Of a stretch of DNA of 64,000 bases, positions 1-64,000 are shown one piece after another (the stretch's first letter is position 1; each line of letters begins with the position of its first letter). This stretch comes from an uncultured Methanosarcinaceae archaeon (GTDB lineage: Archaea; Halobacteriota; Methanosarcinia; Methanosarcinales; Methanosarcinaceae), in NCBI GenBank assembly GCA_963721455.1, contig CAVRJG010000054.1, positions 128,001 through 192,000 of the forward strand, given 5' to 3'. A program made the translations under genes and the position numbers. Below the pieces are notes generated by a model. It had not been told where the DNA came from. It worked only from the letters and a program-made list of their open reading frames with translations, and did not search any database.

Positions 1-214
1 TGGTAGTAATCTTATCGGCGTAGCTGGCGGATTCAAAGGACTTAAGCAGAATTTGAATAGAGAACACAAGGTTTCTTGTTTCACGAGAGATCTCTAAAAT
101 GACTAATATATGAAATATGGCAAACAAAACGGTACTCTGCTCGTGTATGTAAAAATATACAAAAAGTTTATTAATCAGATAGTCTATCTCTTAATTGGGT
201 AAGAGGGTTATTAA

Positions 215-460
215 GTGTTAATATTTAACAACCTCGATTTAACTCTTGATAAATTTCGCCAATTCTGCTCTTCAATATCAAATAACTAGACCTTCATCAC
301 TATGGACGAGTACGTGACTGCAGGCGATAAGCTTCTCAAGCGTTTTGTATTGATGCGCCACGACGTAGATAGATAGGTCATGGATGCGCTCAGAATCGCA
401 AATGTAGAAGAGGAATTTGGTATACGGGCAACCTACTACTTCAGAACCAGTAATACATCT
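215..460 (+). pseudogene. N-terminal fragment of polysaccharide-deacetylase-like protein (RHDVD family) with two in-frame TAG codons
   Basis: Manual translation from GTG215 (AAGAGGG upstream): DLTLDKFRQFCSSISNN*TFITMDEY...FVLMRHDVDR*VMDALRIANVEEEFGIRATYYFRT. TAG at 287-289 and 374-376; similarity ends near 455. Confidence 0.7.
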
Positions 461-695
461 TTTATCTCTTGTTGGGACAATGGGAAATTTCATTGAACTC
501 AATGAGACATATGGATTGTTATTTAATTATAATAATTCTGATAAAGCCCTGAACAAAGCGATCGAACTGGTCCAGAGTCCGAATGTCAAGAACGATTGGG
601 GGAAAAAGAGAGAACAATTGCTAAAAGACAAATTTGATGTCACTTCGTTTATAGTAAAATTTGTGGAAAAATTATGTGACCAAAGGGGAAGTACC
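461..695 (+). pseudogene. C-terminal fragment of DUF354-like protein
   Basis: SLVGTMGNFIELNETYGLLFNY...KREQLLKDKFDVTSFIVKFVE resembles DUF354 C-termini. No start of its own; runs in frame into ATG696. Confidence 0.55.
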
Positions 696-2027
696 ATGAG
701 CTTGAATAGGAGTTTGTTCATTCTTGCACATCAAATTGGAGATAGAAAATTTTATCATGTATATAAGAAACTGTGCCAATCCCAATGGAAATCTTACCAT
801 GATCAAAAAGAGGTCCAGGAAAAACAGCTTAGACACATGATCATTTTTGCATATAAGACCGTTCCTTACTACCATAAATTGTTCAACCAATTGAAACTGG
901 AACCTTCGGACATCAAGACGATTGAAGATCTTGAAAAGCTTCCCATCCTGACCAAAGATATTATTAGAAATAACTGGGAGGATTTCAAACCAGTTAATTT
1001 AGATTCAATGAAATACTCTGTATTTACAACAGGTGGATCCACAGGTAAGCCCTTCCAATTCAGACTGTTGAGGCATGATCGTTTTCTCTCTGGGGCCATG
1101 TTGTATCGTGGATGGGGATACGCAGATTATGAACTCGGGGACAAGATGGTATTACTAGCAGGCGCCTCTCTGGATGTAGGAATTGATTCTTTTATAGTCA
1201 CGGAAGCTCATGAGATCTCAAGGAATATTCGGAAGCTATCTTCTTTTGATATGAGTACTGAGAATATGCGACAATATGCAAAAGTGATTAATTCTTTCAA
1301 ACCTAAATTCATAAGAGGGTATGCTTCTTCTATTAATTTCTTTTCAAGTTTTGTTGGTCAGGAAAAAATTGAGATCACTGCTCCCCGAGCAATTTTTACT
1401 ACTGCGGAAAAACTGATGCCACACATGCGGAAGAATATTGAAAACGTATTTGGGCGTGAAGTCTATGATACCTACGGCATGAACGACGGTGGTGTGAGTT
1501 CTTTCGAGTGCCCGGAGCATAATGGCCTGCATATTGACACTGAAAGAAGTATAATGGAAGTTGTGGATAATAATAATTTACAACTGGAGAATGGAGTTGG
1601 GGGGATACTGGCAACGAGCCTTCATAATTACGCAATGCCTTTCATCAGATATGATACAGGAGATCTCGGACACATTATCAATGATGTTTGTGGGTGTGGG
1701 CGTGGATCCAGGTTGTTAAAGGAAGTCATTGGAAGGCAGCAAGAAATGTTGCAAACTCCGGAAGGGAAGTTTATTCATGGCGAGTTTTTTACACATATTT
1801 TTTGGGAAATTAATGGAGTTAGGGAATTTCAAATCATTCAAAATAAATTAGAAACTATAACTTTAAATATGGTAGTGGAAAAAAATTTTGATGAGAAACA
1901 GCTGGACAGGATCAGGGAGATAATTAAAAGGAAGTCCGATGGGTGGGAAATAAAATTTAGATACGTTGATAAAATTGAAAGGACGACGTATGCTGGAAAA
2001 TATAAGTTTGTAGTAAGTGAGTTATAA
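696..2027 (+). CDS. CapK-like phenylacetate--CoA ligase family protein
   Basis: TTGGSTGKP, DTYG, IRYDTGD and GR adenylation motifs. ATG696 is preceded by AGGGGAA; the track start at 417 includes a foreign fragment. Confidence 0.85.
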   Translation: MSLNRSLFILAHQIGDRKFYHVYKKLCQSQWKSYHDQKEVQEKQLRHMIIFAYKTVPYYHKLFNQLKLEPSDIKTIEDLEKLPILTKDIIRNNWEDFKPVNLDSMKYSVFTTGGSTGKPFQFRLLRHDRFLSGAMLYRGWGYADYELGDKMVLLAGASLDVGIDSFIVTEAHEISRNIRKLSSFDMSTENMRQYAKVINSFKPKFIRGYASSINFFSSFVGQEKIEITAPRAIFTTAEKLMPHMRKNIENVFGREVYDTYGMNDGGVSSFECPEHNGLHIDTERSIMEVVDNNNLQLENGVGGILATSLHNYAMPFIRYDTGDLGHIINDVCGCGRGSRLLKEVIGRQQEMLQTPEGKFIHGEFFTHIFWEINGVREFQIIQNKLETITLNMVVEKNFDEKQLDRIREIIKRKSDGWEIKFRYVDKIERTTYAGKYKFVVSEL

Positions 2028-2029
2028 TT

Positions 2030-3217
2030 ATGAAATTTAAAAATTTACTGATAATATCCAACAATTTTCCAAATAGGGATGGAACATATGTTGGAGGAAA
2101 TTTCGTGAAAGAACAAGTAAAGTATCTCAAAGAATATTTTGAGAATATATACGTAGTATCTCCAGTTGCTGTCGGAATGGAACTTTTGAGGAAGACGCGT
2201 CACGAGAATTATACATTTGATAATGTTCATGTCTATTTCCCAAAATATTTTAATTGTCCCTTATTTTTTAAATATGGTCGAGATATCTGGATATATTTCG
2301 AAGAAAAAGCCATAAAGAAATTAATTGAAGATGAGAGTTTAAGATTTGATTTAATTCATGCTCACTTTACATGGCGTGCAGGAGCAGTTGCTGTCAAGTT
2401 AAAGGAAAAATATAATGTTCCTGTGGTGATTACTGAACATACTTCTCAAACATTCACCAACGCTATAAAAAAGAAAAAATCTATATTTGTTCGATCATGG
2501 AACCTATGTGATGCAATAATTCGTGTCAGGAAAGGTGACATACCACTATTCAAAAGTGTTGGAATTCCTCTGGATAAAGTGCACTATATTCCAAATGCTT
2601 ATAATGATGAAGCTTTTCTGGAGTTAGATTCAAAAAACTGCAGAAAGCAGCTAGGATTGCCTTTAGAGAAAAAAATAATATTGAATGTTGGAAATTTGTA
2701 TGGTGAGGTAAAAGGACACAAATATCTCATCGAAGCTATGAACAAAGTTATAGAGCAGAGAAAAGATGTGCTGTGTTTCATAGTAGGAGGGGGAAAATTA
2801 GAGAATATGTTAAAAAAGCAAATTAGCTCTGCAGGTTTGGGGGATTATATAAAATTTGTTGGTAGTAAGCCATATGCTGAGGTCCCTCTGTGGATGAATG
2901 CTTGCGATGTGTTTGTCTTACCGAGTTTAAGAGAAAGTTTTGGTGTTGTTCAAATAGAAGCAATGGGTTGTGGAAAACCAGTTGTTGCGACTTATAATGG
3001 GGGAAGTGAAGAAATTATAACCTCTGAAGATTATGGGTTATTATGCGAACCAGCAAATTCAAATGAATTGGCGAAGAGTATTTTGTCTGCATTAAATACA
3101 TCATGGGATACTAAAAGAATTAAAGAGTATTCTACTCGGTTTACTTGGGATACGGTCTCTAAGGAAATTATGAAGGTTTATTCTAAAATCGGCTCTGTAG
3201 AATCCTCAACAATGTAA
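2030..3217 (+). CDS. GT4 family glycosyltransferase
   Basis: DLIHAH, KGHKYLIEA, PSLRESFGVVQIEAMGCGKPVV (EX7E motif). Confidence 0.92.
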   Translation: MKFKNLLIISNNFPNRDGTYVGGNFVKEQVKYLKEYFENIYVVSPVAVGMELLRKTRHENYTFDNVHVYFPKYFNCPLFFKYGRDIWIYFEEKAIKKLIEDESLRFDLIHAHFTWRAGAVAVKLKEKYNVPVVITEHTSQTFTNAIKKKKSIFVRSWNLCDAIIRVRKGDIPLFKSVGIPLDKVHYIPNAYNDEAFLELDSKNCRKQLGLPLEKKIILNVGNLYGEVKGHKYLIEAMNKVIEQRKDVLCFIVGGGKLENMLKKQISSAGLGDYIKFVGSKPYAEVPLWMNACDVFVLPSLRESFGVVQIEAMGCGKPVVATYNGGSEEIITSEDYGLLCEPANSNELAKSILSALNTSWDTKRIKEYSTRFTWDTVSKEIMKVYSKIGSVESSTM

Positions 3218-3295
3218 TTTATTTATATGACTTTTTGTTTATTTTGTAGATCTACAGTTTAAATTTCGTTTCTTTATCTTTTCAAAGGCCTAACC

Positions 3296-4585
3296 ATGTT
3301 CCATCTAAAATTCAGCAAAAATGCAAAAAATATTCAATGGTCATTCATCAGTCTTGCTACATCCTCTTTTGCACACCTGCTACTTCGAGTCGTGCTAGGT
3401 AAGGAGCTAGGACCCTCAGGACTTGGCCTGTATACTCTAGTCTTCACAATCTACTTGTTTGGTATGCAGTTTGGAACATTCGGGATTAGTGCAGCTCTGA
3501 CCAACTACATAGCCGAGTACTATGACGATCTTCCCAGGTTAAAGGAACTCGTCTCATCTGGTATTATCGGGTCCATTCTAAGCGGATCTATAATGGGGGT
3601 GTTTCTATACCTGCTTTCCAGTATTATCTCTATCCACCTTTTCCACAATCCTGAAATGGCAAACCTCTTAAGGATCACCGCATTATGTTTCCCATTTATA
3701 TCCATGCAGAAGGCTGTCATTGGAACTCTGAATGGCTTGAAGGAAATGAAACGGTATGCTATTGTTAACACTACCCAGAACTTATTGGTGATGATAGTAT
3801 CTTTTGTTCTGGTGATACTCCTGAATATGGATGTAAGGGGAGCTGTACTTGGCTTTGTTATTCCAACAATGCTGGTAGGCTTACTTTCTCTTACATTTAT
3901 AAGAAACTTTTTCATGTCACCAACAAAACTTATGATTAAGGTCTTTAAAGATATCTCAAGGTTTGGATTCTATGTTGTTCTTGCAAACTCTATCGGAATG
4001 GTCAATACACAGGTCGACAGCCTAATGATCGGTTATTTCATGAACGAGACTGAAGTGGGGTACTATGCGGTTGCGATCCTCTTTCTGCAAGCAGTCACCT
4101 TATTGCCACAGGCAGTACAGGCAGTAACAACACCCACAATTGCAGCCTACTACAGAAAAGGGGATTTTAACAATATCCAACAACTCCTCAAAAACACCAT
4201 ATTCAAGACATCGGCGGCTATATTATGTATCTCACTTATTCTTGCAATCTTCGGCAAGTTTTTGATTACCTTTTTATTTACAGGAGAGTTTCTCCCTGCT
4301 TACTTACCCATGCTTATATTATTAATTGGGTATTTCATTTATTCAGTGTATATATCTATAGGCGGCTGCCTTTCTAGCGTTGGCAAAGTTCATATTTTGT
4401 TCAAGATTGATACAATATGCGCTGGCTTGAACCTACTCTTAAACCTCATACTAATACCACGATTCGGACTCATCGGAGCTGCAAGCGCCACGTCCCTATC
4501 ATTGATTTTTACTACGTTAGTTAAGCTATCTTGTATAAGGCTATATACACAGGAAAAGCAAATCAAAATTAATGAATGCTTATGA
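3296..4585 (+). CDS. Wzx-type oligosaccharide flippase
   Basis: About 12 hydrophobic segments; LGPSGLGLY, DSLMIGYF, VGYYAVA, LIPRFGLIGAASAT. Confidence 0.9.
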   Translation: MFHLKFSKNAKNIQWSFISLATSSFAHLLLRVVLGKELGPSGLGLYTLVFTIYLFGMQFGTFGISAALTNYIAEYYDDLPRLKELVSSGIIGSILSGSIMGVFLYLLSSIISIHLFHNPEMANLLRITALCFPFISMQKAVIGTLNGLKEMKRYAIVNTTQNLLVMIVSFVLVILLNMDVRGAVLGFVIPTMLVGLLSLTFIRNFFMSPTKLMIKVFKDISRFGFYVVLANSIGMVNTQVDSLMIGYFMNETEVGYYAVAILFLQAVTLLPQAVQAVTTPTIAAYYRKGDFNNIQQLLKNTIFKTSAAILCISLILAIFGKFLITFLFTGEFLPAYLPMLILLIGYFIYSVYISIGGCLSSVGKVHILFKIDTICAGLNLLLNLILIPRFGLIGAASATSLSLIFTTLVKLSCIRLYTQEKQIKINECL

Positions 4586-4644
4586 TATTATGAAGTAATA
4601 TTAAAGGGTAAAATTTGATTAATTGTACTGAATGTTTAATTAAA

Positions 4645-4911
4645 GAGCTTATCCTAAAACTCAAAATTTGCTCTTGAACCTTGTATTTCGAATAATCGAT
4701 CAAGTTCCTGATCATGAACATAAATTCGGTGTTAATAGCTTAGGACTACGCGGTTGAACTTAGAAATCAATGAGCTTGTTTCAAAACTACCTTCAACTTC
4801 TCTGAACCAATATTTCATAAGATCAATCAAGACTAAAGAACTAAATGGAATAAAGGTTTGCAATTAAAGGCATGGAGAGCCGGAGTTTTGAACTAGGCTC
4901 TGGAATAACTC
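4645..4911. mobile_element. MITE family A (GAGCTYATCCYAAAAC ends), interrupted by a family B MITE
   Basis: Start GAGCTTATCCTAAAACTCAAAATTTGC matches the reverse complement of the right end of 26835-26963. Residual TGGAATAACTC follows the inserted element. Confidence 0.55.
4772..4900. mobile_element. MITE family B, about 130 bp (IS5-like GAGC..TTTCAAAA TIRs)
   Basis: GAGCTTGTTTCAAAA...TTTTGAACTAGGCTC; homologous along its length to the reverse complement of 7863-7993. Confidence 0.75.
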
Positions 4912-5046
4912 ATCATAAAGTATTTGGAAGATATAGAAGTTGTTAAATCACTAAATTCCTCAAAGAACTAAAGTCGATCTATGCCAGAGCCTCATCGACG
5001 CATTGTAGTATAATGCTACTGTTGAACCATTATAGGGGAACTTCCA

Positions 5047-6883
5047 TTGAGAGATGCCATAAAGATCCTGATATTACTGCTGTTTGTAGGGGGTTTATGT
5101 ATGCTGTTCTCATACATTGCAATCCTTTATAACCCCATATCGACAGGTGATTTGTTTGTATCGCATGAAGCAGCTTACGATGTCGGTATTTCAAAACAAT
5201 CTGGAAATATTGTTGCAGAAGATTATAATGGAAAAACAATAGCATCAGGGATCTCCAATCTTGACGATGAATCTGTTATTCAAAAAGCATTTGATTCAAT
5301 TACTGATGAGGGTATAATCTATTTTGATAACAGTAAATATAGTATATCAAGACCTATAACATCAATTGGTAAAAATATTGAAATAAAAGGAAATGATACA
5401 GAGTTCAATATTAATACAGGAAGCAGTGAACCTGGATTTTCTTTTAGTGGTGAATTAATAAAAATTACCCCTGTTTTGTATGATGCAAATAAAGGAAATA
5501 ATGTAGTAAGTTTAAAAGACGCTTCAGGTACAAGTGACGGCGATTTAATAAAAATTTATAATGATATGTTGTGGTGTCCAGATGATTACCCAGCCCACAA
5601 AACTGGAGAAATGTACACAGTCGAAAGTGTGTCCCGGAAACAATTTAAAATTAAATTCTAACCTCCTAAGGGATTATACTACTAAATTAAATTCAGAAGC
5701 ACGAATTTATAGGCCTGTAACCATAAAAATTGATGGTTGTACATTTCTAGGTACGGGTTCAAAAGAAGAAGTAAGGGGTGTAAAGTTAGAGTTTTGCAAA
5801 AATTCAAAAATATCAAATTGTTATTTTGACAACAATGGGATGGCTGCAATATCTCTCTACACATGTTACGGTGTTGACGTTAGTAAAAATATAATATTGA
5901 ATTCAAATATGCCAGGTTATGGATATGGTGTTTCAATTGCTAATGCTTGCACAGATATAACTATTCAAGATAATGATATCCAAACATGTAGACACTGCAT
6001 AACATCTGGTCGTTCGGACAATTATGGGGAAAATAGGGATATATACATATCAAACAATACTTTACATAACGGTACAAACGCCGTCATAGATTCGCATCAG
6101 TCAACAATAAATTACAAAGTTACGAACAATAAAATATATTGCGGCTCACAGTGTGCATTCCTTGATGGCACTGCGTATTCCATATTTGCAAATAATGAAG
6201 TTTATGAAGCCTACGGTGAAAACAGTAATAGTGCTATTTTTAAAAGGGGTCATATTGCTGATTCCAGGAAAATAATAACTGGAAATTATGTAGAATGTGC
6301 CTCTCTAATTTCTGAAAGTAATGGAAATATAAGTGAATTAACCGTCTCAAATAACAATGTTATAGGTACGAAGACAGCTGACGTAATATTACTTGATGAC
6401 ATGAATATTAAAAAAGTTGTTATCACTAACAATTCAGTAACTTCCGGAAGATCAGGGATACACATTACTGGAGGTAACATAACAAACATTAGTATATCAG
6501 ACAACACTATTGAAAACGTACAAAGAACAGGAATCTTGATTGATACCTCTGACACCATTTTAAATCTCTCCAACAACACAATAAACAATGCAAGTAGAGA
6601 AGAAACAGGTTATAGTGCCATTGATCTGTATAATGTAAAATATGCAAGTATCCATGGTAATAAAATATCCGATAGCTACGGTCAAACAAAGTACGGAGTA
6701 TGTGAAGACCCAGACTGTGATTATAATTCCATCTATAGTAATTGGATAGAAAATATGAACTCAGGCGTCATTTATATTCAGGGAACTCACTCGACAGAAA
6801 AAAACAATGGTGTCAGAAATAGCCAATTCCCCGCTTCCTCAGCTATCGATCAAAAGGTTACCGATGGTGGGATCAGAATCTGA
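5047..6883 (+). pseudogene. Membrane-anchored right-handed beta-helix (pectin-lyase fold) protein, split by a +1 frameshift
   Basis: N-terminal TM segment and Asn/Ile-rich PbH1-like repeats. ORFs 5047-5661 and 5561-6883 join (611 aa) if one C of 5633-5635 is removed. Confidence 0.75.
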
Positions 6884-6905
6884 TCCTTATAAGAGGTTCC
6901 TTTAG

Positions 6906-7096
6906 TTCTATCGATCCGTTGGAAATGTGACCGCTTGCACAATCAAGCACTATATTTAAGGAGTCGCAGAGGACACCGAAAGCAGAGTTTCAATCGCGTG
7001 GATTAAGGAAATCTGGGCAAAGGAAACCCGGTGATTTCTGAGAAACCAGCGTGTGGCCCGGAGCCTACTCTCTCCGTCAGGGTGAGATGGTCGCAC
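6906..7096 (+). mobile_element. IS200-type tnpA C-terminal remnant and right end
   Basis: FYRSVGNVTACTIKHYI (Y1 transposase catalytic-Tyr helix), followed by the end-like GGGTGAGATGGTCGCAC. Confidence 0.65.
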
Positions 7097-7314
7097 GCAA
7101 TTTGATTACTCCAATAGTTTCTGCAAATCTATGCGAATCATATTCTGCTCCAGGTCGAATAACGATTCTTAATAGAAGACCCTCCGAAGTTACAGCTGCA
7201 TGAATCTTTATTCCGTTTCTCTTTTGAATCTATTATACTCGACACTTTCTCCCCTTTTTGTTTCTACAAAACTGCTATCTACTGCAACAATGCCAGGGGA
7301 GATCTGTCCTCGCT

Positions 7315-7564
7315 CCGACCTTCCGCAGATGTCTTCAAGAAAATAACATCTCTCTTGCTATCGTTTTTGGATGTTTGCTCTAAAATTTGCAATTATTATC
7401 TCAACTGAAGCTTCCTGAAATATAAGTTAGAAGCTTTCAATGAAGATACAAGATTGAAAAGTGTAGGACATTTCAAAAAAACATGTTTGAATAAGCAGGG
7501 CAATTTTCAGAAAAACGATAGCAGAAAAAATTGTGAAAATTGAACGGACATCTGCGGAAGTCAG
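7315..7564. mobile_element. MITE family C, 250 bp, with 6-bp target duplication
   Basis: TIRs CCGACCTTCCGCAGATGTC / GACATCTGCGGAAGTCAG. CTCGCT duplicated at 7309-7314 and 7565-7570. Interrupts the IS5 transposase. Confidence 0.9.
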
Positions 7565-7862
7565 CTCGCTGATAAGAATCATCTTTGGGATAATTTACAA
7601 TCATATCCCAAATACCTTCTTCAGATCACCGTTTTAAATGTCTCCATAAAGTTACGTAAGACCCGTATTTGTTGGGCATATCTCTCCATTGACAACCTGT
7701 GACAATAACATAAAGAATACCGTTGATAATCTGACGATCATTTACTCTCTTTCTCCCATCCTCAGGTTGGGGAGGAAGGTGTGAGCGAATATAAGCCCAT
7801 TGAGCATCACTAAGTTCTTCTAAATGTATGTTATTTCCCTATCTAAAGTAGAATCAAATGAT

Positions 7863-7993
7863 GAGCTGGTTTCAAAATTCCGACTATTCATGTTTTTGAC
7901 CAAAAGCAGGTGTTCAATTTAGTTCTAATGATCTTGATTATCTTCTCAGAAATATTGGTTCAGAGGGATTGGAGGTATTTTTGAAACAAGCTT
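7863..7993. mobile_element. MITE family B, second copy (opposite orientation)
   Basis: GAGCTGGTTTCAAAA...TTTTGAAACAAGCTT; internal homology to 4772-4900. Confidence 0.75.
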
Positions 7994-8299
7994 GAGATAT
8001 AACTTTGAAACAGGCTCAGTGAGTAAAGTTATTATAAAAGTAACTCCTTTGATGTATAAAATAATTTGATATACATAGTTTGTTTAATTGCTTATAATCA
8101 TTTACTAAAAACATAAGGGAAGGTATTGCTTCATTAGTTGGTTGATATTTCATCTTAGAATACACTTTGTTCACTTGCACCTGTTGTATAAGCTTACTTA
8201 TGTACGGGTACACAACTCGGAAAATGGAAGCAGATGCGAGTATGCGAATTGTTTTGAAAAATATCAACTTATTATTGAGGGACCACTTAAGGGGAACAT

Positions 8300-10267
8300 T
8301 TGATGTTATTTAAAGAAATAGCACCAATAATCATATTATTGACTTTAATCATTTCGGCGCCAATTGCTGTAAAAATTAAACGTTCTAACCTCTTAACTAT
8401 TGATGGGATGTTTGCAATTTTTGGAACGATATTGGGATTACTAATATCCTTCTTGAACTTGATATACAGTAATAATTACCTTATCTCATTGGGGCCTCTC
8501 CTTACAATTGCATCCCTTTTGTACTTGAGATTTAGAACTAAATTATTGGCAGACGACATAGACCTAAACCTTAACCTTAGTAATCGGGCACTAAAGATTA
8601 TTCAAATTATTTACTGGATTTGCATTTTAGTAGCATTGATAAGTTATTATCAGGCAGAGCCATACTATCGCCCTATAATATTCTTTGTCAGCGTATCAAT
8701 GGCTGTAGGATCTTTAGGGCTAGAGATTTTGTCACGTACCTATGAAGAAGATGTCCTACTCTATACTTTATTTTCTAAGATACTCATATTATCCCTTATC
8801 CTGAGATTAAGTGCTTATTTTATATCCCCCTACCCTGTTGGTATAGATCCGTGGAAACATGCCGACTTGATAAAAGACATTTCCATCTACGGAACCAGTT
8901 ATTTGCCCAAACATTCATATTACAGCAATTATCCTTTGATGCATATCTATGCATCCATTTTAAGTCTCCTGGGAAACCTGACCACAAAAGGTGCAATGTC
9001 TATCATAGGAGTGGTGCTTACAGTTAGTACTATTTTTGTATATACATTTGTCAAAAAAATTACGAATAGTGTTCAACTTGCATTATTCTCAATGTTACTT
9101 ATAAATTTTTCAGACTTCCATATTCAATGGAGCATTCAATTACTTGCTATGAGTTTTGGAATTGCCATCTATACGATGATTGTCTATCTTTTAATTGAGC
9201 AAAAGGAGAAAATAAACACTCTATTCAAAATATTCTCAATGTTAGCCATATTCGTTATCACATGGACCCACACAATATCAACATTTATTTATATTGTCTC
9301 ACTGATCTCATTATGTGCTGGATCTTATATATATGAACGTATGTATGCCACTAAAAACAACTCCGCCAGATTGAGAGCAGATCTTTTTCTTTGTATATTT
9401 TCTATACTAATATTGATCTATCACTGGTCGGATCCAAGATATCCCTTTCTTGAAGGAACAGTAAATGGACTGGGAAATTCATTTTTATCTGAGGCAAAAT
9501 TCTTAGGGCGGAGCGCGATTCCGGGTGCAGGAGACTCCTTGTCCTCGATTCTTGACATTCTTGGGTTCCTCATTTTCATTTTTTTTGGGGTTATTGGAAG
9601 CCTTCACAGCTTATCAAAAGGACATCAAACTAGAACTAAAGTGTCCTTAATCTTCATGCTTGTTGTACTATTCTCAATCTTTTTTACCTTTCCTGTAATG
9701 GGAATCAGAAATATCGTGCCATTCAGATGGCCAGCGTTTATATACACGACTTTTGTATTGTTTTCTGGGATTGGAATCTTCAAAATAACCAGCACTATCA
9801 AAGGCAGACTTTTCAAAGCTGTTTTTATCTCTATATTACTTATAATATTTTCATTTTTTATGATAACGAATTCTTTTGTAGATGTGGATTCTCCTATTTA
9901 TGGAAAAAATCTCACTCACAAAATGATCTGGACTGAATCTGAAGTCGAAATGTGTAGAAATATTAACAATTCTTATGACGATCTTATTCTAACAGATGCC
10001 ATGACAGTCGATAATATATTCCAAACATATTTATCTAGAGGTAAAGTAGCAGAGTATGCAGTTACTCCAGCAGGAACTTTAAATTGGGAGCGTATGGGAG
10101 ACAAAATGTTAATTTGGAGAAAAATCAGTTTAGATAGGCCTATAAAAGTTCAATATTCTCCTAAAATGTTACTTGGACCTTTTTTTAAATACAACCTCGA
10201 CAACAAATGTCATGTGATATATGACAGTGGATATGCGAAGGCGTACTTAGGCATTAACAGAATATAA
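8300..10267 (+). CDS. Polytopic membrane protein of glycosylation locus (GT-C or polymerase-like)
   Basis: 655 aa with many TM helices; loop motifs GIDPWKH and YYSNYPLMH; soluble C-terminal domain. Confidence 0.75.
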   Translation: MMLFKEIAPIIILLTLIISAPIAVKIKRSNLLTIDGMFAIFGTILGLLISFLNLIYSNNYLISLGPLLTIASLLYLRFRTKLLADDIDLNLNLSNRALKIIQIIYWICILVALISYYQAEPYYRPIIFFVSVSMAVGSLGLEILSRTYEEDVLLYTLFSKILILSLILRLSAYFISPYPVGIDPWKHADLIKDISIYGTSYLPKHSYYSNYPLMHIYASILSLLGNLTTKGAMSIIGVVLTVSTIFVYTFVKKITNSVQLALFSMLLINFSDFHIQWSIQLLAMSFGIAIYTMIVYLLIEQKEKINTLFKIFSMLAIFVITWTHTISTFIYIVSLISLCAGSYIYERMYATKNNSARLRADLFLCIFSILILIYHWSDPRYPFLEGTVNGLGNSFLSEAKFLGRSAIPGAGDSLSSILDILGFLIFIFFGVIGSLHSLSKGHQTRTKVSLIFMLVVLFSIFFTFPVMGIRNIVPFRWPAFIYTTFVLFSGIGIFKITSTIKGRLFKAVFISILLIIFSFFMITNSFVDVDSPIYGKNLTHKMIWTESEVEMCRNINNSYDDLILTDAMTVDNIFQTYLSRGKVAEYAVTPAGTLNWERMGDKMLIWRKISLDRPIKVQYSPKMLLGPFFKYNLDNKCHVIYDSGYAKAYLGINRI

Positions 10268-10297
10268 ATTTTAACAGACATACCCTGGGAATAAGAC

Positions 10298-10450
10298 CTT
10301 ACTTTCGGCAGATAACTTGTTTTTCCTGATGTCTTTAGTGATAGCGTTTTGTTGGAAAACACATTACCCCCATACTAAACATTATTGCAAAAATAGTTTT
10401 GTTGTTTACATGTCTCATGAGATTCGAACCATATGTTAACCGCTCAGGAC
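10298..10450. mobile_element. Possible IS end remnant related to the family C TIR
   Basis: CTTACTTTCGGCAGATAAC resembles CTGACTTCCGCAGATGTC; no partner end seen. Confidence 0.35.
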
Positions 10451-10612
10451 TCTACATTTATTTGCATAATGTTTATAAAACGCAGTCACTTAATATATTC
10501 TAATTCTAATGTCGACCTGGCGAAAACTCAGAATCAATTTCCCTGTGTTCAGACCATATGCCCGAATCTATGTGAATTTCCCCTGTGTTAACATTCAAGA
10601 TAAATTTTATTA

Positions 10613-10664
10613 CTTGGGGAGTGCGGAGGGTCACGAATACCCCTTTTGGGTGGGGTGGCCGCAT
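10613..10664 (+). mobile_element. Miniature IS200/IS605-derived element
   Basis: CTTGGGGAGTGCGGAGG matches the TnpB element left end (rc 44682-44698) at 16/17. It is fused to GGGTGGGGTGGCCGCAT, similar to the IS200 right end at 7080-7096. Confidence 0.5.
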
Positions 10665-10802
10665 GCAATTTGATTTTAAGTTAATCAAAGCATCCTGAAA
10701 CAAGATTCAAGACCGTAGTTACTCCACGCTTCTTCGGCATCTCAGCAGGACAGATAAGCAATTCGAAATTTTCACCTAAAAATAGACCGCAATAAAAGTG
10801 GC

Positions 10803-11105
10803 TCAGTAATTTTCAAGCACGGAGCCGACAATGTTTTTGTAATTCTCTTTCAGGGAATAGACGTTGTGATCCCCGGTGACATTTATGCTCAGGATCCCGA
10901 GCCTTGTGTTCATAAGCCCTACCATAGCTGACACTCCCCGGTAGCTTACCTCGAAATTTCCTTTATCCAGGTAATCGTAAACTTCACCGGTGGTGAACTT
11001 GTCTCCGGTCAGGAAGAGGTTGAGCACAACCTTGCGTATCCCGTTTTCATCCCTGCCGAGATACTTTATCAATCTCGCTCTTACCCTTTCTTCCGCAGTT
11101 TGCAG
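10803..11105 (-). CDS. DUF2551-like small methanogen protein (wHTH-like), possible CTG start
   Basis: KYLGRDENGIRKVVL...SYRGVSAMVGLMNTRLGIL. Frame is open to CTG11105, 7 nt after GAGGTG. Confidence 0.75.
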   Translation of the reverse strand: MQTAEERVRARLIKYLGRDENGIRKVVLNLFLTGDKFTTGEVYDYLDKGNFEVSYRGVSAMVGLMNTRLGILSINVTGDHNVYSLKENYKNIVGSVLENY

Positions 11106-11867
11106 TTTCGGACACCTCAGTTAATGATAATTGAATTACATTGATCCAGCATTATATTACTCACTATTCTTCTACGTTATAAAATGTGCGACCTCCGAGC
11201 AAGGGCGCTAAGAAACGAATACCCTATATCCTTATCGTTTATATATTTTAGGATTGCTTTTTTGAATTATTTATATAATGTATGAATTTAATGTAACTAT
11301 TCAGGTATCAAAAAGTGACCCTATTGATCTCGATTAAGGTAATTCAGAGAACCCAAATTATTTGTCCGCAAAGGACTTAAAAACATTATCGTTTGACAGC
11401 AGTTAAATAAAATAGATTCATATAAATTACACGGAGAAAATCTGATAAATTGAGGTTATTAATCACGATTAATAGTGCTCGAATAGTTACAATTTAATGT
11501 TAATACAAGGTTTTTCAGCATGCTGTTAACGGTGATGAATAATCTACGTTTTCAACGGATTAAAATTTCCCGCTCTCAATGTTTAATAAAGTTTGAGGAT
11601 TGTGAACCGTGTTGAAAAAGGAGGAATTGTTTATATAGGATTTAAGTTCACAACACTTGAGCATAAACGACAATGCATATCGCAGGGAAAAGCGGGGGTG
11701 CCACCATTGGGCTGTATTCCAGCAACTCCAGAGTCATTTTCCTACCTCCCTCAAGCCCGGGTAAGGGGCAGGAGTTCTTCTCGATAATATCCTGCAGGGC
11801 TTCATTCAGTAAATTCTTTAGTATATGGAGAATATGAAATTTATATACGGAAATATAGTAGATATAC

Positions 11868-12551
11868 GTGAACTGTATGTGCAATAAGAATTTAACAATA
11901 CCTTTCCCCATTTCTCTTGAACATATTCCTTACCTGTGGGAACGGAGTGATGTTCTTATTCTTCTTGTTGACCTGGATAATTATGATACATTTAATACGG
12001 ACTGCCTCGGCAGGATAGAAATGGAACACCTTGAGGGTTTACAGACCAGTTATTTCAAGAAAAGATACACCGTCTCCAGAACGGTTCTGAAACATATCCT
12101 GTGCAGTATCCTTAACGAACGATCCACCTCCGATATATCCACATATAAAGACGGCCATGGGAGAGTCTGCATCCATAACCACAATGAACTGTACATATGT
12201 ATATCATATACTGAAAGCATTGCAGCCTTTGCAATATCAAAGATTGAGGTCGGTATTGATATCGAGCTTGGAAGAACACTGGCTCTTAAAAATACTCTAA
12301 AATACCTGCGTGAAAAACCTTCATTCACGGACGAACCTTTAAGTAAAACCGATCTTTTAAAAACATGGACTTTGAAAGAAGCCTATTATAAGTTTTCCAA
12401 TAAAAACATGCTTCCTAATTTAAATAAAGACCTGGATCTCAGCAGTGTCAGCCATTCGAGTTATGTTTTAGACAATAAATACATCTTTTCTGTCATTACT
12501 CGCTCGGATTCCCATATTATCAATATAAATCGCCTTCAGAAGATCGACTGA
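11868..12551 (+). CDS. Sfp-type 4'-phosphopantetheinyl transferase
   Basis: VGIDIE and WTLKEAYYK motifs; lies next to an ACP gene. Confidence 0.85.
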   Translation: MNCMCNKNLTIPFPISLEHIPYLWERSDVLILLVDLDNYDTFNTDCLGRIEMEHLEGLQTSYFKKRYTVSRTVLKHILCSILNERSTSDISTYKDGHGRVCIHNHNELYICISYTESIAAFAISKIEVGIDIELGRTLALKNTLKYLREKPSFTDEPLSKTDLLKTWTLKEAYYKFSNKNMLPNLNKDLDLSSVSHSSYVLDNKYIFSVITRSDSHIININRLQKID

Positions 12552-12920
12552 AACTGGGACTGAATATGTTCGATAAAATCTAAGGTTTAAAATGGCGTCT
12601 GAAGTGGAAATATAAACGATTGTAATAATAAATACCCAAAAGGAACATCGACCACTTAAGTAGTTCAGGCAACTTTTGAAAGCTGTCACATTAAATCCTG
12701 TGAATATCCGGCGAAACCTCATGTATTTATTTTTCTGTATATTGCAATTTTTTGCATCCTGTAATATCTTTTCTCGACCTTATTTGTGTGCGGGTAATTA
12801 AATCGGTCACACTATTTCTTCCGTGAGGTAGCTAAATTTGTATCATCCGAGTGCACTAAATTGATTTTACTCAAAATTTTCCATTTTTGTCAGAACGTTT
12901 TTGTTAGCGGAAAAGTTTCT

Positions 12921-12935
12921 CAAATTATTTATATA
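12921..12935 (+). promoter_or_regulatory. Putative TATA box for the ACP operon
   Basis: TTTATATA at 12928-12935, about 105 nt before ATG13042. Confidence 0.45.
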
Positions 12936-13041
12936 GTTGTATTACGTATTTAGCAGTGGGGATTTCACGTTATTATGGACAGTGATGTGTGTTACACACA
13001 ATCGATGGTCCACTAAACGAAAACAAAGGGGATAACAATAC

Positions 13042-13287
13042 ATGGAACAGATAAAGAATGATATAGTCGATTATTTGAAAGCTAATTCTTTTATGGACAA
13101 TAACACCAACTTGAAAGATAATGATTCTCTCACTCAGGACGGCATTATAGATTCCATTGGTCTGCTTGAACTTATGGACTATATCTGTGATAAATATTCT
13201 ATTGTGATTCCTGAAGATATGCTGACACCGGAAAATTTTGACTCGTTGCAGGGAATTACTAATATGATAACCAAACTGGCGAAGTGA
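13042..13287 (+). CDS. Acyl/aminoacyl carrier protein
   Basis: 81 aa, acidic; GIIDSIGLLEL (Ser38 attachment site) and LTPENFDS; AGGGGG RBS. Confidence 0.92.
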   Translation: MEQIKNDIVDYLKANSFMDNNTNLKDNDSLTQDGIIDSIGLLELMDYICDKYSIVIPEDMLTPENFDSLQGITNMITKLAK

Positions 13288-14771
13288 ATAATATGCGAAT
13301 TGATGCGTATATCACAGAATACGCCAGAAATGCTCCTCAAAACATTGCCCTGGAAGAGGGTAAAAGTTCGATTACCTATAGCTGCCTTGATAAGGATATA
13401 AATGCCATTGCTTTACCTTTGATGGATTTTAAGCATTGCAGATTTGCAATACTTGCAGAGTCAGGCATACAGTATATAAAGATCCTCATGGCGGTTTATC
13501 GGTCAGTTAATATCGCAATCCCTCTGCCAATAGAATTTCCTAAATTCAGTCTTGAAAGAATCCTTGATGCTGCCCATATCAATAATATCATTACAACCGA
13601 TACGCAGTATTCAAGATTCGGGGACGATTTTTTTGAGCATTTTGGAACCGTAGTCGTTGTTTCCGGTGATACTTCCGTGGAGATTCTGCATAAGAAGATC
13701 GGAACCGAGTCAAATAATCCGGAACTGCGGCTGGTTCTGTACACTTCCGGCACAACAGGCACTCCAAAAGGGGTAATGTTAAGCGACAGAAACCTGGTAG
13801 CAAACGCAACGTCAATAATAGAGGTACTTGGCATAACCTCCAGAGATAAAGCAGCACTGATAATATCACCACACCACGCTTTTGGAAATTCCATAATTAA
13901 TTCCCACCTGATGGCCGGCGGCTCCATCAGAATTGGAAACATGAATTTTATAGACTCGGTTTTCAACCTTATAAGAGCAGGCGTATCCATATTCTATGGA
14001 GTGCCCAGTACTTACCGTATACTCCTCAGGTATCCAGATAGATTCAAAAAAGCTTTTACTAACGTCAGAACCGCTGCGTCCGCAGGCGGAGGTATGGATC
14101 GGGAAATTGTAAAAGATATTAGAGAGTTTACCACCAATATGGAAATTCTGCCAATGTATGGGCAGACTGAAGCCACAGCAAGGCTTGCCTACCTGCCAGC
14201 AGAAGACGTGGATAAATTCATTGACACTATAGGAAAAGCGATTCCAGGGGTCATGCTGGATGTCTTCGATTCCGAGTCCAGGTCAGTAGAACCTAATATA
14301 ACTGGCGAACTGGTTGCCAGAGGGGATAACATTCTGTTAGGTTATCTGGACGATGAAATTGCCACCGAGAAGAGGATTATAAACGGGTGGCTGCATACCG
14401 GGGATCTCGCACAGAAATTGCCAAATGGGTATATCAGACTGCTGGGACGCAAGGATGATCTTATTAAAATCGGTGATCATCGAGTGAACCCGAGAGAAAT
14501 TGAGAGAAATATAGAAGAAAATAACGAGGTCTCGAAGGTTTTTGTTGTACCTGTAGACCATGAGCTTATGGGAACCGCGATTAGCCTCCTGATCATACCT
14601 GCAGAAGGAACTAAAATCGAAAATTTGTTTGCATTCTGCCGGAAGAGCCTGCCAGGTTACCTCTGCCCAAGAGAAATACTATTCATCGATCATCTGCCCT
14701 TGAGCGAGAACGGGAAAATATCCAATCGATCTATCATAGAGGAATATAAACATGTCAAAGCTAGTATGTAA
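13284..14771 (+). CDS. AMP-binding adenylation enzyme (acyl-/aminoacyl-ACP ligase-like)
   Basis: YTSGTTGTPKG, YGQTE, TGD, GRKDDLIK, NGK motifs; GTGA overlap with ACP. Confidence 0.9.
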   Translation: MNNMRIDAYITEYARNAPQNIALEEGKSSITYSCLDKDINAIALPLMDFKHCRFAILAESGIQYIKILMAVYRSVNIAIPLPIEFPKFSLERILDAAHINNIITTDTQYSRFGDDFFEHFGTVVVVSGDTSVEILHKKIGTESNNPELRLVLYTSGTTGTPKGVMLSDRNLVANATSIIEVLGITSRDKAALIISPHHAFGNSIINSHLMAGGSIRIGNMNFIDSVFNLIRAGVSIFYGVPSTYRILLRYPDRFKKAFTNVRTAASAGGGMDREIVKDIREFTTNMEILPMYGQTEATARLAYLPAEDVDKFIDTIGKAIPGVMLDVFDSESRSVEPNITGELVARGDNILLGYLDDEIATEKRIINGWLHTGDLAQKLPNGYIRLLGRKDDLIKIGDHRVNPREIERNIEENNEVSKVFVVPVDHELMGTAISLLIIPAEGTKIENLFAFCRKSLPGYLCPREILFIDHLPLSENGKISNRSIIEEYKHVKASM

Positions 14772-15792
14772 AAAGTGTGTTCTGGATTCGGACATTCCAG
14801 GTATACAGATTAATGAGGAAAGTGGTCTCTGCCATTTCTGCGAGACATATGCTCCTCTTTCTTCACAGGAAAAGAACGAGTATCTGACCAAAATTGAAGA
14901 ACTTTTTGAACAATACAGGGGAAAGGGTAAGTACGACGTTATTTATGCACTTTCCGGTGGAAAAGACTCATCATACACGCTTTACAAACTCAAAAAAGAC
15001 TATCCTTTCCTGAAGGTGCTGGCTGTCCAGTTCGATAACGGGTTCACTTCCGAAGGCGCAATAAAAAACGCAAAAAAGATGTGCAAGATCACAGGCTCCG
15101 ATTATTACCAGCTGACAATGGAAACGGAAATACTTTACGATACATTCAGAAAAGCAGCCGAATCGTACGATGCATTTCCCAAGTTTGCTAAATACCGGGC
15201 AAGTGACATCTGTAATGTCTGTATCACTATCATCAAACAGAAACTGATCGAACAGGCAATTATTCAGAAAGCACCTTTTATTGTATTTGCTTTCACAGCC
15301 GGCCAGTCCCCAAATCCCATTATTAACCTTTCGCCCAATTTTATACAGTGGTCCAGGAACCTATTTAAAAAACAGCTTGAAAAAATAGACGTCGAAGATA
15401 AAGATGAGATATTCCTCCTAAAAAGTAAGGTTATTGAAAATATGGGGGAAACTGCTCTAAGTATCCTGCATCCACTGTGTTTATGGGAGTATAGCGAAGA
15501 TAAAGTGCTGGAGGCACTTCTGGAAATCGGATGGGAACAACCTGGTATCAATGACAGTAATTCAACCAATTGTACATTGAACTCTTTTGCCTGCTATAAT
15601 CACCTGGAAAAATATGGATTCCACCCATATGCCTTTGATACAGCAGGGCTTGTCCGAAGCGGAGAAATGTCGAGGGAAGAAGGATTCGAAAAAATCAACC
15701 AGGAACTGTCACAGCCATTGATAGAAGAAGCTGCACAGAAGCTTAAATTGAATGTAACGAATTCTAAAAAAATGGCAACTGTTCGGATTTGA
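14752..15792 (+). CDS. PP-loop ATP pyrophosphatase, N-acetyl-sugar amidotransferase-like
   Basis: N-terminal CKKCVL...CHFC, LSGGKDS PP-loop, CNVC, STNC, VRSGEMSREE. Confidence 0.75.
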   Translation: MSKLVCKKCVLDSDIPGIQINEESGLCHFCETYAPLSSQEKNEYLTKIEELFEQYRGKGKYDVIYALSGGKDSSYTLYKLKKDYPFLKVLAVQFDNGFTSEGAIKNAKKMCKITGSDYYQLTMETEILYDTFRKAAESYDAFPKFAKYRASDICNVCITIIKQKLIEQAIIQKAPFIVFAFTAGQSPNPIINLSPNFIQWSRNLFKKQLEKIDVEDKDEIFLLKSKVIENMGETALSILHPLCLWEYSEDKVLEALLEIGWEQPGINDSNSTNCTLNSFACYNHLEKYGFHPYAFDTAGLVRSGEMSREEGFEKINQELSQPLIEEAAQKLKLNVTNSKKMATVRI

Positions 15793-15828
15793 TCCTTATA
15801 TAATCAGTCTAATCATGGGGGAAATACT

Positions 15829-16821
15829 ATGCAGGTAGTGAAAGAACTGAATGTGCCGATAATGGAAGAACTGAACAGAGACATCGAAAATTTAGCCTTG
15901 AATATCAGGGGTTTTATCAAAAATCAGATTGTAGGTTTTAAGAAAAAAGGAGCAGTTTTAGGTGTTTCAGGTGGGATTGATTCAGCTGTAGCTCTTACCC
16001 TTTGCGTACAGGAGCTTGGAAAAGAAAACGTGTACGGAATCCTCCTGCCTGAAAAAGAATCGGCTCCTTCCAGTAAAACTCTGGGTGCAGAAATCTGCGA
16101 AAGCCTGGGTGTGGAATATGAGGAGGTTCCCATATCTCCAATCCTGGAATCACTTAACATTTACGAGAAGAAAGAACAGATCATAAAAAGAACCTGCCCA
16201 GAATATGATGCCAGAATACACAAAACGTCACTGGTACTGCCTGATTTCCTTGACCAGGGACTTTTGAATGTTCCTTCTATTCGGCTGATAAAAGATGGGG
16301 AGGCGGTCGCAAAGTACAGGTTGAAGGCAAATGACTATCTGGAACTGATCGGGTTGCAGGGGGTCAAGCAGCGGTCCAGAATGGTAATTCAGTATATGTA
16401 CGCTGAAAAGATGAATTACGTGGTGTGCGGGACAACCAACAAGACCGAACTGATCCTCGGGCAGTTCGTAAAATATGGGGACGGAGGTGTAGATCTCGAA
16501 CCTCTGGCTGACTGTTATAAGACCCAGATCTATGCTCTGGGTAAATACTTGCATATCAATGAAGAGATTATGACGCGCCCTCCAAGTGCTGATACATGGA
16601 GCCATTATACTACTGATGAAGAGTTTTACTGGCGCATGCCCATTCAAACAATGGATCAGTTGCTATATTCTCAGGAACATCATTTACCCTTGCAGGTAAT
16701 TGAAAAGAACACCGGGCTTTCCAGAGACAAGGTCGAAAAAGCTCAAAAACACATTAATAGAATAAGAAATACCACCGAATACGTTCGGGCTGCTCCTCCC
16801 GTTTACTATCTTAACAGATAA
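15829..16821 (+). CDS. nadE: NH3-dependent NAD+ synthetase-like protein
   Basis: GVSGGIDS, KQRSRM, GTTNKTE, GQFVKYGDG, YKTQIY, PPSAD. Confidence 0.85.
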   Translation: MQVVKELNVPIMEELNRDIENLALNIRGFIKNQIVGFKKKGAVLGVSGGIDSAVALTLCVQELGKENVYGILLPEKESAPSSKTLGAEICESLGVEYEEVPISPILESLNIYEKKEQIIKRTCPEYDARIHKTSLVLPDFLDQGLLNVPSIRLIKDGEAVAKYRLKANDYLELIGLQGVKQRSRMVIQYMYAEKMNYVVCGTTNKTELILGQFVKYGDGGVDLEPLADCYKTQIYALGKYLHINEEIMTRPPSADTWSHYTTDEEFYWRMPIQTMDQLLYSQEHHLPLQVIEKNTGLSRDKVEKAQKHINRIRNTTEYVRAAPPVYYLNR

Positions 16822-16845
16822 GCTGGAGAAAGATAAATGCCTGGG

Positions 16846-16897
16846 GGCAAAGTCGTAATAATCCCAAACCTCAGATTGGAGGAGTTACGGCTTTGCC
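16846..16897. other. Intergenic stem-loop
   Basis: GGCAAAGTCGTAA ... TTACGGCTTTGCC inverted repeat after the nadE-like gene. Confidence 0.45.
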
Positions 16898-16999
16898 TGT
16901 AGCAAAAAATCTGATCCTAAACTGCATAGATTACTGCGGTAGATAGGCGGCAGATGATGTAATTATAATTAACATAAATTTATTCAATGTATAAAATGT

Positions 17000-18139
17000 G
17001 TGATTATGGACACCAGGGTTTCTATTGTTCGCTGTAGCGATTATTCAAATGCAAAAGACGCGATAAGAGAGTCGCTTAACCTTATAGGCGGCCTTGAGAA
17101 GATTATAGCTCCTGGCAACCGCGTATTGCTCAAACCCAATGTACTTGCTATTCGACCGCCAGAGGATGCTGTCACAACCCATCCGGCAGTAGTAGCAGCA
17201 ATGTGTGAACTGGTTTCAGAGGCGGGCGGCATTCCAATTATAGGCGACGGCTCCGGCATTGTAAAACCCGGATCTACTACCACTTCGCAGGCATTTAAAG
17301 CATCCGGAATTGAGAATGCTGCTTCCGGTTGCGGGGCAGAACTCATTAATTTTGAGACCTCAGGTTTTGTTGAGGTTGATGTTCCAGGCGCCAGGCAGTT
17401 CTCGCGGCTTCATATCTCAAGAGCAGTACTTGAGGCAGATGTAATAATTTCGCTTCCAAAGCTCAAGACCCATGAACTCACGCTATATACAGGTGCTGTC
17501 AAAAATTTCTTTGGCACCGTGCCTCAGAAAAACCGAAAACAAGCTCACTTCCTGGAAGATCGTGGCCGTTTCGGAGAAGCAGTTGTTGATATATATTCTG
17601 TCGTCAAACCTCAGCTCGCTGTTATGGACGGTGTGGTCGGAATGGAAGGGAATGGCCCGGCCAACGGTACACCTGTTTTTGCAGGCGTGATTATGGCAAG
17701 TTATGACTGCGTAGCCCTGGATATCGTGGCCTCTGAGCTCATAGGAATTGATCCTTTGAAGGTTCCTACAAATAAAGCTGCACTCTCAAGGGGGTTCGGA
17801 ACCGAACATCCTGAGATTACAGGGGTGCCTCTGGACGAGGTAAAGGTCAGATTCAAAAGGCCAGAAGGTGGAATCACTGCCTTCGTACCGTCTTTTCTTA
17901 TGAGGGTCCTTCGAAGGCAGTTAACTGTAAAACCCGTTATCAACACCTCAAGCTGTGCGCTTTGCAAAGCATGTGTTTTGAACTGTTCGGCACATGCCAT
18001 TGAAGAAGCAGGTAGTGCACTCAAAATCAACGAGGAAAAATGCATCCAGTGTTATTGTTGCCGAGAACTTTGCCCTAACGATGCTGTAGAAATTAAAAAA
18101 TCACTGCTTCTAAAGCTTATAACCAGAAGTAAAAGCTAA
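17000..18139 (+). CDS. DUF362 domain plus 2x[4Fe-4S] ferredoxin-domain protein
   Basis: LLKPN, TTHP, PKLKTH, GMEGNGP; CALCKACVLNC and CIQCYCCRELCP. Confidence 0.88.
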   Translation: MIMDTRVSIVRCSDYSNAKDAIRESLNLIGGLEKIIAPGNRVLLKPNVLAIRPPEDAVTTHPAVVAAMCELVSEAGGIPIIGDGSGIVKPGSTTTSQAFKASGIENAASGCGAELINFETSGFVEVDVPGARQFSRLHISRAVLEADVIISLPKLKTHELTLYTGAVKNFFGTVPQKNRKQAHFLEDRGRFGEAVVDIYSVVKPQLAVMDGVVGMEGNGPANGTPVFAGVIMASYDCVALDIVASELIGIDPLKVPTNKAALSRGFGTEHPEITGVPLDEVKVRFKRPEGGITAFVPSFLMRVLRRQLTVKPVINTSSCALCKACVLNCSAHAIEEAGSALKINEEKCIQCYCCRELCPNDAVEIKKSLLLKLITRSKS

Positions 18140-18294
18140 CAGAAGAGTTGTCTGGAAGTTCGTTTATTCAGCATGCTGGAAATCAGTGTATTCAGCATAT
18201 TATCAATGTCAAAATTAATTAAGCACGAACTGTAGAAATTTATTTATTAGTTAAAGCACAATTAAAAAGTAGTACAAAATAATTTAACAGTAAA

Positions 18295-18843
18295 ATGGGG
18301 GGTATTAGCATGACTACTGTAGTGTCTACCAGAGATCAAGTAACCTTTCGTGAAGTTGCGGACCATTACCACAGTAATATATTTCTGTTTGGCATGAAAT
18401 ATTTAAAAAACTGGATTCTGGAACGGCTTGCTTCAAGCGCTCCTGTCCCGTCCTGGAGAGCTAAATTACACAGGATGCGGGGTGTAAATCTCGGAAAGAA
18501 TGTATATGTTGGCTATGACGTAATTTTTGATCGGATTCACCCTGAATTAATTACAGTAGGGGATTATGCTGAAATCGGCGATCGGTGCATACTATCTGCA
18601 CATTCGAGAGGGAGTTTGACTACAAGACAGGCATATCCGAGAACTACGGATCCCATAAAAATCGGACGCGGAGCTCTTGTGAATTCGGGATGTATAATCA
18701 CACAGGGTGTCGAAATCGGGGAAAACTCAATAATAGGCATCGGATCCGTAGTTACTCGCGATATCTCTCCAAATAGTCTTGCTCTGGGCTACCCTGCCAG
18801 AGTTGTTAAAAAGCTTGAAGGTGTAGGCGAGCTTCAAACCTGA
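18295..18843 (+). CDS. Hexapeptide-repeat (LbH) acyltransferase
   Basis: IGRGALVNSGCIITQGVEIGENSIIGIGSVVTRD...GYPARVVK. Confidence 0.88.
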   Translation: MGGISMTTVVSTRDQVTFREVADHYHSNIFLFGMKYLKNWILERLASSAPVPSWRAKLHRMRGVNLGKNVYVGYDVIFDRIHPELITVGDYAEIGDRCILSAHSRGSLTTRQAYPRTTDPIKIGRGALVNSGCIITQGVEIGENSIIGIGSVVTRDISPNSLALGYPARVVKKLEGVGELQT

Positions 18844-18860
18844 TTTTAACACCTTCATGA

Positions 18861-19445
18861 TTATTTTTCGGATTTATATTTGAATTCAAAGCCAAATTGA
18901 TTCAAGGCAAACAATGCCATCATTATTATACAGCAAATAAAAAAAACCGATACAAAAGATACTATCAGGTAGTGAAATAGCCCGGTTTCCTGAAAACTTA
19001 TATCCATCATTGAAAATACACTGATATCTTTATCGTATAATGGATAAAGGTACTCGCAGCCGCCTTCACTAATATCATCCAGCAATAGGTGTGAAAGGAG
19101 AGCAGCCTCTGCAAAAAGGCCAAGGTATATTGCCCTGCCAGGCTCCCTGAATATAGCATATCCTGTAATTGTCCCGAACAGGATTGCAGGAAAACTGAAT
19201 AGAATAGAATGTGTTGGAACCGGGCCAATAGAGCAATGTTCCATAGTACCGTTTACGAATAAATTGTAAACAATCATGATATCCGGGAATAAAGCACATA
19301 AACTGCCTACGGACAGCAGCAATAGTAAAGGCATTGAACTCTTGAAAGAGAGTTCCCTCCGAAAAAGTAATCTGAGAGCAGCATAGACTGCTACTGCGTT
19401 GATACACAACACAAAGAATAATACATGTACAACCGGATAGGGCAT
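18861..19445 (-). CDS. YdjM-like membrane metal-dependent hydrolase
   Basis: H, FPD, THS, SHLLLD and LYP motifs in a TM protein. Confidence 0.8.
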   Translation of the reverse strand: MPYPVVHVLFFVLCINAVAVYAALRLLFRRELSFKSSMPLLLLLSVGSLCALFPDIMIVYNLFVNGTMEHCSIGPVPTHSILFSFPAILFGTITGYAIFREPGRAIYLGLFAEAALLSHLLLDDISEGGCEYLYPLYDKDISVFSMMDISFQETGLFHYLIVSFVSVFFICCIIMMALFALNQFGFEFKYKSEK

Positions 19446-19578
19446 AAGAAAGCACTTCTAATTATTTTCTAAACATAAAGAACTATTTGAATCTCAGAAA
19501 TAAACTTGTTTCTAAACTATATAACATTTTTTACAAACATCGACTGGGGAAAATATTACCTGAGAAAATCTGATTAAA

Positions 19579-20578
19579 CTGACCTTACACAGATGTCTTC
19601 AAAAAATAACCTTTTTCATGCTATCGTTTTCAGGTAATAACCTAAAAATCTGAAATCATTATCTCGATTCTTACCCAAAAAAACAGAAGTGAAAACTCGT
19701 TAGTTGAATCACAAAGTCTAAAGATGTGAGAGATTTAAGAGATACAGATTACAATAATTCAATATGATTTTGACAAAAAAGATGTCATTAAAAATTGTGA
19801 AAATTGAAAAGACCTGTCGGGTAAGTAGGGAGGATTACTCCTCCTTTCTCCCCTAGGAACCGTACTTGAAAGTTTCCCTTCATACGGCTCGAGTGTTTTC
19901 AAACCCTTTCTGTATCAGGCACCAGTTATTTGCATAACTGATTTTGTGTTCCGGATAACAGCCCACTAACATAATTGTCTGTAAGCCTCTCACCTATTGG
20001 TGTCGTTGAGTATCTTACATTTGTAGGTTTGTTTCCATTCACACAAGAAAACACCATCAGTAAGTCTGCATCCTTTCGGATTGAGGCAAAGTTTGAACCT
20101 CTATCCAATCCATTACAGATTGGCATTCGCTTTTTACTGAATCCTCTACCCTCAATGCCATCGTTATCCCTCGCGGGAGTCCTACCCATAATGGGAGCAT
20201 TTAGGGCTTACCAAGTTCCATACTACGAATAATGTGAATACCTTAGAAGCCATCTATAAACCGAGAATCATTTGTCCATTTGCCATAATGTCCGCAGACC
20301 CATTACAGCCTGATTCTGTACCTTTTGGTTAAGCGTATCAGCCTGCTTTCGCTTATTCCACTTCACGATTCTTACGATGGTTCACTTTATGTTCTTCATA
20401 GTATTCGTATCCTAACCGATTACCAAAGTCAGGTTCCTTGATTTCTCGATAGTGTCCTGTGAGCTTCACACACAAATGTTACCATTTATGCATGTCACAG
20501 TAGGATTACCTCAAATGGAAGAGGTAGCGAATGGTGCAATTCATAGTATAGCTTCTTGTCGCACCTGCGGAAAGTGGG
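19579..20578. mobile_element. MITE family C carrying a group II intron in its right TIR
   Basis: Starts CTGACCTTACACAGATGTC and is homologous to 7315-7564. ATTAAA duplicated at 19573-19578 and 20579-20584. 251 bp once the intron is removed. Confidence 0.88.
19816..20564 (-). ncRNA. ORF-less group II intron (749 nt)
   Basis: 5' GTGCGACAAG; domain V GAGCCGTATGAAGGGAAACTTTCAAGTACGGTTC; domain VI ending ACCCGAC; no RT ORF. Confidence 0.93.
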
Positions 20579-20651
20579 ATTAAACTTCAAATGTGCCTGA
20601 TAAATTCTGGAAAGGATTTTCCCTGCCAGTTTATTTACTTCGGACACTGCC

Positions 20652-21767
20652 TTAAAGAGGGATCAGTTCGACGAGCATTCCGTCTTCAAATGGATATCTT
20701 TCAATAATGAGAAGCTTGGATCCAGAAGGTTCCAATTCTTCCTTAATTTCCTCTTTCAGCTCTTCAAGTGCCCACCAGGCGATTTCGATTTTCCCGTCTT
20801 TCACTTCAAACAATTCTGATGGGATTTCCATGTTCTGCAGGGTTTCTTCTGCAAGTTTCTGGTTCCCACCCTCAATTATCCCATATACGAGAGTGCCGTC
20901 TTCCGTGATTTCATCAAATTCTCTAGCCGTATTCTTTGCGATCCGCTGAAACCTTTTGCGGAGCTGGACTGCATCCTTGTAGGTTGAGGAGCAAAAATGC
21001 GTTCTTTTACATGCCGAAAAGGCCGTCTCGGCGTATTTACAGGACCCGGCAGCCGCACTGGCCGTGTCTGATTCAAGGCAAAAGCCGTTTTTCAGGAGAG
21101 CTTTTGAGTTATTATCGGAAAATTCCAGTTCATTCAGGTTAAGGAAAACACCCACTTCTTCTGCAAAATCTGCAACTTTTTCCGCTCCTTCAAGGGCAGG
21201 AATCTCAATTCCGGTTTCAATTCCCAGCTCTTTTGCATTTTGCAGGGCATCTGCATACGGGCTGTGCTTGAGATCTTTCCAGCTTTCCTGTGGCGGGTGT
21301 AAACGGATTTCGTCAAGGCCTGCATCTGCGAGTTTTTCAAGGACCTGCCTATCAGGAGCCAGAGAAGTATAAAGATGGATGTGGTGTTCTTTTCCGAAAG
21401 AAGCCTTTAGCATCTGGATATAATGAAGCACTCTTTCGATTTTCAGGAGGGGTTCGCCGCCTGTAATCCCTGTCCCGAGAGCATTCATAATCCCAGCTTC
21501 CTTCAGTAAATCCTCATCGTTTTTTATAGCCCTTTCATTCGCAAAAACAAGGTCTTTTCCACGCCTTTCATCGGAAAGCGGGCAGTAAAAACAACTTTTA
21601 GGACAAAGGCCCGTTACAAAGAGTACCATTTTGGCGCCCTCCTGGCAGAGCCTGCAACCTTCAGAAAGGTAACTGCAAAAAGAGCCAGTCTCGTCTTCAG
21701 TGAACTTTTCCATACCTGAACCTGCATATTCTTTTTTTATATATAAGGCTTGTTTTCGGATATCCAT
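20652..21767 (-). CDS. Radical SAM protein (conserved archaeal family)
   Basis: CPKSCFYC, ITGGEP, LDEIRLHP; true start may be 21712. Confidence 0.9.
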   Translation of the reverse strand: MDIRKQALYIKKEYAGSGMEKFTEDETGSFCSYLSEGCRLCQEGAKMVLFVTGLCPKSCFYCPLSDERRGKDLVFANERAIKNDEDLLKEAGIMNALGTGITGGEPLLKIERVLHYIQMLKASFGKEHHIHLYTSLAPDRQVLEKLADAGLDEIRLHPPQESWKDLKHSPYADALQNAKELGIETGIEIPALEGAEKVADFAEEVGVFLNLNELEFSDNNSKALLKNGFCLESDTASAAAGSCKYAETAFSACKRTHFCSSTYKDAVQLRKRFQRIAKNTAREFDEITEDGTLVYGIIEGGNQKLAEETLQNMEIPSELFEVKDGKIEIAWWALEELKEEIKEELEPSGSKLLIIERYPFEDGMLVELIPL

Positions 21768-21852
21768 ACACTCAGCATGAGAATAACTTTATGAAAAAGG
21801 AATTTTTCCTATCTGGAAACTGATATATCCTGAAGGTGCCAAAGGTTCACTG

Positions 21853-22038
21853 ATGTCAGAAAAAACCGGATACGTTGTGGTTTTCGGCTGTAAAAGGTGC
21901 GGAAAATGCAAGAATGTCTGTCCAGTGGACGCAATTTACGAGGAAAACGAGCTTGCCAAAATCGACCCGAAAAAATGTACTCTCTGTATGAAATGCATAG
22001 ATGAATGTACGAACAGATCCATTATCTATATGGAATAA
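21853..22038 (+). CDS. 2x[4Fe-4S] ferredoxin
   Basis: CKRCGKCKNVCP and CTLCMKCIDEC. Confidence 0.9.
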   Translation: MSEKTGYVVVFGCKRCGKCKNVCPVDAIYEENELAKIDPKKCTLCMKCIDECTNRSIIYME

Positions 22039-22048
22039 GGTGTTTAAC

Positions 22049-22771
22049 ATGGAAAAAATTCCGGTTCATGGAAAAATTATAGACATTACAACCCCGATTT
22101 CCCCTTTTACACGGGTTTTTCCCGGGGACCCGATACCTGCAATTGAGAGGGTCTGTACTCTTGAAAAGGAAGGTTGTGCGGTATCCAGGTTAAGTTTCGG
22201 AAGCCATACCGGTACCCATGTTGATGCCCCTTCTCACATTCTGGACAACGGCATGACTGTTGACAAACTCGAACTCAAAAACCTTATGGGAATGGCACTT
22301 ATCCTCGATTTTTCTTCACTGTCAGGTTCAATTACTGCCGATATTCTTGAAAAGGCCTTCCAGAATGCAGGAGCTCCTGAAAATATCTCAATTCTCCTTC
22401 TGAAAACAGAAGGCTTTTCCCGAAAACAAAAAAGCACAGATAATGTTAGTTCTTCAGGCGGGGAATCAGGTTCTCATAGCATGGAATCCGAGGAAGAAGA
22501 ATTTGACCCTGTATACCTTGACGAAAGTGGAGCAGCATGGATTGTCGGAGAAGGATTCAAAGCCATCGGAATTGACGGCTTTTCCGTGGATGATCTTCAT
22601 TCCGAAAGTCTGCCTGCCCACCACGTACTTCTTTCAGGTAACGTGAACATAGTAGAATGCCTTGAGCTCGGCTCAGTAAAAGCAGGGACCTATTTCTTCC
22701 TGTGCCTGCCCCTGAAAATCGAGGATTGTGACGGCTCGCCTGCAAGAGCTTTATTAATTTCCGATCCCTGA
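22049..22771 (+). CDS. Cyclase / kynurenine formamidase-like metal hydrolase
   Basis: HTGTHVDAPSH, GIDGFSVD, DGSPARA; ATG22049 after AAGGTG. Confidence 0.88.
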   Translation: MEKIPVHGKIIDITTPISPFTRVFPGDPIPAIERVCTLEKEGCAVSRLSFGSHTGTHVDAPSHILDNGMTVDKLELKNLMGMALILDFSSLSGSITADILEKAFQNAGAPENISILLLKTEGFSRKQKSTDNVSSSGGESGSHSMESEEEEFDPVYLDESGAAWIVGEGFKAIGIDGFSVDDLHSESLPAHHVLLSGNVNIVECLELGSVKAGTYFFLCLPLKIEDCDGSPARALLISDP

Positions 22772-22855
22772 TTTCCGATCCCTGATTTCCTGCCCCTGGC
22801 TCTTATTTCTGATTTTTCACCGTTGATTTCTAATTCCTGAACTTTTTATTATCTT

Positions 22856-23455
22856 TCAGAAGTGAGACATGGTGTATCTTATCCCATTCTGCGTGACCAT
22901 CTCGAATATGAACTCTCCTGAAACCGGGTACTCTATTACCACTCCCGTCTTTTCAAGAGATAACCGTGTTTGATTGGTCTCCTTACTTCCCTCAGGCGTC
23001 CATCTTCCTTCTGAGTTACGCTCGCCTTTTATAAAGTGAACCGGCTTTCCTTCAAGAAACAATCGTTTCTTAACCCCGTTTTTATACTGGTAGATAATGG
23101 TATTGTTTTCGAGGGTCCAGTCAGAGTCGCTCAGTTGCCCATTGCATTCCGGGTCCGGGTCCACTCCGAAGCTAATGTACCTGACTGAAGCAGGAAGGGA
23201 AAATTCAAGGGCACACATGCTGCCTGCAGGGCTGAAACTTTCAGCAGAGTTCCGGGCATACCCTTCCTGGATTGAAAGGATCGACAGCGAAGCGGCTTCT
23301 GTCTGGGCTTTAATTTGTGCATCTTCCAGAACAGGACTCGCTGTATGCCAGGCCTGGGCCGCTAGAATTAAAACTGCTGCAAGTAGCCCGAGATATACAA
23401 CGAGTTTTAGCGGGATAGTATCTGCAGCCGCGGTGTCGGAGACGAGATCTCTCAT
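22856..23455 (-). CDS. Hypothetical protein with pilin-like N-terminal hydrophobic helix
   Basis: Short leader DTAAA followed by DTIPLKLVVYLGLLAAVLIL. Confidence 0.65.
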   Translation of the reverse strand: MRDLVSDTAAADTIPLKLVVYLGLLAAVLILAAQAWHTASPVLEDAQIKAQTEAASLSILSIQEGYARNSAESFSPAGSMCALEFSLPASVRYISFGVDPDPECNGQLSDSDWTLENNTIIYQYKNGVKKRLFLEGKPVHFIKGERNSEGRWTPEGSKETNQTRLSLEKTGVVIEYPVSGEFIFEMVTQNGIRYTMSHF

Positions 23456-23840
23456 AGTAATTAAAATGTGCTACATACTAAATAATTTTAATTTAACTGG
23501 CAACAACTAACTTTTAGTAATTACGAACTAAAAGGAAAACTTGAAGGATAAAGAACAGATTAAAGGATAAATAAGAGATTACTAAAGGATAAGAAATTAA
23601 AAGTTAAAGAAAAACTTGAATAAAGTGCAGATTAAAGGACCGATTAGGCTTGAGTAAGGCACAAATTAAGACTCGAATAAAATAATTATTAAAAAACAAG
23701 AGAAGTTAAATAAGACACAACAAAGACTGGATACACTTGGAGGGTTTGGGATAAACGAAGAATCTGAAGAAAACCTGTTATGTATACCTTTTTCGGAAGA
23801 ACAGCTTTCTGAAATAAAGAAGTATGCGGCTCTGAATGAA

Positions 23841-24200
23841 ATGGAAGTTGAAGAATTCATAAAAAACGTTTGTCTGACTCACTGTCTCCAGCAAATGGAA
23901 TGCCTCTACGGGCCGAGTCCAGAAGCACCTGAGGCTGCAGGAGGGGCTGCAAAATCGGAAAGTGGGCCAAAAATTGAGCCACGGAAAGTTGAAATTAAAA
24001 GCAAAAAAACAGGCTCAACCTCAAAAGATCTACTTGATGGCCCGTTGATCTTGGACCAGCAGTGTATTATGGATCTATTTACAATCAAACGAGAGTTCGG
24101 CCATACCTCGAATAACAAGATAATTACTGCCGCCCTGAAGCTGGGTTTAAATCAGCTCAGTGTGGCTCTTGGTATGCTCAAACATAAACTGGATGAATAA
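23841..24200 (+). CDS. Hypothetical protein (frame open upstream to ATA23751)
   Basis: ORF in intergenic gap; GGAGG at 23739 precedes an in-frame ATA. Confidence 0.5.
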   Translation: MEVEEFIKNVCLTHCLQQMECLYGPSPEAPEAAGGAAKSESGPKIEPRKVEIKSKKTGSTSKDLLDGPLILDQQCIMDLFTIKREFGHTSNNKIITAALKLGLNQLSVALGMLKHKLDE

Positions 24201-24281
24201 AGTGAAAAAAAGAAAAGGTTATAAGTATTCTTTTGCAAGCAGTTTTCTGCGGATGCAGGTCCAGTATCACTATCAGGTTTT

Positions 24282-24836
24282 TTAAGTTTTACTCTTAAAC
24301 CATTCCAGAAACCTATCAATGGCCCTGCGCCGATGGGAAACCTTGTTTTTCTCGGCATCTCCGAGTTCCCCGAAGGTCATGCCCTGGTATTCGAAGATAG
24401 GGTCGTACCCAAAACCACCTGTGCCTCTCTCTTCATATGTTATCTTCCCTTCCACAGTACCAGGGAAAACCAGAGGCTCTTTTCCGGGTTCGCAGTATCC
24501 GATTACGGTCTTAAAATAAGCTGCCCTGTCTTCCTCTCCTTTCATCAGTTTGAGCACTTTCGGGTTTCCGAGTTTGTCCTCTACAAAACGAGAGTAAGGG
24601 CCTGGAAAGCCATTTAAGGCTTTTATGAAAATTCCGGAGTCGTCTACCATTACAGGCATGTTCAGTTTGTTTGCAACATGCTGTGCCCCATAGGCTGCAA
24701 TTGGTTCAAGCTCATCTTCCTGAAGTTCGGGGTAGCCGTTTTTGTCCTGGATTGCTTCAATTCCGAAAGTTTTGAGGATATCCCTTACCTCGGCAAACTT
24801 GCCCTTATTTCCCGTAACGAACACGATTTTATGCAT
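24282..24836 (-). CDS. rdgB: XTP/dITP pyrophosphatase (HAM1)
   Basis: [21 protein letters not shown]. Confidence 0.95.
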
Positions 24837-26466
24837 AACGAGCCCTCTTTTTTATCTCTTCAACGCGCTTGAGTACATCCTCTGAATCTATAAAAGTACT
24901 TTGATACCCTTTTTTGAAAGCTTCGGTAAGGGCTTCATAATAGCGGTGGGTACTCTCAAAGGTCTGGAAAAGCACATGGACATCTACACCTCTGGCTTCC
25001 AGGCCTTTGTCGAAATAAGCAAGTCCGAAGTCAAGGAGATAAAGCCTCTTTCCTGCAAGCAGAAGATTTGAGGTGGTCAGGTCCCCGTGTATTATGCCCG
25101 AACTGTGGAGTTTTCCGATAAGTTCTCCCACCTTTTCGGATATTTCAGGGGTAATCAGGTATTTTATAGGAATCCCATCGATATACTGCATTTTTAGCTT
25201 GAAATCTTCCACATCGTAGATAATCGGCGTGGAAACCCCACTGCGCCGGGCTTCAGACATCAGGCGGGCTTCTGTCCGGTTTCTTTCTGTCCTGATCTTC
25301 TCGTCAATCTCTTTATGCCTGTAAGCCTTCGGGACTCTTTCCTTAATAAGCACTTTCTTTCCTTCATGCCCTTCTTCCAGGTAAACAACAGCCTCGGCCC
25401 CGTTATCCAGCATTTCTCCAATCCTGAGTGAAGTTTCAGGGGAGATCTCAGGGACTTTTTTCATTTCTTCTTCCCTGACCCAGGTCACTTTTACATCATC
25501 AGTCCTGAAACTCGGGTTTACGCGGGACTCTTCAAGCGAGAGAGTGTTTCCCGACTTGTACATCAGAAGCCCGGTGTATGCGATCATTGTCCCGTTGTCT
25601 CCCATGAAGCGTTTTTCGGGCACATAGAACTTTGCGCCTCTGGCCTCGCACATGCCATTTAACATCTCCCGAAGCCTTGTGTTTGCCCCTACTCCTCCTG
25701 CCAGCAGAATTTCTTTTTTTCCTGTGTGGGCAAGGGCGCGTTCTGCAACTTCCACAACCATTGCAAAAGCCGTTTCCTGGTAAGAATAGCAGACATCCTC
25801 AAGAGAAGCTTTCTTCAGGGCTTCGCTGGATGCCGTGGAAAGCCCGGAAAAGGAAAGGTCCATTCCTTTTATCACATAAGGAAGTGGGATATACTTCTTT
25901 GCGTTCTTTGCATATGCCTCGATCTTTGGTCCTCCCGGGTGCGGCAGGCCAGCTCCCCGAGCAAATTTATCAAGGGCGTTTCCAAGCCCGATATCCAGGG
26001 TTTCCCCAAAGACTCTGTACCGTCCCCCCATATAGGAAATAACCTGGGAATTAGCCCCGCTTACGTAAAGAACAACAGGGTCCTTTGCCAACGTTCTCCA
26101 GATCCCGATTTCTATATGTGCGATGCAGTGGTTGACCCCTATCAGCGGGACGCCCAGGGAAAGGGAAAGCATCCTGGCTGCCGTTGCAACCGTCCTCAGG
26201 CACGGCCCAAGCCCAGGCCCCTGGGAAAAAGCTATTCCATCGATATCTGAAGGCTCAACTTCTTTTTCTTTTGCCTCTGCAAGGAGCCTTTTGATAACGC
26301 TAGCTGCATATTTTGCATGGTGTTGGGCTGCTTCCCTGGGGTGAATCCCTCCGGTTTCTGGTCTATAGGTCTCTGTGACCTCGGCAATAATCTCTGTCTC
26401 GGTTACGATTGCGGCACTCAGGTTCCAGGCAGTACCTTCGATTCCAAGGATGAACGTGTTTTTCAA
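24829..26466 (-). CDS. Fused Kae1-Bud32 t6A synthase / kinase (KEOPS)
   Basis: GIEGTA, HCIAH, GPGLGP, DNG, then the kinase motifs HGDLTTSN and DFGL. Confidence 0.95.
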
Positions 26467-26542
26467 GGCTTACGGTCTCCTTCCAGTCCTTTTTGCTGTC
26501 ACTGCCTTCGATAATACAGGATAGGTCTTATATACGTTTGCA

Positions 26543-26605
26543 TCCCGAGTTGCGCTTCGGGAGCACGCGGTCCGTTTCACTCGCTTCGCTCGCTCAAGCG
26601 GACTA
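26543..26605. repeat. Palindromic intergenic repeat, left copy
   Basis: CCCGAGTTGCGCTTCGGG...TTTCACTCGCTTCGCTCGCTCAAG; inverted homolog at 27031-27150. Confidence 0.65.
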
Positions 26606-26652
26606 ATTTATGGGACCGAAATTTCCGTATCTTTCCGCGCAGTCTGTTCCCT

Positions 26653-26750
26653 AAGCTTCAGTAAAGGTAATAACTGCAAATTTTCGAATAATTCTCCAAA
26701 AACGATAACCGGAAAAATGTTATTTTTTGAAAACATCTGCGGGAAGTCAG
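26653..26750. mobile_element. Partial MITE family C (reverse orientation)
   Basis: Reverse complement CTGACTTCCCGCAGATGTTTTCAAAAAATAAC... aligns with about 100 bp of 7315 onward. Confidence 0.75.
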
Positions 26751-26834
26751 TATAAATACGGGCGCAGAAGATAGTTACTGATTTGATTTTCACTAATTTG
26801 CCGGCTCCTTTAAACTCAAGCCTGAGCAGTTTAT

Positions 26835-26963
26835 GAGCTCATCCCAAAACCAATTTTATTTCCACATCAATAAAAGTATTAGAATTATTTTCAGAATCAG
26901 AACTTGAGCAATTATTCCAAATTCGAGTTTCAGAAAAGCAATTTTGAGTTTTGGGATCAGCTC
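26835..26963. mobile_element. MITE family A, 129 bp
   Basis: TIRs GAGCTCATCCCAAAAC / GTTTTGGGATCAGCTC, flanked by TAT on both sides. Confidence 0.85.
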
Positions 26964-27030
26964 TATAATAAAAATATATTCAATGGAAAATTAGCCTTCT
27001 TGGCTCAGCTAAATATCTTCATTGTAATTC

Positions 27031-27150
27031 AGCCCTCTTGAGCGAACGAAGTGAGCGAAAAGGGCACCGTGCTGTTGCGATTACATCGCAATTCCCAGAA
27101 AATCTCTGATTTCCTGTGATCCCGAAGCGGAACTCGGGAGTGAAAGGAAC
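27031..27150. repeat. Palindromic intergenic repeat, right (inverted) copy with internal insert
   Basis: CTTGAGCGAACGAAGTGAGCGAAA...CCCGAAGCGGAACTCGGG. Confidence 0.65.
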
Positions 27151-27209
27151 CACAGGAAATTTCCTGCGGTTCGGGTTGAAAAATAAGTTATATTAATTCT
27201 TGAAGTGGA

Positions 27210-27359
27210 TTACTTCTTGAATTCGGTATAGCCGCACTTTCCGCAAGCAAGGCGGGTTTTGTGTTCGGCAAGAAATACACCGGGTCCGCATCTGGGACAG
27301 AACTGTTTGAGTCTGGTTACGGAGTCGCCCTGGACTTTGTAGTAATCTTTTACTGCCAT
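27210..27359 (-). CDS. rps27ae: 30S ribosomal protein S27ae (not in ORF track)
   Basis: [49 protein letters not shown]; follows rps24e. Confidence 0.96.
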
Positions 27360-27380
27360 GTATATGCACCTCTATAAGGC

Positions 27381-27686
27381 TTATGCCTCTTCTCCCTCAG
27401 GTTTTTCTCCCGGGGTCGGGTTTCTCTTCAGGACGTATTCCAGTTCTACTTCTTTCATGCGGTTTGCATCTTCGTAGAGTTTGGCATAGCCCTTGCCTTC
27501 CTGCATACCATATTCGGTTTTGATCCTCTGGATTACCAGCAGTTCAAGAGGGGCATTCAACATTGCAGCGAGTTTATTCCTGATGTCACTTCTGGACGGA
27601 GTCGAACCTTCATATTTCACTATGAAATCCAGTTCCCTTCTGTTTAAAAGTGCATTTTTCTTATCTTTAAGGATCTTTATGTCCAT
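27381..27686 (-). CDS. rps24e: 30S ribosomal protein S24e
   Basis: [18 protein letters not shown]. Confidence 0.96.
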
Positions 27687-28254
27687 TTAAAATTCTCCGT
27701 ATCTTATCCAATTCATAATTCTGATTTTTGCTGACGAGCTTCTCAAAGAGAGTCCTTATCTCCTCTCTTTTTTCTTCAGTGACCTTCACAAGGACCACGC
27801 CTTCATCGGGCTGTCCGTACAGGACGACAGCATCGAGAGGGGCCAGAAGGATCACAGGAAGGGTTGCCAGGTCCTCTTCTCCCCTTACAAAAATCCGGAG
27901 AGGCTTTTCGGAGGCAAACGCTTCGCAAAGGGTTTTAATCAACTCATCGGTAATAATCCCTGCAGGGTTGTCCACAGATACTTCTTCGTAGACCTTGTCC
28001 ATATTCCGAGCCGACACATGTGTGGATACCGGTTTCCTTTTGGTGCGGTTGTCCACAATACAGATGTCCGGAAAAATGCCGGCTTCGAGCAGGTGGAAGG
28101 TAGTAACATCCCCTACGGATATAAGTTTTGTGGAGCCTGTAAGCTCCCCTACAAACTTTTCTATAGTATCCCTGCCCTTCCCCCTGTAGAGTGTACCGAG
28201 GGGTTTTTTCATAAGTGGACGAAGTTCTCTCGGAAGCTCGATATGAACACTCAA
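27667..28254 (-). CDS. GTP-dependent dephospho-CoA kinase (DUF359)
   Basis: VGDVTT, VDNRTKR, NPAG, GEEDLA, YGQPDEG; conserved synteny. Confidence 0.9.
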
Positions 28255-28255
28255 C

Positions 28256-28441
28256 TCAGCGCACCTTCAGAGCAAATTTATCCGAAATGTCAACTCCAAG
28301 CTTTTTTGCTATTTCTGAGCGTTCAGCATCCAGGATAATTACAAGCCCATTCCATTCCTCTGCAAGATCCGAAGTCCCGCAGATCGGGCAGTTTTGCCCT
28401 TCCAGGACTCTCATGCAGTGCCGACATGCTTTTTCTGCCAT
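28256..28441 (-). CDS. spt4: Transcription elongation factor Spt4 (RpoE'')
   Basis: ACRHC..CPICG, W.G, SEIA. Confidence 0.95.
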   Translation of the reverse strand: MAEKACRHCMRVLEGQNCPICGTSDLAEEWNGLVIILDAERSEIAKKLGVDISDKFALKVR

Positions 28442-28467
28442 TGTAAATCCTCTTCTTTATTTTTCGT

Positions 28468-29052
28468 TCAGGCAGTTTCTTCAGTTCCAACTTCGTGAGG
28501 CTGCTTCTTTTTGCGGACTTCTTCGAGCCACTGCAACTTTCCCAGAGCAGTCTGACGCATGGTAAGGCCTATTTTGCTTTCTTTGGGCTCCCGTTCGTTA
28601 ATGCTTACAGCAACAACCCGGGCTCTTACATGGTCCCCTTCGGCAATGGACTTGCCTCCGGTTTTTGCCACAAGCCTCGCGTTCTTGGCATCGTATGACA
28701 TAAAATCATCAGTGATCTGGCTGACGTGAAGTAATCCGTCCATCGGCCCCATTCCTACGAAAACTCCGAAACCGACGGCTTCGACAACTTCGCCTTCTAT
28801 AATTTCCTGGAGCTCAGGCACAAACATTACCGCTTCGAATGTCACATCGTAGTATACTGCCCCGTCTCCTACGAGGATGTGCCCTTCCCCTATCTCGTCG
28901 ATCTTGCAAATCGCAACGAGGGAACCAAGTTTTTTGTCAACCTGCCCCTCAAGTTTTTCTCTTAACGCGTTTTTAACAGTAGGCATCACTTCTTCCCCTA
29001 AAAGGGTAGGAGGGATACGGACCGTATCAACGAGTTTCATCATTTTATACAT
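28468..29052 (-). CDS. rpoE1: RNA polymerase subunit E' (Rpo7)
   Basis: VRIPP, GDGA, GPMDGLLHVSQI, TMRQ. Confidence 0.96.
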   Translation of the reverse strand: MYKMMKLVDTVRIPPTLLGEEVMPTVKNALREKLEGQVDKKLGSLVAICKIDEIGEGHILVGDGAVYYDVTFEAVMFVPELQEIIEGEVVEAVGFGVFVGMGPMDGLLHVSQITDDFMSYDAKNARLVAKTGGKSIAEGDHVRARVVAVSINEREPKESKIGLTMRQTALGKLQWLEEVRKKKQPHEVGTEETA

Positions 29053-29113
29053 CTACTAATCACCCGTAAACACAATCAATTGCAATGCTGCCCGGAAAAA
29101 TCCTGTGGGTCTT

Positions 29114-29479
29114 TCAGACAAGGTCCAGTCTGTTTTTCTGGCGCAGGGATACGGTCTGGACTCCTTTTTCGGCAAGCCTGCGCTTCAACCCTATGTCATT
29201 TGTTAGAACAGCTGCTCCCATTTCTTTTGCTAGCCTGAGAATAACATCATCCGCAGGCCCTGTGGCAGCTATGCGCTCGCACCTGTCCATCATGGATCTG
29301 GCGACCTTTGCAGCTGTTTTGTCTGAACCTTTTTCCCGCTTTATGAGTTTTTCTATCTCGAATACTACAGCTTCAGGCACAAAAAATTCGTTAAATCCCA
29401 GCCTTCTCAGTTCTTCGAAAATATCCACTCCGAACTGGACAGGGATCATGAACCCGTTAGTATCGATTATAACTTTCAA
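29114..29479 (-). CDS. PIN-domain protein
   Basis: IIDTN, E, ADD, TND; lies between eIF2-gamma and rpoE1. Confidence 0.9.
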
Positions 29480-30702
29480 CTCTTTATTACCCCTACCCCA
29501 ATGAGCCGCCAGCGAGAGTCAATTCTCCTGCTGATAGCAACCCTTGACCCGATGGCTGCGCTGATCGGGCGCTTGAGCGCCACCTGTGCTTCATTTTTCC
29601 GGGCACTTGTGACCACTCCTACAGTCGTTGCGGTTCCTATGTTGAGCATAAGAGGTTCACTGGTCTTGATTTCGTTGATCTTTTCTTCCCTTGTAACTCC
29701 CACAACCCTGTCGAGCAGGTGTAACTCCATGACAAACTGGTGCCGGGTCTCAGGAAGGGTGCCGGGTGCGCCTGCAATCTGTCCTGTTAAAGAATCGCCT
29801 TTTGTCAGGGTAGGGTCAAGATAAGTTCCGACAGCCAGAAGCCCTCCTGGTGTTGCTTCTTCTACCTTTGTCGCGCCTGCATAGATAGATGAAACAGTTG
29901 TCAGAATGGGAACCCACCTTGTACTGCCTTCGGTTGTAACCTTAATTCCCGGCCTTATCTCCAGCTCGTCTCCAGGGTGAAGTACCCCTTCTGTCAGGGT
30001 GCCTCCGATAACTCCTCCGCGGATTTCATCGATTGAAGCTCCTGGCCTGTTGATGTCAAAAGAACGCGCAATCAACATGCTGGCAGGCTTGTCCACTTTG
30101 TGGACAGGAGCAGGAATCTGGGTTTCCAGAGCATCGATAAGGACATCGATGTTGATGTTCTGCTGGGCAGAGATCGGGATAATGGGTGCGTTTTCTGCGA
30201 CCGTGCCTTTGACAAATTCCTTTATCTGGTGGTAGTGCTCGATAAGGCGCTCTCTGGATACAAGGTCGATCTTGTTTTGCACTATAACAATATTTTCAAT
30301 CCCTATTATATCCAGAGCCATCAGGTGTTCTTTTGTCTGGGGCTGCGGGCAGTCTTCGTTTGCGGCAATTACCAGCACTGCCCCGTCCATAATTGCGGCT
30401 CCCGAGAGCATGGTCGCCATCAGGGTCTCGTGCCCTGGGGCGTCCACAAAGGACACAGTCCTGTGTTCTTCCGTCTTTTCTCCGCAGTTAGGGCAGGTCT
30501 TTTCCACAGTGTAACACTGAGGAGCAGGGCATTTAGGGCACTTCATGAATGGGGAGTCTGCATACCCCAGCCTGATAGAAATCCCTCTTTTTACTTCTTC
30601 ACTATGCGTATCTGTCCACACGCCTGATAAGGCTTTAACAAGTGTGGTTTTTCCATGGTCGACATGGCCTACCATGCCGATATTAACACAAGGTTGACTC
30701 AA
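29476..30702 (-). CDS. eif2g: Translation initiation factor aIF2 gamma
   Basis: [33 protein letters not shown]. Confidence 0.98.
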
Positions 30703-31080
30703 TTTGTAATTTCCTCCAGTAAAGTGAAACTAATCCGATATAAGGCAGGTTTTTATCCGAAATATGTACCATAAGAATTTTGCATTGCTTTTTTCCAGCG
30801 GATCCGCAGATTCCAACCCTGAACTTATATGATCTATAATTTGTAATGTAACTTATAAATTAAAGCGGGATTTTTGCTGGGTGCGGGCTTTAAAATGAAC
30901 CCGGAATCCTTCCCTGGTCTACAGAGTAGATTCCGGATTACCGCAATTGGAAACCCGGGCAAGTTATATCATTAAATTTTTTTTATCGCAGTTTGAATCT
31001 TGCAGATTCCTGCGATACTTTTAAAGTTTACGGTATCCTGCATAATTCATATCTACTAATGCCGGAAAGCCTTAATAAAT

Positions 31081-32244
31081 TTATGTGACGATCATGTCGA
31101 GTTTCTCGAGTTCCAGGGCGCGCCTGATCTCAAGGGCCAGCCTTCTTCCAGTACTCATTGGTCTTCTCCAGAGTGAGTTGCCGTAAGAATGGCCGACTGA
31201 CATGTGCACATTGGTCCCGCCGCCTACTCTTGGGGCCACATCATAAATATAGAAGTTAAGGTCCTTGTCCACACAGGTCTGCAGGCAGAAAGGCCCGATA
31301 ATGCCGGGAGCATAATGTTCCTGGGTAGCTTTTACATACTTTTCTCCCATTTCAAACACTTTCTCAAGAAGGGACTCGCGAAGGGTTGCAGAGTTGTGTC
31401 CGCAGACCGTGTATTCAGGAGTTAGCTGGTGTTCGGCCAGGGCCATTTGCTGCGGGGCAGGAAGCCTTACGTGGCCATCAAGGCTGGTCTCAAAACGCCA
31501 GTCAACGCCAAGAAGTTCCAGCTTACTCATTTCAGGCTCGATTGGAGAGTAAAACATATCAAGGTTGAACACAGGGCCTATGATATAACGCTCTATTCTG
31601 GCGTTTTCAAGGGCGTCTCGTGTAATAACTCCCTGCTTTATGAGGGCTTCGGATTTCTCCAGATATTCCCTGTAACTTGAAGCGGTAAAAAATCCCCTTT
31701 CCAGTGTCTTTACAGCATGCGGGAGCTTGACCATCACCAGTTCGTTAATATCCTTCGGGGATTCGACTTTTTCAGGGAAAGGAAGCCCGGCTTTTTCCAG
31801 AATCCAGTAATAACTCTGCTGCTCACTGCGTTCTTCGCTTCGAAGAAGATTCCTGCTTCCTACAAGAGGCACCTTGAAATTATCTTCTATCTCATCTATA
31901 CTGCAGTAAGAGGTAAATGAACGGTTAGGGATGAAAAGCACATTTTCATCAACCAGTTTCTGCTGGTTTTCGGGCAGGAGGATTTCGTTATACTTTTTAA
32001 AAACAACGGCCTCATCGACGATTCCCCTTTTTACTTTCCCGTAAGGGTCTCTCTGGGCTCTGAAATATTCGCTATATGTCTTTTCTCTGCCAGCCTGGCA
32101 GACAGCAAGGGTCCTGAATTCTTCTTCAACTGCCCCGTCGCAGACGTCGAGCCCTGAATGAGAGGCTATAGTCCCTACCTTTATCTTATCGGCTTGTGTA
32201 TAGTAACCTTCAACGATTTCCTTAATTTCTTTCCTGTCGATCAT
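31081..32244 (-). CDS. purP: PurP-family formate--AICAR ligase-like ATP-grasp protein
   Basis: ASHS, PNRSF, ERGFF, GPFCLQ, DVAPRVGGGTN, MSTGRR. Confidence 0.85.
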   Translation of the reverse strand: MIDRKEIKEIVEGYYTQADKIKVGTIASHSGLDVCDGAVEEEFRTLAVCQAGREKTYSEYFRAQRDPYGKVKRGIVDEAVVFKKYNEILLPENQQKLVDENVLFIPNRSFTSYCSIDEIEDNFKVPLVGSRNLLRSEERSEQQSYYWILEKAGLPFPEKVESPKDINELVMVKLPHAVKTLERGFFTASSYREYLEKSEALIKQGVITRDALENARIERYIIGPVFNLDMFYSPIEPEMSKLELLGVDWRFETSLDGHVRLPAPQQMALAEHQLTPEYTVCGHNSATLRESLLEKVFEMGEKYVKATQEHYAPGIIGPFCLQTCVDKDLNFYIYDVAPRVGGGTNVHMSVGHSYGNSLWRRPMSTGRRLALEIRRALELEKLDMIVT

Positions 32245-32511
32245 ATCTGATGGTCCTTGGCTTTGGAAGTGTTTCCTTTCAGTGAAATGGTGATAGGTAT
32301 GATTTTTTCAAACCTGATATTCGAGTGGAGATTTCCCGAAGTACAGGCCTGGCGATTATCGTCAGGCGTTATGAAATGGAAGTCTGGATAGGGTTTTTTC
32401 CCATTAACGGCTTTACCTATTAAAACCCTTTCTAATAGAAGTAATCATTTATATAATGAAGGGTAGACCAGAAAAGGTATCTGAACCTTTTCCGGTTATC
32501 TCGGGGGTTCT

Positions 32512-33273
32512 TCAAGGTCCTGAAATTAGACTCAGGATGAGGGGGGTAATAAAAGTCTCGATTACTGCTGCAAGGAAAAGAAGAGGCAGGATCCAGCGGA
32601 AATAGAACTTGAGCCCGTCCTTAAACTCCCTTTTAATCTGTGTCGGCCTGCCTATAAGGGCGGAAAATACCTGGTGTCCGAGTCGAAGTCCTATACTTGC
32701 GGACAGGAAAACCATAGGCAACTCCAGGATCCCGTGTGGGAGAAGGGCAAGAACAATGAAAGGCAGTCCTTTTTGTTGTGCTACGAGATTCGAGATCACT
32801 CCCACGATATATCCGTTAAAAGCGATAATTAGTATTGAAAGAACTCCCAGCGCCAGCCCGAGTACCAGAGAAAGCAGGCTTACGAAGGCGTTGTTAAGAA
32901 AGATCACAAACAGAATAGAAATAGGATTCATTTCCTGGAGCGGCCCGAAGCGGGAATCAAAACTTTTCATCAGGTTATCAGCCATATCAGGGAAACTTGC
33001 AACTGAGACATAGCCTGCAATGAGGGATGCGAAGAATACAAAGGTCATGAAAAGGAAATAAGGCCAGATAAAGTGCACGTACCCGGTAAACCCTTTTTTT
33101 GAGTTTTTTCCGGCATCTGACCAGGTTTTTACTTCCGTGTTTCCGGTAAGAAAGTCTTTCTCCTCTCTAGCGTATCTTCTAGTTTCCGTCTCCCCTTCAG
33201 GAGTTTCTGTCTGTACTCCCGCTTTTTTCTCCTTTAAATTAGAATCTTCCTCTCTTTCCATACTTTCCCCCAC
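32512..33273 (-). CDS. SpoIIM/DUF95 family membrane protein
   Basis: IFLNN, FNG, LPHGILE, AAVIE. Confidence 0.88.
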   Translation of the reverse strand: MGESMEREEDSNLKEKKAGVQTETPEGETETRRYAREEKDFLTGNTEVKTWSDAGKNSKKGFTGYVHFIWPYFLFMTFVFFASLIAGYVSVASFPDMADNLMKSFDSRFGPLQEMNPISILFVIFLNNAFVSLLSLVLGLALGVLSILIIAFNGYIVGVISNLVAQQKGLPFIVLALLPHGILELPMVFLSASIGLRLGHQVFSALIGRPTQIKREFKDGLKFYFRWILPLLFLAAVIETFITPLILSLISGP

Positions 33274-33335
33274 CAGTGATTTTCATCTCGTTTGATCAAT
33301 CCGAACTGCAGGCGCCTGTATATATCGGTTTTGTC

Positions 33336-34205
33336 TCAGATTCCCAGCATCATCCGGATCGTGTTCCGGGTTGCAGGAGAAAGCCCAAGGATCAAAATGA
33401 CCATTTTAATTAGCATTTTCAGGTCCACGGAACGTTCATCATCCTCAAACTGAGTGTCAAGCATGTAAAGAACCCCTATGAAGATAATAAGTTTCAATGG
33501 ATACATAACCAATGCGGTGCCAGTAAGCTCGATAAGATAAGAGGGCACTACATGTTTTTCAAAGTATCCCAGCATATCTACTCCTATGTACGTTGAAGAA
33601 GCATCCATCAGATGGGCCATCAGGATGGAGAGGTTAAGGGGATCGGTAAATATCGAGGATTTGAAATGACGGGCAACAAGGTAAAAGGCAAAGGTCAGGC
33701 CTGTTCCTGCCCCCAGTACGAATAAGGGGACTTGAGCGGCTACTATGTTCTCGAAATGCAGGAGGGTGATGAGGTTTGCGAAGAACCATACAAGTCCGAA
33801 GCCTGCAAAGATGACATGAAAATCCTTTACCAGCTTGGCTCTCTGCAGCCGGATGGAAAGCCAGAGGCAGCCTACAGTTACCGCAAAAACCAAAAAGTAA
33901 ATATTGGGAGTTATGAGAAGATAGGTTAATGGCGAGTGAATTATGCCTGCAGGAGAATCCTCAAGTACGCGCAGGGAAGAGCCCGCAAGCACGAAAGGCA
34001 GTACAGAAGCAATAAAGCGCGGTGTGATTTTTACCTTCAGTTTCTCGAGAAGCCTGAAAACCCCGAATATACAAATACCCAGTACCACTGCCCATGTAAA
34101 GGTGTTTACGGGATTATACCCTTCGTCACTCCTTATGGGGTCAAGATAATAGGTATTGATAAACTGTGATATTTTATCTATTGAAAAACTCATCTTATCA
34201 CTCAT
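33336..34205 (-). CDS. DUF63 family membrane protein
   Basis: GYNPVNT, LRVLED, ITP, AHLMDASST, EKHV, GLSPATRN. Confidence 0.88.
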   Translation of the reverse strand: MSDKMSFSIDKISQFINTYYLDPIRSDEGYNPVNTFTWAVVLGICIFGVFRLLEKLKVKITPRFIASVLPFVLAGSSLRVLEDSPAGIIHSPLTYLLITPNIYFLVFAVTVGCLWLSIRLQRAKLVKDFHVIFAGFGLVWFFANLITLLHFENIVAAQVPLFVLGAGTGLTFAFYLVARHFKSSIFTDPLNLSILMAHLMDASSTYIGVDMLGYFEKHVVPSYLIELTGTALVMYPLKLIIFIGVLYMLDTQFEDDERSVDLKMLIKMVILILGLSPATRNTIRMMLGI

Positions 34206-34561
34206 TCAAAATGGCAATATCCTAATACAATTAATACTTACTGTGTATAAGTCGAACTTATTTCCTCAATCAAGAAGGTAGTATTCTATCTCTAGCGTGC
34301 GGTGTTCGTTTTAATGGCAGATATTTCTTTCCGGAAGGTTTTATCTCAATAAAGGCTAACAGTATTATAAAGGTTAATAATAAAGGTTAATATTAATATA
34401 TTACTTCATTTTTATAATTATCTGTATAACTCCTAACATCATGCGCACACATACTATAATGGTGTATAATGGTGTAAGCATGGAGAATGACCCTGAATGA
34501 ATTCTAAGAAAAAGAGTCTGATAAATCAATCTTGAAGATGTGCCATACTGGAACTGATCAA

Positions 34562-34610
34562 GAATTAAGTTAATGAATTAAGTTAATGAATTAAGTTAAT
34601 GAATTAGTTA
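34562..34610. repeat. 13-bp tandem repeat (GAATTAAGTTAAT)x3 plus partial copy
   Basis: Seen directly, upstream of egsA. Confidence 0.85.
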
Positions 34611-34821
34611 TGTACCTGATATGCTGTAGTCTGCTGATAATCGAAACCTGACGGTGTGAAGTGCAATCCGGGGATTGGGCGGTCTGTCATAAAGATTGAT
34701 ATATGTTAATCTCCCAGTAAGCAAATAACCTTCAACAGCTGGATTATGTGTGACTTCTTGTGTATATTCGGGTTTACAAAAGCCAATTTACCATCTATCA
34801 TGATCAAATACATATGCGGGT

Positions 34822-35892
34822 ATGAAATTGACTATCAACAAAAACAGCGCAAAATGGATGCAGCTTCCCAGAGATGTGCTCATCGGGCACGGCGTGCTTG
34901 AGGAAGTTGGATATGTCTGCAGGGACCTGAAACTGAAAGGAAATGCGCTGATCGTGACCGGAAGCACTACGCGGGATATTGCAGGCAGGAGAGTTCGTGA
35001 CCTCCTTGAAAGTGCGGGCAGCAGCGTGGAAACAGTTCTAACGTGCAAAGCTACGATGGAGGAGGTTGATAAGGTCATGGAAAAAGCCCTTGAAATAGAA
35101 GCGACTTTTCTCCTCGGGGTTGGAAGCGGCAGGTCTATTGACCTTGCGAAGCTTGCTTCGACCCGGCTGGAACTTCCTTTTATCAGCGTGCCTACTGCAG
35201 CTTCTCATGATGGTATTGCATCTTCCCGCGCCTCAATTGTGGACAATGGAAAGAGTACGTCTGTACAGGCGCAGGCTCCGATTGCAGTCATAGCAGACAC
35301 GGAAATTATCTCCTCGGCTCCTTTCCGTTTCCTTGCAGCCGGCTGTGGAGATATAATTTCCAATTACACGGCAGTAATGGACTGGGAACTTGCAAGCAGG
35401 CTCAGGAATGAATATTTTGGGGAATATGCTGCAGCCCTCTCCCGTATGGCTGCCAGGGTAATGATTGAGTATGCAGATTCGATCAAGCCCCAGCACGAGA
35501 CGTCGGCAAGGCTTGTAGTAAAAGCTCTTTTGTCGAACGGGATTGCAATGAGTATTGCAGGCTCTTCAAGACCTGCTTCAGGTTCGGAACATATGTTCAG
35601 CCATGCCCTTGACAGGATAGCCCCAAAACCCGCGCTCCACGGGGAACAATGCGGGGTTGGCACGATTATGATGATGTACCTCCACGGGGGAAACTGGCAG
35701 GAAATCAGGGACGCCTTAAAAAAGATCGGGGCTCCTGTAACTGCAGAAGAACTGGGTATAGAAGATAAATATATAATTGAAGCCCTGTTACATGCACACA
35801 GCATTCGCCCTGAACGTTATACAATTCTCGGGAGCGGCCTTACCCCCTCGGCTGCTGAGAAAGTTGCCAGAATCACAAAGGTCATAAGTTGA
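34822..35892 (+). CDS. egsA: Glycerol-1-phosphate dehydrogenase
   Basis: [31 protein letters not shown]. Confidence 0.96.
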
Positions 35893-36159
35893 AAAGTTAT
35901 TCTTGTTCAGGCTGAAGTAGAAAATCAGTGTTTGTTTAAAGTACAGAGCTCAAGGCTGCAGTTAAGATTCCATTTAAGAATCCAGTGGCTCACATCCGGT
36001 TAAAGGGAGCTCGGTTAATCCGGAATCACTTAATTTCCAATTAAAAAGTATTATTCCAAATCGAATCCAGTATTGAATTTCAAATTATTTCGGGATAAGC
36101 TCCGGGCATCCCTGAGAAACGGGGCACAGGCCCGAAAACAATCAAATGGAAGAGTTATT

Positions 36160-36609
36160 ATGACAGAAAGCGATACCAAAATAACACTTATCGGATCACG
36201 GCTTGCAAGGGAAGGGCTGGAATTCATATTCAAAGGTGAGATGCCCGAATGCAAAAAATGCCGGCTAAAGAACACCTGCCTTAATCTTGAACCAGGACGC
36301 AGGTACAGGGTCGAGAGAATCAGGAACAATGATCTCCATGAATGTTTCCTGCATGATAGCGGTGTACTGGCCGTGGACGTTAGCAGGGCTCCTATCCTGA
36401 CCACAATAGAGTCAAGAAAGGCAGTTGATGGGGCAAAAATTATGTATGAGCCTCCAAAGTGCGGCAAGAGGGAGTGCGGGGTGTATGAGGTCTGCCACCC
36501 TGAAGGGCTTTCGAAGGGAGACAAATGCAAAATTGTAGAGGTCCTCGAAAGCCTTGATTCCAAGTGCGAAGCCAACTATTCCCTGAAAAAAGTGAAATTG
36601 GCCTGGTAA
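36160..36609 (+). CDS. UPF0179 family protein
   Basis: ITLIG..LA..G.EF, CKKCRLKNTC, LEPGRRY; start MTESD at 36160. Confidence 0.88.
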   Translation: MTESDTKITLIGSRLAREGLEFIFKGEMPECKKCRLKNTCLNLEPGRRYRVERIRNNDLHECFLHDSGVLAVDVSRAPILTTIESRKAVDGAKIMYEPPKCGKRECGVYEVCHPEGLSKGDKCKIVEVLESLDSKCEANYSLKKVKLAW

Positions 36610-36683
36610 ATGTAAAACAAACATATTTTAGTAATAGTAAGATTGATTATTAATAAATACTAAAGGTTTAAGTGGTGTTATAA

Positions 36684-37316
36684 GTGCCTGAAAAGGAAAT
36701 GAACCAGGTCCCCTATGAATTTTATACCCAAAAGCGCTGGGAAAACTGGCTAGGAAGGGCAAAAGAGAGCGGTTTCCAGATCAAGGAATCGGAAGAAGAA
36801 GCCGGAAAGGAAAGTGCCATCTTCGTCAATATGGTTGACGATGTTATCCTTGCCTGCCTGAAATTCACCGTACGCTTTGAGAAAGGTATGCTCTCCAGAG
36901 AAAAAGCTCTGGAGATTCTGGCGGAGATCCGGGACATCGTACTTTCCGAGGTCGAACCGATTTCCGAAGATATCGACCTTATGATAGACTCGATCCAGAC
37001 CTCTCTTATGGGAGCGATTGTCGCCTTTGAATGCTATATTCTGGGTGACTACGACGAGGGGGCAAATATTGAAGAACTTGTAAAAGCAGCCATTGACGCT
37101 GAATCCTCGGACAACCTTGAACTTGCCCTCGATTATACTGCACAGTGCGGTGCAATCGTGCTAAAAGGGAAAAGCCTGCCTGAAGAGGTTATGGCCGAAC
37201 TTCCCTACGGCATTGTTGCAGAATGGCTTGACGGGATTGATTCCATCTCGGCTGCAATGGTAGGAAGCGATAGTTACAAGGAATTTGACGAAGAAGATGA
37301 AGAGGACGCTGCCTAA
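36684..37316 (+). CDS. DUF2150-like protein
   Basis: FYTQKRWENW, EWLDGIDSI, acidic tail; follows UPF0179. Confidence 0.8.
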   Translation: MPEKEMNQVPYEFYTQKRWENWLGRAKESGFQIKESEEEAGKESAIFVNMVDDVILACLKFTVRFEKGMLSREKALEILAEIRDIVLSEVEPISEDIDLMIDSIQTSLMGAIVAFECYILGDYDEGANIEELVKAAIDAESSDNLELALDYTAQCGAIVLKGKSLPEEVMAELPYGIVAEWLDGIDSISAAMVGSDSYKEFDEEDEEDAA

Positions 37317-37515
37317 ACAAATCCTCTGCAAACGAAGGATTCCTTTTCCAGTTTTTCTGGAATGTGGAAGTCCTTTTAAATTTATAAAAATTAAATCTTA
37401 GTTTAAATATTAAATAAATTTCAGTTTAAATATTAAATGTTCGGTTCAAAAATCAGGTATTAGCTCAAAAATTAATTAAAAAATTAAATAATATTAAAAA
37501 GCTTGTCCAATGTTT

Positions 37516-38739
37516 TCAAGCTTTCTCGAAGCATGTCCTGGATTCTTGCTTTTCAACCAGTTTCTTCTGCCCGGATTCCTGCTTTTCAATCACTTTTTCG
37601 TATACTTCGAGAGTTTTTTCAGCTATTGTTTTCCAGTTATATTTCTTTTTGAGAAGGTCGTTTCCTTTTTCTCCCATTCGGTTATGGCCAAGCCCTTCAA
37701 GGACATAATTGAGACCCCAGGCAATAGAAGAGGATTCTTTATGAGCAACAACTCCTGTCTTGAAATTCTCCACAAGAGCGACTGCATCGCTTGCAACTAC
37801 CGGTTTCTTTGCATCCCAGGCTTCAAGCACCACGATTCCGAAGGGCTCATTCCGGCTGGGCACGCACACAAGGTCGCAGGCATTGAACCAGTCTATTACA
37901 GTGTCATCCGGGGCATATCCAAGGAAGTTGCATGAATTTCCGATCCCAAGTTTCTGGGCCTGATTTTCACACTGAGAGCGCATGTCCCCTTCTCCTATGA
38001 GCACAAACTGGGCATTCCTTTTTTTCAGGACTTTTGCCGCAGCTTCCACCAGCAGGTCAGGCCCTTTCTGATAGGACATCCTTCCCGTGAAAAGCACTAC
38101 TGGAAGGCATGGGTGGATGCCGTAGTGCTTTTTCACATTTCCAGGGTCGATTTGTCTTTTTATTTTTCCCACGTTTATGCCGTTAGGAATTTCCCATAGC
38201 TTGTAATCGGGAATTTTGTAGATATGCTGGACTTCTTCCTTTAATACTGTCGAGGTCGTAATCACATCAGAAGATTCGTATCCTCCGAGCCATTCCCTGT
38301 GCGCTATTTCCTTTGCTTCCCACCAGTCCCCATGGCGGTTCCCATTGCGTCCCCATTCAGTGCTGTGGAAGGTTAGCACAAAAGGCAGCCCAAACTGGGC
38401 TTTAATCCTGCAGAGAACATTTACCGGATGCCAGTCATGCCCATGAAGAACATCAAATTTTCCTACACTTTTTCTCACGTCCAGAAACCGGCAGTACATA
38501 CCTTCGCACATCCGGTTCATCTGTTCTATTATTCCCCCGTTTTGATCACAGGCAATCCTGTGATAATGGACTCCATTGATTATCTCATCGTTGTTTTCAC
38601 GGCCTCGTGTAAACAGGTGGACCTCATGTCCCTCTGCCGCAAGAGCATCAGAGAGTTCGGATACATGGGGTGAGATTCCTCCTACACGTATCGAATACAA
38701 ACTTTCCCAGGTAAACATTCCTATTCGAATCTTTTTCAT
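37516..38739 (-). CDS. GT4 glycosyltransferase (glycogen-metabolism associated)
   Basis: VGGI, HGHDWH, HSTEWGR, QKGPD, PSRNEPFGIVVLEAW. Confidence 0.9.
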   Translation of the reverse strand: MKKIRIGMFTWESLYSIRVGGISPHVSELSDALAAEGHEVHLFTRGRENNDEIINGVHYHRIACDQNGGIIEQMNRMCEGMYCRFLDVRKSVGKFDVLHGHDWHPVNVLCRIKAQFGLPFVLTFHSTEWGRNGNRHGDWWEAKEIAHREWLGGYESSDVITTSTVLKEEVQHIYKIPDYKLWEIPNGINVGKIKRQIDPGNVKKHYGIHPCLPVVLFTGRMSYQKGPDLLVEAAAKVLKKRNAQFVLIGEGDMRSQCENQAQKLGIGNSCNFLGYAPDDTVIDWFNACDLVCVPSRNEPFGIVVLEAWDAKKPVVASDAVALVENFKTGVVAHKESSSIAWGLNYVLEGLGHNRMGEKGNDLLKKKYNWKTIAEKTLEVYEKVIEKQESGQKKLVEKQESRTCFEKA

Positions 38740-39141
38740 AGGCTCACTTATTCCTTTTTGTCAAAATTGGAATTAAGGACATCAGTAACTAAGAATGCAG
38801 GCTTCCCCTTGCCTTTTATAATAATTGCATCCTCCAGTTTACTGAATTCAGCTATATTTCAGTTATATTACCCTGCAGTTTACTGAATTCAGATCGCGAC
38901 AGTCCTGCTATAACCCTGCGTATGCCCCTTAAGCCTTTAATTGACTATATAATGGTAAAGGAGTATAACCTTGATTTACGTGATATGAAGGCGGCTTTCG
39001 CATTAAGGATACCGTTTCTATACTTCCTTAACTTCATTCCTTTTTAATGGTAGATAAACATATCTGTGAATTTTTTCTTACGTTTTTGACTGGAAATCAT
39101 GAAATCTTCGTCCTCTCCTTAGCTTATTTCTCAGACAGGGC

Positions 39142-40146
39142 TCATTTTCCGGGCATAGGGTCTCCCCTCAGGTAAGAGGCTGCCCTTTCCGGGGAAACCG
39201 TAGTGATATAAGTTCCTGTATTCAGTTCAAAACCCGCATTAATGGTAAGTCTCGGAAGCAGCCGAAGGTTCAGGTGATATTCGGGAGTTTCGAAAAGCTG
39301 GTAAAACATATGATTGAAAGGCAGGTTTCCAAAGACTCTCCCATAACTTTTGAGGACATCTCTTAAAATGTCTCCGAGGGCAAAAAGAATTTTGTCATTG
39401 CAATCTCCAAGAAAACTGACATGTTTCTTGGGAAGAACCCATACTTCAAATGGCCCCACTGAATAATAAGGAGTAAAAGCTATGCATTCGCTGTTCTCAA
39501 ATATCAGGCGGGACGACGTTTTTTCCATATCAAAAATGGCACAGTATGGGCATCTTTCTTTTTCCCTGATAACCTTCAATTCCCTCCCCAGCGGAGGAGG
39601 ACAAAACGGCAGGGCAAGGAGCTGGCTGTGAGGGTGGTTAATGGAAGCCCCTGCTGCTTTTCCGGAATTTTTGAACAGGGAGACGTAAAGTATTTTTTCA
39701 CGGGTTATGTAGTTGCATGTACGGTCTCTATAGACGTGCATGAGCCCTGAGAGTTCAGGATTGGAAAAATCCTCCAGTCTTCTCCCATGCAAAGGCGACT
39801 CTACGATAACTTCATGAAAGCCGTACCCTGGTTCAGCCCGCATGCCAATTTCCGGATGCTCTAGAGGATCCGGGGCAGGCGAGAGGGCAGGGTAAAGGTT
39901 CGGAAAGCAGCGAAAATCCCAGTTGCGTATCCTTTTTTCGGAAGTGTCGGCAAAGATTTTCCCATTTTTATATACTGCAGTGGCAAGGGGAGTTTTTTCC
40001 TCTTCCCCCCTGCAAAAAATGCAGTTTTCAGGGCCGCTTTTCCCGGAATCTTCAACTGCGCCTGCAAAATCCGAAGGCCTTTTAGCTCTTTCTTCTGCAA
40101 TTATGCAGTACTCGGAAAGAAAATAATGTTTTCTGATTTCTGGCAT
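39142..40146 (-). CDS. galT: Galactose-1-phosphate uridylyltransferase family
   Basis: ERAKRP, CIFC, NLYPA, AGASINHPHSQ. Confidence 0.88.
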   Translation of the reverse strand: MPEIRKHYFLSEYCIIAEERAKRPSDFAGAVEDSGKSGPENCIFCRGEEEKTPLATAVYKNGKIFADTSEKRIRNWDFRCFPNLYPALSPAPDPLEHPEIGMRAEPGYGFHEVIVESPLHGRRLEDFSNPELSGLMHVYRDRTCNYITREKILYVSLFKNSGKAAGASINHPHSQLLALPFCPPPLGRELKVIREKERCPYCAIFDMEKTSSRLIFENSECIAFTPYYSVGPFEVWVLPKKHVSFLGDCNDKILFALGDILRDVLKSYGRVFGNLPFNHMFYQLFETPEYHLNLRLLPRLTINAGFELNTGTYITTVSPERAASYLRGDPMPGK

Positions 40147-40278
40147 TTCAGGAAAACCTCATTATATTTCTCTTCCATTTTCTCCTCTTTCGTTATCTTT
40201 TCTTCCTTCCCCTCTTTTTCCTGACTAACCCTTTTTCGGACACTTTTTAGTATTCTTTTACCCTTTGCCTGCGGCATT

Positions 40279-42069
40279 TTACTGCTTGCAGAAGCGAGCC
40301 CCGCTTATCAGTTCATAATACTGTTCAGTAGGAGCTTTCCAGTCCATATCTTTTGCCAGGAGAAAGGCTTCCTTGCAGAGGAGTTTGTACTTTACCCTGT
40401 CATCTATGAAATTCCGTGTAAAGTAGCTGACTGCCAGGGCATATTCAAGGACTGTCTCATAATAGGAGAGGTCTATGTTGTCCACGACTATCACTCCTCC
40501 GAGTACATCTATAAGGGATTCGATTGTCTTTATGGCGTCACTGAAACCGCAGACACGGCTGACAACGCTTGGGGTTCCCTCTTTTCCGGCTTCAAGCCCT
40601 GTGAGCAGGAAGGGGTCATAACGCGAGGGAAAAATGCCTGCACAGCAACCTGCCATAAATTCCCCAACTTCCATACCGAGCCCTCCATCGGATGTTGAGA
40701 GAATCTGCGGATACAGAAGTGCTGCAACCGAGCGCTTTCCTCTTACCATTTTCGAAAAATCAAGTCCTTTCTCCTCGATCATCTGCTGAATCCTGAGTTC
40801 GTTTCCCACAAGTATTTCTTTTGGCAGGTTGACAGGAAATCCTGCAGGAAGGTTTGTTTTTTGTCCTTCTGCGGTAACAAGGAAACAGATTACCCTGGTT
40901 CCTTCTTGCATATGCCCTTCCAGAATACTGTTCTTTATTATATGCTCAAGAGCGACAAGGGAATCGAGAAGGTCCGGATACCCTTTATTTTCTATTTCTA
41001 TGCGGGAGATTGTGAAAATCGGGATTATCTTTTCGGGTTCTATCCTTTCCCCTCCGTGATATTTGTACAGGTTTTCGGAAAGGAACTTTCTGATCCGTTC
41101 AAGGCATCTTTCTTTCAGGTTCCAGTCTATTTTATCGGATTCTATAGTTATTCCGTTTCTGATCACAATCCCGTTAATCCCGTAAAACAGCCTGGCTTCC
41201 TGCCGGGTCGACTCCCCTACTGCGGTAATCGTATCAGCATATGATGCAAGGGCTTCGAGGGCAGCCAGGTTTTCAGGCACTCCGGGAGGCCATGTACTGT
41301 CATTCTTCCTCCTTTTTTGAATGGAATTGTATCCGGCAGTCCTTCCGGGCAGAGTCGCATGCAGGGTTGCAACAGTACTTACCGGAATTCCAAGTTTTTT
41401 TAGCCTGGCTAACGCATAAAACACCCCGAATTCATGGCAGTGCAGGGAGACACCAGGGCAGGGGCTGAAATCCTGAATTGAGGTTGTTTCTCCGGTTTCG
41501 GCACTTTCCGAAGCCGAACTTACAAGGAGCCGGATAAGCTCGGAAATTGCATAGGAAAGGGAAAGGTAATGGGTATATTCCGGACCATTTGAGATACTCT
41601 CATATTTCAGGGAATCAAGCCCAAGGTGTTCGTAGGCTTCAGCTTTGATCCTGCTTTCGAGTGTCATCTCTTTTCCCATGTATGTTGAGCGTATCTTCCC
41701 GAAATCAGAGGTTTGAAACTGCAGGTAGCCTACTCTGGTTTTCCCTACCAGTTTTTCTCCTGTAAACACTTTGATGCCTGACTTTTCAAGGGATTCCAGG
41801 CTTTTTTGAAGCTCCCCTCCAATATTTAGCGGGCTAAACCCCTCCATACTCGTAATCCGGTTCAGCCCCCGGTTCCAGTCCGCACCCCTGTGCCCGTAAT
41901 AAGGACCCGCAACAAGAATCTCTTTCTCTTCTTTTGTATCCAATATGCCGGAATCTAAAAGAGCCGCAAGGGTATGTGCCTCTTCATGAATGACATTCCA
42001 GATTCCGCCCATTTTGTTTGATTTAGGGCCTGCTTCTTCCCCGGCGATTATGACCAAATGCTTTCCCAA
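40279..42069 (-). CDS. Glycogen synthase-like (GT3-related) glycosyltransferase
   Basis: NKMGGIWNVI, HCHE, HATLPGR, RIEIENKG.D, GIFPSRYDPF. Confidence 0.8.
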   Translation of the reverse strand: MGKHLVIIAGEEAGPKSNKMGGIWNVIHEEAHTLAALLDSGILDTKEEKEILVAGPYYGHRGADWNRGLNRITSMEGFSPLNIGGELQKSLESLEKSGIKVFTGEKLVGKTRVGYLQFQTSDFGKIRSTYMGKEMTLESRIKAEAYEHLGLDSLKYESISNGPEYTHYLSLSYAISELIRLLVSSASESAETGETTSIQDFSPCPGVSLHCHEFGVFYALARLKKLGIPVSTVATLHATLPGRTAGYNSIQKRRKNDSTWPPGVPENLAALEALASYADTITAVGESTRQEARLFYGINGIVIRNGITIESDKIDWNLKERCLERIRKFLSENLYKYHGGERIEPEKIIPIFTISRIEIENKGYPDLLDSLVALEHIIKNSILEGHMQEGTRVICFLVTAEGQKTNLPAGFPVNLPKEILVGNELRIQQMIEEKGLDFSKMVRGKRSVAALLYPQILSTSDGGLGMEVGEFMAGCCAGIFPSRYDPFLLTGLEAGKEGTPSVVSRVCGFSDAIKTIESLIDVLGGVIVVDNIDLSYYETVLEYALAVSYFTRNFIDDRVKYKLLCKEAFLLAKDMDWKAPTEQYYELISGARFCKQ

Positions 42070-42284
42070 ATCCTAATCCCCCAATGTATTTTTGCCATTC
42101 AGTTCTGTATTTATATTTTAATTCGCCTGTGAATATTAAAACTTATCAATCGAAAAAGAAACTTGTAAGGGACTGTAAGAGATACAGAAGAATACGTTGA
42201 AATTCGTGGCGGGCAGTCTGCTGAAAATTATTGAAAAAAGAAAAGGCTTGAAAGCCAGAGAGTAAGTGCGGGAAAAGGAATTTT

Positions 42285-43079
42285 TCAGGCACCGGCATCA
42301 AGTACCGAAGTCTTTGTTTTCGCATAGCAGCTTTCCACAAGCTTCATGGTTCCTTCGAGGTCAGTAATCTCAAACTCAAAGAGTCTGGAAAATTCCCTGA
42401 CGCAGGCTTCGAAATCTTTCTCATAGGCAAGGCCTGTGTTTATCCTTGCAACTCTTTTGTATCCGGCATGATCAAAGACGAATTTCGACATGCTGATATC
42501 ATCCGGGTCCTGGTTCAAGCCTGCGGTCCTTATCATTTCCCTCCAGTTTACAGCCCACATCGGAGTCAGGAAAAAGGTGCCTACTCCCCTGCAGCTTTTC
42601 AGGGCTTTGAGGTACTGTCCCCTGCCTCCGAGCACGGCACCTATGCAGTCGTCCACGATTTCCCCGTCTTCTTCTTTGAGGATGCAGACCTTACAGTCCA
42701 GGGCTTTAAAATCCTCTTCAATTTTCCCGAGCACATTTCCGCAAAGCCCGTAAAAGAGCAGGATTCCGTCCGAGCGCGGAGCCATTGCCTCCACTTTTGA
42801 ATAAACCGTCCTTTTAAGGTTTTCAGGGATTGCATGCAGGGCAAGTTCAAGCATGTATATGTTCAGAGTGAGGCCTTTTTCTTCCTGCTTTTCCGGGATC
42901 TCTTCAAGCGGCAGGGCTGTGTATGGAATTCCTGCTTCTGCCATTTTTCTCGTGATGCCTACACAATCTTGGTTTTCCACTACAAGCACTTTTTCAATTT
43001 CAGGGTCGTTTTCAAGCAGGTGAATTATCTCGTCTTCGAACATCCTGCATCCGATAATACTAATTACTGGCATGCGCAA
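42285..43079 (-). CDS. DUF1638-like protein
   Basis: LALH, YGLCGN, DDCI, TFFLTP.W. Confidence 0.8.
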   Translation of the reverse strand: MRMPVISIIGCRMFEDEIIHLLENDPEIEKVLVVENQDCVGITRKMAEAGIPYTALPLEEIPEKQEEKGLTLNIYMLELALHAIPENLKRTVYSKVEAMAPRSDGILLFYGLCGNVLGKIEEDFKALDCKVCILKEEDGEIVDDCIGAVLGGRGQYLKALKSCRGVGTFFLTPMWAVNWREMIRTAGLNQDPDDISMSKFVFDHAGYKRVARINTGLAYEKDFEACVREFSRLFEFEITDLEGTMKLVESCYAKTKTSVLDAGA

Positions 43080-43219
43080 TTCCTCCTATTTTTCCATGGA
43101 AGCTGAGGGGAGTCCCGGGTTCTCGTGCAATATTCAATTCATTTGATCTATTATTACAATATCCGATTTATTTTTTATATAATAAAACGTATTAAAATGT
43201 AAATATGTTCCCTTCCGTA

Positions 43220-44698
43220 GTGAACTACCCCTCCCTGCCTGATGGCGAGGAAGGGGCTTCCTACGAGTATTTACGTCATCTGAGGATTGGATTCTAAGAA
43301 TCTAATCGACATCGGTAAACCTGTTTGTCGTAGGTTCTCAGCGAATTGCTGAAAGCTTGTCCACAAAGCATTCTGTAATAGGAAATTATACATGATATTG
43401 ATTGCACTATTTTGATCTCTATCAATATAATTTCCACAATTACATTCCATATTTCTTTTCCATAATGGCATCTCATGGAGTTTTCCACAGACATAACACA
43501 TTTTGGAAGTATAGCTTTCATCAATTTTTGTTACTCTTTTACCTATAAGTTCAGCTTTATAGGTCAAAAATTCGATGAAGCGGGATAGGTATCCCTGATT
43601 TTGAGTTACCTCTATTCATAGCTCTTTTCTTTTTACCTTTAAGTTTTTTGGATTGAGCCATATTCTTAACTGCAAGTTTTCCAATAATTATGGTATTAGC
43701 TTTAGTATTGTTAACCATTTTTTTGGAAAGTTTATGTTGGAAATCTTTAAGTTGATTAGATTTTTTCTTTTCCATTTTCCTGTAATTACTATGAAGCTGT
43801 AGCCATTTCCTACTTTTCTTTTTGCAATGATCCCTTCGGGATTTGATTTTATCCATTTTTGGTTGCCAGTACTTATCAGGTCTTGGAGTCATTACCTCAT
43901 GGATTTTTCCTTTAAGGTTGATACAGGTTACTATTTTTGTGATCCCTGCATCTATAGCCTGATAATTACCATTATCAACATATTCAGGAGTAGCTACTTC
44001 ATAAGTTACAGAAATATAGAAATTTCCTTTTGCATGATATGGATCATCATTATAGATTTCCACTTGCTTGATATTAGGAAATACTTTAGCAATTTCAAAA
44101 TAAAGAGGAATATCACTAACATTATGGGAAAAACTAATTCTTCCATTAGTGATTTTGAAACCACTTTGGTTATAAGGAATTGTTTTGAAAAAGTTTCTAC
44201 TTCGGAAATTCGGAGGTCTTGCAGTAACATCTCCATTTTTCCTTAGACCAAAAAAAGACTTATAATTAGCATCAAGTTTTTTGAGAACACCTTGTAGAGT
44301 TTTGGAATACACTATCTTGTATTCAGGATTCTTTTTCTTGAACTCTGAAAGTTTGTTCTGTTGATCTACATACTTGATGCTTTTTCTATCGTTTTTCCAT
44401 GCATCTTTTCTTTCAGCTAAGGCTAGATTATACAAAGAACAACATCTATCCGAAAGTTCCCAAAGGACTTTCAGTTGTTCTTCGGTTGGATATATCTTAA
44501 CCTTGGCTGTTAGACGCATATTAGTATATAAATACTTATTATAAATATAAATAGATTTTCTGAATTAAAAAACGTTAATAGTTTATAAGTTAATCAAAAT
44601 ATCTGCTACTGTGCGAGGCTTCGCTTTCATCTCCCACCTGTCGGGCTGATGCCCTCCGAGGAAGGGGACTTCCCGCTTGCGCCTCCGCACTCCCAAAG
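43220..44698 (-). mobile_element. IS200/IS605-family (IS1341-type, tnpB-only) element
   Basis: Right end GGGGTAGTTCAC at 43220. Both ends carry hairpins sharing CGAGGAAGGGG(A)CTTCC. AT-rich tnpB inside. Confidence 0.85.
43271..44519 (-). pseudogene. tnpB: TnpB RNA-guided nuclease, +1 frameshift near 43607
   Basis: KIYPTEEQ, LYN, AIDAG, YTSKMCYVCG, CNCG, DRDQNSAINI. The two ORFs join (415 aa) if one base is removed. Confidence 0.9.
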
Positions 44699-45399
44699 TT
44701 AAAATATAGACTTCAATATAAGGTTATTTTGATATGCCTGCGTTAGTACTTTTTTCATTTTTATTCTATGGCCTGCTTTGTCGGTTCAAAAGGCCTGTGT
44801 TATCTGATCATGGTTTAACGGTTGTGGCTGCGGAATAATTTTCTTCAGATCAGGGCCTGGTAGTAACCTTTTTTGGTTCGGGTGCAAAAAATCTGACTTT
44901 ATTGAAAAATCAGTGAAAAACATCATAATTAGGAAATTTAATCAATTTTATAAAGGCGAAAATAGTACATGAAGGTTAAAATATGGTATCAAACTAAGTA
45001 AATATTATTTTTGCAACAGAACCGATGAAAGTCGCCACTCCACCTATAGGGTCGACAATGACAAAGATAGATATGAATGTATAGATAAGAAACCCGAGGT
45101 TTTCGGCTATCACTTTATTTCTCCCGCCGTTTTTCCATGCATTTACTTATACATATAATTTATTCTGTAATAATATTTACCGATAGGTGGATAAACCATT
45201 GATCAAATCTGAAAAAGCGAGCACATCCCTGGGATATGGAAAAAATACAGAGATTCCTCTGCTTACAGTTTTCAGTAACTCAACCCTGCAAACTAGAGTT
45301 GACTTTTAAAAAGATAAAAATAAAGAAATAATATGTACCTACAGAGCACCAAAAATAGTCGGAAACAGAAAAGAATATCAAGAAGCCTTACGGCTTCTT

Positions 45400-48303
45400 T
45401 TACTCTTCTTTCTTCGCCTGCTCAATATAAATCGCAGGCCTCAGAGGTTCTGCAAACCTGGACTTCTTCTCAGGGTCGTAGGCAGGAGAATCGGCACTGT
45501 GGATCTCAACAGGGCAGCCGATTTCTTTTTCCAGGAAGGAAGCTGACTCTTGCAGGAGAACCTGCTCATCGAGGCCAGGACCGGCAAAGATTTCGTACCT
45601 GTCTGCCCCCCCGCTTTTGAACTCCGGAACAATCTTCTGCACGAACTTCGGGATATCCTTGCTGAAACGTTTCAGGTCAGGGTTTGCCATCAGCGTTTTA
45701 ATAAGGGTGCCTACATCGAGGGAAGCTTCGAGCTGCATTTCGCAGGCGCACTTAACGGCTGCGGCTTTCCAGGCAGGGGCTGTGTAGAGGTGAACCTTCT
45801 GCGGGGTCATCTTTGTTACCCTTATGATCTCCTCAACGTCTTCCAGGGTTCCCTTGACCATTTCTTCGGCAAGTTCTGCGCCATCGTCTATCAGGTCTTC
45901 ATTATAGAGCGGGTACTGAGCAAGGGAGATCTTGTCTTCGTGCCCCATAGCTTCCCAGATTTCCTCACAGAGGTGCGGGGTAAAGGGAGTCATAAGCCTG
46001 ACCCAGTTGTCCAGCACATAGTAGGGCAGGGACTCTCCGCCTCTTCTCTGATACCATTTGACATCGTTTATGAGCAGGAAGAAAGAATTCTGGATAGCTT
46101 CCCTGGTCTGGATAGCGTCAAGGGCAATATTAGTCTCCCTGATATGGTTCTGCATTCTCGAAAGCATCCAGCGGTCGATCTGCTTTAGCTCCGTGCTCAG
46201 GTTTGCACGTTTTCCACTCTCGATAACATCCTTTGCAAACGAGTAAAACCTGTCCACCTGCCGCCTGGCAGAATCAATTCCTGCTTTATGCCAGTCTGCG
46301 TCTTGAGTCTGTTCGGCTGTGGAAAGGATGTACAACCTTGTTATATCTGCACCATACTCGCTGACTGCGCTTTCAAGGGTCAGGATCGGGCCTTTGGACT
46401 TGCTCATCTTCTGTCCCTCAAGGGAGACAAAGCCGTTTACTGCAAGGGCTCTTGGCCAGTTTTCTTCCTCAAAAAGGGCTACATGGTGGAAGAGGAAGAA
46501 AAGCAGGTGGTTCGGGACAAGGTCCTTTCCGGAAGAACGCAGGTCAACCGGATACCAGTACATGAAATGACTGCGGATTTCCTCCAGAAGTCCCGCATCA
46601 AGGCCAGTATCCGCAGAAACTGCATTGGAATCACCTTTCCCTAGCAGGACATAGTCGAAGAATGACAGGGTAAGCTGCTCAAGAGCAAGGTCACCCTTTT
46701 CGATGAACCTGGCAATAATGTAATAGCTCATGTAAATTGTCGAATCCCCGAGGGACTCAATCAACCATTCCTTATCACAGGGAAGGCGGGTTCCAAGGCC
46801 TTTTCTGCGGGCGCAGGCTTTATCCTTAAGCCAGTCAACCTTATTCTCGAATTCGACCCTGTACTCTGCAGGGATAATCCGCATCTGGCTGAGGCATCTG
46901 TAAACCTTTGCTTTCCATTCAGGGTTTGAATAATTAAGGAACCACTGGCCTTTCACCATATTTACGACACATGGCGTGCCACAGCGGCAAACTATAGGCT
47001 CGCTGAATTCGTAGAAGTTCTCTCCTGCGTTTGAGCTAATGAAGTCCTTTGTGAGGATATCCTTAATCTTGGAGACAGCATGTCCTTCGTATTTTCCTGT
47101 AATCTCCTTAAGGACTCCTCCGTGGAACTCTCTCCTGTACACGATCTTTGTGGCTTCCTCTGCCCTGGGGTCTTTCTGGCTTGTTACCCCCATATTTTCC
47201 ACGATTTCTTTTGCAGGGAATTCCCCAAACTCAGGCACTTTTATAAGGGAAATAAGTTCGATTTTCCTGAGGTCTTCGGTTATCCCGTACTCGCTCAGAT
47301 CAGCGTCATAAAGGTCGCGGAGGGCCAGGTAGTCAAAGGGGGCATGTGCAGGCACGCTCATAACTATTCCGCTTCCGTTTTCAGGCCTGACAAAGGATGC
47401 AGGAAGGGAGATTACTTCGTCGTCTGTTACCGGGTTTGTGAGTTGGATCCCTATTATGGATTTTGCAGGTACATCCTCGATATACTCAACTGTCCGGTCC
47501 GTAAAAGTGAGTTTTCTGAAAGCTTCCTTGCTGACAACCCAGAACTCTTCGTTTCCGTCCTTTTCGACTCTTGCCTTTACGTAATCCACGTCCGGGTTGA
47601 CCCACAGGTTAGTTACTCCGTATGTCGTTTCCGGCCTGAGAGTGGCACAGGGGAGAACGAGGTCTTTATACCTGAACTTTATCAGCGTATATTCGATAAT
47701 CGTAGCTTCTTCCCCGTACAGGATGTCGTGGTCCTCCACAGGGTTATTGTCATTCGGACACCATTTTACCGGATGGGAGCCCTTCACGATCAGGCCCTTT
47801 TCTTCAAGCCGGATATACTGCCACTCAATGAACTTTTTGTAAGTTGGGTCAGTTGTCGTGAACTTGCGCCTCCAATCAATGGAGTACCCTATCATACGCA
47901 TGGCTTTCTCGGCTTCATGCTTGAAATAGTCAACAATTTTTTCAGGAGTATCGAGCGTTGGCAGGATATCCCCTGGAATCCCATGCAGCCGTTCATAGAC
48001 GTCCATTGTCTGGGGGTCCCGGCTTGCAATCAATTCGGCAAGCCCGACAATAGGCGTGCCTGTCACATGAAAGCCCATAGGGTAAAGCACGTTGTACCCG
48101 AGCATCCGCTTGTGCCTTGCCACAACATCGCCTATTGTAAAGGTCCGGGTATGTCCTGCATGCAGATTCCCGTTCAGGTAGGGGTAGGGGATCGTTATGA
48201 AAAACTTTTCCCGCTTATCGGGCTCAGCCTGGAAAATCCCGCTCTCAGTCCATTTTTTCTGCCATTTCGTTTCGATCTCGTGAGGCTTATAGTCCTGCTC
48301 CAT
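45400..48303 (-). CDS. leuS: Leucyl-tRNA synthetase
   Basis: PYPYLNGNLHAGH, TLRPET, GKDLVPNHL, KMSKS. Confidence 0.98.
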   Translation of the reverse strand: MEQDYKPHEIETKWQKKWTESGIFQAEPDKREKFFITIPYPYLNGNLHAGHTRTFTIGDVVARHKRMLGYNVLYPMGFHVTGTPIVGLAELIASRDPQTMDVYERLHGIPGDILPTLDTPEKIVDYFKHEAEKAMRMIGYSIDWRRKFTTTDPTYKKFIEWQYIRLEEKGLIVKGSHPVKWCPNDNNPVEDHDILYGEEATIIEYTLIKFRYKDLVLPCATLRPETTYGVTNLWVNPDVDYVKARVEKDGNEEFWVVSKEAFRKLTFTDRTVEYIEDVPAKSIIGIQLTNPVTDDEVISLPASFVRPENGSGIVMSVPAHAPFDYLALRDLYDADLSEYGITEDLRKIELISLIKVPEFGEFPAKEIVENMGVTSQKDPRAEEATKIVYRREFHGGVLKEITGKYEGHAVSKIKDILTKDFISSNAGENFYEFSEPIVCRCGTPCVVNMVKGQWFLNYSNPEWKAKVYRCLSQMRIIPAEYRVEFENKVDWLKDKACARRKGLGTRLPCDKEWLIESLGDSTIYMSYYIIARFIEKGDLALEQLTLSFFDYVLLGKGDSNAVSADTGLDAGLLEEIRSHFMYWYPVDLRSSGKDLVPNHLLFFLFHHVALFEEENWPRALAVNGFVSLEGQKMSKSKGPILTLESAVSEYGADITRLYILSTAEQTQDADWHKAGIDSARRQVDRFYSFAKDVIESGKRANLSTELKQIDRWMLSRMQNHIRETNIALDAIQTREAIQNSFFLLINDVKWYQRRGGESLPYYVLDNWVRLMTPFTPHLCEEIWEAMGHEDKISLAQYPLYNEDLIDDGAELAEEMVKGTLEDVEEIIRVTKMTPQKVHLYTAPAWKAAAVKCACEMQLEASLDVGTLIKTLMANPDLKRFSKDIPKFVQKIVPEFKSGGADRYEIFAGPGLDEQVLLQESASFLEKEIGCPVEIHSADSPAYDPEKKSRFAEPLRPAIYIEQAKKEE

Positions 48304-48550
48304 TCATGTTCACGCCCATCGATTATTTTGATGTTAAAAGAATCTGAATACAATCGTAAGAATATGAATAATAACAGTAAACGGTTTCAGGAAACAAATA
48401 AGCTATCTCAAGAAACCTTAAACGATTGAAGGGTACCGGAACCGGATTATATCGACTTTTCAACGGTTTACGGTACCGGCACTAACTAAAATACTTATCT
48501 TTCGACCTATCTCTGTAATCGAATTTCTAATAAAATCTGTCTTTCAGGTT

Positions 48551-49768
48551 TTATTTCGCCTTTCCGAAGATAGCTTCCCGGATGGATTCTATATTGGCAT
48601 CCACAACAGTCGGTTCCTCGCAGATATCAATCACAGCCTGCGGGTCTTTAAGCAGGTGCCCTGTGGTGATGCAGACAACGGTTTCGTCCCTGCTTATAAT
48701 GCCCATATCAACAAGTTTCTTAAGCCCTGCGACCGAGGCTGCACTTGCAGGTTCGACACCTATGCCTTCAAGCCTGGCTAGATCCTTCTGGGCTGAAAGA
48801 ATTTCTTCGTCAGTGACAGATTCCGCAGTCCCTCCGGATTCCCGGATTGCGCTCAGGGCTTTTTTCGCGTTAACAGGGTTTCCGATCCTGATTGCTGTTG
48901 CAACTGTTTCAGGTTTCTCTTCAGGAGTGATCTCCGGAGCCCCGCTCTTTATGGCTTTTACGATGGGGCAGGAGCCTTCTGCCTGAATTCCGGTCATCTT
49001 AGGGAGAGAATCGGTTATGCCGAGTATCTTAAACTCCCTGAAACCCTTATAAATAGCAGTAATATTCCCTGCGTTTCCTACGGGCAGGACAATCCTGTCA
49101 GGCACCCTGAAGCCGAGCTGGTCTGCAATCTCAAAGCCGATAGTTTTCTGGCCTTCCAGCCTGTAAGGGTTGATCGAGTTCAGGAGATAGATCTTTTCCT
49201 GGGAGCAGAGCGTACGCACAAGGGTAAGTGCGTCGTCAAAATTTCCGCGGATGCTGAGAACTTTTGCGCCGTGCATCAGGGCCTGGGCAATTTTTCCCAG
49301 AGCTACTTTTCCTGCAGGCAGCAGCACGATCACAGGAATTCCGGCTTTTGCCCCATAGATTGCAAGGGCTGCAGAAGTGTTTCCTGTAGATGCACAGGCA
49401 ACGGTACTCATGCCCAGTTCGAGCGCTTTCGTGACCCCGACTGTCATCCCCCTGTCCTTAAAAGAACCTGTCGGGTTCATACCTTCGTGCTTCACATAGA
49501 GCTCTTTAATCCCTATTTTTTCAGCAAGGCGGTCGCATTTATAAAGGGGCGTCCCACCTTCCCTGATAGTTACAGGCTCCCTTTCTACAGGAAGAAGTTT
49601 TGCGTACTTCCAGACCGAGGGGCATTCGGTCTTCAGTTTTTCCATGTCAATTTTAATTGAGGAATAGTCATAAATAACATCAAGCAGCCCGTCACATTTG
49701 CTGCATGTATAGATTACTTCATCTTTGGAATACTCTGCACCGCACTCGATACATTTGAGATAATACAT
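48551..49768 (-). CDS. thrC: Threonine synthase
   Basis: NPTGSFKDRG, ASTGNT, PVGNAGN, EPASA, TGHLLKD. Confidence 0.96.
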   Translation of the reverse strand: MYYLKCIECGAEYSKDEVIYTCSKCDGLLDVIYDYSSIKIDMEKLKTECPSVWKYAKLLPVEREPVTIREGGTPLYKCDRLAEKIGIKELYVKHEGMNPTGSFKDRGMTVGVTKALELGMSTVACASTGNTSAALAIYGAKAGIPVIVLLPAGKVALGKIAQALMHGAKVLSIRGNFDDALTLVRTLCSQEKIYLLNSINPYRLEGQKTIGFEIADQLGFRVPDRIVLPVGNAGNITAIYKGFREFKILGITDSLPKMTGIQAEGSCPIVKAIKSGAPEITPEEKPETVATAIRIGNPVNAKKALSAIRESGGTAESVTDEEILSAQKDLARLEGIGVEPASAASVAGLKKLVDMGIISRDETVVCITTGHLLKDPQAVIDICEEPTVVDANIESIREAIFGKAK

Positions 49769-50189
49769 TAAATGTCTCCTGTGTCTGATAATTTTGAATT
49801 ATTCGGATGCCGGGTTTCAAGCCACGCCCGTTTCAGGTTAGTAAAACCCGGACTTCCGTTCAGCATAATCTGGATTTCGGATTAGTATAATATTAGAGTT
49901 TAATAATATTTTGTATCCTTAACACTCTACTTACTTTTAAATTATACTGTTTTTTAAAATTGTACTATTTTCAGGCTTTATTCTTTATAATATTCCGTCA
50001 GCAGCGGTTATACAGTGCAAGCCCAGGATTTTCAGAAGGTTATGAAGTACTAAGGATATTACAACTGGTGACATTTTTTGGAAGCACTGACGCAGAGTTA
50101 AGACCGGAAGGGCAGAGGTAAAGGTACCAGGTTTTAAAAGATGACGAGAAGTTAAGGTATTTCTAAAGGTTCAGTTTTTCAGCCTGCTT

Positions 50190-50501
50190 TCAATCCAGCT
50201 GATATTCTGTGACTTCCTTGCTGAGGAAATAACCAAGAACTGTTCTTATCAACACGACCGTACCCAGCAGGAGCAGTTCTTCCTGAGAGGGATTCAGTAC
50301 GGTTTCCAGGACATCGGCTGCAATGAAAAACTCAAGCCCGAAGACAATCTTGTTTGTAAGCTCTTTTCTTACTTGCTGGTAGCTGTAATGTTTCTTCAAA
50401 ACTTCAATGAGGATAACCCCTGAAATTGACCTTAGTCCACCGTATATTATGAGGAGAGAGCCCACAATATTGAACAGAAGTGAGAACGCGTTGATAAACA
50501 A
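50190..50501 (-). CDS. DUF1622-like membrane protein
   Basis: GLEFFIAADVLETV..P, IRTVLGYFL..E. Confidence 0.8.
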   Translation of the reverse strand: MFINAFSLLFNIVGSLLIIYGGLRSISGVILIEVLKKHYSYQQVRKELTNKIVFGLEFFIAADVLETVLNPSQEELLLLGTVVLIRTVLGYFLSKEVTEYQLD

Positions 50502-50866
50502 GCCTTCAAAAAATTCGAATATCCTTTTACCACCCCCTTAAAAGCCAGACCGTGAAATCCGGAAAAAACTCCCGATTAGCATTTATTTCTTTGGAATATA
50601 TATTCTTCCTGTATTTACCCTTCAAATCCTATTCAGGAAATAAATTCGATGGAGATAAAACTTGTTTTTTGCGGAAACATAGTTATATAGCAGAGCTTTA
50701 AGAGAAAATAGGATATTAACTAAGTTAAACGAGCATAAAAAAGAAACTCGGAAGGAAAAGATTTAGTTTTGTCTCCTTCCGGGCCGAGTTAACTGATAAG
50801 GCTTACCGAGTTACCTGATCAGGCTTAGAGTGATCGTCTTCCGGACAGAATGTTTTTCCGAACGGT

Positions 50867-53736
50867 TTATTTCTTTTTCGGACTTTCCGGCTGCAGAGCC
50901 GGAATTTTTCCGTGTACTATTCCATAAGCTTCGACAGCTTTCGGGGCTCCGAGAAGGAGTTTTCTAACCCTGTTATAGACACTGGGGAACTTCTGGGGGT
51001 CAAGTTCTGCAAGAAGGCCTGCAAGGATTTTTACCAGTGGGGTATGGTACTTTGCCTCCATCAGGTCTATATTTGCAAAGGCGTTGAGCATATTGACTGT
51101 ACTGTATTCGTTCACAGGAGCCAGTTTTCGCAGGATTTCCGCCAAAAGAGCCCTGCCTTCTTCGGTCTGGAGGGATTTTTTGCGGTTGCGGGCAAAACTT
51201 CCGTAAAGGGCACGCTGGTCGTTTGTCTGCTCAATCCTGAAAGCGTCTGACCTTTCCATTTCCCTGACCAGTTCGACTGCATCAACGCTGCTGTTACTCC
51301 CTATTACTGCAAGGAAGGCTTCCCAGGCAACGAGATTTTGTTTTGATTCGGCTTCAAAAATCCTCAGGACTTCAATTTTGTCAGGCGCCGAGCTGTTCAG
51401 GTATGCAGCAAATGCGCTCAGCCTGTCAGTTGCACAGGTCGCAGTCTCAAACTGCTGTTTTATCATGGCATGAATGTCGGGAGTGTCAAGAGTTGCAAGG
51501 ATGCCCAGGCAGACATTTTTAGCCTGCCTGCTCTTGATTACCCTGGCGATCTCTTCCAGAGCTCGCATCCCTTTGAGCCGAGGAATTTTCAAAGAAGCGG
51601 TAGGCGGAAACAACGGAATTCATGTATTTCCAGGCAACTGCCTTCAAGAGCTTCTGTTTTACCTCATAAAGCGCCTGGTATCTGTGGGCAAACTCATCGT
51701 CTTCGACTGACTCAAAGATGGTCAGGAACTGCCCTCCTGCCCTTTCGAGAAGCTGCCGATCGTTCAAAAGCCTGTAGAAAAGTTCGACGAAGTCTTCAGA
51801 AGGCCTTGATTCGGGATTTTTAAGAAGCCTGAGCTTTTCCCTGTCAACCAGGGTATAGAAAGCTGTAAACCTGCCTATGGTGTCTCTGTCTTTTCTTACC
51901 TGCATCAGGAGCTCGTCCTGACCCGCCCTGTAGATGAGTTTCCCGTAAAAAGAATAGCCTCTGTTAAGGGAGAGGAAGGCAGGCATGTCCACGTTTTCAA
52001 CCGTAATCTCAGCAGTTTCCCCGCTGACCCTTTCCAGGACTTCCGCAAGGTCATTTCCGTTTTCGTCAACAAGGGCTGCCCTGAATGGGAATTCCCAGGG
52101 CTTTCCGCCTTCCGGAACTTTCTGCTTGAGGAGGAAGGTGAACTTCCTGGCAGCTCTGTCGTATTCGGCTGAAACCTCTACTACAGGAAATTTCATCTGT
52201 TTCAGCCAGGTTTCGGACATTTCCTTTAAGGGCTGCCCGCTTTCTTCTTCCATGGCTTCAATCCAGTCCTGAGTAGCTGCGTTGGAATGCCTGAACTTTT
52301 TGAAGTAACGGTCAAGGCCCCGGACAAATGTATCCTTTCCTATCAGGGACTCGACCATGCGCACATATTCCGGGGCTTTTACGTAGGTGACTGCAGTGAT
52401 CAGGTCATTCGGGTCATTGAAGCCGTCAGGAATAATTGGCATGGAAGCTGCCCCGGAATCCAGGGCAAAAGTTCCTGAAGCCGGCGCGAGCAGCTCAAGC
52501 ACCCTGCCGAGCCTCTGGTAGTCCTCGCCAAAGAGGAAGGCATGGTACTGTTCTTCCACATGCACTGTCACAGCTTCATTCAACCAGATCTCAAATGGGC
52601 TTTTTCCGGTGACTTCAGACCCATTCTGGTTGTGGTGGTATTCGTGCACCTTGACCCGAATCATATATTCAAGAGCCGGGTCTGTCGTCTGCGGGAAAGG
52701 CATTATCCGGTTTGTGGTAATCGTGGTATTTCCCACGTTTTCCATGCCCCCGAAGTCCGAGTTCTGCATCCCTATTTCCCTGTACACGGTCCCTGTATAC
52801 CTGTATCCGGGACTGAGGGATCCGGGCAAGCCCGGCAAGCGTATCCCTGACTTTTCCGAGTTCTTCCAGCGTGGACTCAGGTTTTGCTTCAAGTTTCATT
52901 TTCTCTCGCTTGCGGACAAGCTCAAGGATTTCCTTCCTGACAGGCAGCTTCCCCTCATCGAACTGCTCAGGCCCTGTGAAGAGGTAAACCCACATGACTG
53001 AGTCATGCAGGACATCAAGGGCTTTTTCGGCAGCCGCTGCGTTTGAATCAGGCGGCACGAGCAGTTCCAGCATGAAGGTGCCCCCGTCAGGATACTCAAA
53101 TTCCCTGGTGAAAGTAGCATAAGTCCCCACCCCAAGGAAAAAGAGATACGTAGCCATTGGCGTGACCGAGTTGTCATAGACGATTTTGTCCCGCCCGGGC
53201 TTTACGGTGTGCCTCTCAACCACAACATCCCCGTTTGTGATCAGGTTCGTGTACCGGGAGTCTGCAATGATGGCAGTCTTATAAGTGCATTTTGCGGCCA
53301 TATCGTCAATGCAAGGCACAATCCTCTGGAACCCCCACTGCTGGCACTGCGTGATCTGCTGAGGAGGAGCCCCTGCCGGCGTTTCGTCATAGTAAAGCCC
53401 CTCAAGGATATTTTTGGTCGGCCTGCAAACCGTATCCGTAATAACCGCAACCTCAGTATGCGGCGGAATTACTTCCCTGAAATTAATCTCAAGAATCGCA
53501 TCGTCCTTCCTGTATCTGTTAGAAACCTCATACTGTATGCAGCTCACAGCCCGGATCTCAAGGTCCCTGCAGTTCAACTCCAGCTTCTCGATAGGAGCAT
53601 CCCTGGTTTTAACCCTGAGCACGGACTTCACATTCGTCCTGTCCTCATAAACATCAAACACCAGGTCCATATGCAAAACGTCAACAGTAAGTTCCCCGAA
53701 ATCTTCAGGATAATATTTGTAAAGCCTATTCTTCAT
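50867..53736 (-). pseudogene. pepN: M1 aminopeptidase N, two +1 frameshifts
   Basis: TQCQQWGFQRI, GGMEN, HEYHH..WLNE. Three ORFs join (955 aa) by deleting single bases near 52825 and 51560. Confidence 0.85.
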
Positions 53737-54086
53737 AAAAAGGTCACCGAGTAAAATTAATGAGAGTTATATTATGGGATAGAAATGGAAGGTATGAGAT
53801 TTAAAGGTGTAGTTTTGAAAAGGAGAACTGTTTTTATTTACTGACTAATTTTCTTAACATGTTTCTCAAATTATAACCTGTTTTAATAAATTAATGTCAG
53901 ATTGAAAAAAATTGAATAATAGCTTTTTTAGTTTTTCTAATAGAGTCTATTCGACACTCTTCTTGGGTTTTCTATATAATATTCATTTACAAACTCAAAA
54001 AAAGATAAAAGAGACAACTATTTATTACTCAAAAATAATTGAAACTTAAAATTATTTGCCAAGACTTTTGGATTAAGATGGTATAG

Positions 54087-55477
54087 ATGAGCAAAATTGA
54101 AAGGACTATTGAATTTGTCAAAGAATTAGCCGAGAATTTTGGGGCGAAAAATGAAGATATTTTGAATGATTACATATTTCGGAATAACACAAAAGATGAT
54201 GCTCTCAATCAGGGTGGAGCATTTTTTGGGTTAATTTCTCCGGAAGAAGAACCATCTGGTCCTTATCATGATTTTTCTCTAGTAATTTTCCCAGATAAAG
54301 AAGATAGACCTTGGTTAATTTCACTTATTGTTGGTTCTCTCGGATTTAAAAATGATTATGAACTTGCAGCTTTGCCTGGTGTGAGAAGATTATATTCTTC
54401 AATCATTAGTGAAGATGGCTTCTGTAATACCTCTTTTTTGGATATAGAATCCAGTTTGCCGAGGCAACTTACGTAAAAATTCCAAATTTAGAGAAAACTT
54501 TAAAAAATTATTCCAAACTCAAATTAGCTTGTGAGATTATTTGGGAACCTGAATCCGAGGAAGGCAGAAAAATCATAGCAAGATTCATTGCGGCTTATGC
54601 ACGATTGAGAAACTTTCCCCGTAACACAGAACAAAGAAAAGCAGTCTCTAAAGCAATAGAAAAAGTCGCAAGATTTAAAGATATGAATGAGGAAAAAGAA
54701 GCATTGAGCCTTGTTTTGAAAAGAAGGTTTGTGATCATTCAAGGTGCGCCTGGGACTGGAAAAACGAGATTAGCAAAGATTATTGCACAAAAGCTTGATT
54801 CAGAAATATTCTTTACACAATTTCATGCAGAAACCAGTTACAGTGATTTTATCTATGGTATAAAACCTGACCTAGAAGCTGGAGAAGTTTCTTATGTAGA
54901 ACAGAAGGGTATATTTTACAAATCTTTGAAAACAGCCGAGAGTAAACCTGAAAAAAATGTCGTTCTTATTGTGGATGAAATTAATAGGGCAAATTTATCT
55001 AATATTTTAGGTCCAATTTTCTACCTTTTTGAATATCAGTTAGATGATAATTCTGTAGAAATTGACATAGGAGGTGGGTACAGAATACACAACATCCCCT
55101 CGAATTATTATGTCGTCTGTACAATGAACACTGCAGATCGGAGTCTAGCTGTTGTTGATTTTGCTTTAAGACGAAGATTTGCATGGTATACATTAAAACC
55201 TCATATCATCGAACCAACAGGAAATAACAAATTTTTTAAAGACGATTTCTTGAAGTTTAACGATATATTCAATTGGTATGCAGGTAGTGAAGAACTGTCT
55301 TTACAACCCGGACAAGCCTATTTTATCGCTGAAAATGAAGAGAAAATGAAAGACCGGGTTAAATATGAATTGCTTCCTCTTATCAGAGAATACCTTGCAG
55401 AAGGTCTTTTAGTAAATGCAAAGGATGAGTTTGCCAAGTACTTCTACGACCGAATAGGCGAGGTATTATTTGAATGA
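54087..55477 (+). pseudogene. mcrB: McrB-like AAA+ GTPase, split by a single-base deletion near 54473
   Basis: GAPGTGKT, QFH..SYSDF, DEINRAN, MNTADRS, ALRRRF. The second frame is open back to about 54470. Confidence 0.85.
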
Positions 55478-56847
55478 AGTCTCAGGAAAACATCTTCCTT
55501 GAAGTTCCTTGCCTTACTGAAAAGTCACAATCTATTTCAGGACTATTTCTCGCAAAAAAATGGTTTAAGAAAGCTGATAAGAGATATTTATCTGAATACT
55601 TACAGAAATTCATTGATTATAACAAAGATTCTTTTGATTTTCTTCAAGTCACTCCTAAAATTGAGGGAAGCGGAAAGGGAGTTACTGTAAATTTTAAGTC
55701 AGATCGTTTTATTGGTGCGATTCCACTAAGATCGCCAGATACCGGCAAGCAGATGGGGGATTTTGTAGTTAAGCCCCGGTATACCTCTGCAACTGACCAG
55801 TTTTCAGAATATGTTGAAATTGTAAATCTACTGGAAAATGAAATACTTCCTGAATTCAAGCATTCAATTCCTCTTTTGTCGCAGAATAATATGAGACCTC
55901 CTCTCTATTTGGAGGCGATAAAGTTCGTAAACTTATTCGAAAAAGCAATAAAAACCAAATGGAACAAATTTCAAACAACTAAAAGAATATATAGATATCC
56001 AAAATCTCAGGTTGATTGGAAGGAATATGTTGAAAAAGAATTCGACCCTGCGAAAAGGTTGCTTTTTCCCTGTCATGACAATATTTTGAGCAAATTCCAT
56101 AGTGAGTTCTTTGAATTAAAATACGTTTATGGCATTGCAAAGAGAGAAATTACTTCTTTTAAGACTCCTCTAAGTATTAAATATCAATATCGAGACACTT
56201 TGACGTATTTGGATAATGCATTATATGAGTTTCCTGAAAAACTGACAAATGAGCTTCAGATACATATTTCAGATCCAGTCATCATTAAAAAATTAAAGAC
56301 TCAAGGGAATAAAATTCTGAAAGGAAACTTCGAAGAGATTACCTCATGGAGAATTGATTTTTCCCTTCTATTTGAAAAGTATGTCCAATTCATATTCAAT
56401 CAAATTTCTTTGGAAATTGGAGCAACCCAGTTAAACAATTGCAAAATTAGACGTTCTTCGCATTTTAGCCCGCTTTGGAGCCTCAATTATTTAGAACCCG
56501 ATATAATTTTGATGAAAAATAACTTGGATATCGTAATAGATGCAAAATACAAATCTCACCTCTTCAACTTAAAAAACACTAGCGAAGAGTTAAAAGAAGA
56601 ACATAGAAAAGATTTGCATCAAGTACTTGCATATACTGCTTTTACTAAAAACAAGAATAAAGTTGGAATTTTATGCTATCCTTATAATGAACAATACATT
56701 TCAGAATTAGATTACATTTTCCCGTTTTCTAATACTAAAAGCAAGATCATTTTGTTGGGTATTCCCTTGAATAAATCTAAATTGAATGATCTGAAAAAAT
56801 TAATTCTCACATATCTTTCTGAAATTGAGCGAGAATATTCAATCTAA
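55474..56847 (+). CDS. mcrC: McrC-like PD-(D/E)xK nuclease subunit
   Basis: LFEKYV, LEPDI, IDAKYK, DLHQVLAY; overlaps the mcrB stop. Confidence 0.85.
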   Translation: MKSQENIFLEVPCLTEKSQSISGLFLAKKWFKKADKRYLSEYLQKFIDYNKDSFDFLQVTPKIEGSGKGVTVNFKSDRFIGAIPLRSPDTGKQMGDFVVKPRYTSATDQFSEYVEIVNLLENEILPEFKHSIPLLSQNNMRPPLYLEAIKFVNLFEKAIKTKWNKFQTTKRIYRYPKSQVDWKEYVEKEFDPAKRLLFPCHDNILSKFHSEFFELKYVYGIAKREITSFKTPLSIKYQYRDTLTYLDNALYEFPEKLTNELQIHISDPVIIKKLKTQGNKILKGNFEEITSWRIDFSLLFEKYVQFIFNQISLEIGATQLNNCKIRRSSHFSPLWSLNYLEPDIILMKNNLDIVIDAKYKSHLFNLKNTSEELKEEHRKDLHQVLAYTAFTKNKNKVGILCYPYNEQYISELDYIFPFSNTKSKIILLGIPLNKSKLNDLKKLILTYLSEIEREYSI

Positions 56848-57230
56848 TAGGATGTCTTCGCTTTTTATTTTACCCAATTCTTTTTTTCATATCGCTCTGA
56901 CGTTGCTTCGCTCGGAACAATAACGGTCAAAGATATTAATCTTTTTTCCGTTTTCTTTTTTTCAGATCTCAACCCAGCTCCCTAAACTATAATTTCCATT
57001 ATTTTCCACAGCCCCGTTTTCCATTTATTGATCAGTTCATCACAGCCAAAAAATCAAAGTTACGCTGGCTCACCCCGCTGCAAGCAATGGAGTATGTTTG
57101 CGCCCCCGCTCCAAATTCCGTAAAGTAAGACAACAAAACGACACTGTTTGTTTCAGCAAAGTTTCATAACAAAAGACTAAGGGACAAATATCGTGTAATT
57201 CCCGAAGTAATAAAATAGAAAGGGTGAGAT

Positions 57231-58082
57231 TTAATAAAATTTTTCAATCTCATGCTTTACTTCTTCAATAGAAAACTTTTGCCTTACAAGGGGCTTTTCC
57301 CGGATAGCCGGCATCCTCTCCTCAAGTATATCTCTATCCTTTTTGTAAAAGATGCCGTTCGGGATTTTTTCTTCCCATTCAAGGGACCTTTCAAAGGCTT
57401 TTATGCGGTTGTAAGGGTCATACTCTTCCTCAAGCCTGTAGACTCTGTCCCGGTACCATTTAAAAGTGTTAACCTTGTTGAAAGTGACACACGGCTGAAG
57501 AATATCAAGAAGGGCAAAGCCTTTGTGTGTTATGGCAGCCTTCATAAGCTCTTTGAGATGCTCCTGGTCTCCTGCAAAACCCCGGGCTACGAAACTGCAG
57601 TCCTGGGAAATTGCCATAGCAAGAGGATTCATTGGCTCTGAAAGGACACCATAAGGCTGGATTTTCGTCTGGGTTCCCCGGGCTGTAGTAGGAGATGCCT
57701 GTCCCTTAGTCAGTCCATAGATCTGGTTATTATGCACGAACAGCGTAATATTCGGGTTCCTGCGGATTGCATGAAGGAAGTGGTTTCCTCCTTCCCCGTA
57801 ACAGTCCCCGTCGCCTGCTACTGCGATTACGTGCAGGGAATGATTGGCAAGTTTTGCAGCCGTAGCCACAGGCAGGGTTCTTCCATGCAGCCCGTTAAAT
57901 GTATGGCATTTAATGTAGTGGGGCAGTTTTCCAGCCTGTCCTATCCCCGAAACCACGAGGAGTTCCCACGGCTCAATGCCAAGTTCTACAAGTGCCTGCT
58001 TGATGGTCGAAAGGATCTGGAAATTTCCGCACCCCGGACACCAGGCCGGAACCTGTCCTTTGTAAGCTTCAGATGTAGGCAT
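57231..58082 (-). CDS. 2-oxoacid:ferredoxin oxidoreductase beta subunit
   Basis: [35 protein letters not shown]. Confidence 0.95.
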
Positions 58083-59811
58083 GCAGATCCTCCATCAGGT
58101 TTTCGATAGTAAAAGGCCTCCCGTCGTATCTGGTAATCTGGTGGGAGAATTCAAACCCTGTCTCTGCCCTTATAAGGCTTGCAAATTGCCCGCTTGCGTT
58201 ATTTTCTATGCAGATAGTAAGGTCTGCATTTTCAAGAAGCTCAATATAATCAAACCTATCCCGCTCGGAAAGAGGGTAGATCTGGCTGAAATGCATCATA
58301 GCTACCTTCTTATCCTTAGAAATAACATCAACAACCTCTTTTATCACACCGTAAGTAGATCCATGCCCTACAAGCACTATTTTTGGAGAGGGGTCGCCGT
58401 ATAAAAATGGAGCTTCGATTTCTTTCTTTATAAGCGGCAGTTTCTTCAGCAGTCTTTTCTGGACCATTTTGATGCGGGTTTCGGAGTCTTCTATAATGTG
58501 CCCTTCTTCGTCATGCTCGTCGCTGTCAGCTACGACCAGGTGTTTCCCGGCTTCTCCGGGGACCGCAAGAAGAGAGATTCCAGTATCTGAATATTTGTAA
58601 CGTTCATACTTTTCCACACCTTCCAGATCCTTTTCCCTTATGCGGTAATCATTGTAGATCAGTTTCTCCAGATCGAAGTTTTCAAAAGTCCATTCGGAAT
58701 CTGCAAGGTACTGGTCTGACTGGATAAACACAGGGATCTGGTATTTTTCCGCAAGTTCAAAAGCCCTGTTAGTGAGATAAAAAGCCTGTTTTGGGGTTCC
58801 TGGCTCGAAAATTACCCTCGGGAACTCTCCGTGCCCTGCATGAAGAACAAAAAGCAGATCTGCCTGTTCCGTGCGTGTGGGCAAACCCGTAGCCGGTCCA
58901 GGGCGCTGCATTTCCGCGATCACGAGAGGAGTTTCCGTAACTCCCGCCAGAGAAAGGCCTTCTACCATCAGGGCAAATCCGCCTCCAGAACTGCCTGTCA
59001 TTGCCCTTACGCCTGCAAAAGAGGCTCCTATCGCCATATTAATGGCTGCAATTTCATCTTCAGCCTGCTCAACAACCAGGTTATACTCTTCTGCTCTGGA
59101 AGCCATGTAATCCAGAATTCCTGTCGAAGGCGTCATAGGATAACCGGAATAAAACTTACAGCCCGACATGAGAGCTCCCATCCCGATTGCGTGAGCCCCG
59201 TCTATAAGCATGAGCTTTCTGTCTTGAGGTTCACGGATTCCTCCAAAGACCTCGCAGCGGGTACAGTTTGTAAGAGCAGAATTATATCCGGCCTCGGCGC
59301 AGGCTATATTTTTCTGGATAACTTCGTCTCCTTTTTTCTTGAAAGCTTTTCTCAGGATATCCTTAAGGGCTTCCAGTCCGAGATCAAGCAGTCCAAGTAC
59401 TGCCCCGGTTGCTACGGTATTTGCCATAATACTATTTTTTCCGACATCAAGGGCTATTTTCCTGAAAGGAATGTCTATGAATTGAGGCTCTTCAAACTTC
59501 TTTTTAGCAATTTGGGAATCGTAGAGAATAAATCCCTCATCTCTCACGCTCTTCCTGTGAATTTCGATTGTGCCCAGGTCAAGAGCTAGAAGAATATCGA
59601 CCATCTCTCTGGAGGCAGATATCTTCTGGTCGGAAAAGCGGATCTGATAAAAGTTATGTCCCCCGCGTACCCTGGACATATAGTCCTGGTGCGTAAATAC
59701 ATAAAATCCTATTCTGGAAAAGACCTGTGAAAGAGCTCCTCCTACAGTCGCCAGCCCCTGTCCGGCCTCTCCCCCTATTCGAAGTGTATAGTCCAGAAAC
59801 GAAACCCCCAA
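58069..59811 (-). CDS. 2-oxoacid:ferredoxin oxidoreductase alpha (gamma-alpha fused) subunit
   Basis: [36 protein letters not shown]. Confidence 0.95.
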
Positions 59812-60796
59812 TATTTTTCGTTATTTTCTTACTTTCGTTTAAGATCTTCAGTTTGTTAAGATCTCCGGCTTGCTCAGTTTGTCAGTTTGCTCAGTTTTCT
59901 CGGTTTGCCCACATTTTTGTCCTGTGAGCCTTAATTATATAAGCAAATGGATTCGCATATCAACCTCGAGTTACAGCTGCTTTAAAATGATTACAGCAAA
60001 ACAGAAATAAGATTGGCCAATTTTCTTTATTCTGTTACCACTGCCCCTATTTAGCTATCTATTCTTTTCAGTCCCCTGAGGGGATATTATAATTAAACCT
60101 TAAATAATCTTGCTTATGCCCCTTATCTGGAAAAAGCCTGAGATACTCATTTCCGGGAAAAATGAATTTGGGAAAACTGAACAAAAAGAAAGGCTTGAAT
60201 AAGCCGGAAATTCAGAGCTTTTAAAATAAATAAAGAATCTTTCCAAAAGAATACAACCTATCAAGGCAATTCCGAGTATCAATATATCCATCTGCAGTAC
60301 GGTATATAGTATTAAAAAACAAAGCACTGAAGTAACCGCACAGGCCAGGATATCCACAGGATTGCTCAGGAAAGCCTCCGCCTTAAATTTATAAATTCAC
60401 AATCAGATAAACATTTCCAATTGAGATAATAATTATATGATAATCCTAAAATACAATTTATATTTGACTATCTTCACAATTTTTTGTGCATTTCCACATT
60501 CCTATTAAAACTTCATACTCAGTAAAAACAGAGAGAGGACTGGAGAACAGGAAGGAGACAGTTATCTCTATTTTTTGGTTATGCAGAACTAAAACTGCCT
60601 GATTTTCAATACCCTTTAATTCCAGCAAAAAGGGAAAATGAAAGTTTTCCGGTAAAAAGACAAAGAGGAAGTATAGTCCCCATAAATGCTGCTTTGTATC
60701 AGGAAAGGGGACTTGTTTGCATGGAGGTAAAATTTAATTTTTTTGTCCTGAATGTACTGAAATAGAGATTTACTCGGAAGATATCACCCCCGAATT

Positions 60797-62053
60797 TTAG
60801 AATTTTCCACGGCCTAGCTGGGCATGAGCACGTGCCAGGTGTCCTGCAGCCTGGGCTCCTATGAGGGAAATTTCTCCTGCAAGCACAGCAGAAGCTACTA
60901 TCTCTGCAAATTTCCGAGAGTTTGTTCCGGGAATATCTCCTGCACCTGCAACGCCAAGAATATTCAGGCAATCTCTCTGAGTCCCAAGGCCAGTACCTCC
61001 TCCGACTGTTCCCACAGGCAGGGCAGGCAGAGTAACAGAACAGTGAATTTCCTCATATTTTGTAAGTTCCATGCTCGTAATTGCAGTGCTCCCTTCAACA
61101 ACATGAGCCGCATCCTGTCCACAGGCCAGGTAGATGGCAGCAATAACATTTGCAGCATGGGCATTGAAACCAAGTGCTCCTGCTCTTGCAGAACCTAGAA
61201 GGTTTTTGCTGTAGTTCACCTCAAACATGGACTCAGGCGTGCATTTCAGGGTTTCCCGGACGATTTCTTTCGGAATTGTGACTTCGGCTACAACAGTTTT
61301 TCCTCTTCCGAGAATTGTGCTTATGGAGGCCGGCTTTTTGTCGGTGCACATATTTCCTGAAAGTGCGATAGGATGTGCCCCGAATTCATCTTCTATCAGG
61401 TGAACTACTGCCTCTGTGGCTATTGTCACCATGTTCATGCCCATGGCATCTTTTGTATCGTAAGAAAACCTGAGGTACACATATGTGCCGGTTACGAAGG
61501 GTTTTACGGAAAGCAGTTTCCCAAAACGTGTCGTTTTTTCGGCAACTGTTTTCATCTGCTCGAAAATTTCAGGGCGTTTTACCCATTCATAGAATTTCTT
61601 GGCCCTATCAAGGCTATCAAGCTTGAAAACAGGCGCTCTGGTCATCTCGTCTTCAAAAATCCTTACATTTGCTCCCCCTGACTTCGTGATGACTGAACAA
61701 CCCCGGTTTACACTGGCAACAAGCGCCCCTTCGGTTGTAGCAAGCGGGATGTAATAGTTGGAATTCGCATATTCTCCGTTTACCTTCAGAAGCCCGGCAA
61801 CACCAAGAGGAACCTGAACCGCACCGATCATGTTTTCAATATTCTTCTTCGTTGTGGTTTCCACATCGAGGGAAAAGTTCTGGATATGCTCGAACTCAAG
61901 TTTTGCAAACTCCTGTATTGCAAGCCGTCTAAGTTTTACTGCTGTTGACGGGTCTGTAAATTCGTCAATCTTGCGAAAGGCTATATCGCCGTCCACGATT
62001 TTCTGTAAAAGAAGTTTATCTGCTTCATTTAGTTCATAGTCCTTTTGAAACAT
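60797..62053 (-). CDS. hmgA: HMG-CoA reductase (NADPH, class I)
   Basis: IENMIG, ATTEGALVAS, DAMGMNM, DKK, GTVGGGT. Confidence 0.97.
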   Translation of the reverse strand: MFQKDYELNEADKLLLQKIVDGDIAFRKIDEFTDPSTAVKLRRLAIQEFAKLEFEHIQNFSLDVETTTKKNIENMIGAVQVPLGVAGLLKVNGEYANSNYYIPLATTEGALVASVNRGCSVITKSGGANVRIFEDEMTRAPVFKLDSLDRAKKFYEWVKRPEIFEQMKTVAEKTTRFGKLLSVKPFVTGTYVYLRFSYDTKDAMGMNMVTIATEAVVHLIEDEFGAHPIALSGNMCTDKKPASISTILGRGKTVVAEVTIPKEIVRETLKCTPESMFEVNYSKNLLGSARAGALGFNAHAANVIAAIYLACGQDAAHVVEGSTAITSMELTKYEEIHCSVTLPALPVGTVGGGTGLGTQRDCLNILGVAGAGDIPGTNSRKFAEIVASAVLAGEISLIGAQAAGHLARAHAQLGRGKF

Positions 62054-62568
62054 GAAACCACCTGCTTAAATTATTTTTTCCATATCCTTAAAATTAATTA
62101 ACTAAAAGGTTAAAATATTCAATATTAGTGGAATGTATTATTTTATATAAAATCCATTTTTATCCTAATTATATGCATATTGGCATATAATTCATTCCTT
62201 GATGTGAGATTTCCGAGTATTTTGGAACTGTCAAAAAAATTAGCCGTGAATATAAAAAGCTTTGTTGGTTCACACAAACAATGAAAAAATATTTATAAAC
62301 ATTTTTTCATCAAATTTAAGATTTTACCGAGAAATTTTCAGGTACAGAGAAATTCAGCAGTCCAGTTCAAACTTAAAATTGTTAAAGTTCAAACTTAAAA
62401 TCGTTAATTTAGAAGTCACTAATGGATTTGGAACTTATACAGGTAGGCCGAAAGTTGATTTAAGAGAGTATTGGAAAAAAGAGGAGATACCGAAGAGTAT
62501 TGTTGGAAGATTGGTTGGGTATAACCGGAGACTGAAAAAGAAATGCTAAAATGGAAAAGGTAAGTTTT

Positions 62569-62690
62569 GTTGAAGAACATCAAGGGTTGAAGAACATCAA
62601 GAGCTGAAGAACATCAAGGGTTGAAAATGCCCGGGATTGGAAGATAGTCGGGTTGAAGTACGGTTAGGCTGAAGTGCAGTTAGGTTGAAG
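62569..62690. repeat. Decaying 17-bp tandem repeat (GTTGAAGAACATCAAGG)
   Basis: Three near-perfect units followed by degenerate GTTGAAG-containing units. Confidence 0.7.
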
Positions 62691-62788
62691 AAAACCTTAT
62701 TTAAGAAAAGATCACAGCAAAATGGATCTAAACATTTAAAGCCAGTGTTTATCAAATACTGGACATAATTTTTAGAAGTCTCTCGGGC

Positions 62789-63178
62789 TCAGAAATTAAT
62801 GATTAGCTGGTTTTCTTCGGTATATCTAAGAAAAAGTTCGGCCACATCTTTTGAACAGATAAAATCGATTCCCGGAATCAGTTCTTCTTTCTTAAGCCCG
62901 ATCATATCCGAGGCAAGCTGGCAGCACCGGAACTCTACTCCCATCTCTATGCATTCCTGAACAGCTGCATTATACTTGGGTGATCCTCTTATTTTATCTT
63001 TCTTTGCAAGCAACACTCCCATAGGTCCCCATAGAATAACCAGCACGTTGAGTCCCTTACTCCGGTAATACTTCGCAAACTTGATAGTTTCCTGCGGGCT
63101 GGTGCTTTCGTACACCATATTTTTGAGCAGTAGTAGTACCTTTTCGACTTTTGTCATAAGAACTCCATGTCTAAACAA
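62789..63178 (-). CDS. DsrE-family protein
   Basis: GVEFRCCQLASDMIGLKKEELIPGI; start may be 63157. Confidence 0.75.
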   Translation of the reverse strand: MFRHGVLMTKVEKVLLLLKNMVYESTSPQETIKFAKYYRSKGLNVLVILWGPMGVLLAKKDKIRGSPKYNAAVQECIEMGVEFRCCQLASDMIGLKKEELIPGIDFICSKDVAELFLRYTEENQLIINF

Positions 63179-63785
63179 TACATTTCTGAAACAGATTACC
63201 TGGATGTATATAAAGTTTCACATTGGAAATGAGAGTATACATTTTTTCACTTTATTTAAATAATTTTGTTCCTCAGTCCGGAAACCAGCAAAATCCGGAT
63301 AATTACACCTGATTAGCTAACTCTATTGCAGTGTAAAGGCATGTAGTCACGTCATGACTCCCCGGATGGCCTGAGCTTTTTGAACTCAAAAATTTTTTAA
63401 AGTTGAAAGATTATTCTAAATCCTGAGTTTTCAAAACTCCGGCTTTGCAGAAATCTTCAATCTGAGCTAAAATGATTTATAACTTTTTAATTATGTTGTA
63501 AACTAAGAGTTTTATTTTTATTACTTATTATATCTGTGCAGCAGTAAGAAGAACTGCTTCATAAATAAACACGAAATCGGAGATAACTGCAAGAACATCT
63601 AGCTGACGAATATGGCAGTTTACAAACTCACTAAAAATAAAATTGCAGTTGATAATGAGAAAATTGATTTCACAGTTGGCGTGCGGGGTTAAAGTTGGGA
63701 TCCGGATTTAAAGAAATAAGTACTCAAGATGTCCTTAAAAAGCTGGAAAAAATAGACAGTATTTGAATCATAGCTTATATTTTTA

Positions 63786-63813
63786 TGAAAAAAGGTAAGC
63801 ATGAGCTTACCTT
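63786..63813 (-). terminator. Hairpin plus U-tract at the end of the valS-like gene
   Basis: AAGGTAAGC-ATGA-GCTTACCTT, followed by a T-run on the minus strand. Confidence 0.5.
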
Positions 63814-64000
63814 ACAATCACAACAACCGCACCTCTGACTTCAATCACGTCTACTTCCCTGCCGCCTGAGATTACTTCTTTTCTTATCTCAACGGCTTCG
63901 GACTCGATCTCGATCTGTTCGCCGTTTACAGTAACGGTTATTTTTCCCGAAGCTACCTGGGCTTCAACAGCAGCAGGGCCTTCTGCCTTGAGAGCTTTTA
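63807..64000 (-). CDS. 3' end of probable valyl-tRNA synthetase (partial)
   Basis: ALKAEGPAAVEAQVASGKITVTVNGEQIEIESEAVEIRKEVISGGREVDVIEVRGAVVVIVR*, recalled as resembling Methanosarcina ValS C-termini. Confidence 0.55.
   Translation of the reverse strand, partial: KALKAEGPAAVEAQVASGKITVTVNGEQIEIESEAVEIRKEVISGGREVDVIEVRGAVVVIVR

Follow-up and report, generated by a model that had tools for sequence, protein, structure and literature searches.

Within the window, a 64,000-nucleotide stretch of DNA from an uncultured Methanosarcinaceae archaeon, we identified a set of genes that may form a self-contained, non-canonical thiotemplate cassette, in which a small acid tethered to an acyl carrier protein (ACP) would be tailored by two PP-loop enzymes and passed to a surface glycan; we put the probability of this reading at roughly one half. 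Its five core genes, one for a phosphopantetheinyl transferase (PPTase) and four forming an operon for an ACP, an adenylating ligase, a PP-loop enzyme and a NadE-like enzyme, are inherited together, and the cassette is an archaeal variant of a widespread bacterial ACP/ligase/AsnB-like/NadE-like cassette of EPS or surface-glycan loci. ORF calls in the window returned all eight genes that an earlier note on this DNA had described, at the coordinates and in the orientations given there, including the convergent YdjM-family gene:

11840-11847, plus strand: TTTATATA, possible archaeal TATA box, 21 nt upstream of the PPTase start codon, read from the sequence
11868-12551, plus strand: Sfp-type 4'-phosphopantetheinyl transferase (PPTase), 227 aa
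12928-12935, plus strand: TTTATATA, possible TATA box, 107 nt upstream of the ACP start codon, read from the sequence
13042-13287, plus strand: stand-alone ACP, 81 aa, predicted phosphopantetheine site Ser38
13284-14771, plus strand: ANL-family adenylating ligase, 495 aa
14752-15792, plus strand: seven-cysteine PP-loop ATP pyrophosphatase, 346 aa
15829-16821, plus strand: NadE-like PP-loop amidoligase of the PRK00876 branch, 330 aa
17000-18139, plus strand: DUF362 protein with a C-terminal 2x[4Fe-4S] ferredoxin domain, accessory member
18295-18843, plus strand: left-handed beta-helix (LbH, WcaF-like) acyl/acetyltransferase, accessory, candidate transferase
18861-19445, minus strand, convergent: YdjM-family membrane protein, frequent neighbour, membership doubtful

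The ACP and ligase genes share 4 nt at the ACP stop codon, and the PP-loop gene overlaps the ligase gene by 20 nt. Both TTTATATA elements were recognised by the archaeal TATA consensus, and the one at 12928-12935 suggests a separate promoter for the ACP operon. RNA-library contigs start only after position 12985, a weak hint in the same direction. Metatranscriptome contigs (four runs, two studies), which may contain DNA or stem from relatives at 95-99%, cover the stretch from the ACP to the NadE-like gene as well as the LbH gene, and bridge both the ligase/PP-loop junction and the NadE-like/DUF362 spacer. Pfam and NCBIfam profile scans revealed no ketosynthase (KS), condensation or thioesterase domain in any cluster ORF, in agreement with the earlier description of a carrier-protein system with a dedicated PPTase and none of these domains; a profile search of the whole genome (98.5% complete) likewise returned no condensation domain. 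The five-gene core includes no obvious transferase.

The PPTase scored 24.1 bits against PF01648 in hmmscan (cut-off 25); the genome search returned 25.0 bits, flagged as passing the threshold, and its best NCBIfam match was the Sfp-type AusB model (E = 1.7e-11, far under the equivalog cut-off). Hallmarks of Sfp-type PPTases are a length of about 230 aa, two halves, and G-x-D and W/F-x-x-KE-x-x-K motifs; the translation shows VGIDIE and WTLKEAYYK, and its 227 aa fit the class. The ACP remained under the PF00550 cut-off (17.3 against 20.8 bits) and reached 45.8 bits with the AmcB-type ACP model and 33.7 bits with the ornithine-lipid ACP model, with nine ACP models matching in all. Its residues D37 and S38 are invariant in 15 out of 15 orthologues, and a PP-binding domain with this conserved D-S motif identifies it as a predicted carrier protein. 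A PF01648 search of the genome found no second PPTase, and a profile search no other credible PP-binding match.

The PPTase, PP-loop and NadE-like genes occur in an identical 19 out of 121 genomes of the order, and 58 out of 70 Methanosarcinaceae-type loci contain the complete set of ACP, ligase, PP-loop and NadE-like genes, 10 of the 12 loci missing a core gene being cut by contig ends. Gene order is conserved in these 58 loci, which therefore represents more than chance neighbourhood, and the co-conservation on which the earlier note had staked its proposal is borne out. The core also extends to Methanococcoides, Methanolobus, Methanomethylovorans and Methanomicrobiales, with the complete five-gene set in a different arrangement at Methanomicrobiales loci L087-L089 and at the Methanoregula locus L118. 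Of the other genes, DUF362 was found in 47, LbH in 50 and YdjM in 31 of the 70 loci; the LbH gene is missing from many Methanolobus and Methanococcoides loci, and YdjM also occurs at some loci in a second genomic context. The DUF362 protein (211 bits against PF04015, with two ferredoxin-type 4Fe-4S motifs) has four other paralogue loci in the genome, and the YdjM protein matches PF04307 with 43.5 bits. The conserved unit is the PPTase plus the ACP/ligase/PP-loop/NadE-like operon, and is smaller than the cluster first proposed: the core stands as a unit, accompanied by the accessory DUF362 and LbH genes, with YdjM no more than a frequent neighbour.

The ligase matches PF00501 with 175 bits and PF13193 (AMP-binding_C) with 44 bits. 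It also reaches 214 bits with the exosortase-A-associated ligase model TIGR03098, under that model's cut-off, and 135.7 bits with the DltA model, far under the cut-off of 559.85. Its best PDB match is the LgrA A domain; oxalyl- and malonyl-CoA synthetases, like NRPS A domains, are among its best structural relatives. Since A domains use an Asp to bind the alpha-amino group, and the Asp235 equivalent in the alignment to LgrA is Phe, we classified the ligase as an ANL member rather than an alpha-amino-acid A domain. It is predicted to load the ACP with an acid that has no alpha-amino group. For a rhizobial homologue, acylation of its ACP in E. coli has been described (PMC7232532).

The PP-loop enzyme combines SGGKDS at positions 68-73 with a NASAT-like zinc ribbon (C6, C9, C27, C30) and a Cys triad (C154, C157, C274). 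The WbuX model (TIGR03573) aligns over its whole length, but with 125.5 bits it stays under the cut-off of 203.2, as do all 10 of the 10 scanned representatives of the seven-cysteine family (70-147 bits). C6, C9, C27, C30 and S68-S73 align with 12 out of 12 WbuX proteins above the cut-off, and the tetracysteine zinc motif of NASAT has been described (PMC10607449). In contrast, the triad is absent from all 12 of these proteins, whereas it is invariant, together with D72 and S73, in 36 out of 36 family members and kept in seven out of seven A-domain-fused or NRPS-embedded forms. Among the nine long relatives scanned were two A-domain fusions and five NRPS modules that carry the domain. We rejected the identity of an ordinary sugar amidotransferase on the grounds of the score below the WbuX cut-off and the extra invariant triad. 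The best fold match was NASAT 8wex (LpNASAT; Foldseek E = 3.5e-13, TM 0.65), followed by the [4Fe-4S] sulfur inserters NcsA, TtuA and LarE and the thioguanine enzyme YcfA. The residues described as essential in CtaC (D77, S78, C154, C157, C284; PMC6772006) correspond by position to D72, S73, C154, C157 and C274 here, a match drawn from the published description only. The triad probably holds a [4Fe-4S] cluster, although it could instead bind zinc or be purely structural. As the triad resembles that of TtuA and CtaC, sulfur insertion is as likely as amidation; the earlier proposal that a small acid is activated and amidated fits the two PP-loop enzymes, but has to share its second half with this equally likely chemistry. 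Contextual observations on the use of carrier-bound substrates are the overlap with the ligase gene, the adjacent ACP and the A-domain-fused or NRPS-embedded relatives.

The NadE-like protein scored 182.7 bits against PF02540 and 486 bits against the PRK00876 model (NF002048, 'NAD(+) synthase'; cut-off 313). A role as the cell's sole or housekeeping NAD synthetase was dismissed, because a canonical NadE paralogue (PF02540, 300.6 bits) sits elsewhere, on contig C56, and the PRK00876 branch co-occurs with ACP and ligase genes. Across 35 non-Methanosarcinaceae loci of this branch (at least 33% identity), an ACP or ligase gene was present in 26 and an AsnB-like gene in 18, compared with one and none, respectively, in 39 ordinary NadE loci; the branch travels with ACP and ligase genes across many bacterial phyla. 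The gene for the seven-cysteine enzyme was found in five of the 35 loci, and in four an AT3 membrane acyltransferase gene directly follows the NadE-like gene. A docking prediction weakly supports contact between the NadE-like enzyme and the ACP: the score was 0.44 against 0.00 for the best control, and the mark applied is reached by 58 out of 80 solved complexes and 2 out of 110 mismatched pairs, scores of 0.60 or under comprising only seven of the same 80 complexes and both mismatches. The runs agreed in at least 76% of contacts, with a partner pLDDT of at least 79.

In eight out of ten annotated contexts, which were hand-picked and non-random, the cassette has glycan or EPS genes on its flanks, and in several phyla its direct neighbours are genes for EPS, an exosortase and an AT3 acyltransferase. 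The surface-glycan neighbourhood pointed out earlier is thus a recurrent one, found beside the cassette in archaea and bacteria. Most Methanosarcina loci are flanked by housekeeping-like genes (DUF2551, radical SAM, cyclase, Ham1), many hold no glycan genes inside their 8 kb flanks, and in the second Methanosarcina context (L036, L016) none are among the annotated neighbours. Methanochondroitin, which had been suggested as a target, is a Methanosarcina trait; because the core reaches beyond this genus, into Methanococcoides, Methanolobus, Methanomethylovorans and Methanomicrobiales, it is unlikely to be the specific target.

In the proposed pathway, the PPTase would first convert apo-ACP to holo-ACP, and the ligase would adenylate a small carboxylic acid lacking an alpha-amino group and load it onto the ACP as a thioester. 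The NadE-like enzyme would then adenylate a free carboxylate of the tethered group, yielding a carboxamide, whereupon the seven-cysteine enzyme may adenylate the amide carbonyl and replace its oxygen by sulfur (thioamide) or NH (amidine). The finished acyl group would be transferred to the cell-surface glycan by the LbH enzyme in Methanosarcina or by another transferase, with DUF362/ferredoxin, and an SDR in sister genera, possibly contributing lineage-specific redox tailoring. To our knowledge, glycans are not known to carry acyl groups with a thioamide or amidine of this kind, and the full version of the pathway, in which Methanosarcinaceae and some Methanomicrobiales build such a group on the ACP and attach it to a surface glycan, is tentative and, in our judgement, rather unlikely to hold as a whole.

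The same enzymes might instead make a small diffusible metabolite, such as a thioamide-bearing acid or a short closthioamide-like product, which is released, the glycan neighbourhood being a common landing site for accessory genes. We regard this as a possible but doubtful explanation. PP-loop relatives do sit inside NRPS modules, the published account places about 75% of CtaC homologues beside thiotemplated natural-product genes (PMC6772006), the core has no membrane acyltransferase or glycosyltransferase, and the many Methanosarcina loci without glycan genes in their 8 kb flanks also fit a released product. However, no thioesterase, condensation, ATP-grasp or transglutaminase-type enzyme for release or coupling is present, and the direct adjacency of EPS, exosortase and AT3 acyltransferase genes in several phyla speaks against it.

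Far less probable are two readings that dissolve the pathway into familiar functions. A ligase acting as a fatty-acid acyl-ACP synthetase, with the cassette feeding lipid or protein acylation as a remnant of bacterial-type ACP lipid function, would account for the resemblance to the ornithine-lipid ACP model, but the genome offers no fatty-acid synthase partners, only weak thiolase-like KS matches of about 28 bits; the rhizobial homologue is described as unable to replace FadD on oleate (PMC7232532), oxalyl- and malonyl-CoA synthetases and NRPS A domains rank among the ligase's best structural relatives, and two amidating or thiolating PP-loop enzymes have no place in fatty-acid handling. Marginally less probable still is a chance assembly in which the PP-loop protein is an ordinary N-acetyl-sugar amidotransferase working on nucleotide sugars, the NadE-like protein serves as a spare NAD synthetase, and neither has anything to do with the ACP/ligase pair. 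The full-length WbuX alignment (125 bits), the NASAT fold and the passing of the curated PRK00876 cut-off would suit such an assembly. Against it stand the sub-cut-off WbuX score (203 bits being required) and the lack of the triad in true WbuX proteins, the overlapping genes and their identical phyletic pattern over the 121 genomes, the fusion of PP-loop relatives to A domains, the absence of a HisH/HisF-like ammonia supplier among the cluster genes, and the association of the PRK00876 branch with ACP and ligase genes. Taken as a whole, the earlier interpretation is partly supported, and its logic largely holds.

The general view, as stated in two sources (PMC3533463 and a 2024 bioRxiv preprint), is that archaea have neither ACP nor ACP synthase. 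A methanogen whose single PPTase and single ACP are retained for this cassette alone gives the archaeal-ACP oddity a concrete, testable job. Moreover, a seven-cysteine, carrier-linked branch is set apart from the sugar amidotransferases, and the association of a curated 'NAD(+) synthase' subfamily with ACP and ligase genes is relevant to gene annotation across many bacterial phyla. If the glycan-bound thioamide or amidine were real, it would represent the first functional thiotemplated pathway and the first non-ribosomal thioamide in Archaea, as well as a glycan modification of a new chemical type, and the PRK00876 'NAD synthase' branch would be misnamed across many phyla. M. acetivorans, a genetically tractable species, has a named close homologue (P0042) of the PP-loop gene, and the product could therefore be reachable by knockout and mass spectrometry.

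Among known systems, the asnB-ACP-ligase-nadE operon on pSymB of Sinorhizobium meliloti unites the same kinds of protein, a stand-alone ACP (SMb20651), an exosortase-type ANL ligase (SMb20650) and a PRK00876-branch NadE-like enzyme, in one operon, and the bacterial cassette, like the archaeal one, often lies beside glycosyltransferase or EPS genes. Over 95% of its length, the archaeal NadE-like protein shares 36% identity with a Shinella plasmid gene. SMb20650 is reported as co-transcribed with SMb20651 and as acylating it (PMC7232532), so that the earlier note's remark that no biochemical characterisation was known must be qualified for this homologous, ACP-loading pair. The rhizobial-type cassette mostly carries a glutamine-dependent AsnB-like amidotransferase (18/35 loci), whereas the archaeal form has the seven-cysteine PP-loop enzyme instead, with no AsnB-like gene in the window cluster or in archaeal loci L117 and L118. 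Rhizobia use AcpS; the archaeal cassette, in contrast, includes a dedicated Sfp-type PPTase.

The closthioamide proteins CtaC/CtaE/CtaI of Ruminiclostridium cellulolyticum present the same trio of a stand-alone carrier, an acetyl-CoA-synthetase-like loader and an AANH/PP-loop enzyme. CtaC, the thioamide synthetase of this pathway, is described as having a three-Cys [4Fe-4S] motif and working only on carrier-bound substrates (PMC6772006; PMC7183216), and the likeness of our PP-loop enzyme to it is drawn from residue positions and published descriptions. In contrast to the closthioamide system, the archaeal locus has no ATP-grasp, papain-like ligase or transglutaminase, provides no peptide backbone for thioamidation unless an amide is already part of the loaded acid, and lies among glycan genes rather than in an antibiotic cluster. 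NASAT (WbuX, LpNASAT 8wex, TIGR03573) shares the N-terminal CxxC...CxxC zinc ribbon, the SGGxDS PP-loop, the overall fold and the proposed chemistry, in which an amide oxygen is adenylated and then substituted, but it is partnered with HisH/HisF-like subunits, whereas the seven-cysteine enzyme is partnered with an ACP and a ligase and has A-domain-fused relatives.

In the D-alanylation of teichoic acids by DltA/DltC, an adenylating enzyme loads a dedicated carrier for a surface polymer in a system without KS or C domains, as proposed here. In the NCBIfam scan, the DltA and DltC models match the cluster weakly, and neither DltB (MBOAT) nor DltD was found among the cluster ORFs. The archaeal system differs from the Dlt system in its two added PP-loop tailoring enzymes and in a ligase that lacks the amino-acid-binding Asp. 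A further precedent is the O1 antigen locus rfbK-O of Vibrio cholerae, where ACP-plus-ligase genes serve the tetronate N-acyl group.

Domain model searches confirmed every gene that the earlier note had placed between positions 11868 and 18843, with the domain content it had proposed: an Sfp-type phosphopantetheinyl transferase (PPTase), an acyl carrier protein (ACP), an ANL ligase, a PP-loop protein with seven cysteines, and NadE-like, DUF362/ferredoxin and LbH genes, facing a convergent YdjM gene. The features most used below are:

11868-12551, PPTase of Sfp-like length and motifs, with PF01648 scores of 24.1 and 25 bits that put it at the threshold set by Pfam
13042-13287, ACP, under the Pfam cut-off, with matches to nine ACP models
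14752-15792, plus strand, seven-cysteine PP-loop enzyme with a zinc ribbon (C6, C9, C27, C30) and a cysteine triad (C154, C157, C274)

The PPTase gene is separated by 490 nt from the ACP gene downstream of it, and the sequence upstream of each contains a TTTATATA box, TATA-like by the archaeal consensus. The adenylation-enzyme and PP-loop genes do overlap their neighbors as claimed, with 4 nt shared by the ACP stop and ligase start and 20 nt by the ligase and PP-loop genes, and spacers of 36, 178 and 155 nt precede the NadE-like, DUF362/ferredoxin and LbH genes, respectively. The DS motif of the ACP, described as intact, is kept throughout the alignment, with D37 and S38 invariant in 15 of 15 orthologues. 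Domain searches also bore out the absence of ketosynthase (KS), condensation (C) and thioesterase (TE) domains from the cluster; no condensation domain was found anywhere in the 98.5% complete genome, and a KS search of that genome returned only weak thiolase-like matches. Rfam yielded no credible riboswitch or leader RNA ahead of the operon, the sole in-cluster match being to a snoRNA model (21.9 bits, E 0.79), and a scan for bacterial-type signals (28 promoter-like sites versus 21.8 expected, 8 terminator-like versus 6.3) is uninformative for an archaeal host. Between the YdjM and radical-SAM genes, the minus strand carries pieces of group II intron RNA at 19816-19892 and 20377-20500 (domain 5/6, RF00029, 63.5 bits; D1-D4, RF02012, 42.9 bits, clipped at the end of the searched range), with no large ORF between the two.

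Metatranscriptome contigs from four runs in two studies matched the ACP-to-NadE-like stretch and the LbH gene at 95-99+% identity, spanning the ligase/PP-loop junction (14721-15006) and the NadE-like/DUF362 spacer (16823-17098) but with no cover over the PPTase gene or over the greater part of DUF362. Because these libraries may contain DNA or close relatives, such cover is only a hint of cassette expression.

Conservation was assessed in 84 homologous loci, gathered in two scans with the PP-loop protein as query. ACP, ligase, PP-loop and NadE-like genes occur together in 58 of 70 Methanosarcinaceae-type loci; of the 12 exceptions, ten are truncated at contig ends, L013 has a partial NadE-like gene and L028 has none. 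The same 70 loci include PPTase in 45 cases, DUF362 in 47, LbH in 50 and YdjM in 31. Methanomicrobiales loci (L087-L091, with L118 from Methanoregula) keep all five core genes in rearranged order at ~50% identity, and ACP, ligase and PP-loop genes are retained at loci in bacteria (Thermodesulfatator, SEEP-SRB2-like, Myxococcota-labelled and Bacteriovoracaceae genomes). Some Methanosarcina genomes show a second context, an ACP-to-LbH block without PPTase or DUF2551, as at locus L036, whose genome also holds a PPTase-linked copy (L061). These counts establish the modular logic of the cassette, whose conserved unit comprises the PPTase, ACP, ligase, PP-loop and NadE-like genes. The earlier note had treated the full gene set as one pathway; beyond these five genes, its members are lineage-specific. 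An SDR gene directly 3' of the NadE-like gene is found in 25 of the 70 loci; examples from Methanomethylovorans, Methanolobus and Methanococcoides are FabG-like and 246-252 aa long (L075:10103-10843, L072:10007-10747, L029:10122-10880), and the window has a bare spacer at this position. On one 2.5 kb contig labelled as a Bacteroidales bacterium (L031), the PP-loop and NadE-like genes share 77-82% identity with those of Methanosarcina, the label probably being a binning error.

Co-inheritance is also shown by 121 genomes drawn evenly from the order, in which the PP-loop, PPTase and NadE-like genes were each found in the identical 19 genomes, two of which (G291 and G295) carry the PPTase away from the operon. 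A 99% complete Methanosarcina genome (G275) lacks all three. In the window's own genome, the cluster PPTase is the only PF01648 match and the cluster ACP the only credible PP-binding match; together with the phyletic pattern, this means that both proteins serve the cassette alone. A role in methanophenazine, coenzyme B or F430 side-chain synthesis was dropped, as the cassette is missing from 102 of the 121 genomes of the order, yet occurs in bacteria. PF01648 gave no match in M. acetivorans, though one PP-loop homologue (P0042) carries that species' name. Two PPTase homologues from a sister genus (G045:C1:1149408-1150052; G055:C6:100575-101225) each contain one in-frame TAG, a codon read as pyrrolysine in some genes of this archaeal family.

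The seven-cysteine enzyme aligns along its full length with the WbuX/NASAT model of N-acetyl sugar amidotransferases, but its 125 bits fall short of the 203-bit cut-off, as do the scores of 10 of 10 family representatives scanned. An exhaustive search gave 2860 representatives at E <=0.001, 68 of them at E <=1e-30. The nine long hits scanned include two ligase-PP-loop fusions, NRPS-type proteins with the PP-loop domain nested in the A domain (three C-A-T modules and one A-T module) and a C-A-T-TE protein with the PP-loop domain at its end. Aligning 36 family members, seven fused or NRPS-borne domains and 12 archaeal proteins above the WbuX cut-off revealed a four-cysteine zinc ribbon and an SGGxDS motif common to all groups; C154, C157 and C274 were present in 36/36 family members and 7/7 fused or NRPS-borne domains, but in 0/12 WbuX proteins. 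In a quick, unrooted maximum-likelihood tree, the 12 WbuX rows group on one side, and the archaeal rows, two of them assigned as archaeal by us without a source name, form one clade (SH-aLRT 95) within the bacterial seven-cysteine proteins, beside an A-fused form. The confident AF2 model (pLDDT 94.7) best matches the NASAT structure 8wex (TM 0.65), followed by the [4Fe-4S] sulfur inserters NcsA, TtuA and LarE, then YcfA. A sub-region PDB search, run to place the triad on TtuA or NcsA, aligned the PP-loop part only, and ESM Atlas neighbors bore generic PP-loop and NASAT cluster names only. PF01171, the TilS/TtuA/NcsA-type family, had no match at E <=0.001 in the window's genome, with a match in the M. 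acetivorans control; the candidate on contig C46 of the window's genome is LarE-like.

The cluster NadE-like protein passes the cut-off of PRK00876, a curated 'NAD(+) synthase' subfamily, with 486 bits, and a canonical NadE is located elsewhere in the genome. Docking of the ACP on this protein was predicted at 0.44 versus 0.00 for the best control. Among 80 solved complexes, 58 attained the mark, as did 2 of the 110 mismatched pairs; only seven of those 80, and both mismatches, attained it at <=0.60. Contact agreement between runs was at least 76% and partner pLDDT at least 79, and the prediction lends weak support to an ACP/NadE-like contact.

From these elements we infer the following chemistry. 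In structure comparisons the ligase is similar to NRPS A domains and to oxalyl- or malonyl-CoA synthetases, and the Asp that binds alpha-amino groups is replaced by Phe in an alignment to LgrA; a small acid other than an alpha-amino acid is therefore its expected substrate. Once tethered to the ACP, the group would be modified by the two adenylating PP-loop enzymes, the NadE-like protein converting a carboxylate to a carboxamide and the seven-cysteine enzyme an amide to a thioamide or amidine. The cysteine triad and nearest folds of the latter fit sulfur chemistry; the AsnB-like protein that stands at the equivalent position in the majority of bacterial cassettes fits nitrogen chemistry. Acyl transfer is the weakest part of this model.

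Glycan or EPS genes accompany the cassette in eight of ten annotated contexts, which were chosen by us, and are lacking in L036 and L016.

Glycan-related genes by context
Window: GT4, Wzx-like flippase and beta-helix protein, 5-10 kb upstream
Methanolobus L072: UDP-GlcNAc 2-epimerase and UDP-sugar dehydrogenase
Methanococcoides L029: GFO/IDH/MocA oxidoreductase and UDP-sugar dehydrogenase
Methanomicrobiaceae L087: GT2, flippase and GT1
L098: epimerase, PEP-CTERM-type deacetylase and sulfate activation genes
L094: UDP-glucose dehydrogenase and ManC
L100: exosortase immediately 3' of the ligase; NeuD-like LbH, deacetylase and XrtA-type GT
Shinella plasmid: glycan/EPS genes beside the cassette

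In the window, positions 1-10300 form a surface-glycan island of low GC (34-37%), comprising:

2030-3217, GT4
3296-4585, Wzx-like flippase
5561-6883, beta-helix/NosD protein
8300-10267, 655-aa multi-pass membrane protein with no Pfam or NCBIfam match, present at one of 37 loci, with one further partial match, within 8 kb flanks that stop short of the GT4 and flippase genes

A further locus scan, queried with an alignment of the NadE-like protein, fell into two groups divided at 33% identity. Among 35 non-Methanosarcinaceae loci at or above this value, 26 carry an ACP or ligase homologue and 20 carry both, alongside AsnB-like genes in 18, the seven-cysteine gene in five and an AT3 membrane acyltransferase in four; the 39 NadE loci below 33% gave one weak ligase match and no AsnB. 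The usual bacterial order is ACP, ligase, AsnB-like, NadE-like, and an exosortase-A-associated ligase model is the best or second-best match of the bacterial ligases. In 117 plasmid records (76 from Sinorhizobium), asnB, ACP, adenylate-forming enzyme and nadE genes stand beside glycosyltransferases. For S. meliloti, the ligase SMb20650 is reported to be co-transcribed with the ACP SMb20651, to acylate holo-ACP in E. coli and to be unable to substitute for FadD (PMC7232532).

A chemical parallel is closthioamide thioamide synthetase (CtaC), described as a [4Fe-4S] AANH protein that thioamidates carrier-bound substrates only, with D77, S78, C154, C157 and C284 essential (PMC6772006). Compared by published positions rather than by alignment, the counterparts here are D72, S73, C154, C157 and C274, and the seven-cysteine family spans positions 71-79, 152-160 and 275-288. 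The archaeal cassette was not found in the literature searched; archaeal homologues may be listed in the supplementary alignment (Fig. S6) and Table S5 that accompany the CtaC papers. Systems of this kind, in which a carrier-protein cassette includes a NadE paralogue, have already been noted in rhizobia; the archaeal variant is distinguished by its own PPTase and by the seven-cysteine enzyme, which occupies the place mostly held by AsnB-like proteins in bacteria.

What the first reader, a model, noticed from the sequence alone, without database searches (positions are those of the whole stretch)
19579..20578. ORF-less group II intron that appears programmed to home into a MITE terminal inverted repeat
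Seen: a 749-nt group II intron (19816-20564, minus strand) splits the right TIR of a 251-bp MITE (GACCT|CTGCGGAAAGTGGG), and the MITE keeps its ATTAAA duplication. The 5' exon ends CCCACTTTCCGCAG. The intron has CUGCGGA in a hairpin loop (UAAUG-GGUCUGCGGA-CAUUA, 20291-20297), which pairs perfectly with IBS1 UCCGCAG. It also has AAGUGG (20358-20363), which pairs with IBS2 CCACUU. The other family C TIRs here have GAC(C)TT instead of CCACTT and are empty. Established: ORF-less group II introns occur in Methanosarcina and were reported to insert into other intron ORFs. Inference: this lineage targets a multicopy transposon end, so a non-autonomous retroelement parasitises a non-autonomous DNA transposon, needing RT in trans and possibly hitch-hiking on the transposase.
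Basis: partly seen in the sequence, partly recalled or inferred. Interest (0 to 1): 0.85.

Follow-up and report, generated by a model that had tools for sequence, protein, structure and literature searches.

The report
Intron that homes into transposon ends
A small self-splicing group II intron that has lost its own reverse transcriptase sits 14 bases inside the end repeat of a miniature transposon, and its many copies show that this transposon end is its regular landing site, a strategy already known from one bacterial intron but not described for archaea or for miniature transposons.

Summary
Window 19816-20564 (minus strand) is a 749-nt ORF-less group II intron (two Rfam hits of 63.5 bits). 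It splits a 251-bp IS1634-family MITE (19579-20578, ATTAAA duplication on both sides) 14 nt from its tip.

The genome holds 8 copies at 100% rounded identity, diverged ORF-less copies, and three RT-encoding sister introns. Every copy is preceded by a CCNNCNTTCSGCAG-type 5' exon.

Of 14 distinct insertion sites, 12 lie in terminal repeats of IS1634-family MITEs or IS. One diverged lineage lies in an IS256-family repeat.

They lie in unpaired loops of a consensus fold. They co-vary with the 5' exon across four lineages here and 27 copies in relatives.

Perfectly matching tips are nearly saturated (6 of 8 occupied). The same tip precedes the intron in named Methanosarcina records and in 15 of 15 metagenome contigs.

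One metagenome contig carries the precise empty site.

Homing into IS inverted repeats was shown for RmInt2/ISRm17, and trans-mobilised ORF-less introns for Thermosynechococcus. This is therefore a new archaeal member with a MITE twist. Hitch-hiking on the transposase remains only a hint.

The parts
19573..19578 (.). Target-site duplication ATTAAA at the far end of the MITE
   Evidence: Identical hexamer at both ends. Six-bp duplications flank 30 TIR pairs of this superfamily in the genome.
19579..19815 (-). 3' exon: interior and far terminal repeat of the MITE (237 nt)
   Evidence: The healed element aligns with four empty MITE copies and the MITE part of the C71 copy up to +232/+251. The far end agrees with the near end at 15 of 22 positions.
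19816..20564 (-). ORF-less group II intron, 749 nt (GUGCG...CCGAC)
   Evidence: Rfam hits. Seven more copies at 100% rounded identity over all 749 nt, one scoring 5 bits lower. One metagenome contig joins 19815 to 20565 exactly.
19816..19892 (-). Domains V and VI of the intron
   Evidence: RF00029, 63.5 bits, model positions 1-77 of 77.
20291..20297 (-). EBS1 (CUGCGGA), pairs with IBS1 UCCGCAG
   Evidence: Sits in the 10-nt terminal loop of an 8-bp hairpin in the consensus fold of 28 sequences. Co-varies with the last 7 nt of the 5' exon: cognate 6.04 of 7 pairs, non-cognate 3.11 of 7. Lineage switches CUGCCGA/UCGGCAG and UACAGAA/UUCUGUA.
20358..20363 (-). EBS2 (AAGUGG), pairs with IBS2 CCACUU
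   Evidence: Unpaired internal loop in the consensus fold. Cognate 4.70 of 6 pairs, non-cognate 2.45 of 6. The RT-type lineage has AAGCAG opposite CUGCUU.
20377..20526 (-). Part of domain I matched by Rfam
   Evidence: RF02012, 63.5 bits, model positions 1-151 of 151.
20565..20578 (-). 5' exon: outermost 14 nt of the MITE terminal repeat (IBS2 + IBS1)
   Evidence: CCCACTTTCCGCAG. The host repeat begins 8-19 nt upstream of the insertion site, mostly at -13/-14, at the 11 IS1634-type sites. Loose ends of metagenome contigs start at 20578.
20579..20584 (.). Target-site duplication ATTAAA at the near end

Best explanation
The element is a deletion (delta-ORF) derivative of a chloroplast-like group II intron. 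Its natural homing site is the outermost 13-14 nt of the terminal inverted repeat of IS1634-family transposons and their MITEs.

Shown: the intron's EBS2 and EBS1 loops are complementary to TIR positions 2-14, and the intron always lies directly after position 14, reading inward. Sister lineages carry compensating EBS changes that match other TIR subfamilies, and in one case an IS256-family TIR.

Inferred: the spliced intron RNA reverse-splices into the DNA tip guided by EBS/IBS pairing. It is then copied by the reverse transcriptase/maturase of the RT-encoding sister intron acting in trans. The ORF-less intron keeps the stretch homologous to the first ~25 codons of the sister's ORF, where maturases are known to bind. 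The sister protein has no endonuclease domain, so priming would come from replication-fork DNA, as established for RmInt1-type introns.

A TIR offers the same target on both strands of each element. It is also multicopy and harmless to the host, which explains the choice.

In the window, read-through from the co-oriented gene that ends 73 nt upstream (20652-21767) could supply the precursor RNA. This is inferred.
For: Real intron.

Copy census: 8 copies at 100% rounded identity, plus copies at 97, 96, 91, 91 and 80%, plus 3 RT-type copies.

Flanks: 16 of the 17 copies listed have a CCNNCNTTCSGCAG-type 5' exon; the 17th is the C49 lineage with its own IS256-type exon.

Host elements: of 14 distinct insertion sites, 12 have an IS/MITE repeat family spanning the healed junction. 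It starts 8-19 nt (mostly 13-14 nt) upstream at the 11 IS1634-type sites, and 22 nt upstream for the IS256 case. These hosts belong to at least six dissimilar families, while the introns are identical, so the intron moved on its own.

Transposon identity: a full-length element with the same tip, a 6-bp duplication and an IS1634 transposase (NF033559, 360 bits).

EBS covariation: four lineages in this genome; 27 copies in relatives, cognate 6.04/7 and 4.70/6 against non-cognate 3.11/7 and 2.45/6. Both motifs are unpaired in the consensus fold.

Occupancy: 13/13 Watson-Crick sites, 6 occupied and 2 empty; 12 WC + 1 GU, 3 occupied and 1 empty; every weaker class unoccupied, except one tip with two EBS2 mismatches that is occupied (counted twice because duplicated, against 22 empty).

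Other genomes: all 7 relatives with at least 90% identity over nt 1-330 have TIR-like 5' exons. So do 12 of the 17 loci of named records that show at least 14 nt of flank (19 loci in all; Methanosarcina, Methanosarcinaceae and Methanobacteriota MAGs), and 15 of 15 metagenome contigs.

Empty site: one contig of run X1 joins 19815 to 20565 exactly.

Sister protein: 497 aa with RVT_N + RVT_1 + GIIM and no HNH domain, TIGR04416 at 353.7 bits, three near-identical copies. Closest solved structure is chain 6me0_C at 508.7 bits.

Precedents: RmInt2 in ISRm17 inverted repeats; trans-mobilised ORF-less introns and insertion into IS.
Against: Nothing here demonstrates splicing, reverse splicing or trans-mobilisation.

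The contigs from RNA libraries that cover the intron could come from contaminating DNA.

Two of the 14 sites (C13, C8) show only the 14-nt match, with no transposon sequence downstream. About 1.3 such 14-mers with at most one mismatch are expected by chance in the genome (my own arithmetic), so these may be ectopic sites.

The sister intron is only 83-84% identical over nt 1-588 and 71% over domains V-VI, so its protein may not serve this RNA.

The TIR tip boundary (-14) coincides with the edge of IBS2 (-13). That similarity starts there is therefore not independent proof of a transposon boundary at sites lacking downstream homology.

The 5' exons in other species were judged TIR-like by sequence only. 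Their host elements were not delimited.

The +1 (IBS3 or delta') interaction was not mapped.
Confidence: 0.8

Rival explanations
1. Passive passenger: the intron entered one MITE once, and its copies were spread by transposition or duplication of the host DNA, not by homing.
For: C44 and C71 are one insertion duplicated with about 4 kb of flank at 99.1%. C25 and C12 likewise, 6.7 kb at 99.1%. C15a and C15b share the tip, the intron and 176 nt of MITE at 99.6%, with different upstream flanks.
Against: The copies at 100% rounded identity sit in host elements that share little beyond the tip. These are 251-bp, 142-bp and TAAATTT-type MITEs, a 1.7-kb IS, a bare TIR and two non-repeat sites, and host identities are 66-80% or absent. 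Intron and host therefore did not diverge together.
Confidence: 0.05
2. Relic: the copies are fossils of a past burst, and the intron is no longer able to splice or move.
For: No ORF. The sister protein is from an intron only 83-84% identical. The C25/C12 lineage has a mutated 5' splice site (AUUCG), and none of the 35 tips that match its EBS perfectly is occupied.
Against: Eight copies at 100% rounded identity, one of them scoring 5 bits lower. Intact GUGCG and domains V-VI. An empty allele of this very site exists in a metagenome, which points to a recent insertion. The same lineage occurs at many different sites in other species.
Confidence: 0.1
3. Chance-driven association: the intron takes any 13-nt match, and TIRs merely happen to be the only repeated sequence that matches. 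There would then be no adaptation to transposon ends.
For: Two occupied sites (C13, C8) show no transposon context. Recognition appears to need only positions -13 to +1.
Against: Three separately retargeted lineages all land inside terminal repeats, of two IS1634 subfamilies and of one IS256-family element. The tip target is kept across species. Repeated retargeting onto transposon ends is hard to get without selection for such sites.
Confidence: 0.05

Closest known systems
RmInt2 group II intron in the inverted repeats of ISRm17 (Sinorhizobium meliloti GR4; PMC4615759, passages read)
   Same: All copies lie in the inverted repeats of an insertion sequence. IBS1-3 (-14 to +1) lie inside the repeat. 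Each element offers two sites on opposite strands. Four EBS2/IBS2 pairs are tolerated, as at C44/C71 here.
   Different: RmInt2 is bacterial, RmInt1-related and encodes its own protein. Its host is an autonomous IS, and retrohoming was shown experimentally. The intron here is archaeal and ORF-less, its sister protein is closest to a Thermosynechococcus-type maturase, its hosts are mostly MITEs, and nothing was tested at the bench.
Thermosynechococcus elongatus TeI3/TeI4 introns (PMC2882425, passages read)
   Same: Naturally ORF-less introns are mobilised in trans by proteins of related introns. Families are defined by diverged EBS sequences. Some insert at a conserved site in an IS or in another intron. 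The sister protein here matches PDB chain 6me0_C at 508.7 bits; that this chain is the TeI4h protein is my recollection.
   Different: TeI4h protein has an endonuclease domain, whereas the protein here stops before it: it aligns to chain residues 22-479 of 562 and has no HNH hit. Targeting of a terminal repeat or of MITEs is not mentioned in the passages I saw.
RmInt1 in ISRm2011-2 (search-listing abstracts; passages of PMC4615759)
   Same: A protein without endonuclease domain, a homing site inside a multicopy IS, and use of the lagging-strand template at replication forks.
   Different: In the passages read its target is given only as an ISRm2011-2 DNA target, contrasted there with RmInt2's use of IS inverted repeats. 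That it lies inside the IS body is my recollection.
Nested group II introns of Methanosarcina acetivorans (Dai and Zimmerly 2003; paper not held; known to me only from the passages citing it in PMC4424553 and PMC2882425)
   Same: Same genus by record titles of related loci. Mix of ORF-less and RT-encoding introns that home into other mobile DNA, with no coding exons.
   Different: The reported targets are other introns. Whether transposon-end targets were noted there I could not check.

Membership tests
Group II intron (ribozyme) | Domain V-VI consensus and a conserved domain I core | tested here: met
   RF00029 at 63.5 bits (gathering 40) and RF02012 at 63.5 bits (gathering 34), both over the full model length.
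Group II intron (ribozyme) | Boundary consensus: 5' GUGYG and 3' AY | tested here: met
   GUGCG...CCGAC. One metagenome contig joins exactly at these boundaries.
Group II intron (ribozyme) | EBS1/EBS2 loops in domain I complementary to the 5' exon | tested here: met
   7/7 and 6/6 pairs in the window copy. Covariation across 27 copies. Unpaired positions in the consensus fold.
Group II intron (ribozyme) | Self-splicing or protein-assisted splicing activity | not testable with these tools
   RNA-library contigs cover the intron, but they show neither splicing nor even transcription.
ORF-less (delta-ORF) derivative of an RT-encoding intron | No protein-coding ORF, and collinear with an RT-encoding relative apart from a deletion in domain IV | tested here: met
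   Longest ORFs inside are 85-87 aa. It aligns to the 2143-nt sister over nt 1-588 and 639-732, a difference of 1394 nt. The homologue of the first ~25 codons is retained.
IS1634-family MITE | Terminal inverted repeats shared with an autonomous element of the family | tested here: met
   The same 14-nt tip type is found on the 1940-bp element C53:129660-131599, which encodes an IS1634 transposase (NF033559, 360.5 bits).
IS1634-family MITE | Short, no transposase, flanked by a target duplication of the family's length | tested here: met
   251 nt after removal of the intron, with ATTAAA on both sides. Twenty-five of the 30 TSD-flanked TIR pairs in the genome are 142-278 bp.
IS1634-family MITE | Mobilised by the family's transposase | not testable with these tools
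   Only inferred, from multiple copies with different duplications.
Group II introns that home into IS inverted repeats (RmInt2-like strategy) | Most copies lie inside terminal repeats, with the IBS inside the repeat | tested here: met
   12 of 14 distinct sites.
Group II introns that home into IS inverted repeats (RmInt2-like strategy) | Experimental retrohoming into the repeat | not testable with these tools
Chloroplast-like (CL, IIB1) intron class | Intron-encoded protein groups with CL proteins | tested here: inconclusive
   The best solved relative is 6me0_C at 508.7 bits, against LtrA at 153.1 bits. No phylogeny was built, and the class label of 6me0 is recalled. PMC8919778 (passages) says CL1A is the commonest archaeal type.
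Chloroplast-like (CL, IIB1) intron class | IIB1 RNA secondary-structure features | not tested
   Only the EBS region of domain I was folded.

The most novel reading that the evidence does not exclude
The relationship runs both ways and is an arms race. Intron insertion splits the terminal repeat and disables that end. This would drive MITE subfamilies to vary tip positions 2-7 and 10, and drive intron lineages to retarget their EBS2/EBS1 loops. Meanwhile some MITE::intron composites are still moved by the transposase, so a reverse-transcriptase-less intron spreads by DNA transposition as well as by retrohoming. The one hint is C15a/C15b. Tip, intron and 176 nt of MITE are 99.6% identical (98.3% in the MITE part), the upstream flanks differ, and the nearest empty copy is only about 89-90% identical.
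Probability: 0.15. Interest if true: 0.7.

Novelty: new member of a known kind. Interest (0 to 1): 0.5.

Why it matters
It shows in an archaeon, with natural replicates, how a retroelement without its own enzyme can persist. It aims at the one sequence that a DNA transposon must conserve and multiplies for it.

Three lineages retargeted to different transposon ends give a ready-made series of EBS/IBS pairs for testing target rules of endonuclease-less introns. Methanosarcina is, from my own knowledge, genetically tractable.

It also warns annotators that broken or oversized MITEs and IS ends in Methanosarcina may hold introns.

It does not change the current picture of group II intron biology, because the strategy was shown for RmInt2.

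Tried and rejected
Passive spread with the host MITE was rejected: identical introns sit in dissimilar hosts.

A strict search for the far terminal repeat missed the window's own far end, which has 5 mismatches against a threshold of 4. BLAST of healed junctions replaced it. My first repeat-depth profile was muddled by self-hits and was not used.

Mapping an EBS3 or delta partner for exon position +1 was abandoned. The +1 base is A in 11 and T in 1 of the 12 ORF-less copies listed, and G in the 2 RT-type copies listed. The 7 relatives with a recovered 3' end were all A. That is too little variation.

Promoter and terminator scans gave counts near the shuffle means and use a bacterial consensus, so they were not used.

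Sequencing runs: the listed holders carry at most 0.49 of the sampled words, roughly the intron's share of the stretch. No RNA contig joined the exons, so there is no evidence either way on splicing in vivo.

Literature searches found no paper describing group II introns in Methanosarcina transposon ends or in MITE ends. This covers only the held library. Dai and Zimmerly 2003 and Simon et al. 2008 are not held, and supplements are closed.

The 9-of-14 resemblance between the intron's last 14 nt and the TIR tip, which produced spurious BLAST extensions, was treated as chance.

Not attempted: protein phylogeny of the RT, strand bias relative to replication, delimiting host elements in other species.

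Full report
**What is in the window.**
Read on the minus strand, the stretch runs TTTAAT, then CCCACTTTCCGCAG, then GUGCGAC ... CCCGAC, then AGGTC ... AAGGTCAG, then TTTAAT. Rfam finds two group II intron signatures on that strand. RF02012 (a domain I-IV model) matches 20377-20526, and RF00029 (domains V-VI) matches 19816-19892. Both score 63.5 bits over their full model length.

Without the intron, 19579-20578 is a 251-nt element. It has ATTAAA on both sides, and its ends agree at 15 of the first 22 positions. It aligns over its whole length with four empty MITE copies elsewhere in the genome and with the MITE part of the intron-bearing C71 copy, at 66-69% identity and E down to 8e-20. The longest ORFs inside the intron are 85-87 aa. 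The element lies between two minus-strand ORFs, 73 nt behind the stop of the 371-aa ORF at 20652-21767.

**The transposon.**
The window's assembly is G000: 3.94 Mb in 73 contigs, with the window at C54:128001-192000. A tip pattern CCNNCNTTCSGCAG in inverted pairs gives 30 pairs with an identical 6-bp duplication. Twenty-five of these are 142-278 bp, in size classes of 142, 233-237, 248-251, 258-260 and 277-278 bp. Two are MITEs enlarged by an intron (1001 and 2403 bp). Three are long: 1940, 3045 and 3444 bp.

The 1940-bp element encodes a 521-aa protein. It matches the IS1634 transposase model at 360.5 bits, with Pfam DUF4277 plus DDE_Tnp_1. The small elements are therefore MITEs of an IS1634-family group.

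**All copies of the intron.**
The genome gives 21 matches to the intron:
- 8 copies at 100% over all 749 nt, one of which scores 5 bits lower;
- copies at 97, 96, 91, 91 and 80%;
- three long copies that match nt 1-588 at 83-84% and nt 639-732 at 71%;
- a 166-nt fragment;
- one distant match at 68%.

The long copies are 2143-2148 nt. They carry an open frame for a 497-aa protein with RVT_N, RVT_1 and GIIM, no HNH domain, and TIGR04416 at 353.7 bits. tblastn finds three near-identical copies of this protein and one 56%-identical RT elsewhere.

The closest solved chain is 6me0_C, at 508.7 bits, aligned to its residues 22-479 of 562. From memory, that chain is the TeI4h protein of Thermosynechococcus. 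That protein has an endonuclease domain (PMC2882425 passage), and the protein here ends before that part.

The ORF-less intron keeps the homologue of the first ~25 codons. It is therefore a deletion derivative, about 1.39 kb shorter.

**Where the copies sit.**
Sixteen of the 17 listed copies are preceded by a CCNNCNTTCSGCAG-type 5' exon. The 17th, C49, has a different exon. I removed each intron in silico and searched the healed junctions against the genome. Duplicates were identified by direct comparison of flanks: C44=C71 over about 4 kb at 99.1%, and C25=C12 over 6.7 kb at 99.1%. That leaves 14 distinct sites.
- Eleven sites lie in IS1634-type MITEs or IS. The repeat family begins 8-19 nt upstream of the insertion point, mostly at -13/-14.
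  - Seven of the nine sites of the main lineage: the window MITE, a TAAATTT-type MITE, a 1.7-kb element with a frameshifted transposase, the 250-bp family, a bare repeat, and two 142-bp MITEs.
  - All three RT-type sites, in 260-bp and 237-bp MITEs.
  - The C25/C12 site.
- One site holds the 80% lineage (C49). It lies 22 nt inside the 27-nt inverted repeat of a 1.27-kb IS256-family element (NF033543, 271 bits).
- Two sites (C13, C8) show only the 14-nt match.

The hosts of the identical introns share little beyond the tip. The intron therefore reached them independently and recently.

**EBS1 and EBS2.**
An RNAalifold consensus of 28 sequences (the window copy plus 27 copies from relatives) places CUGCGGA in the 10-nt loop of an 8-bp hairpin. 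It places AAGUGG in an unpaired internal loop.

Within this genome the loops change together with the exon:

| Lineage | EBS1 / IBS1 | EBS2 / IBS2 |
|---|---|---|
| Main ORF-less | CUGCGGA / UCCGCAG | AAGUGG / CCACUU |
| RT-type | CUGCCGA / UCGGCAG | AAGCAG / CUGCUU |
| C25/C12 | CUGCCGA / UCGGCAG | AAGUAG / CUGCAU (5 of 6 pairs) |
| C49 | UACAGAA / UUCUGUA | not assigned |

Across 27 copies, cognate pairs average 6.04 of 7 (EBS1) and 4.70 of 6 (EBS2). Non-cognate combinations (702) average 3.11 and 2.45. The 19 copies at 80% identity or less, which have unrelated exons, show the same contrast: 5.95 and 4.47 against 3.01 and 2.02. The registers were fixed from the reference, so these are conservative counts.

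**Occupancy.**
The exact 14-mer occurs 7 times. Five occurrences are followed by the intron, two of them in a small duplicated stretch of C59. With one mismatch there are 6 sites, 4 of them occupied. Scored as RNA-DNA pairing, the counts are:
- 13/13 Watson-Crick sites: 6 occupied, 2 empty;
- 12 WC + 1 GU: 3 occupied, 1 empty;
- 11 WC + 2 mismatches: 2 occupied (one duplicated event), 22 empty;
- all weaker classes: none occupied.

The RT-type lineage occupies 3 of 17 perfect sites. The C25/C12 lineage has a mutated 5' end (AUUCG) and occupies none of 35 perfect sites.

**Other genomes.**
In 121 genomes of the same family, 47 have a match (39 of 88 high-quality ones; 10 of 16 genera; G000 included). 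All 7 copies at 90% or more over nt 1-330, from three genera, have TIR-like 5' exons. One of them (L028) is more diverged, and another (L027) appears shifted by one base. The copies at 79% or less have other exons.

A 26-nt pattern from the intron's 5' end finds 19 loci in named records. Twelve are in Methanosarcina, Methanosarcinaceae or Methanobacteriota MAG records and have TIR-like exons, each with a different upstream flank. Of the seven others, two show under 14 nt of flank. The remaining five, in Methanoperedens, an uncultured archaeon and a contig binned as Bacteroidetes, end in ...CCG or ...TCG and, where readable, have a different EBS1.

A 29-nt pattern finds 15 metagenome contigs, and all 15 have TIR-like exons. 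In four relatives whose 3' end was recovered, the 3' exon begins ATGT or AT, as the repeat interior does here. I did not delimit the host elements in those genomes.

**Reads.**
The listed runs hold at most 0.49 of the sampled words of a 1.6-kb stretch, about the intron's share. One contig of X1 (a freshwater metagenome, kind guessed as DNA; 175 nt, depth about 6, one differing letter) joins 19815 to 20565 with 48 nt on the short side. This is the precise empty site of this locus. Contigs from three RNA libraries cover the intron at up to 100% identity. Loose ends begin at 20578, the tip, and at 19815. These show presence and boundaries. They do not show transcription or splicing.

**Mechanism.**
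Shown: complementarity, position, covariation, saturation, conservation, and a precise empty allele.

Inferred from established group II intron biology: reverse splicing into the tip guided by EBS/IBS pairing; cDNA synthesis by the sister protein in trans, as shown for Thermosynechococcus ORF-less introns (passages); and priming at replication forks because the protein lacks an endonuclease, as for RmInt1 (abstracts).

A terminal repeat gives two sites per element on opposite strands. This point was made for RmInt2.

**Comparison and novelty.**
RmInt2 of Sinorhizobium meliloti lies in the inverted repeats of ISRm17, and its authors state the advantage of such targets (PMC4615759, passages). 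Mohr et al. describe ORF-less introns mobilised in trans, EBS-defined families, and insertion at a conserved site of an IS or another intron (PMC2882425, passages). Nested introns in Methanosarcina acetivorans are cited in PMC4424553 (passage); the original paper is not held.

My five literature searches found nothing on transposon-end or MITE targets in archaea, within the held library only. I therefore file this as a new member of a known kind. It has three points of interest: an archaeal host, non-autonomous partners on both sides, and three lineages retargeted to different transposon ends.

**Hitch-hiking.**
C15a and C15b are 99.6% identical from the tip through the intron to +176 of the MITE, with 3 differences in those 176 nt. 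Their upstream flanks differ, and the nearest empty copy is about 89-90% identical. Two histories fit this: a composite moved by the transposase, or a recent MITE duplication followed by two homing events. C15b is also truncated at +176. I leave it as a hint.

Noticed in passing
G000 C49:3888-4646 (-), locus L076; family example L075:98-1367: An 80%-identical ORF-less intron lineage sits 22 nt inside the 27-nt terminal inverted repeat of a 1.27-kb IS256-family element. Its EBS1 is UACAGAA, matching UUCUGUA. This is a second IS family targeted at its end.
   Followed up: yes
G000 C25:9190-9940 and C12:48373-49124: A 91%-identical ORF-less lineage whose EBS1/EBS2 match the commonest tip (CCTACTTTCGGCAG; 35 empty perfect sites). 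Its 5' splice site reads AUUCG, so it looks dead. The two copies are one event inside a 6.7-kb duplication.
   Followed up: partly
G000 C59:1454-2600: The upstream flank, the tip and the first 166 nt of the intron are repeated about 384 nt before a full copy. This is either a local duplication or an assembly artefact on a 6.3-kb contig.
   Followed up: no
G057:C1 around 2145445-2146845, with three similar places: Matches to intron nt 1-124, 1-575 and 160-568 follow each other closely, four times in one relative's genome. This looks like introns nested in introns, the pattern reported for Methanosarcina acetivorans.
   Followed up: no
window 7315-7564, about 10298-10524, and 26653-26752: Further members of the same transposon superfamily without an intron: a ~250-bp MITE with tips CCGACCTTCCGCAG / CTGACTTCCGCAG, a copy of the 237-bp family, and a partial copy.
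   Followed up: partly
window 19816-19829: The last 14 nt of the intron (CCUACUUACCCGAC) resemble the transposon tip at 9 of 14 positions. This caused spurious BLAST extensions. Probably chance.
   Followed up: no
L066 (record titled Bacteroidetes bacterium MAG) and L063, L064, L069, L073 (Candidatus Methanoperedens): The same intron 5' end occurs in Methanoperedens records with different 5' exons. It also occurs on a 2-kb contig binned as Bacteroidetes, which is most likely a binning error or possibly a transfer.
   Followed up: no
G000 C35:15188-16963: A second, divergent group II intron with an RT 56% identical to the sister protein. Its targets were not examined.
   Followed up: no
window 20652-21767 (-): A 371-aa ORF ends 73 nt upstream of the MITE tip, on the same strand as the intron. 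Read-through from it could provide the intron's precursor transcript.
   Followed up: no
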